Shown here: positions 1 through 64,000 of the stretch, piece after piece
How the letters are laid out: each line of letters starts with the position of its first letter
Numbering within the stretch: position 1 is the stretch's first letter
Assembly (NCBI GenBank): GCA_020137815.1
Contig: CM035352.1
Span: 5,704,001-5,768,000 of the forward strand
Length of the DNA stretch: 64,000 nt
Source of the DNA: Hormiphora californensis
Taxonomy: Eukaryota > Animalia > Ctenophora
Direction: 5' to 3'
Notes under the pieces: model-generated
Told to the model about the DNA's origin: nothing
Databases searched by the model: none
Seen by the model: the letters and a program-made list of their open reading frames with translations, nothing else
Made by a program: the position numbers and the translations under genes

Positions 1-69
1 TGGTGTTATCTGTGAAATTGTAAAATTATTTTGCATCCAATTTTACCACAACTAATATGTCTTCACCAG

Positions 70-575
70 GTTATGTTTTCCCCTAACGGCAAGAGGATAG
101 CCTCGGCTAGTTTTGACAAGTCTGTGAAGGTGTGGGAGGGTAAGACAGGAAAGTATATCTCCACTCTCCGTGGTCATGTTAAGGCTGTGTACCAAGTTAG
201 TTGGAGTGCAGACAACAAACTACTGGTTTCCGGGTCTTCAGACAGTACTGTAAAGGTTAGTGTGAAGTGCGGGGTAGCATTGTAACATGAGTATTGGATG
301 GGTGGTATGTTGAGTAGCGAGTATTTCCTTCCCATTAGTAATGACGTGTTATTACTAATGGGGAAGAAATTATGATGTCAAGACGTGTTATTAATTTGGT
401 AGAGTTGACCCCCTCATCCTAACCCCCATCCCAGGTTTGGTGCATGAAAACCTTTACTCTGCTTCAAGATCTGCCCGGCCACGCTGATGAGGTGTATACT
501 GTTGATTGGAGTCCCTGTGGGTCACGGGTTGTTAGTGGGGGCAAGGACAAAGTCCTCAAAATATGGAGATCCTAG
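70..575 (+). CDS. NLE1: Notchless homolog (WD40 ribosome-assembly factor), last two coding exons (70-255, 435-575); the gene starts left of the window
   Basis: Spliced translation VMFSPNGKRIASASFDKSVKVWEGKTGKYISTLRGHVKAVYQVSWSADNKLLVSGSSDSTVK|VWCMKTFTLLQDLPGHADEVYTVDWSPCGSRVVSGGKDKVLKIWRS* matches the NLE1/Rsa4 C-terminus (DLPGHADEVY.VDWSP.G.RV.SGGKDK). GT-AG intron at 256-434. Confidence 0.93.
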
Positions 576-724
576 TCGTGAGAGAGGGTTGGATTTTTTA
601 TTAACTTATTTTCCTGTAATACCGTTCTTAAATTATTTCTTTTAGTAGATCCCCTTGTTTGTATTGCAGTCCTAAAAATAATCGTGTTCCCCAGGGTACA
701 CTAACAATCTCTTCTTCTCTCAGG

Positions 725-2038
725 ATGGCCCTACGTCCACCCAGCCACTTTACTCCTCCCTCCCACCGCTCCTTGGAAACCCAAACTGATCATCTTCTCT
801 CCACCCAATGCTCTTCACAAACCCCTCTATGTTCCACTAACTGCAGCACCTCTCAGACAGAGACGCCTTCTCAAACCAGTTCCTGTCAAACAGACACCAG
901 TCCATTGACCATCTTCACAGAGACAGGAACACAGGTGGGATACAACAGAGAAACACTAAACTGTGGTACTGAGACAGAGCCTGATAAGACAGGGTTACTG
1001 GAGGAGTTAGCGAGCAAGTTGAGAGGAGAGATCGGATCATTGATCAGCAGCAAAACAAAAGAGAAGGAACCAGTTATAACTGCAGTTAACGATCAGCAAG
1101 ATGAAGTTGAGAAGTTGACGAAGATGATTGGGATTCTTGAGACAAGGTTACAATGGCAGGAAGAGGCTATTGAACTACAGGAGAAGGCACTGGGTGAGGG
1201 GAGTGGAGGAGGTAAAGTTATAGCAGCGTGGCGACACAAAGTCCTTCAGATGCTATTGAGTAAGGCTATGGAAGATATCGGGGAGGAACGGGAGGTTCTT
1301 CACCTTCAGTCTCGAGTAGGGGAGCTGGAGGGAGCCCTGGTTAGCTCCCAAAATGAGGTTCAGCTACTGAAATGTCGGGTAGGAGATATACAGGGTGCTG
1401 TTAGAATGAAGGAACATGTAATTGAGACAATGGAGGGGGAAGTTCATCGACTTCACAGGGCTGAGGAGAGATGCCGAGAATTGGAGGAGTTTGTTAAATC
1501 CACTATTGAGAGGATTGGGAACTCAGTTCAGGGGTTAGAAATGGGAAGTGAGGTTGAGGAGTTACTAGGAGGTTACGAGGACCAGATTGATTGCCTAAAC
1601 TCGAAAGTGATACTTCTACAATCAGTGATAACTGAGAAAGAGAACTTTTTCTCCTCTAAATTAGAATCCCTTCTTCACCAGATGAGTCCTACAAAACCTG
1701 CAGTTCACAGTTCAGATACCCAGACCCAACCTCCATCCCCTGGACACAACCAAGAGTGCCAAACAGAGGCCCCTGATTTGAGGGATCGTGTAAAGGACCT
1801 GGAGGGTCAGATACCCGCTTTAGTGAAGGAGAAAACAGTCCTCGCTGCTCGGTGTGCTGAGTTACAATCTGAGTGTCAGGATGTGGGAGATCGGGTCACA
1901 TTGTTACAGGATCAGATAGCCGCTATGAATGTGAGACATACTCAGGAGCTGGCTGAATTACAGAAACGGGAGAGCAAGGCAGCAATTAGGGCTAAACAAC
2001 TTGAAAGACAACTTCTGAGATTGGAACAAGGCTCATAA
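725..2038 (+). CDS. CCHCR1: Single-exon coiled-coil protein, CCHCR1 (HCR)-like
   Basis: ATG at 725 follows a pyrimidine tract + AG. N-terminal LRPPSHF, central WRHKVLQMLL...LQSRVGELE...SQNEVQLL and C-terminal KRESKAAIRAKQLERQ resemble conserved CCHCR1 segments (PPSHF; RWREKVFALM; REHAKAVVSLRQIQR). Heptad-rich throughout. Confidence 0.65.
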   Translation: MALRPPSHFTPPSHRSLETQTDHLLSTQCSSQTPLCSTNCSTSQTETPSQTSSCQTDTSPLTIFTETGTQVGYNRETLNCGTETEPDKTGLLEELASKLRGEIGSLISSKTKEKEPVITAVNDQQDEVEKLTKMIGILETRLQWQEEAIELQEKALGEGSGGGKVIAAWRHKVLQMLLSKAMEDIGEEREVLHLQSRVGELEGALVSSQNEVQLLKCRVGDIQGAVRMKEHVIETMEGEVHRLHRAEERCRELEEFVKSTIERIGNSVQGLEMGSEVEELLGGYEDQIDCLNSKVILLQSVITEKENFFSSKLESLLHQMSPTKPAVHSSDTQTQPPSPGHNQECQTEAPDLRDRVKDLEGQIPALVKEKTVLAARCAELQSECQDVGDRVTLLQDQIAAMNVRHTQELAELQKRESKAAIRAKQLERQLLRLEQGS

Positions 2039-2238
2039 GACAGAGAAACAGTAGCACCAGACAACAAGCAAATATTGACCGAACTCAGAGTGTTGTTCAG
2101 AGTGTAAAGTATGTAAATAAAATGCATTTGTATCCTAACTTATATATTATTTTTATCGTTACATTTTTACATCAGATTTGTCTTCTTTTATCTCAAACAC
2201 ATATCCCCACATTTCTCTAAACCTCCCTATCTAGCATT

Positions 2239-4956
2239 ATGGAATCTACCTCCACCCCGTCCACCCAAGGACTCTATACAATCCTAGTTGGGATACTTCT
2301 GACAGTCCTGAGTTCCTTTATCTACTGGTACAGCAGCACCAATACTTCCTCCGATCCCGAGGAGCAGGAGAAGAAGGAGGAGGTGGTGGTGAAGAAGGGG
2401 AATGAGAAGAAACAAAGGTATTATAGCGATAACTAGACTGCTGTCTCTCTTCCACTGATATAAAGTGTGGGTCACGATGAAAATAGTGCCTCAATATATT
2501 GTGATTTCCTTCCATCTTTATTATCTCCCAGTGTCCCTGCCCCTGCGCCAAAATCCAAGAAACAACAACAGGCTGCAGCTGCTAAACGTCCCAGTCCCAC
2601 CTCCCACCCACTATTCGTGAACATGCTTCGAGGCCATACTGACACAATAAATGATATGGATATTGACCAATCAGGTTTGATACTTAGTTGTTTTATCGAG
2701 AATCTAGAAGCGTAAGATTGTATCTACTACCTTCTACTCACAACTGTCACCTTCATTCATGAAATATGAAATGACCCCTTCAGGTAAATTACTGGCCACA
2801 GTTTCTAACGATCAGACTGCCCGTGTGTGGTACATCAAGGACCTGGGCAAGGGACAGGATGTTAAGTAAGTGGTTTTGCAGTGGTTATGAGAACTCTTAT
2901 TAGAGTCACTACGTTTTCAATTCTCTTTTTACAATCCAATTAATAAAGAACGTGTTGCCTGCAGGTATACAAGAATCCCTCTGGAGACTGATGGTACATC
3001 CATTTCAATTTCACCTGATGGTAAAGCAGTAGCGGTCCTGCTACCCAATAAGAACTGTGTTGATATCCATAGATTGGGCAAGAAGCCTGGGGAAGCAGCA
3101 ACCCTTGTTCTCACAATCGATAAGGTAAGGGGGAGTCAGGGGAGAAAGAAGTCAGGGTAAATAAATAATTTTTAGGAAACTAGAGGTGGGAGGGAGGTGT
3201 AATTAAAATACTGGCCCTTTTCAGATAAAGGGTGATTTGAAGGATGTCTCTATTTCTCCCACTGGAAAGTTCATTATTGTTAGTACAGGAAAGACCCAAG
3301 TTTACGTTTACTCTCTCAAAGGTACCAAGTTCAAGATGCTCCCTGCTTTCTTACTAGCTTCCCCCATTCTCCAATAGTACTTTATAGTACCCTGACCAGA
3401 TTTCTCTGTTTACTAATTGATCAGCTATCTAATAATTCCCAGGTGAGCTCCTGCATACTATCGACACTGCTCAGATGTACAATGGTCAGATCTCTGTCAG
3501 TCCCTGTAAGGACCTCGTCGGTGCCTCTGGGTTCACCCCTCAGGTTCACTTTTGGGAGGTGAAATTCAACAAAGCTGGATCTTTCCAAGGGGTAAGTGGG
3601 TTCCGACTCCAGGAGTGCCCTCATGAGGTTCCCCCCAGTGGGACACACATGTGTGTGACTGTGCATCTTGGTGGCGGTTGTGGTTAAGGATTTGTGGAGC
3701 GCGCGGCGTTCCCCATCCAGTAACTTGGCATTGTTAGCAATGTAACGCGCACCCTTGCCGCGCCCTAGATCGAGCATCGTCACAAAATGTGTGTGACAGC
3801 TCAAACATCTGATATCCGGGAAGTGTGATGTGTAGATAAGCGGTGTGATTATATTTTCTGACCACTATCTCCCCTCTAGGTTCAAGAAGCAATGGATCTA
3901 TCGGGACACAAATCAGGAGTCTACTCATTTGCCTTTAGTGGAGATACCCGCCGTGCCGTGACAGTCTCAAAAGATGGAACTTGGAGGGTCTATAACACTG
4001 ATGGTACGGTACAATGAACCTCTATTAAATAGTTATATTCTTGAGCATCCAATCCCTGATCAGTGGTCACATACATAACACCCACATACACTCAACTAAT
4101 ATGTGTGTCCATAGTGAGCTGGCACCTGAACGAAGATCCCAAGCTGCTTGTATCGGGGGAGTATCCCGTTGACGATACCCAGGGTACGGCCCATGTTGCC
4201 ATGTCACCCGATGGTAGGATAGTTGCCATAGCAACCTCTAACAACATGAGTCTTTACAATTCGGACACTGCTGAACAAATCGATAGTCTTATCGGTATCC
4301 ACTCAGGTAGCTAGATATATAGGATTTATCTACAACAACTGTTTATGTTCAATCATCACCAAATAGATTTTCTAAACTTGAAATCCCCCTCCCTAGATTC
4401 CATAACTCGGCTGGAATTCTCGGACACTGGAAAGTATATCTTCACCTGTGGAAAAGATAAAACTGTTCGGGTATGGCTCAGTAGAGCTGGTAAGTAGTGT
4501 GCACTTTGTCTGACTGTACATCGAGCACCCCGGCCCGAAGAGGACGGTCTTATATGAGACAATGTGCACTGCAGTGTTAAATTGTGACTGCTTTTGTACA
4601 ACTGATAATTGTAATTTTATATTTTCATGTAGGTATGAAGCGAGATGTAGAGCTATGGGCTGAATCCCTTAAATCCGCGACAAACCCTTCTCACAAAGAG
4701 AGATTAAAAACACAAATAGCCGAGACAACGTAAGTACTGGGCTATTTTTTGTATATCCGTTGAACTCTCTCCGTTCATGTGTTGTGCTTCACAAGACATG
4801 AATGATGAACGGAGTTGTGACAGCATAATGATCGAGACTCTAGCTCCCTTTGTCTCTCTCTATCCCTCTTTCTGTGACAGCAACTATAATGTATGAGGTT
4901 AACAATGACACAATGATTTCAGAGCACGCCTGGCGGAGCTGGCGGTACTATGTTGA
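2239..4956 (+). CDS. TBL2: Transducin beta-like protein 2 (N-terminal TM anchor + WD40 propeller), multi-exon
   Basis: N-terminal hydrophobic helix (LYTILVGILLTVLSSFIYWY). Exons encode HPLFVNMLRGHTDTINDMD, VSPCKDLVGASGFTPQVHFWEVKF, GHKSGVYSFAFSGDTRRAVTVSKDGTWRVYNTD, NEDPKLL and C-terminal LKSATNPSHKERLKTQI. Short GT-AG introns; stop TGA at 4954-4956. Confidence 0.88.
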
Positions 4957-5504
4957 TCATTCCTGGGTTATATTATGGCAGGAGGAATGAACTCTAGTTT
5001 CTATTATTAGAGGCCGGCAGATAATTCCTTAAATCTTCATGTTTAATCATATATATTTTGTGGGTCACGTTAGATAATCGCGTTTGCATTGTTATACGTA
5101 GCGTGCTTGCACCCCGCTCTGGAGGGAATGTTTCGGAGTGGCGGGGGCTTGCAGAGGAATAGGAAAAAAGGTGTGTCTGTGTGCTATGGAGAGCATATAA
5201 TGCAACACTCACTGTCTGCCGCTCTGGTTTGAACTATCTCTTTCTCATTCAATATCTTTCTGCAGTAGAATCATCCTCAGTGCCACTCGACCACCTTGTA
5301 AAATATTGTGGCTGCATTAACCACCTGTTTTGCAGTGGGCTTACAGGGAATGTAAAGCGGTACCGGGGGTGATTATTTTCAACGGTGCTATTTTCAATTC
5401 CTCTCATGCAGTGATATCACATTTATTGGTCAACTCTCAAAATCCAATCAGTGCATAATCTCTCATTAGCATTTTGCAACGACAATTGTCTATCCTATCC
5501 TAAT

Positions 5505-8500
5505 ATGACTTATAACACCAGTTATTCCGCTGGCGGCTTCTCCGCCGGTGGTGGCGCTGGTTTCGCTGCTGGCGGTGGTGCCGGTTTTTCCGCAGGAGGC
5601 GGAGCCGGCGGATTTGCTGCAGGCGGCGGTGGCGGTGGATTTTCTGCCGGAATCTCTCTAAACATGGGAGGAGGAGGTGGTGGTGGAGCCGGAGGAGGCA
5701 GCGGCTTTACCATCATCCCCGCATCTTCCATCAACCTGGCTGAATACACAATTCTTCCTGCTAGCCAGGTCTTCGGATCTGATGGAGCTGTCCAGCCCAA
5801 GTTCCTTCCTCTTATTCCTCAGGCCATCATTCTCTTGCCTGATGGAGCTCTCGGAGCCCCAACCGGCCCCGGACTGCCCAAAAACATCGGGGACAGCCAG
5901 ATCCTGCTACCCCGTGGAACCATGCCCGGAGGTGCATCTCCTGGATCCATGGGACCCGGATCACCAACTCAACCTACCATGGTATCTCTGACTGTTGGAG
6001 GAGCTCCTGGTTATGGACCCAGTGGACCCAGTGGACCCAGTGGACCCGGCGGACCCGGTGGCCCAAGTGGACCTGGTGGACCATATGGACCAGGTGCTCC
6101 AGGAAGTCCTGGTGCTCCAGGAAGTCCCTTCGGACCATCTGGACCTAGTAGTCCCGGAGGTCTTGGTGTTGATATCGACATCAATATGGGACCCGGAGGA
6201 ATGGGACCCGGAGGAATGGGACCCGGAGGAATGGGACCTGGAGGAATGGGACCCGGAGGAATGGGACCTGGAGGAATGGGACCAGGAGGAATGGGACCCG
6301 GAGGTGCTGGCTTCTCCTTCAACGGAGTTTTCATCACTCCCGGAGGTAGTTACAGCGTGACCCTGCCCAGTGGAGCTTCCGTCATCGTGTCTGGTGCTTC
6401 CATCTCTCAGAACCCAAGCAACCCCGGAAGTGTTCTCGTCTCCTATGGAGGATCCACCCACGTTGTCTTCAGCGTCTCTCCTGCTGGTGGAGCTGCTGGA
6501 CCCAGTGGACCTGGAGGAGCTGCCGGAGGACTTGGCATCGACATCGACATTTATGGTGGTGCCGGTGGTGCCGGTGGTGCTGGTAGCCCATATGGACCCG
6601 GAGGTGCTATGGGACCTGCTGGTGGTCTTTCTGGACCTGCTGGAGGTGCTATGGGACCTGCCGGAGGTGCTGGCTTCTCCTTCAACGGAGTGTTCATCAC
6701 TCCCGGAGGTAGTTACAGCGTGACCCTGCCCAGTGGAGCTTCCGTCATCGTGTCTGGTGCTTCCATCTCTCAGAACCCAAGCAACCCCGGAAGTGTTCTC
6801 GTCTCCTATGGAGGATCCACCCACGTTGTCTTCAGCGTCTCTCCTGCTGGTGGAGCTGCTGGACCCAGTGGACCTAGTGGACCTGGAGGAGCTGCCGGAG
6901 GACTCGGCATCGACATCGACATTTATGGTGGTGCCGGTGGTGCTGGTAGCCCATATGGACCCGGAGGTGCTATGGGACCTGCTGGTGGTCTTTCTGGACC
7001 TGCTGGAGGTGCTATGGGACCTGCCGGAGGTGCTGGCTTCTCCTTCAACGGAGTGTTCATCTCTCCCGGAGGTAGTTACAGCGTGACCCTGCCCAGTGGA
7101 GCTTCCGTCATCGTGTCTGGTGCTTCCATCTCTCAGAACCCAAGCAACCCCGGAAGTGTTCTCGTCTCCTATGGAGGATCCACCCACGTTGTCTTCAGCG
7201 TCTCTCCTGCTGGTGGAGCTGCTGGACCCAGTGGACCTGGAGGAGCTGCCGGAGGACTTGGCATCGACATCGACATTTATGGTGGTGCCGGTGGTGCCGG
7301 TGGTGCTGGTAGCCCATATGGACCCGGAGGTGCTATGGGACCTGCTGGTGGTCTTTCTGGACCTGCTGGAGGTGCTATGGGACCTGCCGGAGGTGCTGGC
7401 TTCTCCTTCAACGGAGTGTTCATCTCTCCCGGAGGTAGATACAGCGTGACCCTGCCCAGTGGAGCTTCCGTCATCGTGTCTGGTGCTTCCATCTCTCAGA
7501 ACCCAAGCAACCCCGGAAGTGTTCTCGTCTCCTATGGAGGATCCACCCACGTTGTCTTCAGCGTCTCTCCTGCTGGTGGAGCTGCTGGACCCAGTGGACC
7601 TAGTGGACCTGGAGGAGCTGCCGGAGGACTCGGCATCGACATCGACATTTATGGTGGTGCCGGTGGTGCTGGTAGCCCATATGGACCCGGAGGTGCTATG
7701 GGACCTGCTGGTGGTCTTTCTGGACCTGCTGGAGGTGCTATGGGACCTGCCGGAGGTGCTGGCTTCTCCTTCAACGGAGTGTTCATCACTCCCGGAGGTA
7801 GTTACAGCGTGACCCTGCCCAGTGGAGCTTCCGTCATCGTGTCTGGTGCTTCCATCTCTCAGAACCCAAGCAACCCCGGAAGTGTTCTCGTCTCCTATGG
7901 AGGATCCACCCACGTTGTCTTCAGCGTCTCTCCTGCTGGTGGAGCTGCTGGACCCAGTGGACCTAGTGGACCTGGAGGAGCTGCCGGAGGACTTCGGCAT
8001 CGACATCGACATTTATGGTGGTGCCGGTGGTGCTGGTAGCCCATATGGACCCGGAGGTGCTATGGGACCTGCTGGTGGTCTTTCTGGACCTGCTGGAGGT
8101 GCTATGGGACCTGCCGGAGGTGCTGGCTTCTCCTTCAACGGAGTGTTCATCACTCCCGGAGGTAGTTACAGCGTGACCCTGCCCAGTGGAGCTTCCGTAA
8201 TCGTGTCTGGTGCTTCCATCTCTCAGAACCCAAGCAACCCCGGAAGTGTTCTCGTCTCCTATGGAGGATCCACCCACGTTGTCTTCAGCGTCTCTCCTGC
8301 TGGTGGAGCTGCTGGACCCAGTGGACCTGGAGGAGCTGCCGGAGGACTTGGCATCGACATCGACATTTATGGTGGTGCCGGTGGTGCCGGTGGTGCTGGT
8401 AGCCCATATGGACCCGGAGGTGCTATGGGACCTGCTGGTGGTCTTTCTGGACCTGCTGGAGGTGCTATGGGACCTGCCGGAGGTGCTGGCTTCTCCTTCA

Positions 8501-11500
8501 ACGGAGTGTTCATCACTCCCGGAGGTAGTTACAGCGTGACCCTGCCCAGTGGAGCTTCCGTCATCGTGTCTGGTGCTTCCATCTCTCAGAACCCAAGCAA
8601 CCCCGGAAGTGTTCTCGTCTCCTATGGAGGATCCACCCACGTTGTCTTCAGCGTCTCTCCTGCTGGTGGAGCTGCTGGACCCAGTGGACCTAGTGGACCT
8701 GGAGGAGCTGCCGGAGGACTTCGGCATCGACATCGACATTTATGGTGGTGCCGGTGGTGCTGGTAGCCCATATGGACCCGGAGGTGCTATGGGACCTGCT
8801 GGTGGTCTTTCTGGACCTGCTGGAGGTGCTATGGGACCTGCCGGAGGTGCTGGCTTCTCCTTCAACGGAGTGTTCATCACTCCCGGAGGTAGTTACAGCG
8901 TGACCCTGCCCAGTGGAGCTTCCGTCATCGTGTCTGGTGCTTCCATCTCTCAGAACCCAAGCAACCCCGGAAGTGTTCTCGTCTCCTATGGAGGATCCAC
9001 CCACGTTGTCTTCAGCGTCTCTCCTGCTGGTGGAGCTGCTGGACCCAGTGGACCTAGTGGAGGAGCTGCCGGAGGACTTGGCATCGACATCGACATTTAT
9101 GGTGGTGCCGGTGGTGCCGGTGGTGCTGGTAGCCCATATGGACCCGGAGGTGCTATGGGACCTGCTGGTGGTCTTTCTGGACCTGCTGGAGGTGCTATGG
9201 GACCTGCCGGAGGTGCTGGCTTCTCCTTCAACGGAGTGTTCATCACTCCCGGAGGTAGTTACAGCGTGACCCTGCCCAGTGGAGCTTCCGTCATCGTGTC
9301 TGGTGCTTCCATCTCTCAGAACCCAAGCAACCCCGGAAGTGTTCTCGTCTCCTATGGAGGATCCACCCACGTTGTCTTCAGCGTCTCTCCTGCTGGTGGA
9401 GCTGCTGGACCCAGTGGACCTAGTGGACCTGGAGGAGCTGCCGGAGGACTCGGCATCGACATCGACATTTATGGTGGTGCCGGTGGTGCTGGTAGCCCAT
9501 ATGGACCCGGAGGTGCTATGGGACCTGCTGGTGGTCTTTCTGGACCTGCTGGAGGTGCTATGGGACCTGCCGGAGGTGCTGGCTTCTCCTTCAACGGAGT
9601 GTTCATCACTCCCGGAGGTAGTTACAGCGTGACCCTGCCCAGTGGAGCTTCCGTCATCGTGTCTGGTGCTTCCATCTCTCAGAACCCAAGCAACCCCGGA
9701 AGTGTTCTCGTCTCCTATGGAGGATCCACCCACGTTGTCTTCAGCGTCTCTCCTGCTGGTGGAGCTGCTGGACCCAGTGGACCTAGTGGACCTGGAGGAG
9801 CTGCCGGAGGACTTCGGCATCGACATCGACATTTATGGTGGTGCCGGTGGTGCTGGTAGCCCATATGGACCCGGAGGTGCTATGGGACCTGCTGGTGGTC
9901 TTTCTGGACCTGCTGGAGGTGCTATGGGACCTGCCGGAGGTGCTGGCTTCTCCTTCAACGGAGTGTTCATCACTCCCGGAGGTAGTTACAGCGTGACCCT
10001 GCCCAGTGGAGCTTCCGTCATCGTGTCTGGTGCTTCCATCTCTCAGAACCCAAGCAACCCCGGAAGTGTTCTCGTCTCCTATGGAGGATCCACCCACGTT
10101 GTCTTCAGCGTCTCTCCTGCTGGTGGAGCTGCTGGACCCAGTGGACCTAGTGGACCTGGAGGAGCTGCCGGAGGACTTGGCATCGACATCGACATTTATG
10201 GTGGTGCCGGTGGTGCTGGTAGCCCATATGGACCCGGAGGTGCTATGGGACCTGCTGGTGGTCTTTCTGGACCTGCTGGAGGTGCTATGGGACCTGCCGG
10301 AGGTGCTGGCTTCTCCTTCAACGGAGTGTTCATCACTCCCGGAGGTAGTTACAGCGTGACCCTGCCCAGTGGAGCTTCCGTCATCGTGTCTGGTGCTTCC
10401 ATCTCTCAGAACCCAAGCAACCCCGGAAGTGTTCTCGTCTCCTATGGAGGATCCACCCACGTTGTCTTCAGCGTCTCTCCTGCTGGTGGAGCTGCTGGAC
10501 CCAGTGGACCTAGTGGACCTGGAGGAGCTGCCGGAGGACTTGGCATCGACATCGACATTTATGGTGGTGCCGGTGGTGCTGGTAGCCCATATGGACCCGG
10601 AGGTGCTATGGGACCTGCTGGTGGTCTTTCTGGACCTGCTGGAGGTGCTATGGGACCTGCCGGAGGTGCTGGCTTCTCCTTCAACGGAGTGTTCATCACT
10701 CCCGGAGGTAGTTACAGCGTGACCCTGCCCAGTGGAGCTTCCGTCATCGTGTCTGGTGCTTCCATCTCTCAGAACCCAAGCAACCCCGGAAGTGTTCTCG
10801 TCTCCTATGGAGGATCCACCCACGTTGTCTTCAGCGTCTCTCCTGCTGGTGGAGCTGCTGGACCCAGTGGACCTAGTGGACCTGGAGGAGCTGCCGGAGG
10901 ACTTGGCATCGACATCGACATTTATGGTGGTGCCGGTGGTGCTGGTAGCCCATATGGACCCGGAGGTGCTATGGGACCTGCTGGTGGTCTTTCTGGACCT
11001 GCTGGAGGTGCTATGGGACCTGCCGGAGGTGCTGGCTTCTCCTTCAACGGAGTGTTCATCACTCCCGGAGGTAGTTACAGCGTGACCCTGCCCAGTGGAG
11101 CTTCCGTCATCGTGTCTGGTGCTTCCATCTCTCAGAACCCAAGCAACCCCGGAAGTGTTCTCGTCTCCTATGGAGGATCCACCCACGTTGTCTTCAGCGT
11201 CTCTCCTGCTGGTGGAGCTGCTGGACCCAGTGGACCTAGTGGACCTGGAGGAGCTGCCGGAGGACTCGGCATCGACATCGACATTTATGGTGGTGCCGGT
11301 GGTGCTGGTAGCCCATATGGACCCGGAGGTGCTATGGGACCTGCTGGTGGTCTTTCTGGACCTGCTGGAGGTGCTATGGGACCTGCCGGAGGTGCTGGCT
11401 TCTCCTTCAACGGAGTGTTCATCACTCCCGGAGGTAGTTACAGCGTGACCCTGCCCAGTGGAGCTTCCGTCATCGTGTCTGGTGCTTCCATCTCTCAGAA

Positions 11501-14500
11501 CCCAAGCAACCCCGGAAGTGTTCTCGTCTCCTATGGAGGATCCACCCACGTTGTCTTCAGCGTCTCTCCTGCTGGTGGAGCTGCTGGACCCAGTGGACCT
11601 AGTGGACCTGGAGGAGCTGCCGGAGGACTTGGCATCGACATCGACATTTATGGTGGTGCCGGTGGTGCTGGTAGCCCATATGGACCCGGAGGTGCTATGG
11701 GACCTGCTGGTGGTCTTTCTGGACCTGCTGGAGGTGCTATGGGACCTGCCGGAGGTGCTGGCTTCTCCTTCAACGGAGTGTTCATCACTCCCGGAGGTAG
11801 TTACAGCGTGACCCTGCCCAGTGGAGCTTCCGTCATCGTGTCTGGTGCTTCCATCTCTCAGAACCCAAGCAACCCCGGAAGTGTTCTCGTCTCCTATGGA
11901 GGATCCACCCACGTTGTCTTCAGCGTCTCTCCTGCTGGTGGAGCTGCTGGACCCAGTGGACCTAGTGGACCTGGAGGAGCTGCCGGAGGACTTGGCATCG
12001 ACATCGACATTTATGGTGGTGCCGGTGGTGCTGGTAGCCCATATGGACCCGGAGGTGCTATGGGACCTGCTGGTGGTCTTTCTGGACCTGCTGGAGGTGC
12101 TATGGGACCTGCCGGAGGTGCTGGCTTCTCCTTCAACGGAGTGTTCATCACTCCCGGAGGTAGTTACAGCGTGACCCTGCCCAGTGGAGCTTCCGTCATC
12201 GTGTCTGGTGCTTCCATCTCTCAGAACCCAAGCAACCCCGGAAGTGTTCTCGTCTCCTATGGAGGATCCACCCACGTTGTCTTCAGCGTCTCTCCTGCTG
12301 GTGGAGCTGCTGGACCCAGTGGACCTAGTGGACCTGGAGGAGCTGCCGGAGGATTCGGCATCGACATCGACATTTATGGTGGTGCTGGTAGCCCATATGG
12401 ACCCGGAGGTGCTATGGGACCTGCTGGTGGTCTTTCTGGACCTGCTGGAGGTGCTATGGGACCTGCCGGAGGTGCTGGCTTCTCCTTCAACGGAGTGTTC
12501 ATCACTCCCGGAGGTAGTTACAGCGTGACCCTGCCCAGTGGAGCTTCCGTCATCGTGTCTGGTGCTTCCATCTCTCAGAACCCAAGCAACCCCGGAAGTG
12601 TTCTCGTCTCCTATGGAGGATCCACCCACGTTGTCTTCAGCGTCTCTCCTGCTGGTGGAGCTGCTGGACCCAGTGGACCTAGTGGACCTGGAGGAGCTGC
12701 CGGAGGACTTCGGCATCGACATCGACATTTATGGTGGTGCCGGTGGTGCTGGTAGCCCATATGGACCCGGAGGTGCTATGGGACCTGCTGGTGGTCTTTC
12801 TGGACCTGCTGGAGGTGCTATGGGACCTGCCGGAGGTGCTGGCTTCTCCTTCAACGGAGTGTTCATCACTCCCGGAGGTAGTTACAGCGTGACCCTGCCC
12901 AGTGGAGCTTCCGTCATCGTGTCTGGTGCTTCCATCTCTCAGAACCCAAGCAACCCCGGAAGTGTTCTCGTCTCCTATGGAGGATCCACCCACGTTGTCT
13001 TCAGCGTCTCTCCTGCTGGTGGAGCTGCTGGACCCAGTGGACCTGGAGGAGCTGCCGGAGGACTTGGCATCGACATCGACATTTATGGTGGTGCCGGTGG
13101 TGCTGGTAGCCCATATGGACCCGGAGGTGCTATGGGACCTGCTGGTGGTCTTTCTGGACCTGCTGGAGGTGCTATGGGACCTGCCGGAGGTGCTGGCTTC
13201 TCCTTCAACGGAGTGTTCATCACTCCCGGAGGTAGTTACAGCGTGACCCTGCCCAGTGGAGCTTCCGTCATCGTGTCTGGTGCTTCCATCTCTCAGAACC
13301 CAAGCAACCCCGGAAGTGTTCTCGTCTCCTATGGAGGATCCACCCACGTTGTCTTCAGCGTCTCTCCTGCTGGTGGAGCTGCTGGACCCAGTGGACCTGG
13401 AGGAGCTGCCGGAGGACTTGGCATCGACATCGACATTTATGGTGGTGCCGGTGGTGCTGGTAGCCCATATGGACCCGGAGGTGCTATGGGACCTGCTGGT
13501 GGTCTTTCTGGACCTGCTGGAGGTGCTATGGGACCTGCCGGAGGTGCTGGCTTCTCCTTCAACGGAGTGTTCATCACTCCCGGAGGTAGTTACAGCGTGA
13601 CCCTGCCCAGTGGAGCTTCCGTCATCGTGTCTGGTGCTTCCATCTCTCAGAACCCAAGCAACCCCGGAAGTGTTCTCGTCTCCTATGGAGGATCCACCCA
13701 CGTTGTCTTCAGCGTCTCTCCTGCTGGTGGAGCTGCTGGACCCAGTGGACCTAGTGGACCTGGAGGAGCTGCCGGAGGACTTGGCATCGACATCGACATT
13801 TATGGTGGTGCCGGTGGTGCTGGTAGCCCATATGGACCCGGAGGTGCTATGGGACCTGCTGGTGGTCTTTCTGGACCTGCTGGAGGTGCTATGGGACCTG
13901 CCGGAGGTGCTGGCTTCTCCTTCAACGGAGTGTTCATCACTCCCGGAGGTAGTTACAGCGTGACCCTGCCCAGTGGAGCTTCCGTCATCGTGTCTGGTGC
14001 TTCCATCTCTCAGAACCCAAGCAACCCCGGAAGTGTTCTCGTCTCCTATGGAGGATCCACCCACGTTGTCTTCAGCGTCTCTCCTGCTGGTGGAGCTGCT
14101 GGACCCAGTGGACCTAGTGGACCTGGAGGAGCTGCCGGAGGACTTGGCATCGACATCGACATTTATGGTGGTGCCGGTGGTGCTGGTAGCCCATATGGAC
14201 CCGGAGGTGCTATGGGACCTGCTGGTGGTCTTTCTGGACCTGCTGGAGGTGCTATGGGACCTGCCGGAGGTGCTGGCTTCTCCTTCAACGGAGTGTTCAT
14301 CACTCCCGGAGGTAGTTACAGCGTGACCCTGCCCAGTGGAGCTTCCGTCATCGTGTCTGGTGCTTCCATCTCTCAGAACCCAAGCAACCCCGGAAGTGTT
14401 CTCGTCTCCTATGGAGGATCCACCCACGTTGTCTTCAGCGTCTCTCCTGCTGGTGGAGCTGCTGGACCCAGTGGACCTAGTGGACCTGGAGGAGCTGCCG

Positions 14501-17500
14501 GAGGATTCGGCATCGACATCGACATTTATGGTGGTGCCGGTGGTGCTGGTAGCCCATATGGACCCGGAGGTGCTATGGGACCTGCTGGTGGTCTTTCTGG
14601 ACCTGCTGGAGGTGCTATGGGACCTGCCGGAGGTGCTGGCTTCTCCTTCAACGGAGTGTTCATCACTCCCGGAGGTAGTTACAGCGTGACCCTGCCCAGT
14701 GGAGCTTCCGTCATCGTGTCTGGTGCTTCCATCTCTCAGAACCCAAGCAACCCCGGAAGTGTTCTCGTCTCCTATGGAGGATCCACCCACGTTGTCTTCA
14801 GCGTCTCTCCTGCTGGTGGAGCTGCTGGACCCAGTGGACCTAGTGGACCTGGAGGAGCTGCCGGAGGACTTGGCATCGACATCGACATTTATGGTGGTGC
14901 CGGTGGTGCTGGTAGCCCATATGGACCCGGAGGTGCTATGGGACCTGCTGGTGGTCTTTCTGGACCTGCTGGAGGTGCTATGGGACCTGCCGGAGGTGCT
15001 GGCTTCTCCTTCAACGGAGTGTTCATCACTCCCGGAGGTAGTTACAGCGTGACCCTGCCCAGTGGAGCTTCCGTCATCGTGTCTGGTGCTTCCATCTCTC
15101 AGAACCCAAGCAACCCCGGAAGTGTTCTCGTCTCCTATGGAGGATCCACCCACGTTGTCTTCAGCGTCTCTCCTGCTGGTGGAGCTGCTGGACCCAGTGG
15201 ACCTAGTGGACCTGGAGGAGCTGCCGGAGGACTTCGGCATCGACATCGACATTTATGGTGGTGCCGGTGGTGCTGGTAGCCCATATGGACCCGGAGGTGC
15301 TATGGGACCTGCTGGTGGTCTTTCTGGACCTGCTGGAGGTGCTATGGGACCTGCCGGAGGTGCTGGCTTCTCCTTCAACGGAGTGTTCATCACTCCCGGA
15401 GGTAGTTACAGCGTGACCCTGCCCAGTGGAGCTTCCGTCATCGTGTCTGGTGCTTCCATCTCTCAGAACCCAAGCAACCCCGGAAGTGTTCTCGTCTCCT
15501 ATGGAGGATCCACCCACGTTGTCTTCAGCGTCTCTCCTGCTGGTGGAGCTGCTGGACCCAGTGGACCTAGTGGACCTGGAGGAGCTGCCGGAGGACTTCG
15601 GCATCGACATCGACATTTATGGTGGTGCCGGTGGTGCTGGTAGCCCATATGGACCCGGAGGTGCTATGGGACCTGCTGGTGGTCTTTCTGGACCTGCTGG
15701 AGGTGCTATGGGACCTGCCGGAGGTGCTGGCTTCTCCTTCAACGGAGTGTTCATCACTCCCGGAGGTAGTTACAGCGTGACCCTGCCCAGTGGAGCTTCC
15801 GTCATCGTGTCTGGTGCTTCCATCTCTCAGAACCCAAGCAACCCCGGAAGTGTTCTCGTCTCCTATGGAGGATCCACCCACGTTGTCTTCAGCGTCTCTC
15901 CTGCTGGTGGAGCTGCTGGACCCAGTGGACCTAGTGGACCTGGAGGAGCTGCCGGAGGATTCGGCATCGACATCGACATTTATGGTGGTGCCGGTGGTGC
16001 TGGTAGCCCATATGGACCCGGAGGTGCTATGGGACCTGCTGGTGGTCTTTCTGGACCTGCTGGAGGTGCTATGGGACCTGCCGGAGGTGCTGGCTTCTCC
16101 TTCAACGGAGTGTTCATCACTCCCGGAGGTAGTTACAGCGTGACCCTGCCCAGTGGAGCTTCCGTCATCGTGTCTGGTGCTTCATCTCTCAGAACCCAAG
16201 GCTGGACCCTTGGACCAGGGCTGGGACGCTGGGTTCGGACCTCGATTAGGTGCCGGGGGCTGTTCCTAACGAGTGTTATACTCCGGGGTTTCGCGGACCC
16301 TGCCATGGGCTTCCGATGTGTCTCCATTTCAACCCAGAACCGGACGGTCTCGTCTCTTGGGTCCACCCACTGCTCCCCCCTGTGTGGCTCTGGAATGACC
16401 AGTGCTGAGGGCTCCGGGTTGGCTCGACATGACATTTGGGGCCGGGGGCTGGTGCCATCCCGAGGCTTGGTGCTGGTGCTTCGGATGCTGAGGGTGCTGG
16501 ACCTGCCGAGGCTGGTTCCTTCCGGAGGTTCTCCTCCGGGGTGTTACAACTCCCGGGAGTTCCGTACTGTCTGGGCTTCATCTCGACACAACCCGAAGCC
16601 CCCGAGGTCCCCCCACGTTGTCTTCTCGCTTCTGCGGACGTGACCCAGTGGACCTGGGACTGGGGAGCTCGAGATGCATGACATATGGTGGTGGGCGGTA
16701 AGCAACCCGGAAGTGTTCTCGTCTCCTATGGAGGATCCACCCACGTTGTCTTCAGCGTCTCTCCTGCTGGTGGAGCTGCTGGACCCAGTGGACCTGGAGG
16801 AGCTGCCGGAGGATTCGGCATCGACATCGACATTTATGGTGGTGCCGGTGGTGCTGGTAGCCCATATGGACCCGGAGGTGCTATGGGACCTGCTGGTGGT
16901 CTTTCTGGACCTGCTGGAGGTGCTATGGGACCTGCCGGAGGTGCTGGCTTCTCCTTCAACGGAGTGTTCATCACTCCCGGAGGTAGTTACAGCGTGACCC
17001 TGCCCAGTGGAGCTTCCGTCATCGTGTCTGGTGCTTCCATCTCTCAGAACCCAAGCAACCCCGGAAGTGTTCTCGTCTCCTATGGAGGATCCACCCACGT
17101 TGTCTTCAGCGTCTCTCCTGCTGGTGGAGCTGCTGGACCCAGTGGACCTAGTGGACCTGGAGGAGCTGCCGGAGGACTTGGCATCGACATCGACATTTAT
17201 GGTGGTGCCGGTGGTGCTGGTAGCCCATATGGACCCGGAGGTGCTATGGGACCTGCTGGTGGTCTTTCTGGACCTGCTGGAGGTGCTATGGGACCTGCCG
17301 GAGGTGCTGGCTTCTCCTTCAACGGAGTGTTCATCACTCCCGGAGGTAGTTACAGCGTGACCCTGCCCAGTGGAGCTTCCGTCATCGTGTCTGGTGCTTC
17401 CATCTCTCAGAACCCAAGCAACCCCGGAAGTGTTCTCGTCTCCTATGGAGGATCCACCCACGTTGTCTTCAGCGTCTCTCCTGCTGGTGGAGCTGCTGGA

Positions 17501-18955
17501 CCCAGTGGACCTAGTGGACCTGGAGGAGCTGCCGGAGGATTCGGCATCGACATCGACATTTATGGTGGTGCCGGTGGTGCTGGTAGCCCATATGGACCCG
17601 GAGGTGCTATGGGACCTGCTGGTGGTCTTTCTGGACCTGCTGGAGGTGCTGGCTTCTCCTTCAACGGAGTGTTCATCACTCCCGGAGGTAGTTACAGCGT
17701 GACCCTGCCCAGTGGAGCTTCCGTCATCGTGTCTGGTGCTTCCATCTCTCAGAACCCAAGCAACCCTGGAAGTGTTCTCGTCTCCTATGGAGGATCCACC
17801 CACGTTGTCTTCAGCGTCTCTCCTGCTGGTGGAGCTGCTGGACCCAGTGGACCTAGTGGACCTGGAGGAGCTGCCGGAGGATTCGGCATTGACATTGACG
17901 TTTATGGTGGCATGGGACCTGGAGGAATGGGACCTGGAGGAATGGGACCCGGAAGTATGGGACCCGGAGGAATGGGACCTGGAGGAATGGGACCCGGAGG
18001 AATGGGACCCGGAGGAATGGGACCTGGAGGAATGGGACCCGGAGGAATGGGACCCGGAGGAATGGGACCCGGAAGCAGGGGACCAAGTGGTCCTAGTATT
18101 GATATTGACATCTATGCTGGGCCCTCTGGACCTTCTGGACCTGGTGGTCTTGCCAGTCCTTATGGACCTAGTGGACCTTCCGGACCTGGTGGTCTTGCCA
18201 GTCCTTATGGACCTAGTGGGCCTATGGGACCCGCTGGACCTATGGGACCTGCTGGACCTATGGGACCTGCTGGTCCATCTGGACCATCTGGACCATATGG
18301 TCCTTACTCTCCAGGATCGCCCTTCGGCTCACCTGGTTCATCCATCCCATCTGATAGCGATGGTTCAAGCTCTGATGGCGAAGCCGATGATCCATCCAAG
18401 CTGCCCTACCCTGGCTCCAACTATCTCCCTGGATTCCTGTCTCGTGCTAACCTACCCCGTGGTACCCGACATTTCCCTCTCTACGTTATGTTCAACCCTG
18501 ACGGATCTGTCAAGCCTGTGTACACTCCTCTGCGTTCTGACAAGCGGCCCATTGTTATCCTTCCCCGGGATATGATGAACCGTGCACCCAGGGCTCCCCC
18601 ATCCAACACCCCTGCCTTCACCGTGAACAACACCCCCATCATCCCTACCAAGTTCTACCAGATTAATATCAACGGTGCTACCTCTACTGTGCCTGGTCGT
18701 TACATCCGACAGAGGCGAAGCAAGGGAGGATTCTCTGTTAAGGTCGCCGGACAGCGTCGTGCCATCAGGGCCGGATACAGTCTTGTTGAGGTCGGAGCCA
18801 ATGCCGGAGGATACGCCGCTGGAGGTGCTGCTAGTGGTGGATACGCTGCTGGAGGTGCTGCTAGTGGTGGATACGCATCTGCTGGTGGATTCGGAGGAGG
18901 TTTCTCGAGTGGTGGTGCTACCGGATATGGAGGTGGCTACATGAGGAACTGTTAG
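5505..18955 (+). CDS. Giant Gly/Ser/Ala/Pro-rich repetitive silk-like/elastomeric structural protein (~4,500 aa if indels are repaired), no introns apparent
   Basis: ATG at 5505 ([12 protein letters not shown]...), then a Gly-rich head, a unique domain, (GPGGM)n, ~31 copies of a 121-aa module, (GPGGM)n again, unique C-terminal domains and stop at 18953-18955. The frame is broken only by six identical +1 events (GGA-CTTC-GGC) and one scrambled stretch (16184-16700). Confidence 0.85.
6309..17905 (+). repeat. Coding tandem array, unit ~363 bp (variants ~342/354/364/366 bp), ~31 near-identical copies plus ~1.5 corrupted copies
   Basis: Out-of-frame ORF starts recur at 6370, 6733, 7096, 7459, 7822 ... 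17007, 17370, 17712. Unit: [121 protein letters not shown]. Confidence 0.97.
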
Positions 18956-19119
18956 ATTAAAAAGACGAAGAAGATAAAACGAAGAAGAAGAAGATAGTAC
19001 GAAAAAGAAGTCAGATTTGCCCAATGAACATTTTTCGAGAGTCACTTAAACCTTGTTATTGCAGTATATTGTTGACGAGTTAGCAGTGTAATGTTTCAAT
19101 TATTCTACATTTGAACCAA

Positions 19120-19729
19120 TTAACCAACGAGTTCGTCCATTTCAAGATTAAAGTTCTCTATCTGTTGCTGAAGATCCTCAATCTCTTTCTCCTTGTACTC
19201 AAACGCTGTCTCGAATGTGTCAATAGCGTTCTGTAGGCTGTCATTCTCACGTCGCAGCTTCTCAACCTCAACCTGAAAACAGAAAGGAGAAGTTTGTCCA
19301 ATAAATATTGGAGAAGCAGGTGTAAAGATTGGAGAAGCAGGTGTAGAGATTGGAGAAGCAGGTGTAAAGATTGTGAATTCCAAACATCTCACCTCAAGTT
19401 CTGACTTTTCGTTTGCCATACAATCCTTCTGTTCATGAAGAGAATCAAGCTCGCTGTCTGCCAGTGCCAACCTACTAACAAGATCTCGCTTCTCATTTTC
19501 CAACTGAAATACAGTTAAAAGTCACTGAATCGGTCAACAAAACGACTGAATAGCTTTAGTAGAAACGGTTAATAAAACAACTAAAACAGTATTTGATCAC
19601 GAAAGACACCTGTGTAACAAGCTCAGACTTCTCCTGGACTGTGTCCAAGAGGTCATCCGCCCGGGTTATGGCTTTATCTCGCTCCTGCATCAACAGAATT
19701 ATCTTATTCTTTAAAAACTCTAGGGCCAT
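19120..19729 (-). CDS. Short (127 aa) tropomyosin-like coiled-coil protein; exons 19729-19610, 19503-19393, 19272-19120
   Basis: Three phase-0 GT-AG exons give MALEFLKNKIILLMQERDKAITRADDLLDTVQEKSELVTQ|LENEKRDLVSRLALADSELDSLHEQKDCMANEKSELE|VEVEKLRRENDSLQNAIDTFETAFEYKEKEIEDLQQQIENFNLEMDELVG*. It is proline-free with continuous heptads, and the N-terminus resembles tropomyosin M..LKxK...L..ERD.A..RA. Confidence 0.65.
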
Positions 19730-19736
19730 TGTCTCT

Positions 19737-19808
19737 GAAACTATTGGAAATTATTGGAAACTATTGGAAAATATTGGAAACTATTAGAAACTATTGGAAA
19801 CTATTGGT
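19737..19808. repeat. 10-bp tandem repeat (ACTATTGGAA)n, ~7 copies
   Basis: Directly visible just upstream of the acceptor AG preceding the tropomyosin-like ATG. Confidence 0.85.
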
Positions 19809-20366
19809 AGTAGTGGTAGACACACATAATACGGTTAGTTATTTGGCTGGGTATATTCACATCAGATACATAACACGATAATACAAAAGCTGGAAACATG
19901 TGTAAAAGCCATAAACAAAACTGATGAATGTAAATAATTCTGAAACACATAACATATAACCCAATTCACTTGTGTCTAAACACGTGTTGGCCAGATTTCG
20001 CTGTGTGCACGTGTTGGAAAATGGACTGAAAAGAGGTCAGAAACATCAGGAATTCTTGTGGAGGGATGTAAAGAAAAGAGAGGGGGTAACTTACAGAGAG
20101 AACTTGAGAAGTCAGATAGGGAGCTAAGAGAAAGGAAGCTAGGCTGCTGAGGGAGGTCTGTACTTGATGACAGGCATGTGTGTGTGTAGCTTACACCCAG
20201 TATGTAACATACCTTGTCATGTTTCATCTGGATCTACAAGTGGTTGACTGGTTGTGGTAGTTCCTGTGGGCTGCGGGTCCCCGATAGTCTTTAGGGCACG
20301 CAACCTGAGTATGGTGGTGTTATCTGCGTTATACGGTAGGAACTGCCTGGCGGCGATCACAACGCG

Positions 20367-20803
20367 AGACATGAACTACCCGATACTTAGCCAGACATGA
20401 ACTACCCGATACTTAGCCAGACATGAACTACCCGATACTTAGTCAGACATGAACTACCCGATACTTAGCCAGACATGAACTACCCGATACTTAGCCAGAC
20501 ATGAACTACCCGATACTTAGCCAGACATGAACTACTCGATACTTAGCCAGACATGAACTACCCGATACTTAGCGAGACATGAACTACCCGATACTTAGCC
20601 AGACATGAACTACCCGATACTTAGCCAGACATGAACTACCCGATACTTAGCCAGACATGAACTACCCGATACTTAGCCAGACATGAACTACCCGATACTT
20701 AGCCAGACATGAACTACCCGATACTTAGCCAGACATGAACTACCCGATACTTAGCGAGACATGAACTACCCGATACTTAGCCAGACATGAACTACCCGAT
20801 ACT
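20367..20803. repeat. 26-bp minisatellite (AGACATGAACTACCCGATACTTAGCC), ~17 copies
   Basis: Head-to-tail near-identical units with no spacers. Confidence 0.95.
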
Positions 20804-21053
20804 TCTCCTCTTATCTAGCTTATCTTACCATCCGATGTTCCTAATAATACATAACACGGTTTAACCCTGGCACATACTTGTTGAGTAAGGACAACAACTG
20901 TCTGGTGATTATACTTATAGGTCAAGTTATCTTGTACACCAGTTATATGACCTGATTTGCAGCTCACAGCTGTATACTTGTTATGAAACTACAGTATCAT
21001 TTTACTGGCAGCATGTGTAATCCATTTAGAGAGATAGAAAAGAGAGTGAGAGA

Positions 21054-21108
<55 letters not shown>

Positions 21109-21928
21109 GGCAGCTGATGGCATCTATAATAGAGCATGTATATACCCTTTCTCCCTATTTCTCTCTCGTAGCACTCCTGTTTGCTGCAGCCCTTAGCAAC
21201 CAGTTCACTTTCAGCTGACCCCATTTCATATGTTATCTCGTCCAATTCTCTCTCTCTGGTAGCAGTCATGTGAGTTATTAGTGAACTGATTATTTAGTAA
21301 AGCTTGCATTATTATGAAGTTATGAAGTAGATGAGCACGCTTTGAAGAACATTTAAATTTTAAAACATTTGCTTTTCATCTCTCTCTATATTTTTCTCTC
21401 GCCAGTTCTGAAAGTTTTAACCACTATTCATATCAAGTTGATACTGCCACCCGTCCCTCTCGTTGTGTGATGTGCCCCCTCTCTCTCGCTCACAGCTCTT
21501 ACTGCTTTCTTAGAGAACACACATCGTTTAGGCGGCATAACTTTTTTTGATCTTTTTTTAAAATTCAGTTTCCACTTCACTCTTCCAGGCGGTAATTTCT
21601 GTTGACCCTGCTGGCTGTTATAACAAGCACTACCTAGGGTCAGGCTTTTAGTCATGTTGTCAAAAAAGAGAGAAAGAGAGAGAGAGGGAGAGAGCTGAGA
21701 GAGAGAGAGGGAGAGAGAGAGAGAGCTGAGAGAGAGGGGGATTGAGACATGTCTTATGATGTCATTTTCTCTTCACGATTACTTTCCTTCTTTTATTACC
21801 TGTAATCTGTATTTGAGAGGTATAACTTCTCTTTAATTGCGTGCCCTTTGCTTACTTCTATCTAGCTGTATAACTGCATCGTGACCGTTATATCTGTATA
21901 TCCTCTTGACACCCTTTTATCCACTAAT

Positions 21929-22037
21929 CAGGAACCGACCGAATCAGGAAATACTGGTCCCTGATTGGCTGATAACCAGTCACGTGACCTAAATAACGAG
22001 TTCTGATTGGTTGTTTACTTGTTTCGGTCGGTTCCTG
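21929..22037. mobile_element. 109-bp MITE (family A), CAGG...CCTG TIRs, 8-bp TSD (hAT-like)
   Basis: TIR CAGGAACCGACCGAA / TTCGGTCGGTTCCTG; TSD CCACTAAT at 21921-21928 and 22038-22045. Other copies at 24802-24895, 58693-58790 and a remnant at 43213-43260. Confidence 0.9.
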
Positions 22038-22153
22038 CCACTAATCGAACTCTCAGGAAGAACGTGGAAGAGTTTTTGAGACTGAGTAAGGGGTGAGAGA
22101 GGAGAGAGAGATTCACTCAACCCTTCTCCCAGGAAGAGCATATTACATCTGGT

Positions 22154-25100
22154 ATGAAAATATTTGTAATTTACCACGGGAAGACTTATCCCTGGCAAGT
22201 GTCGGATGGCCTAACAGTTGGGAATTTGAAGGTATATATAATGGGTATAATATGTTTGTTCTGGATCTGGATTGATCTCTGTTTCGTACATGCTAAAAGT
22301 TTCCATGCACTCTTGTCGTTGCCTCCCACCACCTCCTTTAATTTACAATCCCCATCTCTCACACACTCCTCTTACAACCACTAGTGGCGAGTTCCCCAAT
22401 CACTCGCACAACTCCCCCTCTCAAAATACCTTCTCAATGATAGTATGATCATTCTCACAATACTAACTCCCTGTTCATCCCCACACAGGGTGAGATCCGG
22501 AAGAAGTTTGGACTGGACGTCCAACAGAGTATATCCCTGTGGCACGGGGGAGCGGATCTGGCAGGCAGTTGGATTATACAGGATGTGGGTATTCCTTATG
22601 GTGCCTCCCTCCACTGTGGGCTTCGGGAGCAGGAACCAATACCCAACCTTCACATCCAGTGAGTTGACCCCCCCCCCCCCCCCAACTTTCACATCCAGTG
22701 AGTTGCCCCCCCCCCCCCCCCTGCTAGGAATGTGTTGGGGTCCAGTGAGTTCCCCCCCCCCCCCCCCCCGCTAGGAATGTGCTGGGGTCCTTTACTCAAC
22801 ATTTTGGAATGTGTTACTCCTTTCAAATCCTGAAATAAATTTATTTTGTGTTATGATAACACTTCAACCGACACTTCAACTCCTTCGACTCCAATCCAAA
22901 TCATATCTCCGATACTTCAGGTGCAACTTTAATGGTCAGAGACTGGATCTGTATGATGCTGATGTGATAACCTTGACAATATTTGAACTGCAGGAAACTG
23001 TCATGCAGAGAACCGGACTTCCTTTAGGTTTGTGATCTCTTTTGTTATTTTCATTTACAACTTGTTACTTTTTACTAGAAGTAGTTCATTCAAGAGTAGC
23101 CTTTTTTATACCCTCCTCCTAATTCCCATTCTGAAAGTGAAAGATGTGCTAAATTGTTCTCATAATTTCGGTGTTCTATACAATCCCACGTCACCTCCAG
23201 TAGTCAGCCCTTGGAACCGATACCCCCCTCTGCAGGTAGTTTCAGATTGACAGACAGTACTGGGAAGGAGCTGTTCTCACGACACTCCTGTAGCCATTAC
23301 GGAGTGTTACCAGGGGCAACGGTTTATGTTCAGGTAGAAATATCATTTTAGCATCTCAAATATTAATTACTAAACCCTACTATACTGTTGATAGTGTCTC
23401 ACCCCTTATTCTACAAAGACTACCAATTGTCCTTGGTTTCGCGCGCCGGCAAGGGAGGGGTAACTGCGTTACCAACAATTGTCCCTCACCTGTATGGCGG
23501 CGCCATACCCCATTTGATTCGACAGTGCGCTCAGATGGGTCGCGGCGCCAGACAGTCCCTCACCAGTCACCCTATTCCCTCACCATTCCTGTAGGTGTGG
23601 AAAGGGTGGTCGGACCTAGTGACGGCCACGATAGAGGGGAACATAGCAGCAGTGCAGGAGGCACTGGATAGTGATAAAGTTATCAAGTTTTATCAGATGA
23701 AGGTAATTACTAATTACTAATTAGTAACTACACCTGTTAACTATTACCTTGCTCGACCCTCTTTCACCCCGCACCATACCCCTGTGTAAACTGTTACAAA
23801 TGTTTCTGCAGGTGGTAACATTTATAGCAGGGCACTATGGGCTACTAGAGCTAGCAGAGGATATGTTGAATGGTGGAGTTAGGGCTGACGAACCAGTGGG
23901 TAAGTAGGGTGTTGTCAGGGTGTTGTCAGGGAGTTGTTAGGGTGCTGTCAGGGTATTTTTAGGGTGTTGTCAGGGTGTTGTCAGGGTGTTGTCAGGGAGT
24001 TGTTAGGGTGCTGTCAGGGTGTTGTCAGGGTGTTGTCAGGGTGTTGTCAGGGTGTTGTCAGGGTGTTTTCAGGGTGCTGTCAGGGTGTTTTCAGGGTTTT
24101 GTCAGGGTTTTGTTAGGTGGTTTTCAGCTGTCTGGCGCCGCGACCCATCTGAGCGCACTGTCAAATCTGAGCGCACTATCAAATGGGGTATGGCGCCGCC
24201 ATACAGGTTTTCAGGGTGTTGTCGGGGTGTTGTCAGGGTGTTGTCAGGGTGTTGCCAGGGTGTTGCCAGGGTGTTGTTAGGGTGTTGTCAGGCCAATACT
24301 CTGGCAGATGGTGTGAGATTACGTGGTGGTGCTGGTTATGGGAGTCCCCGGCCCCCTTTTAACCTGCAGCATGTACAGATCATATTATACACATGTTCAA
24401 TATACCGAGAGGGCCAGGGGTCAGAACAAAGAGCACATTCCCCCGGGGTTACATCACTTCTCCTCCTGACCCACACTCCTAACTTGTTGAGTAAGGGGTG
24501 GTTCAACAACCCCTCCTAACTTGTTGAGTAAGGGGTGGTTCAACAACCCCCCTAACAAGATAACGAGCATGAATTATGAAGGGGGTGCAGCAGCTGCCAT
24601 GAGCAATATCATATTTCATATCACACCGCGTGTCACTGCTGCAGCGTACTGCGTTACCCCCCACCCCGTTACAGACACATACCGCATATTTAGTGCAGGG
24701 GCGTGCTGCAGAGCAGGAATGGCACATTTTCTGATTTGTTGTTGGGACGTGGTCCATCTCATTGACCCTCTCCCTACTATTATAACACCTCCCATATATT
24801 TCAGGAACCGACCGAATCGGGAAATACTGGTCCCTGATTGGCTGATAACCAGTCACGTGACCTAAATAGCGAGTTCTGATTGGTTGTTTACTTGTGTCAT
24901 TTCAGGTTACCATCCCGGAAAGCAATGGTGTAATGACAGGGCAGATCCAACTCTCCACCTGTATGCGGTACATCGAGCTGTTGCAGAGAACAAGCTAGAG
25001 CTACTGAGACTCTTCATGAGTAGATTCCCCGCATCCATCATTGTACAGGTACTGCACGTGGTAAACATTGTAACGGTACATTCTGAAGGTAAACATGGGG

Positions 25101-27584
25101 TGGAATATGTGGGGAATACGATGCTATAGTATTGGGGGTCAAAGGGATTGTTTTTTCGGTAGGTTAGTGGCCGATGGGGTTATTGGGATTTTCAGGATAT
25201 AAAATGTTAAACATTTAACGAGATTTGCTTTATTCTACTCGCTTGTGTTTGGGCATGACAAATTTGATAAAAGGGTCAATAATCAAGATAGCTTTGTTTA
25301 GCGAGAAACAAGGGGGATGTCTTCATGAGACACTATTTACTCTTCAGAACACCCCATGTTTGGTCAAATATTCCAATCAGTTTTCATTTGTCTAAACTTC
25401 TCCAAGTATAAGCAGCTCTCTGGCGGCGCCGACGCGATCTATGTGCACTGTCACTGAAAATCAAAACGGGATCTGGCGCCGCCCGAAAGAGTAGCAGAAC
25501 TATTATACCACCACCTTCTATCTAGTAGGCAACTTCCTATACTGTTATCTACTACTCACCTTCAGAATTACAAGGGTCAGAGTGCACTAGTGATTGCCCA
25601 GGTGCACGGTCATGCGGAGTGCGTAACTCATATCAATACCAAACAGAGTAAACCCACTGTTGTGGTACCCAACCTAGTGGGGCAACAGGAGGATGAGACA
25701 TTCCTCTATAGGTAGGGGGCTGCATGTGTAGTAATCATGTGTAGTAGTGTAACCATGGTGACATGTGATGCTTCAATCAATTAAGTGCATGAAGGTACAC
25801 AGTTGTGTTGATGTGTTTCCTTGATCATAGTTCAGAAGCTTAGAATGTAATGAAAAGCATGTGAATCACCCAAGAAGTGTAATATGTCTTTTGTTAAGTC
25901 GTGATCCGTGTTATTTCGTGCTTACCTTTGTGATTCCTTCAATTCTAACACAACCAGGTTCCTTCTTCCTGATGATGCAGCTGTTCTTAACATACATCCT
26001 GATCCTATCTCGCTTCTGGCTGAACCAATACATAACCCCATGGTATCTTGACCTCATGTAATTGCTGCATTTGTCCTCTATTTTCTCACCCTAGCACAGT
26101 TTCGCTAGGAATTACTGTCTGGCTGCTAAGATTAAGCAGTGGCAAGGTACTGGGAGAGACAAGGTTGCTCTGCTGTCTAAACGAACATCTGATGGGTCCT
26201 TTAACTTAAAGGCTTTTGAGGCAAGGAGAAGTCAGGTCCTGCCAACTAAAAGTTAGTAGTGTGCATGTGGTTATAATGGTTCCTATTCTCTCATCACTTG
26301 TTCGAGGAGGAATGATTTCCTGATTTCAAATTCTCTTGATTACCAACTGTATGGCGGCGCCATACCCCATTTGATTCTCAAATTGGGCTGCGACAGTGCG
26401 CTCAGATGGGTCGCGGCGCCAGACAGATTACCAATATGAAAGTTCTAGTGTGGTTTAGAATCTCCCCAATATGATAGAAAGTTCTAGTGTGGTTTAGAAT
26501 CTCCCCCAGGTGACAAGGCAATGCATGTGGATGGACTGATCCATTTCCGATCCCGTACATGTCCCGCCAACTTTGCCGAGAGACCTCTCTCCAGTCTATC
26601 TGATAGGCGGCCCGTGGTAAGTCAACGTTTGTGATGTGAATTGTGTTTCTCTGATCTTGTGATGATGTGAATTGTGCTTCTCTTGATACCCTGGGATGTT
26701 TCTTCTATCGTGATCCAGGAATGCTGCATGTGCTCTATGTTTGTATATGAATGTTAGAGGTGCTGCATTTCCTTTGGCTCCTACTGCAGCAGCTGCTGTA
26801 CTATTTTTGTTGCAAATTCATGATGCTTGCTCTTTCCTGTGGCTTGTACAATTGAAGCTGTAACGGTTCCTTGATTGATGATCATGAGTGTTCTCTTACA
26901 TAAAACCATCTCCTAATTCCTCTCTAGAAATCTCTACCTCTTGACCAGGCCGGCTCTCGATCCTGGACCCCCTCTGCCAAGACCCGCCAGATGAAGCAAG
27001 ATGTTCTGAACCAAGGTCTCCACTGGGATATCACCCGGCACCAGAGTGGCAAGGTGGAGTTCTCAGATCTCCTGTTCACACCCTCCCGAACCACAGCTGC
27101 CTCCCTCCCCTCCTTGTACAAAAGTCAGTCCAGTAATGGGAGTGATAAAAGTAGCGGACCCACCCGATCTGCGAGACAGAGTAGCAAGAGAGGAATCACA
27201 GCCATTGAGGACCACAGTACGGGCATGTGGATACACAATGGTCTCACTGCAAAGGAGAAGGCCACTGCATGTCTGGACATGTCCAGCAGTTACAGCCGGA
27301 AAACCTGGATGACTAGGTTTAGGATCGCAATGTCAGTGAATGAGAGTACACTGAAGAGAAAACTAAAGGAGGACAGTCCCTCGTATTACCCGTCACCCGT
27401 AACGAACAGGGCAGGCTGTACCGGAAACAAATCCGACAGAACAAACCCACCTCAACTAGGACACGTAACTTTGCGGCGGATTGGCAGAACTGCGTGGAGT
27501 CACGTGAAGCTAAATCTCAACACGACGCACGTGTGTTTAGAAGTCGTGGTTCGTCCATTCTGGGACATGATCACCGCCGTCTAA
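22154..27584 (+). CDS. ANKUB1: Ankyrin repeat and ubiquitin domain-containing protein 1, multi-exon
   Basis: Exons encode MKIFVIYHGKTYPWQVSDGLTVGNLK|...LWHGGADLAGSWIIQDVGIPYGASLH (Ubl1), ...TGLPLGSFRLTDSTGKELF...YGVLPGATVYVQVWKGWSDLV (Ubl2), ankyrin-like FIAGHYGLLELAEDML...ADEPVGYHPGKQW...AVHRAVAENKLELLRLF, and C-terminal KEKATACLDMSSSYSRKTWMTRFRIA. This is collinear with vertebrate ANKUB1. The exact 3' end is approximate. Confidence 0.85.
23490..23555. mobile_element. 66-bp MITE (family B, CTGT...ACAG ends), 8-bp TSD
   Basis: CTGTATGGCGGCGCC...GCGGCGCCAGACAG flanked by TCCCTCAC on both sides; intronic in ANKUB1. Confidence 0.85.
23907..24290. repeat. 11-bp intronic minisatellite (GGGTGTTGTCA)n interrupted by a family-B MITE
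   Basis: Direct reading. MITE at 24128-24206 in reverse orientation with TSD GTTTTCAG. Confidence 0.9.
24802..24895. mobile_element. Family-A MITE copy, 3'-truncated, next to an ANKUB1 splice acceptor
   Basis: Near-identical to 21929-22024. Confidence 0.85.
26347..26426. mobile_element. Family-B MITE copy (80 bp), 8-bp TSD ATTACCAA
   Basis: Same termini as 23490-23555; TSD at 26339-26346 and 26427-26434. Confidence 0.85.
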
Positions 27585-27886
27585 CTACTGGCTCATCGAC
27601 TAAATCATCATCATGAACACGATATATAGAGCGAGATCAGTCAGACCATGTGACTAATGGTCGGTATTAAGTGCTGAGAGAGAGATCTAGCCATTCGAGT
27701 TACTGGCCGCATACAGAGTCTATATCCGGAATGCCGTATTGGCCATTTAGTGATCATGTTGGTGATGAAAGTTATGAACGTTATGAAACAATAAAACTAT
27801 AATATATTTGACCTAATGAAATGTTGCAATATGTGTTGTAGCTCATGAAACGAAATGTATCTAACGGGAATACGTGCAGTAATCAT

Positions 27887-29359
27887 GGTAGTATGAAAGA
27901 TTAGGTCGTGCGCGCCAAATGGCGCCATATGGCGCCAAATGGCGCCATCAAATTCGCCAAATGGCGCCACGTGGCGAATAAATGGCGCCATTTGGCGCCA
28001 AAATGTGGCGAGTGCGCACTATCGCCAAATGGCGCCATTTCTGGCGCCAAATCTGGCGCCACGTGGCGCCACGCGGCGCCACGTGGCGCCAGTGGCGATC
28101 GCCATTCGCCAAATATTGGCGACTCTTGGCGGTATCGCCACGTGGCGATGGTACAAAGTCTGAAAAAAAACATGCGCAAAATTGTTATCGCCAAATGGCG
28201 CCATTTGGCGCCATTAAGTGATCAGGAGATCAAGTCGCCAAATGGCGACGTTTGGCGCCAGATGGCGACGTTTGGCGACAAATGGCGACTAACATTTGAC
28301 AAACAGTTTGCGCCATATGTCGCCAATTGGCGCCATATGGCGACATTTGGCGCCAAATGGCGATGTTCGGCGCTAAGTGGCGCCATATGGCGCCAGATGG
28401 CGACAAACATTTGACAAAAATTTGGCGCCATATGGCGACATTTGGCGCCAAATGGCGACGTTTGGCGCCAGATGGCGACGTTTGGCGACAAATGGCGACT
28501 AACATTTGACAAACAGTTTGCGCCATATGTCGCCATATGGCGACATTTGGCGCCAAATGGCGACGTTCGGCGCCAAATGGCGACGTTCGGCGCCAAGTGG
28601 CGCCAGATGGCGACAAATATTTGACAAAAATTTGGCGCCATATGGCGACATTTGGCGCCAACTGGCGACGTTTGGCGCCAAATGGCGACGTTTGGCGCCA
28701 GATGGCGACTAACATTTGACAAACAGTTTGCGCCATATGTCGCCACTTGGCACCATATGGCGACATTTGGCGCCAAATGGCGATGTTCGGCGCCAAGTGG
28801 CGCCATATGGCGACAAACGTTTTACAAAAATTTGGCGCCATATGGCGACATTTGGCGCCAAATGGCGAGGTTTGGCGCCATATGGCGACATTTGGCGCCA
28901 AATGGCGACGTTTAGCGCCAACTGGCGACATTTGGCGCCGTTCGGCGCCAATTGGCGATTTTTTCGCCAAATGGCGCCACGCGGCGCCGAGTGGCGAGCG
29001 TCATATTTTGGAAAGCATTGAAAATTTGCTATTCTTATCGCCAAATGGCGCCATTTGGCGATAAATATGTTGCGCATGTTTTTTTCAGACTTCATAGCAT
29101 CGCCACGTGGCGATACCGCCAAGAGTCGCCAACATTTGGCGAATGGCGATCGCCACTGGCGCCACGTGGCGCCACGCGGCGCCACGCGGCGCCAGATTTG
29201 GCGCCAAATGGCGCCATTTGGCGATAGTGCGCACTCGCCACATTTTGGCGCCAAATGGCGCCATTTGTTCGCCACGTGGCGCCATTTGGCGAATATGATG
29301 GCGCCATTTGGCGCCATATGGCGCCATTTGGCGCGCACGACCTAATCTTTCATACTACC
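27887..29359. mobile_element. Non-autonomous foldback DNA transposon (1473 bp), GGTA...TACC ends, 8-bp TSD, built from GGCGCC micro-repeats; Merlin-like
   Basis: TIRs GGTAGTATGAAAGATTAGGTCGTGCGCGCC / GGCGCGCACGACCTAATCTTTCATACTACC extend roughly 300 bp. TSD GTAATCAT at 27879-27886 and 29360-29367. Interior is tandem TGGCGCCA/TGGCGAC units; no transposase. Confidence 0.88.
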
Positions 29360-29619
29360 GTAATCATGGTATCGTGATGCCTCGTAGCAACAACAAAGCA
29401 TCCTCTGTCTTATTAGTATTTGAGTTAAAACGTCCATCATCCTTCAGAATGGATTGTTTCTATAAAAAGAAAAAACAGTTAGATTTTAGTTGAATGAAAG
29501 AAATTAGTTATTTTGAACAACGATTTCATTGCAATATAACAACAAAAAAACGTCTTGTTTAGAATCCAGATATACACAAAAACATACTCACTGAGTATCT
29601 TTACTCAGAGTCTTTCACT

Positions 29620-29725
<106 letters not shown>

Positions 29726-29854
29726 CTTCGTTCTCTCTCTTTTCTTCTTTCTCTTCCGAAGTTCAAATAATGCATAGAAGGGGAACACAAATAAAATAAA
29801 TCTCAAATAACAACCTCCGATATATTGTCTGCTTTCTTCACCGCATCATCATCA

Positions 29855-37882
<8,028 letters not shown>

Positions 37883-37991
37883 GGTTCACACACAAGACTA
37901 AACAACTGTGTTATCAGGCTATCTACAGGACGTTCTATTGAGAGTGGGAACTGATCGGAGGCGCGCGGCGTACAGTAGTCGCGTGAGGGAG

Positions 37992-38019
37992 GTCACGTGA
38001 CTGCTCTATATCACGTGAT
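37992..38019. promoter_or_regulatory. Tandem palindromic E-boxes (GTCACGTGAC, ATCACGTGAT) ~110-140 bp upstream of the T-box ATG
   Basis: Two CACGTG cores 18 bp apart next to a GC-rich stretch and a (TC)n tract; function is inferred. Confidence 0.4.
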
Positions 38020-38068
38020 CTCTGATGGGTGCCATCTCATCCTCGCAGGGGGCTAGCTCTCTCTTTCT

Positions 38069-38142
<74 letters not shown>

Positions 38143-39608
38143 TCTCTCTCTTTCACTCTCACTCACTCTCTCCTGCAGCAGCACACAAGAGGGGTGAGTG
38201 CTCGCTCGGATCACGCTGTAAATACCAATTAGCATTTTGTTTTCCCCGGTCGGACAATGAGGAAAGAAAGATAGAGAAAGATAGAGGGATGATGGTTGCG
38301 TTTAGTTAGAGTGAACAATAAGCCAGAGGAGGAGGAGAACGTTAGCCAGAGGATAACACACGGCTATTAGAGCCGCGGCCTCCTCCTCCTCCTGCACTAC
38401 TCTAGGTATTGATTCTTGAGCCTTGCCTTGTTTACTGAGGACTAAAGAGTAGACATTATCCCTCTATCTCTCTATCTTCTCTCTATCTTCTATTTTCTCT
38501 CTCCGTTGTTTAGGCAGGGAAAGCAAGAGCTAAACGGACCTCCCCTAATAAGCACGACACTTTTGTTCTAGCTCGGACAGCCGGCTCCAGCCGAGGCCTC
38601 GTGCACGGGAGAAGAAGCACTGGGGGAGCAATTTAGGGATTTAAAGAACCACAATGGTTAAACTTAGAGGGAAGAACACTGACACACGTGTGTTTATTAG
38701 AGTTCCATATAAACAGTTCTTTATAAAGTCATGTGATCTAGTGATCTTGCGTGACTCATCTGCACCCTCCCATTGGGCTCCCAACATGAACAACCCCACT
38801 TATCACCACATATATCTCTTTCCATCTCTTTCTTTCTATCTCTTTCTATCTAGCTGATCTCTCTCTCTCTCTCCCACTCCCATGTTGCGATCTCGTAGCG
38901 GGGGGTAATTTAATGTGCCGAAATTTTCACATCTTTGAGTATATCTGCTAAAAGTCGCTACCTATGATAAGTAAATAGTATCTAAGAGGGGATATCACGT
39001 GACATTTGAAGTCGTGAGGAATATATTAGAGTCTGATATACAGGTGCAGCTGCTAAGACGCCATTTTAGAGTTTCAGTGGGTCTAGGTAATCTACATATG
39101 GATTATGGAGCTAAAAACTGTCTGGGTTTAGTCCATGAGATGCTCAAACCCTGGGAGCAGCGTGTATCTCTGAAAATATATTCTGCTTCATCCCTCTCTC
39201 CCGCTAATTTGGTGGTCACGACGTGACATGGGGAACATTGGAAAGTGTTTGTGTCTGGTCCAAAACTATAATTTGACACCAACTATCCGCCAGCGATTGA
39301 GTCGGGTCGATACTCTGGTTTCCAATTATCGGTAATTGTTTATAGGGGCTTCTTATGTGTCAACAATGTGTCAGCAGCATGCTCTCTCCAACTCTATATT
39401 TCACTTTCTCTCTCTCTCCCCAACTCTATATTTCACTTTCTCTCTCTCCCACTCTATATTTCACTGTCTCTCTCTCTCTCTCGCTCACTCTCCCTCTATT
39501 TTCTGAAATCAAGGAATAATGTTTCACATCCTGGATCTTGTGTTCCCCTATTGCACCTGATTAGTTCCACACCCAGGGACGTTATAGTGCTACAACTGCA
39601 TGAAGAGA

Positions 39609-39692
<84 letters not shown>

Positions 39693-40511
39693 AAAAGAGA
39701 AAGAGAGAAAGAGAGAAAGAGAGAGAAAGAGAAAGAGAAAGTGAGACGAAAAGATAGGCCATGTTTTGCATCTGATCTGTGCAGTATTGCGACATTGCAG
39801 GCAATAGCATGGTGATGAAGTAGCAGAACTATATTCTATCATCACTCCTCCCTTTTCCGATCGCAGCCTTGTGGCGGGTGATTGCATGCCGACATCAGTC
39901 TCCCTCCCTGGAGAGAGAGGTATGACACGGGGTTGTTCACAATTCAGATCACTATCTTTAATCTCCTCTTCATTATCTCTCTCTTCGTTCCTTCTTCCAC
40001 AACAACATCATGATGATGCCTGCGGTTTCGCCGGAGGCTTATTCAAGCCGCGTCCTGAATTCCTCTCTATCTCCCCCTCTCTCTATTATCTCCCTCTATC
40101 TCTATATCCTCTCTCTCTCTCTCTATTTCTCTATCTCTCTGTCAGTCATTTGTCGTGCCAGTCGGACCATCATCATCAGTCAATAATACAAGTAACATGA
40201 AGGGGCGGTAGTTTTACCGCTAATAACGGTCAATGTGACCACTAGTTTTCTTTACTGCAACCACTCTCCCCCTTGTGCGGTTGATTAGTAGAACCGCAAA
40301 TCGGAGAACTCTGACTGATAACACACAGTCCAGCCCCAGTTATTCCTGGACTACCCGGCCTGCCTCAAGTTGACCGATATTAGTGGTAGTATTTATACTT
40401 TAAATGGAGATGAACCGGAAATAGGACGATATAAGGGGGATCTTGAGGAGATAAAGATATAGATCTGGATCCGGATAAAGAAAAAGAAGAAGATATGAGT
40501 GAGAGAGAGAG

Positions 40512-40590
<79 letters not shown>

Positions 40591-40897
40591 GAGAGAGAGA
40601 ATGTTGCACCACCGTCGACTGTTTCCGCACAACTAACTGCCCTCAACGAGTTGTTGTGTAAAGAAAAGTGTTCTTATAAGCGGCTATACGATTCGTGTGG
40701 CCAATCTCGTACCCACTTTCCCTCTCTCTCTCTTTCTTTCCCTCCCTCTCAACTACTAGGCGGAACTGTAACTCTAAGGGGTTTACATTGGCTGTTGGTT
40801 TCTCTCACTCCCTCTAACAACAGCTAAGTAGTGTTTTCTCCCCCCACAATCCTATACCACTTTTTTACTCTCCACACACGCTCTCTCTCACTCTCTC

Positions 40898-40981
<84 letters not shown>

Positions 40982-41756
40982 TCCTCTTGGTGGTGGCTGG
41001 TTGAAAAATCCCTCTCTCACACAGAGGCGCGCCCATTTCCGCCACAGAGAGATAAGTAGCACAGGGTAGCATTACACTTACTGGGCCATAGAGGAACTGT
41101 GATTTTCAGAAGGGGGATTGAAACAAAACTTAAATAATTTAAACTTAAAATTAAAGTTGTATCTAACCTTATCCCTGTTGCAGGAGTTTTGAACCGTGCT
41201 ACAGGAGGGAGGAACGACTGATAATGATCTCAAAAATATCATACACTGCAGCTGTTGGAAAGAATCAGGTAAAATGTGGTGTGTGTCCCATTGTCCCAAC
41301 CATGGATATGGCTTTGGATATCTCACTGTCCATCTTCTAGACATACCGCTGCAGTGTCTTTAACATCCACGTTCTGCACTGTTCTGCAACACACACACAC
41401 ATCAGTTGGATCGCTTTTCATGCATCACATGTGATCACGTGACTTGCACTACTTGTTATACACACGTGTATGTTTCTAAATCACTAAGGCAATCCTACAT
41501 CTTAATCACCATGCTTACTCCGTGAGAGAGGGGGCAGTTCTTTCATCATGCTCCTAACATCTCAATCACTTGTACTTGGCTAGCCAGTATCGGCATCACT
41601 TGGCCCGTTATTCAATTGCTAATTTCTCTGATCCCTTGCCAGTCTAAAAATTGTGGCAGTCGTTCCTTTTCCATCCTAGAACTATTCAGTAACATTGCGT
41701 CTTCTTACCCCACAAATAACACCCTCGTATCTCGATCTAGTAGGGGAAGCGGAAAC

Positions 41757-44700
41757 ATGACAACACCTTTCAAGAGTGGTGCCTCGCGCACTGCGAGTAC
41801 CCGACCCAAGGAGTTCTACTGTACGGTATTTGGGCAGATGGACCGGAGTCAGACTAACCTCGCTGTTGTGTTGAGGACATACTTTTATCCTAAAGAAATC
41901 ATGACTGGGGCCATGGTGAGTAAAACCACTTGTTTTCATTTGCCATGGTGAGTTATTATAACAGCCTACCAGCTAGTATCTGTATAGTAGCTAGCATTAT
42001 ACCTACCCCGCCTACCCCTCCATTATAATTCGTCTCACTATTGACACGTGTTGTAGAATGAACTGCGGTGCATTTATTGGTAGTAGCAGCATATAGTTCT
42101 ACTTAGAAATGGGGATATATATCCTCTGGATAGTAGATCAAGAGAACCAACTTTAATGACTTTATTTAGCTTTTATTAAACTTTTACACAATTTGTCTTC
42201 TAGTGTTTTAGCGACTAGACACTATCCCACGTTATATAGAACCAATAACTTCCCCCTACCCGTTTAAAATGCTTTCTAACTCTCAGAAACACACGTCCTT
42301 TGATCACCCCTTCCTCAGAAACACGTTGAAGAGAGATGGGACGATAACGCCAGTTTCAAGATTATCTGTAACCACGAAGTGAACAGTGATCCACCCAGTG
42401 TTATGTTGTGTAACCCAATCACTGTGAAGGCAAAACCTAACTCCCAACTTAGGATTGATCTTCTCAACCAGGAAGCTGTAAGTACCTCTCACACCCCGGC
42501 CTCGATTAGTAACCTCCACACCCCAGCGGCCAGCCTCGATTAGTACCTGCATCTCGAGAACCGATCGTTTATAGTACCCCCTCATTAATAACCTACTTCT
42601 CCCCCCCCCCCCAACATTATTTAACCTTCTTCCCTCCCTTAGTTCCTGGATACCCGAGAGTTCTTCACGGATGGACCCCAGCTGCCCAAGTGTCTGCAAT
42701 TTGATGTCAGCCTGGAGAGTTACAACATAACCGCTGGGGCTGATGAATCTACCCCTGATCAGGAGGCTAGGGTTCCCAATATTAGGATTATCCGGTCCCC
42801 TGACGAGAAAACCGTGGCTTCAATCCCACTAGTCCACGTGAGTTACTAGTTTAGAAATACTTAGCATTAGCAGTTATATTCGGTCTGGACCCAGTGTTGA
42901 CAGTGTGCTCAGATGGGGTCAGGACCTCTAGACAGGGTTTACATGGTTAATGTTTACCGCCGAAGAACCTTTTCAAACCACTTTAGGATGTTGTAAGTCT
43001 AACAACCATCCCCCTTCTAGTTATGTGATATCCCTGATGCCGCTATGACTGGATCCTTTGCATTCGATGATTTCTGTTACACCATGGACCCTAAACCCAT
43101 CCTGGATGGCGGTAACAAACTAAACCACAACAGAACTTGGCACAGGCTGCCCCAACTTCTGGTCAAGTTCATGTCTCAGGATAGAGATCTCGCTAGCAGG
43201 GTGAGTAGAGAGCAGGAACCGACCGACACAAGTAAACAACCAATCAGAACTCGTTATATAGTAGAGAGCTTAGATCATGTGCCTTACCCTGCTAAATACA
43301 GAGGTGTACCTATATTTCCTAAACCCTCATCTCCCTTCCACAGGTTATGGATGTTGCCAAGGAGTGGGAGAATCACGCTGGCCTCCAGATAGTTATGGTT
43401 CCATTCGACTCAAAGAGGGACGCCCAGATTAGAGTACAATTCAGCGCCAAGAATATGTGTGCTATTGGTACGTATCATTACGTATAGATGTTATAAAAAT
43501 GAGAAAAGGACGTTTTCTGGTCATGGGCCCTAATTCCATGCTCTCTCTTTCTCTCAGGTACGGATGCTGAGGATATCCCAGATCACAAGGCAACCATGTT
43601 TATTAATGTGGCGCGGGATACCCACCCTGTGCTCTTCAGAAGGAGGGTTCTCCATCAGTTTGGTCACGCTCTTGGGTTCTACCACGAATTCCTGGTTAGT
43701 TCATCCAGCTCTCTTCATTTCATGTTACCTTTCTAGATACTGCTGTTTATTCACTGTGAGGATTCGGATCAACTGTTGTCCTGCTACCAAGGAAATACCT
43801 CTAACCCCTCTGTGTCCCATTTATAGGCTCTACCCAAAGACGTTGAGTGGGATGTTGCTGGTGTCCAACTAGACACCTCTATGGAGGCAGGTTGGACTAA
43901 GGAACAGACCAAGGCCCATGTGTTCAACAAGGATACGTGCTCTAACAATGCCAACTTTGACCGACTTTCCATCATGACACTTCCCTTCAAGAGGTATGGA
44001 TCATTATGGGACATGGGTTGTTAGTCATTATGGGTTGTTAGCACTCAGGGTAGTTAACTTTTAAACTTTGTATAACAGCTGTTGTTCTAGGAGGTTAAAA
44101 CTGGTGAACTCTAAAGTTTAAAACAGTTACAATGGTCATATGGTTGACAGGTTCAGCTTATATCGCTCTATTTTATCATCTAAACGGGAAGAACTTTTAA
44201 AGAGGGCTGAGAATTATAACAAGAAAGCGAGGGAAATTTGGAGAGAGGGAGAGAGAAAAAGAAAGGGAAAGAGAGTGAGAGAGGGGGGAGCAATGAAGCG
44301 GTATGCTGAAGAGCTCTTTGATAGTGCGAGAGAGAACGGCTATCATTGGCTAACTATCGTGAGTGCTAATAGTGACAGGTCTACTGCTTGCTGAGATGAT
44401 GGGGGGCTAAAGTGCAAAATACTAGCTATATAAGATGCTGTCTCAAACAGTCTAGTCGTAGTTGACATTTAACTACTAGGTATTTCAAACCACCCTCTCG
44501 TTCCTCTCTCACCCCTTCTTTCTCTAACCACATCTTCATCTCCCTAACCACCCCTTCCCAGGTCCTATATTAAAGGATGGCTACCACGACAGCACCAGAG
44601 TGTGCTAAGTGTGGATGACAAGGCCCTAGTTAAACACCTCTACCCCCTGGCCCATGAGACCCATGAGTGGGCAGATCCTCTATCATCCCCTGTCCCTGTA

Positions 44701-47700
44701 CAGAGAGAGGAGGAGGAAGAGGAAGATAGTGAGGAAGAAGAGTCTGATGAGGAGGAAGGTGAGAGAGAGAGAGAGGGAGAAAGAGAAATTACTACTACAG
44801 GGTGTCCTATCCAGGTATAGATCATAAAAGGGGCTGAATAATTCATTATCTAGGAGATATCAATATCACCTCCCCTTTCCAGAAGCTGGCTGGAAGCAAG
44901 CTGCTGACGGTGATGCCACCCCCGTCGATATGTTCTCTGGTGTGTTCCACGACCAGGGAGAAATGACGGGACAATCTTTATCTGACCGACAACCCTCCAC
45001 CCCTCCCGCCTCTATTGACAGGGAGGGACGGGGACGGAGGAAGCGCTCTGAGCACAAACTGGGTTAGTACTGCAGTTCTAAAGATAAGAAGTAGTATAAT
45101 TATACTACCACCACCATCCCTTAACCACCCCACCCTCCCCCTAACCACCACATCCTCTCCTAACCACTCCATCCTCACCTACAGCTGGAGTCCAGTACGA
45201 GCCAACAGAGGATGGCAAGAAGAGACTCTCCACTGCTACCTCCTTCTTCTCTCGACTGGGAGTTGCGGAGGACAGTCAGGATGTGGTAGAGAAACCTAAA
45301 TACGCCTACGAGGAGGACCCCACTCTGGCAGAGGAGTGTGATATTAGAGAGGATGACTTCTTCTCCTTTAGAGACAAGGCTGCGATCCATGAGGCAGAGT
45401 ACAGATACCCTGTCAACGAGAGACTGCCAACACCCCTCTTCTCACCCCCTGATACACCTGATTCTATTCCTGATTCTCTGGCCCCTACCCCGGTCAGCAA
45501 GTTGTTCTTGGCAGATGCCTTCATGGACATTAGGGAGGAGTGGCTGACAATGACCGCTAACGAGGCCATGATCAATATCACTCAGGAGAGTGTCCCTGGT
45601 AGGAACAATTCCTCAGATATCCCTTTTTCTATCTTGTGTAATATCCACTTCTCCCGTCCCCTCAACTATAGATCCACTCAGCTTCCATTTTATTACAGGA
45701 TCTCGCAAGCAGAAGGTCCAGTTGCACCCCGGCGACATCCGATTCACGGACGGTGGTGACTATAGCAGCACCAAGGATTTCCGAGGAGAAAAGGTCAAAA
45801 TAGATACCTACGGTCTATCTCATCAAGAGAAGGGTAGGTACTCAATTCTCTGAACTGTGCTACATTTTCTGCTGTCCCCCTGCTCCTTTATAATCACAAC
45901 CATCCCCTTCAGAGCTGTTCGGAGAGAGAACCAGTATTGTATCCCCTACTGAACTGTGTGAGAAAGAGAACTTCTACAGGGTCCTCCAGTCTAGCTCAGG
46001 ACGACCAGGAAATAAACAAATTGAGGATGATCTCTCCTTCGCTCAGAAGCTCCAAGCCAAGGAGAAACTGCAGGACAAGCAGAAAGAGTTCTATGAACCA
46101 ACTAGACCATATGTCAGTGAGGCTGAGGTCCAGAAACTGGGATTCGCACCTCGTAAGTCTAATGATGATAAAATTCCTTCAGTCGTGATAATTATTACAG
46201 TTACCAACCCATACCTTGTTGAGTAAGGGGTGTTACTCCACCCCTTACTGAACAACGCAGCAATTCATTGACGTATCTTGTGACCAGGTGAGGTACCTCT
46301 GAGGAGCACTAAAGGTAAGGAGAAGGCCACCAAGAAGAAGGGCCTGAAGACCCTTACAGAGGAGAGCGAGAAGGAGATGTCATTCTACGAGAAGTCTCTA
46401 AAGAAGGGAGCCAAGAAGGAGGTTGATAATGAGAGAGATCAAATGAGCTTCAGGGATAAACTCCAGAGCAGGTACAGTTAGACATCCTAGCCCCACTTCA
46501 GTGAGGTACAAATACAAATAAAGAAGAGTCTTTGTCTCTCTAGCTGAGAAAGACTTAATACTTGAGGAGAGAGAGACTCAGTAGTCTTTCTGTTCTATAG
46601 CGTATATCGTCAATTGTTCAGCCCTGAGGTGTGAATTCCTGTTGAGATCACCGTTATTTCCCCACCAGGGACTACAAGAGAGAGCCCATCAAGATGGGGC
46701 TCAGTGAGCTCCAACCGGTTGATGAAGACATCTTCGATCTCCTGGAGTCTGCCAGTAAGAACAAGTGTAACCGAGGTCGTATGATGTCCGAGAACAGGGC
46801 CCCCGCTCTAATCAGCACCAAGGGACACTTTGCTGGTACTGGTGGTGCTAGTGGCATGTTCCGAGAGACAGAGTGGAGTAGCTACTTTGATTATGATGAA
46901 GATGACATGATGGAGTACGGTGGAGGGAAGAATTATACAGATGATGATGACGATGTTTATGGTGGAAATCTGTTCAGCTTCAGGGAACAACTAGCACGTC
47001 ACAAGGGCGGCTCTGTCCATGAGGTAGGTTACACGTGTCAAATACTATATTCAGTGCTTCCCTCCTTTTTGAGATCATTTTCTGCCCACCACTCGACTCC
47101 AGACCCACTTATTGACACCCCTCTCTCTCCTTCTCCTCAGGGTGTGAAGGTGACCCCTGCTGGATATGATTCCAGGAACTATCTTGAGTCCCCTGCCCCT
47201 GTTGCAAACAGAAGCGATGAGACTGAATACAAAATCAAGGGAGGAATTGAGAAGAACAAGGGACGATTCTGTAAGTTGTAGTTGTAACTTCAAACAGTCA
47301 CAACGAGTCACGTAATACGCGTGTCAAGGATTCAGTGTACTAACCACTCCTAACCCCATCTCCAGATGATGACGGTGTAGACCTGGTTTCCCCTAACCAC
47401 CTGGTCGAGGAGGCTCTTGACCGAGGTTTTGGTGGCCGGGGTGCTGGTGATGACCACTCAGATGATGATCAGGTAGCTAGGGAAAAGAAAGAGGCTGCCA
47501 GGAAGCACTACGGTATTGATGGGGGTGAAGATGATATTGCTAGGCAGAAGGAACAGAATAAACAGAGGAAGACCCCTGCAACAAAGAGTGAGCGATCTAC
47601 CTCACCAACCGCATCAGGTACCTGATAGTCTCAGATGGTGTTATATCAATAATCTTGGGATAGAATTCTCGAGAGTTTCTAATGCACGCATCATTCTATT

Positions 47701-50700
47701 GCTACTCTTACATGTACAGGGCGAAGGGCTCATCACCACCAAGGAGAGCGGTCCTCTCATGAAATAAGGGGTCGTGATATAGTCGAGGGTAGCCCCACTT
47801 CTTTTGTCTCTGAAGGTACCATTGAACTCACTCCCTTTTCTTTGCATGAAAAAAAGGAACTTTTGAACCGAAAAATAAAGGCTTTTTCCTGGCGCTTATT
47901 TCTCTTCTAACTCGTCCCTCTTTTCAACTCTTGTCCCCTCTCTCCAGAGGAAAGGCTACGGTTTGGGTTTGAGCATACTATTGCCGTTGATGGTGCAAAG
48001 TCTGACAAAGGTACTTCAGTGGGCCCATATTTTCTAGCAAAAACATACCCCTCCCGGCATAAGCATACAGAACACAATTGCTTTGGCATACCAGCAGCAG
48101 AAGATTTTTTTTGCATGAAGAAAAAAAAGACCCTCGTTCATACTATTCACCCCCATTAAACCGTTCATTAAACAACTCTTTCTCTTTGCTTTAGCATCCC
48201 GACAACACTCTCGAGATCAATCCAGACAGCACGACCAGAGGTCATCTCGAGACCAATCCAGACAGCACGACCAGAGGTCATCTCATGATCAATCCAGACA
48301 GCACGACCAGAGGTCATCTCGAGACCAACACCATCGTGAAGGAGGACATGGTTAGTTGCATGAAACTAGTCGCCCACTTTGTTACATAAAAATTCACAAT
48401 TCTTGAGCATGAAAAAAGTTGCCCTCTTTTTGATTCCATAAAAACCTCACCAATATCTTTTATCAACATCTCAGGGGTAGGTCGTTATGACAACCAACCT
48501 AGTAAGTCCTCGGAGCAGTACTACCGTACAGGCAATGTACAGAGCAGTTCAGCTGGACATGCTCGTGGTGGAAAGAGCGGAGCTATGAAGGATTGGGATC
48601 AAAGTGGATATTCTGGTGACAGGAAAGACAGGAGTGGAGACAGGAGAGGCAGGAGTGGAGATAGAAGAGACAGGAGCGGAGACAGGAGAGGCAGAAGTGG
48701 AGATAGGAGTGGAGACAGGAGAGGCAGGAGTGGAGACAGAAGAGACAGGAGCGGAGACAGGAAAGACATGGGTGGAGACAGGAAAGACAGGAGTGGAAAC
48801 AGAAGAGATAGGAGCGGAGACAGGAAAGGCATGAGTGGAGACAAAAGAGACAGGAGTGGAGACAGGAGAGGCAGAAGTGGAGACAGGAGTGGAGACAGGA
48901 GTGGAGACAGGAGAGGAGACAGGAGAGACAGGAGTGGAGACAGAAGAAGGGACGGCGAAGAAAGGAGTGGAGACAGGAGGGGAGACAGGAGGGGAGACAG
49001 GAGAGGAGATGAAGAAAGGAGGGGAGATGAAGAGAGGAGGGATGGTGAAGAACCAAGGAGGGGCGACCAGAGCAGTCATTACATTGACGGAGCACTTCAC
49101 TACCTGAAAGGACATCAACACTACCATCATGGACTGGACCCCCACCAACCAGGTCCGAAATGGAACATTTTATCAAAAAGACAAAACTATTTTCCATAAA
49201 AAATATGCACCTTTCTTTTCCATTATTTTTTGCTTGAAAATAACTTCTCTAGATCAGCATTAATTACACAGCTGTCAAATTGGAAGAGCATATTTAGTTA
49301 GTAGGTAGGTCGGTTTACAGCACAAAGTTAACAAGCACAACTAATAGTTAACATCAGTAGTTGAGAAAAGCACAAACACCCACAAGCCTTCAACTACCCC
49401 ATTTCTTAGCATTCAGACTACCCCATTTCTTAGCATTCAATCTCACTCACTCTTATTAGACGCTCAAGTTGAGGACAGGGAAAGAAAGGCGGCTCAAAAA
49501 TCACCTCGTTCAGAAGGTAGAGACAGCTCCCTAAATTTGTTAAAAACATTTAAACTGCGATTTAAGCCCTCTCTCTGAACCACACTTCCTCTTTACAGCA
49601 AGCCTCGAAGCAGATCTCAACTGGAACCTAGATCGAACCCATGTAAAAACATCGAAAAGTAAGCTGACAAGAATCTTTTAAACGCGTAGAACTGCAGTAG
49701 AACTAAAGCCTGTTTTGGCATGCTGAGCATGTTACCCCTACAGTACAGTACTTTTATAAAGATTCTAACACGATAACTCAGGTGCCCGAAACTCCAAGTC
49801 TGGATCTGCCTTCTTCGAGGCAATGGGCCGGGAAGATGCTGCTGACGATAGCCCCTTCCTTCCCCCCATCACCCCAAAACAACAGAAGAAACAACCCACC
49901 TCCAAATCATTTGTTGTTAGCAAGGAGATTGCTACCCAGATCACTGCTGATGCTCTAGTGCCCCAGCAGCCCCTTGGTGACTTCTGGGTCAACAAGGATA
50001 CCGTCCTAAACAGGCCTAGTGATCCTTATGCAGACATCGCACTTAGGGTGAGTGGGGGGTGAGTTGTCTTTTACCCCTAACCCCGCCCTTTTTCACACCC
50101 CTAACCCTGTCCCCCTAGTCCCCTAACACCCGTCCCCTTCTTCCAGGCCCCAGTGAGCCAGCAGAGGTTCTACCAGGAGGAGGACCGACCTGCCACCTTC
50201 AGGTCGACCTTTACCGCCGCAACCGAGACCCAGGAGACTATGAGAATGTAGGTTGTTGCTGAATAAGAATGAAATGCCCCTAGACACAGCCGCTAACAAC
50301 TAAACTAACGGCCCCCACACATCTACCCTCTCTCCCTACAACCCCCTCACCTCTACCCCCTCCAGGCCCCTACAACCCCCCTCATCTCTACCCCTCCCCC
50401 TATAACAACCCCCCTCTCCCATACTAGGCCCAAGTTTGAGCAGCTCTCTGATAATGAGGATGGTGATGATGGTATGCCTGATGTATACTCTCGTCTCACT
50501 GACAGCAAGGCTTATAAACAGAGTGGTCTGGCTGTGGATGTGTGGGCACAGCGAACTGGTATGTTTGTCTGTATTTACCCACTCCCTCTCTGACGTCTAT
50601 AGACCTGTCAGGCCACTGCTCTGACAGCTCTAGTCTCTACCAAGACATGGTTCCTATTTCATACACCATCTCTATTTCTAATGATCCACTTCTACCAGAT

Positions 50701-51670
50701 ATATCCTTCACTGTGCTGCTGTACCTGAAGAAGAACATCGGTATCAACTGGAAGAGGGCTGGTCAGTACCTGGGTGTCTCAAGGGAGCGACTGAGGAGGA
50801 TCGAGGATGTCGGAATTGCCAACCCCAAATCTGGTACGTGATATCAACAACTACTAGTTGGTATTCATTATCTGTCCCTGATTATCGCCTATCGGCACTA
50901 CTTTGTATAACACCACCACCCTCCACCCAGGTATTGAAAAGATGGCACAGGACATGCTATTCGAGTGGGCTGAGAAGGATCCCCAACCAACAGTTGCTAA
51001 ACTGTGTACCGCCCTCGAGGCTGCTGATCTCTCTAAACTCTCACAGGGAGTCTATGAGAGGGTCAACAAAGGTCAGTAGATAGATTTGAGAACCAGGCTG
51101 ACTGCTCAAAACAACCTACTAGTAATATAATAGATTGAAATTGTGTACTTTTGTTATACAAGCAGTAGTCAGAACTAACCCTTCCCTTTTTACAGAGAAA
51201 CAGCCACGAAAGAAGAAGGGAGCCAAGAAAGGAAGAAAGAAGGTTGATGACCCAGTGAAGGTTCCTATTTCTGAGGAGACAATCCCCTACAGGGTCATGG
51301 TATATCTGAAGGATAACTTGGGAGAGAGCTGGAAGGATGTGGCTGTGTGTCTCAAGGTCCCCTCACCAAGGATCAAATCTATTGAAGCTGATGCCTGGCA
51401 GGTAAGAACTTACAACATTGATTAGAATGTTATTTTTGTTTTCGACTCAGCAGGTATATCGTACCCACCAGACCAAGTCAAACTCACCACCCCCTCCCTT
51501 GTTAGGTTGAGAAAATGGCCTACGATATGTTGCACGAGTGGAGGCAGAGAGAGAAGGAATATGCAACTGTTGACCGCCTGATCGAGGCCCTGGAGAGAGC
51601 TCAATGCAAGAAACTTGTAAAGGGAGTTCAGGCTCGATGTCAGAGCTACCACTTCAGGATTGCAGCATAA
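41757..51670 (+). CDS. Large multi-exon gene: ZnMc (astacin/MMP-like-3 type) metalloprotease-like domain with HQxxHxxGxxH, long charged disordered region, two C-terminal Death domains
   Basis: Exons 43021-44700 encode W..LPQLLVKFM...VMDVAKEWENHAGLQI...AQIRVQF...IGTDAEDIPDHKATMF...RRVLHQFGHALGFYHE...VEWD...FDRLSIMTLPF...LSVDDKALVKHLYP. Exons 50698-51670 encode two Death domains (IGINWKRAGQYLGVS...MLFEWAEKD..TVAKLCTALE; LGESWKDVAVCLKVP...MLHEWRQRE..ATVDRLIEALE). The intervening exons are on the same strand, but continuity as one gene is inferred. Confidence 0.7.
48615..49070 (+). repeat. Coding low-complexity repeat (RSGDRRD/RRGD)n
   Basis: Purine-rich 12/21-bp units AGGAGTGGAGAC...; translation SGDRKDRSGDRRGRSGD...RRGDEERRGD. 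Confidence 0.85.
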
Positions 51671-52439
51671 TTTATTAAAACCGGACTTTTATTTTTCCCC
51701 AGTCTTCTTAAAATCAAAATGATAGTGTATTAAGTTGATTCAAGCATTCCAACATAGTAAAACTCCGTGTATTAAACTGTAAGGGGCTGAAATGGACCGT
51801 TGAAGCTATTAAACAAACAAGGTTGTTCCACAAGCAGAAGTGGGCGGGGTGGAACTGACAGAGACAGTTGTGTGCCGCGCGCGATGCATCCTTGCCGCTC
51901 ATCGCGCGCTGTCTCCTGTACTTGAAACATTCGGCGGGAGCGGCAGAGAGACAATTGCCATTATTGTCACACATTCTCCATAGCTCAAAACAAGGGACAC
52001 TCGCCGATTCCAAATGCCGAATCTCGGGGATGGTTGTGTGCTTTGTGGCTACTACCAGGTAGGCCTTCGAATAAACAGGAAACAACAAATTACACGTGTA
52101 CTGCATTGGCTAGTTTTATGAAGGAGCACTGTTAAAACTGCCGAGTAACGGACATCACGCTTTATGTTTAACATCTGACGACGGAGAGAAACTCAGTCCT
52201 TATCACCAAAGACGTCACTAAAGAAAACCAGAACAAAAGATGTTCACACCGGACATCATCTTGTTGTACCCCTACTCGTCCGGGCACTCTCGATCGTCAA
52301 GAAAACCCCAACAAATACCAGACAATCAAGAAATCCAAGATAACAAAGACAAGATGTTCACACCTGACATCGTCCTACTGTCCGTATCCCTACTGGCCCC
52401 AGAAATCATCATGGTGCTTGGATCCATCCATATCGGAAG

Positions 52440-52880
52440 GACGTGACCATCAAGGCAAACAGTGCCAGATTGATCCGCACTTGGAATATGGGACAACCCC
52501 TTAGAAAAATGTTTCCTCGACATCAGAGTGTTCAATTCAAGAGCTCCAACGAACAGTTCAAAACCAGTGGAGACAACGTTGAGGAGACACGAGGAGGAAA
52601 AGAAGAGGAACTATATGGACCGGGTAATTCAGGTGGAGAAGGCCACCTTCACACCTGTAGTATTCTCCACTTCTGGTGCAATGGGTGATGACGCGGATAG
52701 ACTGTACAAACAAATTGCAAAAATTCTCAGTGTCAGAAACAAAACACCTATGCTGATACAATTCGCTACATCAGACAAAGGCTAGCTTTTTGCCTTTTGA
52801 AGACGACCGTCATCAGTCTTAGAGGATACCGAGGGAGGCGTCCATGTCGAGTGGATGACAGTGTGGACTACAACCTGCTT
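52440..52880 (+). mobile_element. Degenerate 3' fragment of a CRE/SLACS-like (restriction-like endonuclease) non-LTR retrotransposon
   Basis: Frameshifted translation CFLDIRVFNSRAPTN...LRRHEEEKKRNYMDRVIQVEKATFTPVVFSTSGAMG...LLKTTVISLRGYRG matches the RLE C-terminal motif (HE.EK...Y...V...FTPLVFSTSG.MG). Confidence 0.75.
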
Positions 52881-53474
52881 TATCTCAAGTAGAGGAAGAA
52901 GACAAAAATTTGATTGTTATCCTTTTTTAATAATTCCCCCCCCCCCCCCAAAAACGATTGATCCGCATGTATCAAGCTGACCTTGAACAGGGGAAGATTG
53001 TGGCCGAAAATGGAAGACTGATCTCAATGAACATCATAAAACGAGTCACTTCTGGACTGGAAAGACTGCGGCCAGTTGTGGAGTTGGAACTGAGGATGAA
53101 GACACCAGTCTTCCATTCTTCGATTGAAGATGATTCCAGATGATTCCAGATGCCCTCTTCTGTGTTTCTCTCTGTCCAAGTGATCTGATTAAATAAGAAC
53201 TCTCAGTCCAGAAGGCTAGGTACAAATCAGACTGTGATACCCAAAATGTTAGACTGTTCAAAACACGATAGTTAACTGGGACAAATAATTATGTATTTAG
53301 TACATGGTATCACTGAACTGGTAACAATAAATAAAATCCCCCATTATATATAATATCAGACAGAATAACAAAAAACAGTCTCACAAATAACAACCCAATA
53401 TTATACAGGCAGTGCCTTACCTAATCTGACTTATCTCAAAGTGGGACGCAAAATAATAAAAGTTACTACAGTCT

Positions 53475-56106
53475 TTATCGTATACTAAACGAGCCTCTTG
53501 CATCAAAAAACTCGTCATGCCTTCTGTTAGTTATTTGGGCTGCGATCTGCTCATAAGGTGGAGGAGATTGTAAACTTCTCTCAAATATCTCAGTCCTATC
53601 TAGTACCTCGGCGAAGGATACTTGTTTCTTGAGCCGTCTCTTCCTTACCACTCTGTCCTGGGTAACGTTCCTGAGAGCTGAGCGGCGTAGTGGTGATCTT
53701 TGGGTGTCCTGAGGGAGGGAGAGGGGTGTTAAACTTAGTAAGCAGAGCAAGAAACGCAATATAACAGCACTGAACGAAGCCTCTGTGAGGATGGGAACTG
53801 ACACATTCGCTCCAGGGGACAACTACGAAGCGCCCGTATGTCAATGCTCTCAGAAAATCCCAGAATACGCTCGAAACTTTCCTTGCTGAGAGCCTGGAAA
53901 GGATGACACTGATTTGTTGTGCGAGAGTACGTGTTCTAAATGGTTTTATGAAGGAGCAGCGTCAAATAACGACCCTGGATTCGGAGGAAAAAATTCTGAA
54001 ACGGAACGCGCTCGACTCCTGGGAAAGTGTCGGCACCTTAAACGGACACGGCTGAAATCAGTGTTTGAAGGAGTAGCTTTGATAGCGTTAACTAAACAAT
54101 ATCAATGGCACTGGGCCTTTTCTACATCGCTAAGACAGTTCGAGGAGCTAGTGATAGATTTGGAGCAGGGAAAAGCTGTAGCAGATGGTGCCGCAGTGAT
54201 TTCTAATGACATCAAAAAGAGACTGGAAATGCTTGTAACCTCTATCGGAAAACTGGAAAAAGTAGTGACACATGAACTGCAGAAGAAGCGTCCTACGTTC
54301 GCAATCACTGAAACCCAGACTATAGCCGACACGGCAGACTCCTTTACTTCTACAGAAACGAATCCTGTACTGAGCCCCCGTGTTGTGCAAGATATAATGG
54401 AACTAGGGACAAAGAAATCTTCTAGTTCTATGGAAACAGTGATTTGGGTTGGCCCACCCAGTCTAGTACAGAGCGAGGCAACACGGGACAGGAGAAGAGA
54501 AGCAGGTAAGTCGGAAGAACGTGTCCGTTTGTCTCATGAGGCGCCTCATGAGGCCTCATGAGACATTTTCAGCTGTTTTAGTGCCTCATGAGGCCTCATG
54601 AGACCTCATGAGGCGCCTCATGAGGCACTCATGAGGCCTCATGAGGCCTCATGAGACACTGCTCATGAGGCCTCATGAGACATGTGCCTCATCCCGACTT
54701 TGTTTTGATGTCTCATGAGGCCTCATGAGCAGTTTTGACATGAGGCATGTCTCATGAGGCCTCATGAGGCATATCTCATGACACCTTAGAGTTAGTATAG
54801 CCATAGGGTTAAGGCTAGGGTTAGAGTTAGGACCGGGTTTCGGTTCCAGTTAGGAGTACGAACCTAACCACTAAGCCCTAACCACTAAGCCTAGGGGTTA
54901 ACCCCAACCAATAGGCGTAGGCCTAGAAGTCTATCCTTAACCCTAACACTAACCCTAACCTTAATCCTAATACCAACCTAAAGTTAGGGTTAGGATTAGT
55001 GTAATTGGGTTAAGGATTGAACCCTAGGCCTTGGACCTAGGTTTATCATATTGTCATAAAAGTTTGGGGTTAACCCCTAGGCCTAGTGGTTAGGCTCGTA
55101 CCCCTAACTGGAACTGAAACCCGGTGCTAACTCTAACCCTAGCCTTAACCCTATGGCTATACTAACTCTAAGGTGTCATGAGATATGCCTCATGAGACAT
55201 GCCTCATGTCAAAACTGCTCATGAGGCCTCATGAGACATCAAAACAAAGTCGGGATGAGGCACATGTCTCATGAGGCCTCATGAGCAGTGTCTCATGAGG
55301 CCTCATGAGGCCTCATGAGTGCCTCATGAGGCGCCTCATGAGGTCTCATGAGGCCTCATGAGGCACTAAAACAGCTGAAAATGTCTCATGAGGCCTCATG
55401 AGGCGCCTCATGAGTGCCTCATGAGGTCTCATGAGGCGCCTCATGAGGCCTCATGAGACAAACGGACACGTTCTTCCGACTTACCGAGAAGCAAATACTC
55501 ATTTTGGTGCAGAACAATACCACAAACCATCTCAAGGAGACTTTGTTGAACCTAACTCTGAACTACCAGCTACCATCGAAGAATCTAGCAAGTACCTAGC
55601 TCGCCACATCCAGGATGAGAACTACCACCTCAAATATCAATTTCATCCGCTACATCCCCGCTCACAAGTAGCAAGTCTCCTATTGTAGAGGATAATGTCC
55701 CTGGTTCTCAAATTGAGCAACCTTCAACTGAGTCAGATTATGTTATGATATTTCTTGGTTCCGAATACAAGGACACCTGTTTATCTTGTTACAACATAAT
55801 CTTACTATATACTATATAATGCAAAAACACCCAAAACTTGATCCCACCCATGCATGTTTGGTGGTCCCTAAATCGTCGTCATCAAGATCAGATCACATCA
55901 CCCAACATGCATGATCAGATCACCCTACTGAGGATCATATCCCCCCACCCAAGATTAGATCATCCCAGTGAGTATCAGATCATCCCAGTGGTTATCAGAT
56001 CCCACATTTCACCCAGCAGTCCACTGTGCGTGATGAGATCCCCATATAGAGTAGAAAATAGACAAAGACGACAGAGAAATTGAGATAGAAATTGAGATAG
56101 AAATGA

Positions 56107-56173
<67 letters not shown>

Positions 56174-56177
56174 GAGG

Positions 56178-56223
<46 letters not shown>

Positions 56224-56829
56224 CAGAAGGAGACAGAAGGAGAGAGACAGACAGACAGAGACAGAGACAGAGAGACATGCAGACATACAGACAGAGAGAC
56301 ACATAGACAGAGAAACAGAGCGATACGAAAAACGAGGAATTTCCTGTTTTTAGTTTAGTGTACGTCGCTTGAGTAATCAATTAATTGTAAGCCATCCGTA
56401 GGATGGCCTGGGTCCACTAGTTTAAACAATGAACTTACGTCTAAGTAGGAATCAGTAGCGAGAGTTTTTGATAGGGAGGTCCACTTGTTGAATTGGTCGA
56501 CCCGTGACCACACATCACCTGCTCTAGAGGGTGGCACTTGTGGAGGTGAGGGCAAATCAGCCACATTTATCTGAGAAGAAGAGAGAGTATGTAGAAGTGG
56601 AGGGAAGGGTATCATGACTGGGATTGGAATTACAACAGAAGACCGAGGTTAAAATCGAATGACATGTCTTGCTCACCTGATGATCGAGTGTGGTAGATGA
56701 GGCGCATTTAGTTCGGGGTGTTGGTAATGAGGAGTCCCAGGTACGGGGTTGCATGTTGGATTGTTGGAGAATACCAGTCATATCAAGTAGGGCCATCTCG
56801 CTGACATTAGCATTCTCCTTGTCTTCCAT
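53475..56829 (-). CDS. 172-aa largely disordered protein with KEN box, D-box-like, RVxF and FFAT motifs; exons 56829-56677, 56570-56439, 53708-53475
   Basis: Three phase-0-compatible GT-AG junctions. Motifs: MEDKEN..., RSALRNVT, LKKQVSF, HDEFFDA. The 2.7-kb intron 2 is an inference from phase compatibility. Confidence 0.6.
53914..55688 (+). pseudogene. Probable degenerate repeat-derived ORF, split by a foldback element; paralogous fragment at 52958-53143
   Basis: DLEQGKAVADGAAVISNDIKKR...VVTHELQKKRPTF aligns with DLEQGKIVAENGRLISMNIIKR...VVELELRMKTPVF at 52958. The frame resumes (REA|NTHFG...) when 54505-55493 is removed. Confidence 0.45.
54505..55485. mobile_element. Non-autonomous foldback DNA transposon (981 bp), GGTA...TACC ends, 8-bp TSD, CTCATGAGG micro-repeats, telomere-like core; Merlin-like
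   Basis: TIRs GGTAAGTCGGAAGAACGTGTCCGTTTGTCTCATGAGG / CTCATGAGACAAACGGACACGTTCTTCCGACTTACC; TSD GAGAAGCA at 54497-54504 and 55486-55493. Confidence 0.9.
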
Positions 56830-56832
56830 GTT

Positions 56833-57695
56833 GTGAGCTAATAAAAATGGAGAGTTTTATGAGCTAGAAACATAGGGGAGTTGTGAGCTAGAAACATAGG
56901 GGAGTTGTGAGCTAGAAACATAGGGGAGTTTTGTGAGCTAGAAACATAGGGGAGTTGTGAGCTAGAAACATAGGGGAGTTTTGTGAGCTAATAAAACAGG
57001 GGAGTTGTGAGCTAGAAACATAGGGGAGTTTTGTGAGCTAGAAACATAGGGGAGTTTTGTGAGCTAGAAACATAAGGGAGTTGTGAGCTAATAAAACAGG
57101 GGAGTTTTGTGAGCTAGAAACATAGGGGAGTTTTGTGAGCTAGAAACATAGGGGAGTTTTGTGAGCTAGAAACATAGGGGAGTTGTGAGCTAGAAACATA
57201 GGGGAGTTTTGTGAGCTAGAAACATAAGGGAGTTGTAAGCTAGAAACATAAGGGAGTTGTGAGCTAGAAACATAAGGGAGTTGTGAGCTAGAAACATAAG
57301 GGAGTTGTGAGCTAGAAACATAGGGGAGTTGTGAGCTAATAAAACAGGGGAGTTGTGAGCTAGAAACATAGGGGAGTTTTGTGAGCTAGAAACATAAGGG
57401 AGTTTTGTGAGCTAGAAACATAAGGGAGTTGTGAGCTAGAAACATAGGGGAGTTGTGAGCTAGAAACATAAGGGAGTTGTGAGCTAGAAACATATGGGAG
57501 TTGTGAGCTACAAACATAGGGCAGTTGTGAGCTAATAAAACAGGGGAGTTGTGAGCTAGAAACATAAGGGAGTTGTGAGCTAGAAACATAGGGGAGTTGT
57601 GAGCTAGAAACAAAAGGGAGTTGTGAGCTAGAAACATAAGGGAGTTGTAAGCTAGAAGCATAAGGGAGTTGTGAGCTAGAAACATAAGGAAGTTG
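56833..57695. repeat. 24/26-bp minisatellite (GTGAGCTAGAAACATAGGGGAGTT[TT]), ~35 copies
   Basis: Head-to-tail units filling most of the gap between the GINS3 stop and the next gene's ATG. Confidence 0.95.
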
Positions 57696-57889
57696 GGGAA
57701 TGAAAGAGGCATACAACTGTTGAGCCAAGTGATGGAGATTAGGGAGGGAAGATGGGAAATCACCGAGAGGTAACAGAGAGAGGGGTCCAAAAGAAAACTC
57801 ATGGGTTTGTAACGAACCTGCAACTTCTTCAACAACAACAATTTTAAAACACATTTCTAACTAAATATCAATCAAAATCAAGAGTTATT

Positions 57890-58919
57890 TCAAGTCAACT
57901 GATGGCGTTTTCGTTTCCTACTGTGAAGAACAAGTGTTGACGCTCCAATAATATTTGACTCTCTCCTCTCCCACTTGTCTAGTGTTTGTACACTCTCTCT
58001 ACTCAGCTCAAACAGTTCTCTCTCTTTTGTGTCCAGCTTGGCAAGAAGTGTGGAGAGATCCTGGTTCCGGGAATTCTGGGAGCTATCCATTATCTTTTTG
58101 AAGCGCCCAATGAAGGCCTTGACGAGGGAGACAGCAAGGTAAGGGGTCTCAGGATGAGGTAATTTTATCAACCGGAGTCCCGTACCGTAGAAGTGTACTG
58201 CCTGAGGGGCAGGAGAGATGCGGTGAGGGGGGTGGGGGTACAGTGAGATGCAGGGAGAGGGGCGGGACTGTGAGATGCAGGGAGAGGGGAGGGAGAACAA
58301 AGAAAACTGCAGGGAGAGTTCGCTGTCCCAACCTTGAAGGGCTGGTGCAGGGAGAGTTCCCAATAATTACAATACTAAAACAATACCTGCTTAAAAAGAT
58401 CGACGACAGAAGAGTCGGCAAGTAGAATATTCCTATTTGCTTCCTGGTACGCTTTGGGCAGTTCACACGTCAAGAAACCCTTGTCCGCCAGTCCACTACC
58501 TACAATCCACAGTGGCAGATCCATCTTGGTCCCGGATACTAGATGCTCTCCAGAATTACTGGCGTCTAGATAACCTGATGGGTTGTGGTTAAAGTGAGAA
58601 ATAACAGCAGGGATTATATGTGTACTCCTTGACTTAAACTTAAGTAAAAACGTATTTCTCCAGCACGTATTTTGCCACAACTAACAAGTGTTCAGGAACC
58701 GACCGAATCAGGAAATACTGGTCCCTGATTGGCTGATAACCAGTCACGTGACCTAAATAACGACTTCTGATTGGTTGTTTACTGGTTCCTACCTAGCCCA
58801 AAGAAAGATCTCCGTAAGACACAGGATAGTTTCTGTTGCTCTGCGAGGATAGAGTCGATACTGAAATAGTCCCTTGGTATAACACTATCCACATCTTGTT
58901 GCTGCGAGTCAAACGACAT
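57890..58919 (-). CDS. GINS3: DNA replication complex GINS subunit PSF3, three coding exons
   Basis: MSFD...DYFSIDSILAEQQKLSC..FFGLG|YLD...GTKMDLPLW...ELPKAY...ILLADSSVVDL|FYGTG...AFIGRFKKIMDSSQN...LDTKERELF...DKWER...IGASTLVLHSRKRKR: canonical PSF3. Confidence 0.93.
58693..58790. mobile_element. Family-A MITE copy in GINS3 intron 1, abutting the splice donor
   Basis: Near-identical to 21929-22018. Confidence 0.85.
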
Positions 58920-59143
58920 CCTAATTGAGGATTTTACCATCAATAATTTACCTTTCATGTAATTATAGGGATACCAAATTCATATTTTAAGTTATAAATA
59001 GTGCTGAATTTTAGAAGGATTCGAGTATTTTTAGGGAAAGGGAAAAGGGGAGAGAGAGTATGGTAAGAGGGCATTAGCATTAGGATAGGTATTGTATTTG
59101 ACCCACACGCTCGAAGCTGGATTACTGGGGGAGTAGTGAGAGA

Positions 59144-59242
<99 letters not shown>

Positions 59243-59578
59243 GAGGGAGAGAGAGAGAGAGGGAGAGAGGGAGAGAGAGCAGAGATGGTATTGTTCTTTG
59301 CCACATTTTGCTTCTGTTGGCTATGTGCCTTTGGATGAGTTGTTGATAGCAGAATTTAGGAATCTTGCTCCAAATTTGTTAATGAAATTACCCCTCCGCA
59401 CAAGCTCACTAGATGCAATAATAGGGGTGACTTCGTAACCAACACTATCGAGAGATCGAGTTTATTATGGTACTACTTGATACCATACATTGTCTAGCTA
59501 GACAAATGTAAAGGAGGGTTAGAACATATTAATATAACAAACCATACATATAAATGTTAATATGTTTTAGCAGTTACA

Positions 59579-61740
59579 ATGTTGATCCTGTGTTTCTCCC
59601 TATTATTGGGGCTGAGTAGAGGGAACATGGCAATAGCAAATGGAACCGCCAGGACTGTACACGGGAGTTTCCTCCCTGAGCTCGCATTTGATGGGGATCT
59701 CCACACGTTTTACCATTCTGGACACAGCAATGATCCAGAGTGGTTGCAGCTGAATCTGGTTAAACCCACGAGAGTTGCATGTGTTATAGTCGTCAATAGG
59801 TGAGTTGTATATTCTACCCGAGCTATTCGACTCAATACTATATTTAAAGTTAAAGTATTATACAAGGTGGCCCATAAATTATGATAGCGGGGGACGAGCC
59901 GTACCTCCGAAACGGTGATAGTTGTGCAAAAACAAACTACGGGAACATGCTGGAACAATTCCTGGACGACTTTTTGCAATTTATGAAATTTTTATTCAAA
60001 AGTTCATTTTTCATTCATGAACTTTCTACACGTTCATTAATGAATTAAGGACTCTAATTTACCGAGAGTTAGGAATTTTGTTTGGGTTGAATTTATCTTT
60101 CCAATGAGCACCATAAAAATCAAATTGAAGCACCAGATCACATGGCAGTTGAGAAAATGCACATTCATGATTTTGGCTCTTCCTGCGACTTTCAATCGGC
60201 TGTATCACGGCTACCTTTTGTTCAATCGTTTTACAAATTTGGGAGAACATCGGATAAGCAAAGATCTTTCCTCACAAGAAAAATCAGGGTCAAAACTCAA
60301 AGTTCATTTTCAAGTGTTGATAGTTCATTCCACTCATTCAGGAACCAACATCCCTAAAGTGATTAAAAGTGATGGTTTTTGTTTGGACCATACCCTGCAA
60401 TGATAGAGAGGTGTAAAATTACGTTTCTGGGCTAGTTAGTGGGTGTCCATGTGATCATGATGATATCTGACACCTTTTCTGGGCCATAATTAAGGGATTT
60501 TCTCAAATTCAAGCATGTGATTTGAGTTTTTGCGATTGGTATCGTGCAGCAATGTTGAGAGATCTCATAGCACCTCAAAAATAATGATTAGTTCAATGAA
60601 AGGAGTTGATTTATGATAGAAAAGATTAAAACAGACGTCAAAATGAACTAAACGATCATTTTAAATCATAAATCAACTCCTTTCATTGAACTAATCATTA
60701 TTTTTGAGGTGCTATGAGATCTCTCAACATTGCTGCACGATACCAATCGCAAAAACTCAAATCACATGCTTGAATTTGAGAAAATCCCTTAATTATGGCT
60801 CAGAAAAGGTGTCAGATATCATCATGATCACATGGACACCCACTAACTAGCCCAGAAACGTAATTTTACACCTCTCTATCATTGCAGGGTATGGTCCAAA
60901 CAAAAACCATCACTTTTCATCACTTTAGGGATGTTGGTTCCTGAATGAGTGGAATGAACTATCAACACTTGAAAATGAACTTTGAGTTTTGACCCTGATT
61001 TTTCTTGTGAGGAAAGATCTTTGCTTATCCGATGTTCTCCCAAATTTGTAAAACGATTGAACAAAAGGTAGCCGTGATACAGCCGATTGAAAGTCGCAGG
61101 AAGAGCCAAAATCATGAATGTGCATTTTCTCAACTGCCATGTGATCTGGTGCTTCAATTTGATTTTTATGGTGCTCATTGGAAAGATAAATTCAACCCAA
61201 ACAAAATTCCTAACTCTCGGTAAATTAGAGTCCTTAATTCATTAATGAACGTGTAGAAAGTTCATGAATGAAAAATGAACTTTTGAATAAAAATTTCATA
61301 AATTGCAAAAAGTCGTCCAGGAATTGTTCCAGCATGTTCCCGTAGTTTGTTTTTGCACAACTATCACCGTTTCGGAGGTACGGCTCGTCCCCCGCTATCA
61401 TAATTTATGGGCCACCTTGTATAGGAACATAAATTGTCCAATCATACATCCACAGGATTTCCTTCGAATCGGACGCTTGGGCATGGGAAAACCAGGATGT
61501 TTCAAGGGACAGGCTACTAGGTACAACGGTCCTCCTTGTTGGGTCTACCAGTACAACCACCTGTGGGTCAGTTGAAACGACTAAACAAGATGCAACATCA
61601 GTACAGGACCAGAGCTACACTATACCGTGTAGTCAGGACGCTGAAAAGGCACTCTCTGTTCGTCTTGAGAATGATGTTCAACTAACAGGAAGACAGATTG
61701 TAATGCAGATTGCAGAGGTTACAGTTATAGCTAATATAGG
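59579..61740 (+). CDS. Secreted F5/8 type C (discoidin/FTP fucolectin-like) domain protein; exons 59579-59799 and ~61456-61739, probably continuing
   Basis: Signal peptide MLILCFSLLLGLSRG; AFDGDLHTFYHS...PEWLQLNL...VIVVNR|...RDRLLGTTV...CGSV...YTIPC...MQIAEVTV. Confidence 0.75.
59863..61419. mobile_element. 1557-bp palindromic non-autonomous Tc1/mariner-type element, TA TSD, ~755-bp arms, 47-bp spacer
   Basis: TA|CAAGGTGGCCCATAAATT ... AATTTATGGGCCACCTTG|TA. Mirror-image ORFs on opposite strands (60104-60403 vs 60879-61178); intronic. Confidence 0.92.
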
Positions 61741-62019
61741 TAAAGTATAGCAGGGGTAGAACGGGTTTATTATTATATATATATCGGGCTGGGAGGGAAA
61801 CAAAAATTAAATTTCACTTTTTGCGTTGTTCAAGTTAGATGCAAAAACGGCAAATATTGTTTAGTAGAGGGCCCTACTAAACTCAGCAGCCGCAAAATTT
61901 CAATTCAGCTCCAACAGCTGGGCAGGTATTTTTGAACTTTCAAACGCAACCGGGATCAAATATTTTACCAGAGATTTTATCGGAGATATTATCAAAATGA
62001 GCAAATAGTGATCACTGCA

Positions 62020-63360
62020 CTGAAAATGAAAAAATGAAAATGAACATCACCATTTATATTAGAGTCAGTAAATGACTCTTCCCGCTCTTACACTATAAAC
62101 ATATATAATTAAATATATATCCTACAAGGCCGAGAGGCTAAAAGCATCGGCAGTTACCTAAAGCGGGTTAGCATATTTATGGAAACAGTCCTAGATAGAT
62201 AGATACAGTTCAGTTAGCTATCCAACTTGAATCACATTGTTTTTGATGTAATAATTACCGTCTGGATCATCTGTACGAACCCGTTTCAAGGTGGCCAGCA
62301 GAGCTTTTCGCTCCTTTAGTTGAGAGGGGTTAAGATCCGGTGACAGATATACGGCCGAGTGTTTTTTTGAATCTTTGAGCTGCCGTGCCTTCTTCAGCAG
62401 CGCCAAAAGGGTCGCTCTCTTCTCAAGAGATACCAATAGCGGCCTAGGGCGTTTCTCGTTTCTCTCACCAATACGTTTTATGTTAGCAACTTTCGGTTTT
62501 TCGTTCAGTTCTTCAAATAGCTCTTCCAGATTGGTTCTATCAGCATTCTCTGTTGTTTCTGGGAGCCCAAAGATTACCAAGTTCTTCTCTCGATTTTCCT
62601 GGGGTACTACTGTAGCAGGCTTAGAAGTTGGTGGCTTAGGAGGAGTTGGTAGCTTTTTCGCCACAGGGGAGGCTGCAGCATAATTTTGAGCCATGACTGT
62701 CGAGTAGGCTTTCACCTTCTGCACTGAAGTTTCCACTGAGTTCAATTGTTCTTTCTGAGCATTGATGACCGTTTGTTGTAGTTCAATGACCAAGACACGA
62801 TTTCGCTCAAGCTCTTCTTTGCACGCAGATAGTTGCTTCTCTAGTTTTTCTGCAGTGATTACGGTATTCAAATTGTTCATAGCTGCTTGAGCAAGTTTGG
62901 CACTGGAAATAAAGAGTTGAGTGGTGACATCAACAACTTGATTTGGGGTAAGGTCCTTCAGACGATCTTTGAAGAATGTCCCCATGTGATTTTCGGGTGG
63001 GTTCGAGCAGTCAGGGGTAAAAGCCCTCGCAGGTGCAAATTTGATAGAATTATAGCACTGACTAACGTTCTCGGGGGTGATACTTCTCTGTTGTTCGGGA
63101 ACAGCAACCCAATGCAGCCGTTCAACTCCCAAAACAAAGTCATCAACGGATTCAATCAGTTGTTTTATCTTAGGGTTATCGCCCTCATACGGTAAGCGTA
63201 GAATCTTATCCAATCGTTTGTCTTCGTACATTAGCTTCATCATCAGTGTTTCACTTTTCTGCCCTTTGGGGCGGTCACATCACCATATCTACCTGCTCAA
63301 ATTAATTTGTTTAAAGTAGTGTTGAAAAGTTTGAGTGAGGAGACACCAGACTCGAGAGCG
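62020..63360 (-). mobile_element. LINE (CR1/L2/Jockey-group) ORF1-like element with no ORF2; ORF 63243-62218
   Basis: Coiled coil + REKNLVIFGLPE...RIG...RPRPLLV...LLKKARQLK...VYLSPDL..QLKERKAL (typical ORF1 RRM/CTD). About 180 bp of 3' sequence then a (TTCATT)-like tail. Boundaries approximate. Confidence 0.75.
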
Positions 63361-64000
63361 TCACTGGTTCATTGTTAAAATCGTTGACCGTATAGTAATT
63401 TCAGCGTGTCCCTGTGCTTCCTATGCGGCTGCCACGGTCAGGGGGTGACATCCCCACAAGCAGGGCCCCAACGGGGGACATAGGGTTGGACGTCGGGGTC
63501 CCCGCAAGCAGATCCAGAGGCTTAACTTGTGAGCGCTTGAATGTGGAAATAGGTAAGTGACATAGAAGTCAGAAGTAGACACGAAAAGAAGCAAGCGTCT
63601 TTTGCAAACCGAACGTTAACAGAAGCTAACGTTTAAATTTAAAAAACTTTTTTTAAACGACGCGACTTAACATTTTTTTAAACAACTTAAAAAAATGTTT
63701 CAACGCGCGGCATTAAAATAGGTGCCGCGCGAAGTAAGATCGTTACTTTAATTAAGGAGAGAGCAAAGTCGCGCGGCTTTTGTTTTGCGCGTGCTAAATT
63801 GCGGCAAATTTCATCTCCCTTGTAACCTTGTATTGTTTATCTTGTATTTTTTATGGTGGCATGCCAATTGCCAATCACCATACCATCAATTTCGACCAGT
63901 ACGCCTACGATTTAGTACAAAAAAACAGCAATATCTTACCACTTTAAACAAAACTGAAATATGTGAATCTGTGTAAAACTAACGACATCTAGGGTACGTT

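Follow-up and report, generated by a model that had tools for sequence, protein, structure and literature searches.

The window, by which we mean the whole stretch of 64,000 nucleotides that was analysed, carries on its + strand a gene that extends from an ATG at 5505 to a stop codon at 18953–18955 and encodes a protein of about 4,500 residues containing about 33 near-identical copies of a small domain, here called the bead. The start codon opens a tail rich in Gly, Ala and Phe with no stretch resembling a signal peptide (5505–5702), which is followed by an N-terminal cap domain of approximately 74 amino acids identified through cap profile comparisons (5703–5924) and by a GPS/GP-rich linker with the first spacer, VDIDI (5925–6185; the value of 2P+G is 0.94 for amino acids 170–268). 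A tandem of 7.9 copies of GPGGM (6186–6304) precedes modules 1–27 (6309–16091), which were delimited by anchors, Tandem Repeats Finder and a model and each of which consists of a 57-aa bead and a linker of about 64 aa. Beyond these lie a corrupted stretch that aligns to the modules as the remains of two to three of them and is likely an unpolished read segment (16092–16945), the last three modules, placed by anchors and Tandem Repeats Finder (16946–17911), and a second GPGGM tandem of 11.5 copies (17912–18084). Both tandems were delimited with Tandem Repeats Finder, and they are the blocks that had been predicted to flank the array. The gene closes with a GPS/GPA linker holding the last spacer, IDIDI, and then a Ser/Asp-rich acidic patch that is also present in relatives (18085–18397), a C-terminal cap domain with an FNPDG motif, assigned by identity to relatives (18398–18610), a divergent bead-domain copy of strongly basic character, assigned with the wider-family profile (18611–18793), and a Gly-rich tail that has the protein's only Cys at its end, before the stop codon (18794–18955).

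Exact anchors mark 31 modules across the array, and Tandem Repeats Finder gives a period of 363 bp with 27.3 copies at 98% matches (6298–16200) and a second block of 3.4 copies at 95% matches (16700–17910). The original prediction of about 31 modules therefore holds for the intact 363-bp modules, while the two to three in the corrupted stretch raise the number to about 33. Within each module the bead is uncharged, and the linker, composed of Gly, Pro, Ala and Ser, carries one IDIDI spacer; the sequences described earlier for the core, GPS/GGA linkers and GIDIDIY spacer are confirmed. Module 1 (121 aa) has 4 Tyr and 2 Asp and is devoid of Lys, Arg, Glu, Cys and Trp, as had been stated, with a Gly count of 37 and not 36. 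A single Ser to Arg change is present in module 4, and 25 of the 30 intact cores are identical at the DNA level.

A coding unit of approximately 13.4 kb had been proposed; its ends are in place (ATG at 5505, stop at 18955), but as assembled it is split over eight + strand ORFs and is not one open frame. Six +1 frameshifts, all reading CTTC and likely to be consensus errors, occur within 7992–15599 (at 7992, 8719, 9812, 12708, 15232 and 15596), and every one falls at the same site, the Leu/Phe codon preceding the spacer. In 29 full-length units this variable codon reads CTTC (6), CTT (15), CTC (4) or TTC (4), such that each of the six shifts is what merging the real variants CTT, CTC and TTC would give; the remaining length differences among units are all multiples of 3. 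The corrupted stretch has many deletions of 1–3 bases. The CTTC insertion is not listed for DNA run X2 or for three RNA runs, whose contigs are informative for presence only. Since a relative, P0007, is one open protein of 2,868 aa that has 21 modules and shares both ends with the window gene, the sequences indicate that the six shifts and the corrupted stretch are most likely assembly faults. Two other members of its cluster, P0005 and P0006, are pieces of P0007.

These faults could also be read as signs of a broken gene, or of a coding-looking satellite that has no protein product, and an RNA-labelled run with the same species label (X22) contains 0.00 of the words, although this is no proof of absence. 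We consider such a locus very improbable, because the shifts all lie at one polymorphic codon, P0007 is open and its two fragments are accounted for, and both a synonymous bias and RNA cover are seen. Comparison of the window core with that of the paralogue L001 gives 13 synonymous against 9 non-synonymous changes of codon, with third positions accounting for 18 of the 31 base changes, and shows the + frame to be under selection. Marine RNA contigs from three runs (two studies) cover only the region from 5481 onward and not the 1.6 kb upstream, and RNA run X14 covers the single-copy N-terminus at 5596–6128; in DNA run X2, 30 of 30 bins are covered. Read placement was limited to 3900–6680, the RNA is from whole plankton, and the contigs are strand-blind, with the minus strand also open across the array. 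A second glycine-rich paralogue is present in RNA, which contains at least two paralogues of roughly 30 copies each. The open relative, the synonymous bias and the RNA cover, strand-blind as its contigs are, together uphold the prediction of a real + strand coding unit.

The host had been suspected to be a ctenophore, and this is borne out by the adjoining gene, which matches Bolinopsis, and by a family member (P0023) from Pleurobrachia bachei. The bead belongs to a family of domains of approximately 58 aa that are also found, in 9–12 copies, in ctenophore proteins that are Ser-Pro-rich and not glycine-rich. A family profile constructed without any repeat core scored three cores at 45–52 bits, where shuffled sequences reached 12 at most (0/2000 each), and with a profile limited to the non-Gly paralogues the cores scored 41–47 bits. 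The buried hydrophobic positions of the family are preserved in the core, and over 43 family copies there is one near-invariant aromatic position. At 20 bits or more, 12 barrel copies are found in P0023 (P. bachei sb|3460687|), 2 in P0021, 9 in P0022 and 9 in P0025. These four proteins share the barrel family and the lack of a signal-like leader with the window gene, but they differ from it in having divergent barrels, Ser/Pro-rich linkers, 4–7% Gly, no IDIDI and no homogenised array. Two of 11 search matches, P0024 and P0026 (the latter also named as Pontibacter), were dropped because the clean profile picked out no domain in them at 20 bits.

Searches of Pfam returned no family for the gene parts P0001–P0003 (P0001 at E≤0.1) or for P0007, and none at E≤10 with the cores or the cap alone. 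Sequence searches of the PDB gave only rows at E≥0.45, and a profile search gave three unrelated rows at E 1.3–2.3. The ESM Atlas gave best values of 0.85 for the module (phage Gly-rich clusters) and 0.77 for the C-terminal domain, neither high enough to count as a lead, and in two metagenome scans relatives made up 0 of 358 and 2 of 317 pattern matches, respectively. A literature search found no paper describing the motifs of the gene, the domain family or the P. bachei protein. By these comparisons of sequence, the ctenophore domain family to which the bead belongs is previously undescribed.

The ends of the protein are also related to one another and to other members of the family. The N-terminal cap is related to the C-terminal domain, in its first half, and to the N-terminus of non-Gly paralogues: the scores of the cap profile against four C-terminal regions were reached by 0–1 of 500 shuffles each, and within the N-terminal 120 aa P0023 and P0025 scored 16 bits (0/2000 shuffles), whereas P0021 and P0022 were negative. 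An N-terminal cap is thus common to the window gene, P0023 and P0025, and P0022 and P0023 have an internal or C-terminal cap, as the window gene does. Identity over the C-terminal cap and barrel is 49–92% in eight Gly-rich-type relatives and 23–29% in P0022 and P0023; in a tree of these regions three of nine forks were supported. That the C-terminal copy is a bead domain is clear only with the wider-family profile, since the pairwise score against the core was weak or negative (reached by 21/2000 shuffles for the window and 1086/2000 for P0007) and a three-core profile was significant only for L002. The C-terminal cap and bead copy have a pI of 11.2, with 21 Lys/Arg versus 6 Asp/Glu, and the terminal Cys is located within the last 7 residues in 8/8 of the C-termini listed; L002 ends in CSN.

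A hydropathy scan of the first 40 aa gave a best 9-residue value of only 1.04, which is not that of a signal peptide, and 0/42 possible single leader exons upstream (4736–5440) exceeded a hydropathy of 1.54. By the same measure no hydrophobic leader is present in P0007 or in P0019, P0021, P0022, P0023 and P0025; P0006 and P0007 begin at the same place as the window protein. Because a signal peptide is seen neither in the window gene nor in P0007 or the P. bachei paralogue, we infer from sequence that the protein is cytoplasmic, in keeping with the intracellular location that had been suggested for it.

The core had been taken for a beta domain, and AlphaFold2 predicts with confidence that the bead folds into a small beta-barrel (pLDDT 96.9, pTM 0.81; 95.9–96.9 over five models). 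A single-sequence prediction of two modules was discarded at a pLDDT of 36. Fold neighbours of the bead model are weak, with a best Z of 4.8 and 0/48,161 chains at Z≥5; the top matches are mostly Tudor/SH3-like barrels (Z 4.3–4.8, rmsd 2.0–2.6 A, 44–52 of 59 residues), among them the Tudor domains of TDRD3, ARID4B, SMN and PHF1, Hfq, the N-terminal SH3-like domain of myosin and the C-terminal domain of integrase. Foldseek gave TM values of 0.43–0.54, with Hfq among the nearest and no row reaching E 0.001, and against viral structures it gave no match at E≤0.001. The model differs from the Tudor/SH3-like barrels in an extra N-terminal hairpin, which is often unaligned.

Tudor domains hold methylated Arg or Lys in an aromatic cage, and the multi-Tudor proteins of germ granules are multivalent scaffolds that form condensates. 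With Tudor (Z 4.8) and Hfq as its nearest folds, a very basic end domain, and paralogues with 9–12 divergent barrels and many Ser/Thr-Pro sites, the window protein could likewise be a scaffold whose barrels bind a partner, such as methylated peptides, RNA or the cytoskeleton, and form a condensate. This seems unlikely to us, as the bead has no sequence match to Tudor domains (no Tudor-clan Pfam family for the cores at E≤10 or for the paralogues at E≤1), the single near-invariant aromatic (Tyr in 38/39 rows) leaves no conserved cage evident, and beads that are uncharged and identical are better suited to a material than to the reading of varied ligands.

The linkers had been described as elastic and of the flagelliform type. 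Spidroins carry a secretion signal peptide, and none was found in the window gene by hydropathy and the enumeration of single upstream exons. No Pfam family was found for the N-terminal or C-terminal parts, which agrees with the predicted absence of spidroin terminal domains, and the C-terminus here is a cap and a bead copy in place of the spidroin C-terminal domain. Because it has neither terminal domains nor a signal peptide, and its GPGGX tandems occur only at the ends, the protein is, on this sequence evidence, not a spidroin. It does resemble Flag, as described in PMC534800, in its very large mRNA, homogenised repeats, GPGGX and GGX motifs, charged spacer and non-repetitive ends, GGX and the spacer being a resemblance only. 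The same paper gives each Flag unit an unbroken run of 43 or more GPGXX, versus two that are non-adjacent in each module here. Flag has 13 exons and comes from a different phylum, whereas the window gene is a single exon and half of each of its modules is a predicted folded barrel. Inside a module the longest GPGGX run is 1, compared with 8 and 11 at the array ends and 0–1 in relatives, the linkers of which contain no GPGGX, so that the flagelliform description fits the array ends and neither the modules nor the relatives. There are 9 GGX motifs per window linker. A single spacer is found in each module of the window, of P0007 (22 in all) and of L001/L002, and none in 4/4 non-Gly paralogues.

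The silk-like size, the homogenised repeats with their GGX motifs and acidic spacer, and the GPGGM blocks, along with a terminal Cys and 4 Tyr per module that had been proposed for di-Tyr/DOPA cross-linking, could belong to a silk-like fibre or a glue component that colloblasts or tentilla secrete or exocytose, an extracellular form of the prey-capture role first suggested, and the tentilla of Pleurobrachia are described as thin extensible filaments (PMC13091417). A product of this kind is improbable given the lack of a signal peptide in the window gene, P0007 and the P. bachei paralogue, and the Ser-Pro-rich, cytoplasmic-looking character of the other members of the domain family; moreover, PMC6278862 reports the colloblast candidate genes to be enriched in signal peptides, with no such enrichment for low-complexity regions. 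Our literature search found no paper linking colloblasts with spiral or helical thread terms or with the protein composition of the spiral filament.

We favour, at a probability of about one half, an intracellular extensible structural filament with titin-like beads on a spring, unrelated to titin in sequence. Like titin/connectin, it is a giant chain of small beta domains (predicted, in this case) and low-complexity, Pro-containing spring regions that is likely intracellular and has a contour of about a micrometre. The beads of titin are Ig/FN3 domains, whereas those of the window protein are predicted SH3-like barrels, nearly identical to one another and in one-to-one alternation with Gly-rich linkers, and no Pfam kinase, RhoGEF or Ig match was found in P0001–P0003 or P0007. 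The linkers would act as disordered entropic springs and the beads would provide further length on unfolding; from textbook lengths, the linker contour is approximately 0.83 micrometre, coiling to approximately 30 nm at rest, and an additional 0.7 micrometre is held in the beads. Chains may be anchored or joined through both caps, the basic barrel at the end and the terminal Cys, and the conserved acidic IDIDI strands and uncharged beads could pack them side by side. Candidate sites are the muscle of the tentacle and the colloblast's internal skeleton. The conserved Cys also fits disulphide bonding outside the cell, under oxidising conditions, which counts against an intracellular spring.

Elasticity of the linkers is supported by composition, as 2P+G is 0.70 in the window linker and 0.84–0.94 in the flanks. 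The threshold for Pro/Gly elastomers is 0.60, below which amyloid-like packing becomes possible (PMC7061623). The linkers of relatives lie at or just below it (0.59 in P0007, 0.57 in L001) and have no GPGGX, which may weaken the case for a spring, and elasticity is perhaps not a conserved property. These values would also suit a bulk intracellular hardening or packing material, held together by beta-edges and IDIDI strands in ciliary caps or teeth, granule cores or the cortex, for which the hydrophobic uncharged beads, Tyr and terminal Cys would permit cross-links and at least two paralogues of roughly 30 copies each are present in RNA. We give this little probability, since in the window both linkers and flanks clearly exceed the threshold and a barrel as well folded as the one predicted would hide its beta-strands.

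Ctenophores are a very early animal branch and have muscles and highly extensible tentacles. The extensible filament that we favour is likely to have originated from a Ser-Pro-rich multi-barrel protein of the P0022/P0023/P0025 type, in which one barrel was amplified and Gly-rich linkers were gained, with the copies then homogenised within each gene. It is possible, though doubtful, that ctenophores in this way independently evolved a giant spring, turning an ancestral cytoplasmic multi-barrel protein into a set of chains a micrometre long with Tudor/SH3-like beads and silk-like elastic linkers, and use it in the extreme stretch of the tentacles, tentilla or internal colloblast thread. If so, animals from which connectitin has been reported absent (PMC12198301) would have a giant spring of their own, a candidate third route to an elastic protein beside titin and silk; colloblast proteins, according to PMC6278862, resemble no known adhesive. 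A small barrel family with no Pfam or PDB match has here been amplified to a homogenised array, and homogenised repeat genes, which break in assemblies, would escape gene catalogues. An uncharged folded bead with an elastomer linker would be a new building block for protein materials. The 57-aa bead and the 121-aa module are easily expressed, making the proposed spring and its link to the tentacle directly testable.

The giant repeat is a + strand gene, and RNA datasets contain it. Its frame begins with an ATG at 5505 and ends with a stop codon at 18953-18955; this span includes 31 exact module anchors, the 363-bp period running for 27.3 copies (98% matches) and then for 3.4 more (95%), and (GPGGM) tandems flank the array with 7.9 copies at one end and 11.5 at the other. 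Start, stop and flanks were as originally predicted; the module count is about 33, not ~31, once the damaged stretch described below is included. Module 1 contains 37 Gly in 121 residues, four Tyr and two Asp, with no Lys, Arg, Glu, Cys or Trp, and 25 of 30 intact cores are identical at the DNA level. The C-terminal end of the protein is basic (pI 11.2), and a Cys at or near the C-terminus is conserved among family members.

As assembled, the gene is spread across eight + strand ORFs. CTTC stands at one codon in six of the 29 full-length units, where the others have CTT (15), CTC (4) or TTC (4); since CTTC is the expected product of merging these variants, the frame breaks are most likely assembly faults. 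All other length changes among units are multiples of three. The stretch at 16092-16945 can be aligned to two or three modules and contains dozens of deletions of one to three bases. The insertion is not listed for the DNA run X2 or for three RNA runs, whose contigs report presence only. The strongest evidence for assembly faults is a relative, P0007, an open protein of 2,868 aa that carries 21 modules between N- and C-terminal domains like those of the window protein; its cluster also includes P0005 and P0006, which are fragments of it. Depth in X2 is 1718 for the module contig and 50.5 for the single-copy flank, a ratio of 34 that is not a copy number and agrees only roughly with about 33 modules.

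One minus-strand frame is likewise open across the array, but it is the + product that relatives conserve. Between the window core and that of a paralogous sequence, L001, there are 13 synonymous and nine non-synonymous codon changes, and third positions take 18 of the 31 base changes. The 3' stretch of the gene is found, wholly or partly, in 20 of the 22 runs listed, ten of them recorded as RNA, from four studies (shares 0.26-0.57); they are contig sets from plankton metatranscriptomes, which reveal neither strand nor tissue. Read coverage was compared within 3900-6680 for three RNA runs (two studies) and the DNA run, which covers all 30 bins. None of the RNA runs covers 3900-5480, all three cover the module, and one, X14, also covers the single-copy N-terminus at 5596-6128. 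That the repeat is not a gene at all is, on these observations, very improbable.

The domain family to which the gene belongs is undescribed, and those of its members and neighbours that have a name are all from ctenophores; no account of it was found in the largely open-access literature searched. A profile of the C-terminal domain, run against 1.84 billion representatives, gave 11 matches. Two (P0024, P0026) were discarded as unrelated repeats and five (P0016-P0020) are C-terminal pieces of the giant-protein type, while P0021, P0022, P0023 and P0025 are not glycine-rich but, for the most part, Ser-Pro-rich; they carry a ~58-aa domain in 2, 9, 12 and 9 copies, respectively. P0023, part of which seems to be duplicated, comes from Pleurobrachia bachei (sb|3460687|). 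A 46-copy profile excluding all repeat cores scored the window core at 52 bits (0 of 2000 shuffles above 12), and one made from the four non-glycine proteins alone gave 47 bits; the bead (the core of each module), the basic C-terminal copy and the ~58-aa domains are therefore one family. A cap motif is shared by the N-terminal domain and the opening half of the C-terminal one (4/4, with 0-1 of 500 shuffles); it recurs in the N-termini of P0023 and P0025 (0 of 2000 shuffles), those of P0021 and P0022 being negative by the same test. These four uncharacterised multi-barrel proteins are likely the ancestral form of the family and deserve separate study.

Two of 317 pattern matches, L001 and L002, carry the window's bead on different linkers. 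Their identical core leads us to infer a single gene, in which L001 (1-1054) and L002 (2-1486) provide beads joined by GGX-rich linkers, a long tail of GPSGPAGPY type and, at the C-terminal end of L002, two basic barrel copies of the bead. A second module variant occurs in X2 (depth 1411) and in the RNA runs X10 and X14, and because all ten listed substitutions match L001, a second giant Gly-rich paralogue is likely present and transcribed in the host species.

AlphaFold2, given a 13-row alignment, predicted the bead to be all-beta with one short helical turn (pLDDT 96.9, pTM 0.81). Foldseek found nothing for this model at E<=0.001, its top rows being Hfq, a biotin-ligase chain and Tudor domains (TM 0.43-0.54). 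Among 48,161 chains VIA-align found none at Z 5; the best, at Z 4.8, were the TDRD3 and ARID4B Tudor domains (rmsd 2.0-2.6 A over 44-52 residues), in a list composed mostly of Tudor, PWWP, BAH, KOW, myosin and integrase barrels. The model and these chains share a common arrangement of small barrels, which is not evidence of homology. The family's buried positions are kept in the window bead. So many barrels in one chain could serve as a multivalent binding scaffold, but with only one near-invariant aromatic residue in the family no methyl-reading cage is apparent, and we regard this function as unlikely.

The protein would be a modular elastomeric giant protein whose design resembles both spidroin and titin. 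It is neither: no spidroin terminal domain was matched, as had been predicted, there is no leader and modules contain no long GPGXX runs, while Ig, FN3 and kinase matches are all lacking. Flag has at least 43 GPGXX per unit (PMC534800), so the flagelliform label originally given was too strong. Connectitin is reported to be lacking in ctenophores (PMC12198301). The linkers have a 2P+G value of 0.70 and the flanks 0.84-0.94, above the threshold of 0.60 cited for elastomeric disorder (PMC7061623); relatives, at 0.59 and 0.57, sit at the borderline. We favour an intracellular extensible filament, at roughly even odds. With 34 modules, the linkers would have a contour of ~0.83 micrometre and a relaxed length of ~30 nm, and bead unfolding would add 0.7 micrometre. 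Every Gly-rich member keeps a single IDIDI strand in each module, although the rest of its linker turns over; the strand is absent from the non-glycine paralogues and would likely serve packing or pairing with the basic end. A stiff packing material, to which such strands and the borderline relatives might also be suited, seems improbable beside the window's own linker values.

No hydrophobic leader was found in the first 40 residues, nor does any of the 42 single upstream exons joinable in frame add one (best 9-residue hydropathy 1.54), which bears out the predicted lack of a signal peptide. Because P0007 and the P. bachei paralogue likewise start without a leader, the protein is likely cytoplasmic, as judged from the gene start rather than the mRNA 5' end. 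The conserved C-terminal Cys counts against this location, and a secreted silk or glue would accommodate it; colloblast candidates, however, are enriched for signal peptides but not for low-complexity sequence (PMC6278862), and we think secretion doubtful. For the extensible filament, the colloblast link originally proposed is a candidate placement. Colloblasts have a spiral thread, of which no account was found in the literature searched. The accessible text of one preprint (10.1101/2020.06.27.175059) is silent on the spiral filament. Pleurobrachia tentilla are described as thin extensible filaments (PMC13091417) and Beroe as having lost tentacle genes (PMC11184263); this loss sets up the best comparative test.

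A single-exon coiled-coil gene, reminiscent of CCHCR1, lies at 632-2038 (+). When 7,991 candidates were scored, it matched three clusters, one including Bolinopsis microptera XP_063676926.1, and its protein shows 32-33% identity to four relatives that share 50-93% among themselves. With the bead-family member in P. bachei, this makes the host a ctenophore, as proposed earlier, and one far removed from Bolinopsis, probably a cydippid. Directly upstream of the giant gene, and beginning 200 bp past the preceding stop in tight co-oriented packing, is a multi-exon WD40 gene (2238-~4900, +; one exon matches WD40 at E 7.7e-08) with a hydrophobic stretch at the N-terminus, which we take to be TBL2-like. 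A dispersed high-copy repeat occupies intronic sequence at 4458-4643 (X2 depth 3,700-6,500, against ~50). Exons of a coiled-coil gene at 19120-~19700 (-) end ~160 bp from the giant gene's stop codon. Minisatellites lie at 20367-20804 (26 bp x 16.8) and 56860-57695 (24 bp x 34), and a nested satellite at 27900-29340 has periods of 10, 20, 105 and 210 bp based on a near-palindromic TGGCGCCA motif. An Arg/Asp/Ser/Gly-rich repeat ORF of RDRSGD type (48390-49199, +), which has no Pfam match, is possibly an exon of a multi-exon gene at ~45145-47281. A coiled-coil ORF of 353 aa at 62218-63279 (-), also without a Pfam match, has motifs reminiscent of a LINE ORF1 protein, and an inverted repeat at 59859-61423, with 765-bp arms that are 99% complementary and 35 nt apart, is either a foldback element or an artefact of assembly.

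Follow-up and report, generated by a model that had tools for sequence, protein, structure and literature searches.

We suggest that a giant Gly/Pro-rich repeat protein of the ctenophore Hormiphora californensis ends in a cationic domain that is almost certainly homologous to the uncharged core repeated along the protein. The best explanation of the whole, which we regard as reasonably likely, is that this terminal domain, B', and the core are small barrels of a family without a name, and that B' is the likely anchoring end of an elastic chain. The window, i.e., the whole stretch of DNA that was analysed, is 64,000 nucleotides long. Proteins from the searches are given by P numbers, and sequencing data by X numbers.

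The giant gene and its reading frame

The gene and its parts are as follows.

5505..18955, + strand: gene for a giant Gly/Pro-rich repeat protein (ATG at 5505, stop at 18955, about 4,480 codons)
5706..5999, + strand: N-terminal conserved region with module A (about 5742-5860), apparently related to module A' and to the N-terminus of P0021
6186..6305, + strand: about eight GPGGM pentapeptides ahead of the array
6312..17824, + strand: array of 30 complete cores and one core split by a garbled patch, period 363 nt
6312..6482, + strand: first array core, a 57-residue uncharged domain, predicted eight-strand small beta-barrel
16185..16700, + strand: garbled patch of degenerate repeat, splitting one core (halves at 16095 and 16706)
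17912..18343, + strand: 11.5 GPGGM-type repeats and a GPSGP/GPMGP spacer behind the array
18344..18400, + strand: acidic patch rich in Ser and Asp that close homologues also conserve; the basic end may bind it
18401..18616, + strand: module A' (core about 18455-18590), basic and highly conserved, pLDDT below 60 as a monomer
18617..18793, + strand: cationic terminal barrel B', almost certainly a homologue of the array cores and predicted to form a small beta-barrel of eight strands
18797..18952, + strand: Gly/Ala-rich tail of 52 residues, the last being Cys (18950-18952)

The gene apparently consists of a single exon. In the assembly, its frame is broken by six 1-nt insertions and by the garbled patch. 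The insertions lie in the linkers behind the cores at 7764, 8491, 9584, 12480, 15004 and 15368, and all six consist of an identical chimeric four-letter string at the sole polymorphic codon of the repeat. Because the same string occurs at the only site where the repeat units differ, the frameshifts are likely an artefact of consensus building or polishing. The garbled patch is likewise likely to be low-quality assembly or an assembly error. The homologue P0016 is intact: its frame stays open for 2,868 residues, it has 21 cores, and its layout and both ends are those of the window protein.

B' is in frame at 18617, within the final open frame of the giant ORF. Independent backing for the C-terminal sequence comes from a DNA contig that spans 18221-18838 with one difference in 618 nt. 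Contigs from three RNA libraries also back this region, and the domain is free of indels. The C-terminal stretch is present in 20 of the 24 listed sequencing runs (10 recorded as RNA), which are from marine or aquatic samples. The region 3800-6200, which includes the 5' end of the gene, is hardly covered in the RNA libraries X8 and X19.

Each array unit of 121 residues comprises the 57-residue core (171 nt) and a 64-residue linker. There are just two charged residues per unit, both of them Asp in the linker; the core has none. The linkers contain 44% Gly, 12% Pro and 20% Ala with a single IDIDI motif each, and are predicted to be disordered, IDIDI included (pLDDT of about 35 in an AlphaFold2 model of core plus linker). 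Disordered repeats high in Gly plus Pro, as here, are a mark of elastomeric Gly/Pro proteins. P0006, P0007 and P0008 represent a related array protein with cores about 82% identical, Gly/Ala linkers and IDIDI sometimes absent, and record 1 of the RNA contig X13, at window positions 17692-17837, is of the same type. Since this variant type exists and variant cores also occur in the DNA run X2, the data suggest that there are paralogous array genes.

No hydrophobic leader was seen at the N-termini of the window protein, P0016 and three distant members. By a hydropathy proxy applied to the annotated N-termini, upstream of which a further exon could lie, the best 12-residue values are 0.6-0.97 (0.87-0.97 for the window protein and 0.89 for P0016) compared with 2.5 for a membrane-anchor control. 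Because the N-termini have no such leader, the giant protein is likely intracellular. Its N-terminal region is 58% identical to that of P0015. At the other end, a Cys lies within the final 10 residues in all nine close C-termini (window, P0002, P0003, P0009-P0014). The window protein and its close homologues are otherwise almost devoid of Cys, and end-linking or lipidation are candidate roles for the terminal one.

Homology, predicted fold and family of the barrels

The first-pass annotation had claimed, from an alignment by eye, that a hidden and diverged copy of the repeat core caps the C-terminus. We reproduced this alignment exactly, with the same 15 identities. The score of this hand-picked pair was reached by 9 of 10000 shuffles in local and 2 of 10000 in global alignment. 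When the core was compared with the 132-residue non-repetitive C-terminus or with the whole 204-residue C-terminus, the counts rose to 103 of 10000 and 295 of 5000. Pairwise, the signal is thus borderline (p of about 0.001 when hand-picked, 0.06 when unselected).

We regard the homology as settled, beyond these modest pairwise statistics, because of a third-party profile and comparisons among homologues. The profile was iterated from one P0021 domain and contains 20 domains that lie upstream of A'-B' in P0019, P0020, P0021 and P0023; it includes no array core and no terminal barrel. Run blind over 1210 six-frame segments of the window, it finds the 30 cores at E values of 2e-11 to 2.4e-10, the half core at 16095 at 2.4e-5 and B' at 18617 at 5.3e-5, and the next match has an E value of 0.22. 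Core and B' score 44 and 26 bits with 0 of 2000 shuffles reaching either score, and reversed B' scores -2.7. The query through which these proteins were discovered included B', so that their relation to the core was tested fully blind and their relation to B' was not; the two relations together complete the argument.

The comparisons among homologues point the same way. The window core matches the terminal barrel of P0012 with a z of 10.4 (0 of 2000 shuffles), and the tail of P0013 has a second, intermediate module that matches both the core (0 of 5000) and two terminal barrels (0 of 3000). For three cores against nine terminal barrels, the joint score was reached by 2 of 2000 column shuffles and 0 of 2000 block shuffles, and by 2 of 1500 in an unselected version. 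Profiles built from cores only and from B' only match the same distant domains in register; for example, the core profile finds residues 38-95 of P0019 at 22.4 bits, although P0019 came from a C-terminal query. The signal is uneven, with p at or below 0.01 in 9 of the 27 core and B' pairs. No match was obtained between core and terminal domain within P0003 (1981 of 3000 shuffles) or between the P0016 core and the B' of its type, and the B'-only profile did not find the cores across the whole window.

Could the resemblance be chance, or convergence of beta-hairpin patterns? The unselected p of 0.06 would allow this, as would hhalign, which gave core against B' a probability of 1-5% at shallow alignment depth and, in an early profile test with the first two homologues, 16 of 300 shuffles with a reversed control that scored higher. 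Small barrels are also a common fold. However, the third-party profile, the in-register intermediates and the clean block shuffles largely refute this explanation, which we consider highly improbable. Thus, B' is almost certainly a homologue of the array core.

The predicted structures lead to the same conclusion. Both AlphaFold2 models are built on only 7-9 sequences. For the C-terminal 132 residues (nine sequences), B' reached a pLDDT of 83-92, with strands at 73-75, 78-80, 85-90 and 93-98, a 3-10 turn, and strands at 102-104, 111-115, 118-122 and 127-131. The earlier view that the core is a real folded domain agrees with the model based on an alignment of cores only (seven rows), which gave a core pLDDT of 85-92, with strands at 6-8, 11-13, 18-22 and 28-32, a 3-10 turn, and strands at 36-38, 46-50, 53-57 and 60-62. 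The separate models have the same eight-strand barrel with equal element order at an offset of 65-67 residues, and their register is that of the sequence alignment. As for the claim that the domain caps the protein, it does lie near the C-terminal end, but the model extends the domain by one strand beyond the end first noted, to 18793, and the 52-residue Gly/Ala tail comes after it. The idea that IDIDI completes the barrel as a donor strand is not supported by one monomer model, where the core is closed by its own last strand and IDIDI has a pLDDT of about 35.

Foldseek returned no match at E <= 0.001 for either segment; the structures ranked highest with B' were DUF903 lipoproteins and C-terminal domains of BirA, and those ranked highest with the core were Hfq, BirA and Tudor domains. 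VIA-align reached a Z of at most 4.9 (51 residues aligned, rmsd 2.4) and 4.4 (49 aligned, rmsd 2.7) for the two segments, against a background of 7-8. The top rows are small barrels; 9 of 50 rows are common to core and B', four of them with an identical 67-residue offset. Because Z is at background level, these matches indicate a class only, not a family or a function. A viral fold library gave no match at E <= 0.001. Modelled in this way, core and B' are very probably small SH3/Tudor/Sm-like beta-barrels. By sequence, they do not belong to the Tudor, Sm/Hfq, KOW or DUF903 families proper. Neither core nor B' matches a Pfam family at E <= 5, and for nine relatives no Pfam match at <= 0.1 bears on the barrels; no PDB sequence matches the family below E 0.4. 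The ESM Atlas returned unnamed bacterial clusters for the C-terminus (0.93-0.95, low recognition) and nothing for the core.

Word-index protein searches found 2, 5 and 6 homologues. Among 1.84 billion representatives, a profile matched 11: three known proteins, six new ones (P0017-P0021, P0023) and two by chance. The latter, P0022 and P0024, have no barrel match and were rejected; P0024 is a bacterial repeat protein. None of the 358 pattern matches in a scan of metagenome contigs was confirmed. P0021, from Pleurobrachia bachei, is the sole family member that carries an organism name, and the barrel family is likely ctenophore in origin. P0021 also has an exact internal duplication of 300 residues, probably an artefact of the gene model. 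A literature search, covering mainly sources other than subscription papers and bioRxiv supplements, found no description of the protein or family, and six short motifs sought in the supplement of PMC6278862 gave one unrelated match only.

The window protein matches the third-party barrel profile that marks the multi-barrel family (P0013, P0017-P0021, P0023). In P0019, P0020, P0021 and P0023, the A'-B' end is preceded by numerous divergent versions of the domain, and the layout A-(barrels)n-A'-B' is common to the window protein and the distant multi-barrel proteins. A further barrel and C-terminal domain, found in P0013, P0017, P0018, P0020, P0021 and P0023, are missing from the window protein. 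In P0020, P0021 and P0023, the final 200-400 residues or so are rich in Ser-Pro motifs and hold, besides this extra barrel, a conserved domain, about 130 residues long, for which Pfam has no match.

In a tree of 37 barrels over 61 columns, one branch with support of 97/97 sets apart the 14 terminal barrels, among them those of proteins without an array. A constraint that joins the cores with the close terminal barrels lowers the log-likelihood by 11.9 units and is not rejected (AU p 0.16). The earlier description of B' as a diverged copy of the array core therefore holds as to homology, but the descent it implies fits less well, since the tree puts B' with terminal barrels from distant proteins that have no array. 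With moderate confidence, we suggest that B' is probably an older positional subtype, i.e., a sibling kept together with its conserved neighbouring module, and not a decayed array copy.

This reading is backed by a second internal duplication that the sequences suggest for the giant protein, that of A and A'. The window N-terminus was compared with eight A' copies, and 0-2 of 2000 shuffles reached the score in each case; the P0015 N-terminus gave a weaker signal (21-262 of 2000). A profile, whose two N-terminal rows were hand-picked, matches module A at E 1.8e-5, and module A is also related to the N-termini of P0021 and P0023. Though A' is more conserved than B', it has no confident fold alone, and it may fold on a partner. 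Prediction of a two-copy complex of 18344-18796, run without an alignment, scored 0.00, which counts neither for nor against association.

Charge of the terminal barrel and a possible mechanism

B' has 10 Lys/Arg and one Asp/Glu, whereas the core is uncharged and the linker has its two Asp in 64 residues, so the charge contrast described in the first-pass annotation is real. The net charge of B' is +9 in the window protein, +9 to +11 in eight close proteins of the Gly-rich type, +6 to +8 in P0013, P0017 and P0018, and -2, +4 and +2 in P0020, P0021 and P0023, which have no IDIDI and 5-7% Gly. Because the B' of P0020 is at -2, charge is not a constant of the family. Strong basicity tracks the silk-like type; this speaks for an electrostatic role of some kind but does not single out IDIDI as the partner.

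The annotation had taken this contrast to suggest electrostatic assembly. In that case, basic B' would bind the acidic IDIDI strands and cross-link or cap the chains. This would agree with a B' that is more basic in the eight close proteins (+9 to +11) than in the three large ones that lack IDIDI (-2 to +4), though the close homologues are mostly C-terminal fragments, so that the correlation cannot properly be counted. IDIDI also carries all the charge there is in the array, and P0016 (22 motifs) and P0006/P0008 have retained it. However, one B' of net +9 would face about 30 motifs with about 60 linker Asp, at just two Asp per motif. The P0018 barrel is at +6 without IDIDI, one P0007 linker lacks the motif, and a longer acidic Ser/Asp patch adjoins A'-B' in the same chain. 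We thus consider binding to IDIDI unlikely. The Ser/Asp patch lies about 70 residues upstream of B', directly ahead of A'-B', in the window protein and its close homologues, and we infer that this patch or an external polyanion is a likelier partner. By eye, Ser/Asp/Glu patches precede the basic barrels in P0020, P0021 and P0023 too.

The basic residues R100, R103, R105, K114 and R119 are invariant in all nine close homologues (54-93% identity). Together with the lack of a signal peptide and with fold neighbours that include Hfq, LSm, WYL, Tudor and Sac7d domains, they would suit a B' that binds nucleic acid or chromatin in the manner of basic Sm, KOW, Tudor and Sac7d barrels. The chain would then be tethered to the nucleus or an RNA granule, and the acidic patch would be an autoinhibitory mimic, as acidic tails are in Hfq. 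We doubt this, since the fold matches are all at background, no sequence link to Pfam or PDB exists and the array barrels are uncharged. The same invariant positions go beyond what bulk charge needs, and so weigh against B' being simply a retained ancestral domain for folding of the end module or for solubility, whose charge would solubilise an uncharged giant without any specific partner. Two charged residues per 121-residue unit and the family range of -2 to +11 are in its favour, but this explanation is improbable.

We return to B' as the likely anchoring end. That the giant protein is a structural elastomer seems probable to us; that B' is a polyanion-binding anchor is offered more tentatively. 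Small barrels often associate via edge strands and tune their function by surface charge, and tandem arrays are known, according to 10.1101/140376. High Gly/Pro, low-charge repeats typify disordered elastomers such as Cnidoin (PMC4321713). In the history we propose, an ancestral multi-barrel protein would have retained its A'-B' end, and one upstream barrel would have lost all charges and been amplified together with silk-like spacers. The predicted disordered Gly/Pro linkers would act as entropic springs, and neighbouring chains could touch side by side through the beta edges of their uncharged barrels and IDIDI strands. At the chain end, the basic surface of A'-B' would bind a polyanion, most likely the adjacent Ser/Asp patch of its own or a neighbouring chain, possibly tuned by phosphorylation. 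Alternatively, the polyanion could be an acidic scaffold, and in this way the chain ends would be tied.

The spiral filament is a structural element of the colloblast. A bolder and distinctly doubtful extension is that ctenophores independently evolved a giant intracellular silk out of small beta-barrels specific to their lineage, in which about 30 uncharged barrels polymerise edge to edge between GPGG springs and the basic barrel anchors the fibre, i.e., the spiral filament or a similar organelle spring.

Known systems and the genomic neighbourhood

The molecular make-up of the mechanical and adhesive structures of ctenophores is still largely open. In PMC6278862, Babonis et al. describe colloblast candidates without strong homology to known adhesives. 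Elastomeric repeat proteins are a known kind, and here a probable one is built from a domain family that is undescribed and has no Pfam or PDB sequence match. An internal duplication by itself is ordinary; the family and the architecture give it significance, because they connect a giant gene of silk-like repeats with multi-domain proteins of conventional appearance. They also suggest a route to an elastomer, where one folded domain is amplified with Gly/Pro spacers and the ancestral end module is kept. The 57-residue core and the 132-residue end module are concrete candidates for expression and for a new beads-and-springs design of biomaterials.

Known small beta-barrels, such as the TDRD3 Tudor domain (5yj8), DUF903-type proteins (3bdu, 2ra2, 5cai), Hfq and the BirA C-terminal domain, have a five-strand core with a 3-10 turn; the strand pattern predicted for the window domain fits this, with about 50 residues aligned to the window models at 2.4-2.8 A, though at background-level scores. 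The window domain differs by an extra N-terminal hairpin, no Pfam or PDB sequence match and Z scores below 5. It also occurs as about 30 near-identical uncharged copies with silk-like linkers, a case that does not appear in the accessible text of 10.1101/140376.

The protein can also be compared with elastic chains. Spider flagelliform and MaSp2 spidroins have the GPGGX motif and folded terminal domains. The window gene resembles them in its very long homogenised Gly/Pro repeats, GPGGM runs and conserved non-repetitive ends, but its protein has no signal peptide and has a predicted folded barrel in every repeat. Neither end matches the spidroin N- or C-terminal domains in Pfam, and the C-terminal model is all-beta, not helical. 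Titin and twitchin are intracellular giant chains of small beta domains and disordered springs. The window protein, likely intracellular, would be a similar beads-and-springs giant, with beads that are predicted SH3-like barrels instead of Ig/Fn3 domains and a silk-like spring after each bead.

Cnidoin of Hydra nematocysts (PMC4321713) is Gly/Pro/Met-rich, hydrophobic and low in charge with terminal network-linking modules; it is secreted, with 403 residues, a signal peptide, a propeptide and cysteine-rich domains. It shares with the window protein a Gly/Pro/Met-rich, hydrophobic and low-charge composition in a non-bilaterian and the terminal modules. The window protein is about ten times longer, has barrels and lacks the signal peptide, propeptide and cysteine-rich domains. 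CTENO189, a protein of the comb-plate lamella, is likewise a large, ctenophore-restricted structural protein, and has a metalloprotease and two death domains according to 10.1101/2022.03.27.486007. Identity of the window protein with CTENO189 was rejected, since these domains were not detected in it or in P0020, P0021 and P0023.

The giant gene is flanked by the following features. The genes upstream of it are tightly packed.

1-575: 3' end of an intron-containing WD40 protein gene, which we take to be Notchless-like
632-2038: single-exon coiled-coil ORF of 468 residues
2238-4950: WD40 gene, N-terminally anchored, with introns of about 100 nt, presumably TBL2-like
4510-4566: short, very-high-copy interspersed element inside an intron, with many loose-ended contigs in both DNA runs
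19120-19521, - strand: coiled-coil exon converging on the 3' end of the giant gene, with weak HOOK/ERM-like Pfam scores
27900-29340, 54580-55460, 20367-20804 and 56860-57695: satellite-like arrays, of which two consist of palindromic 10-mers

The remainder of the window is filled by microsatellites.
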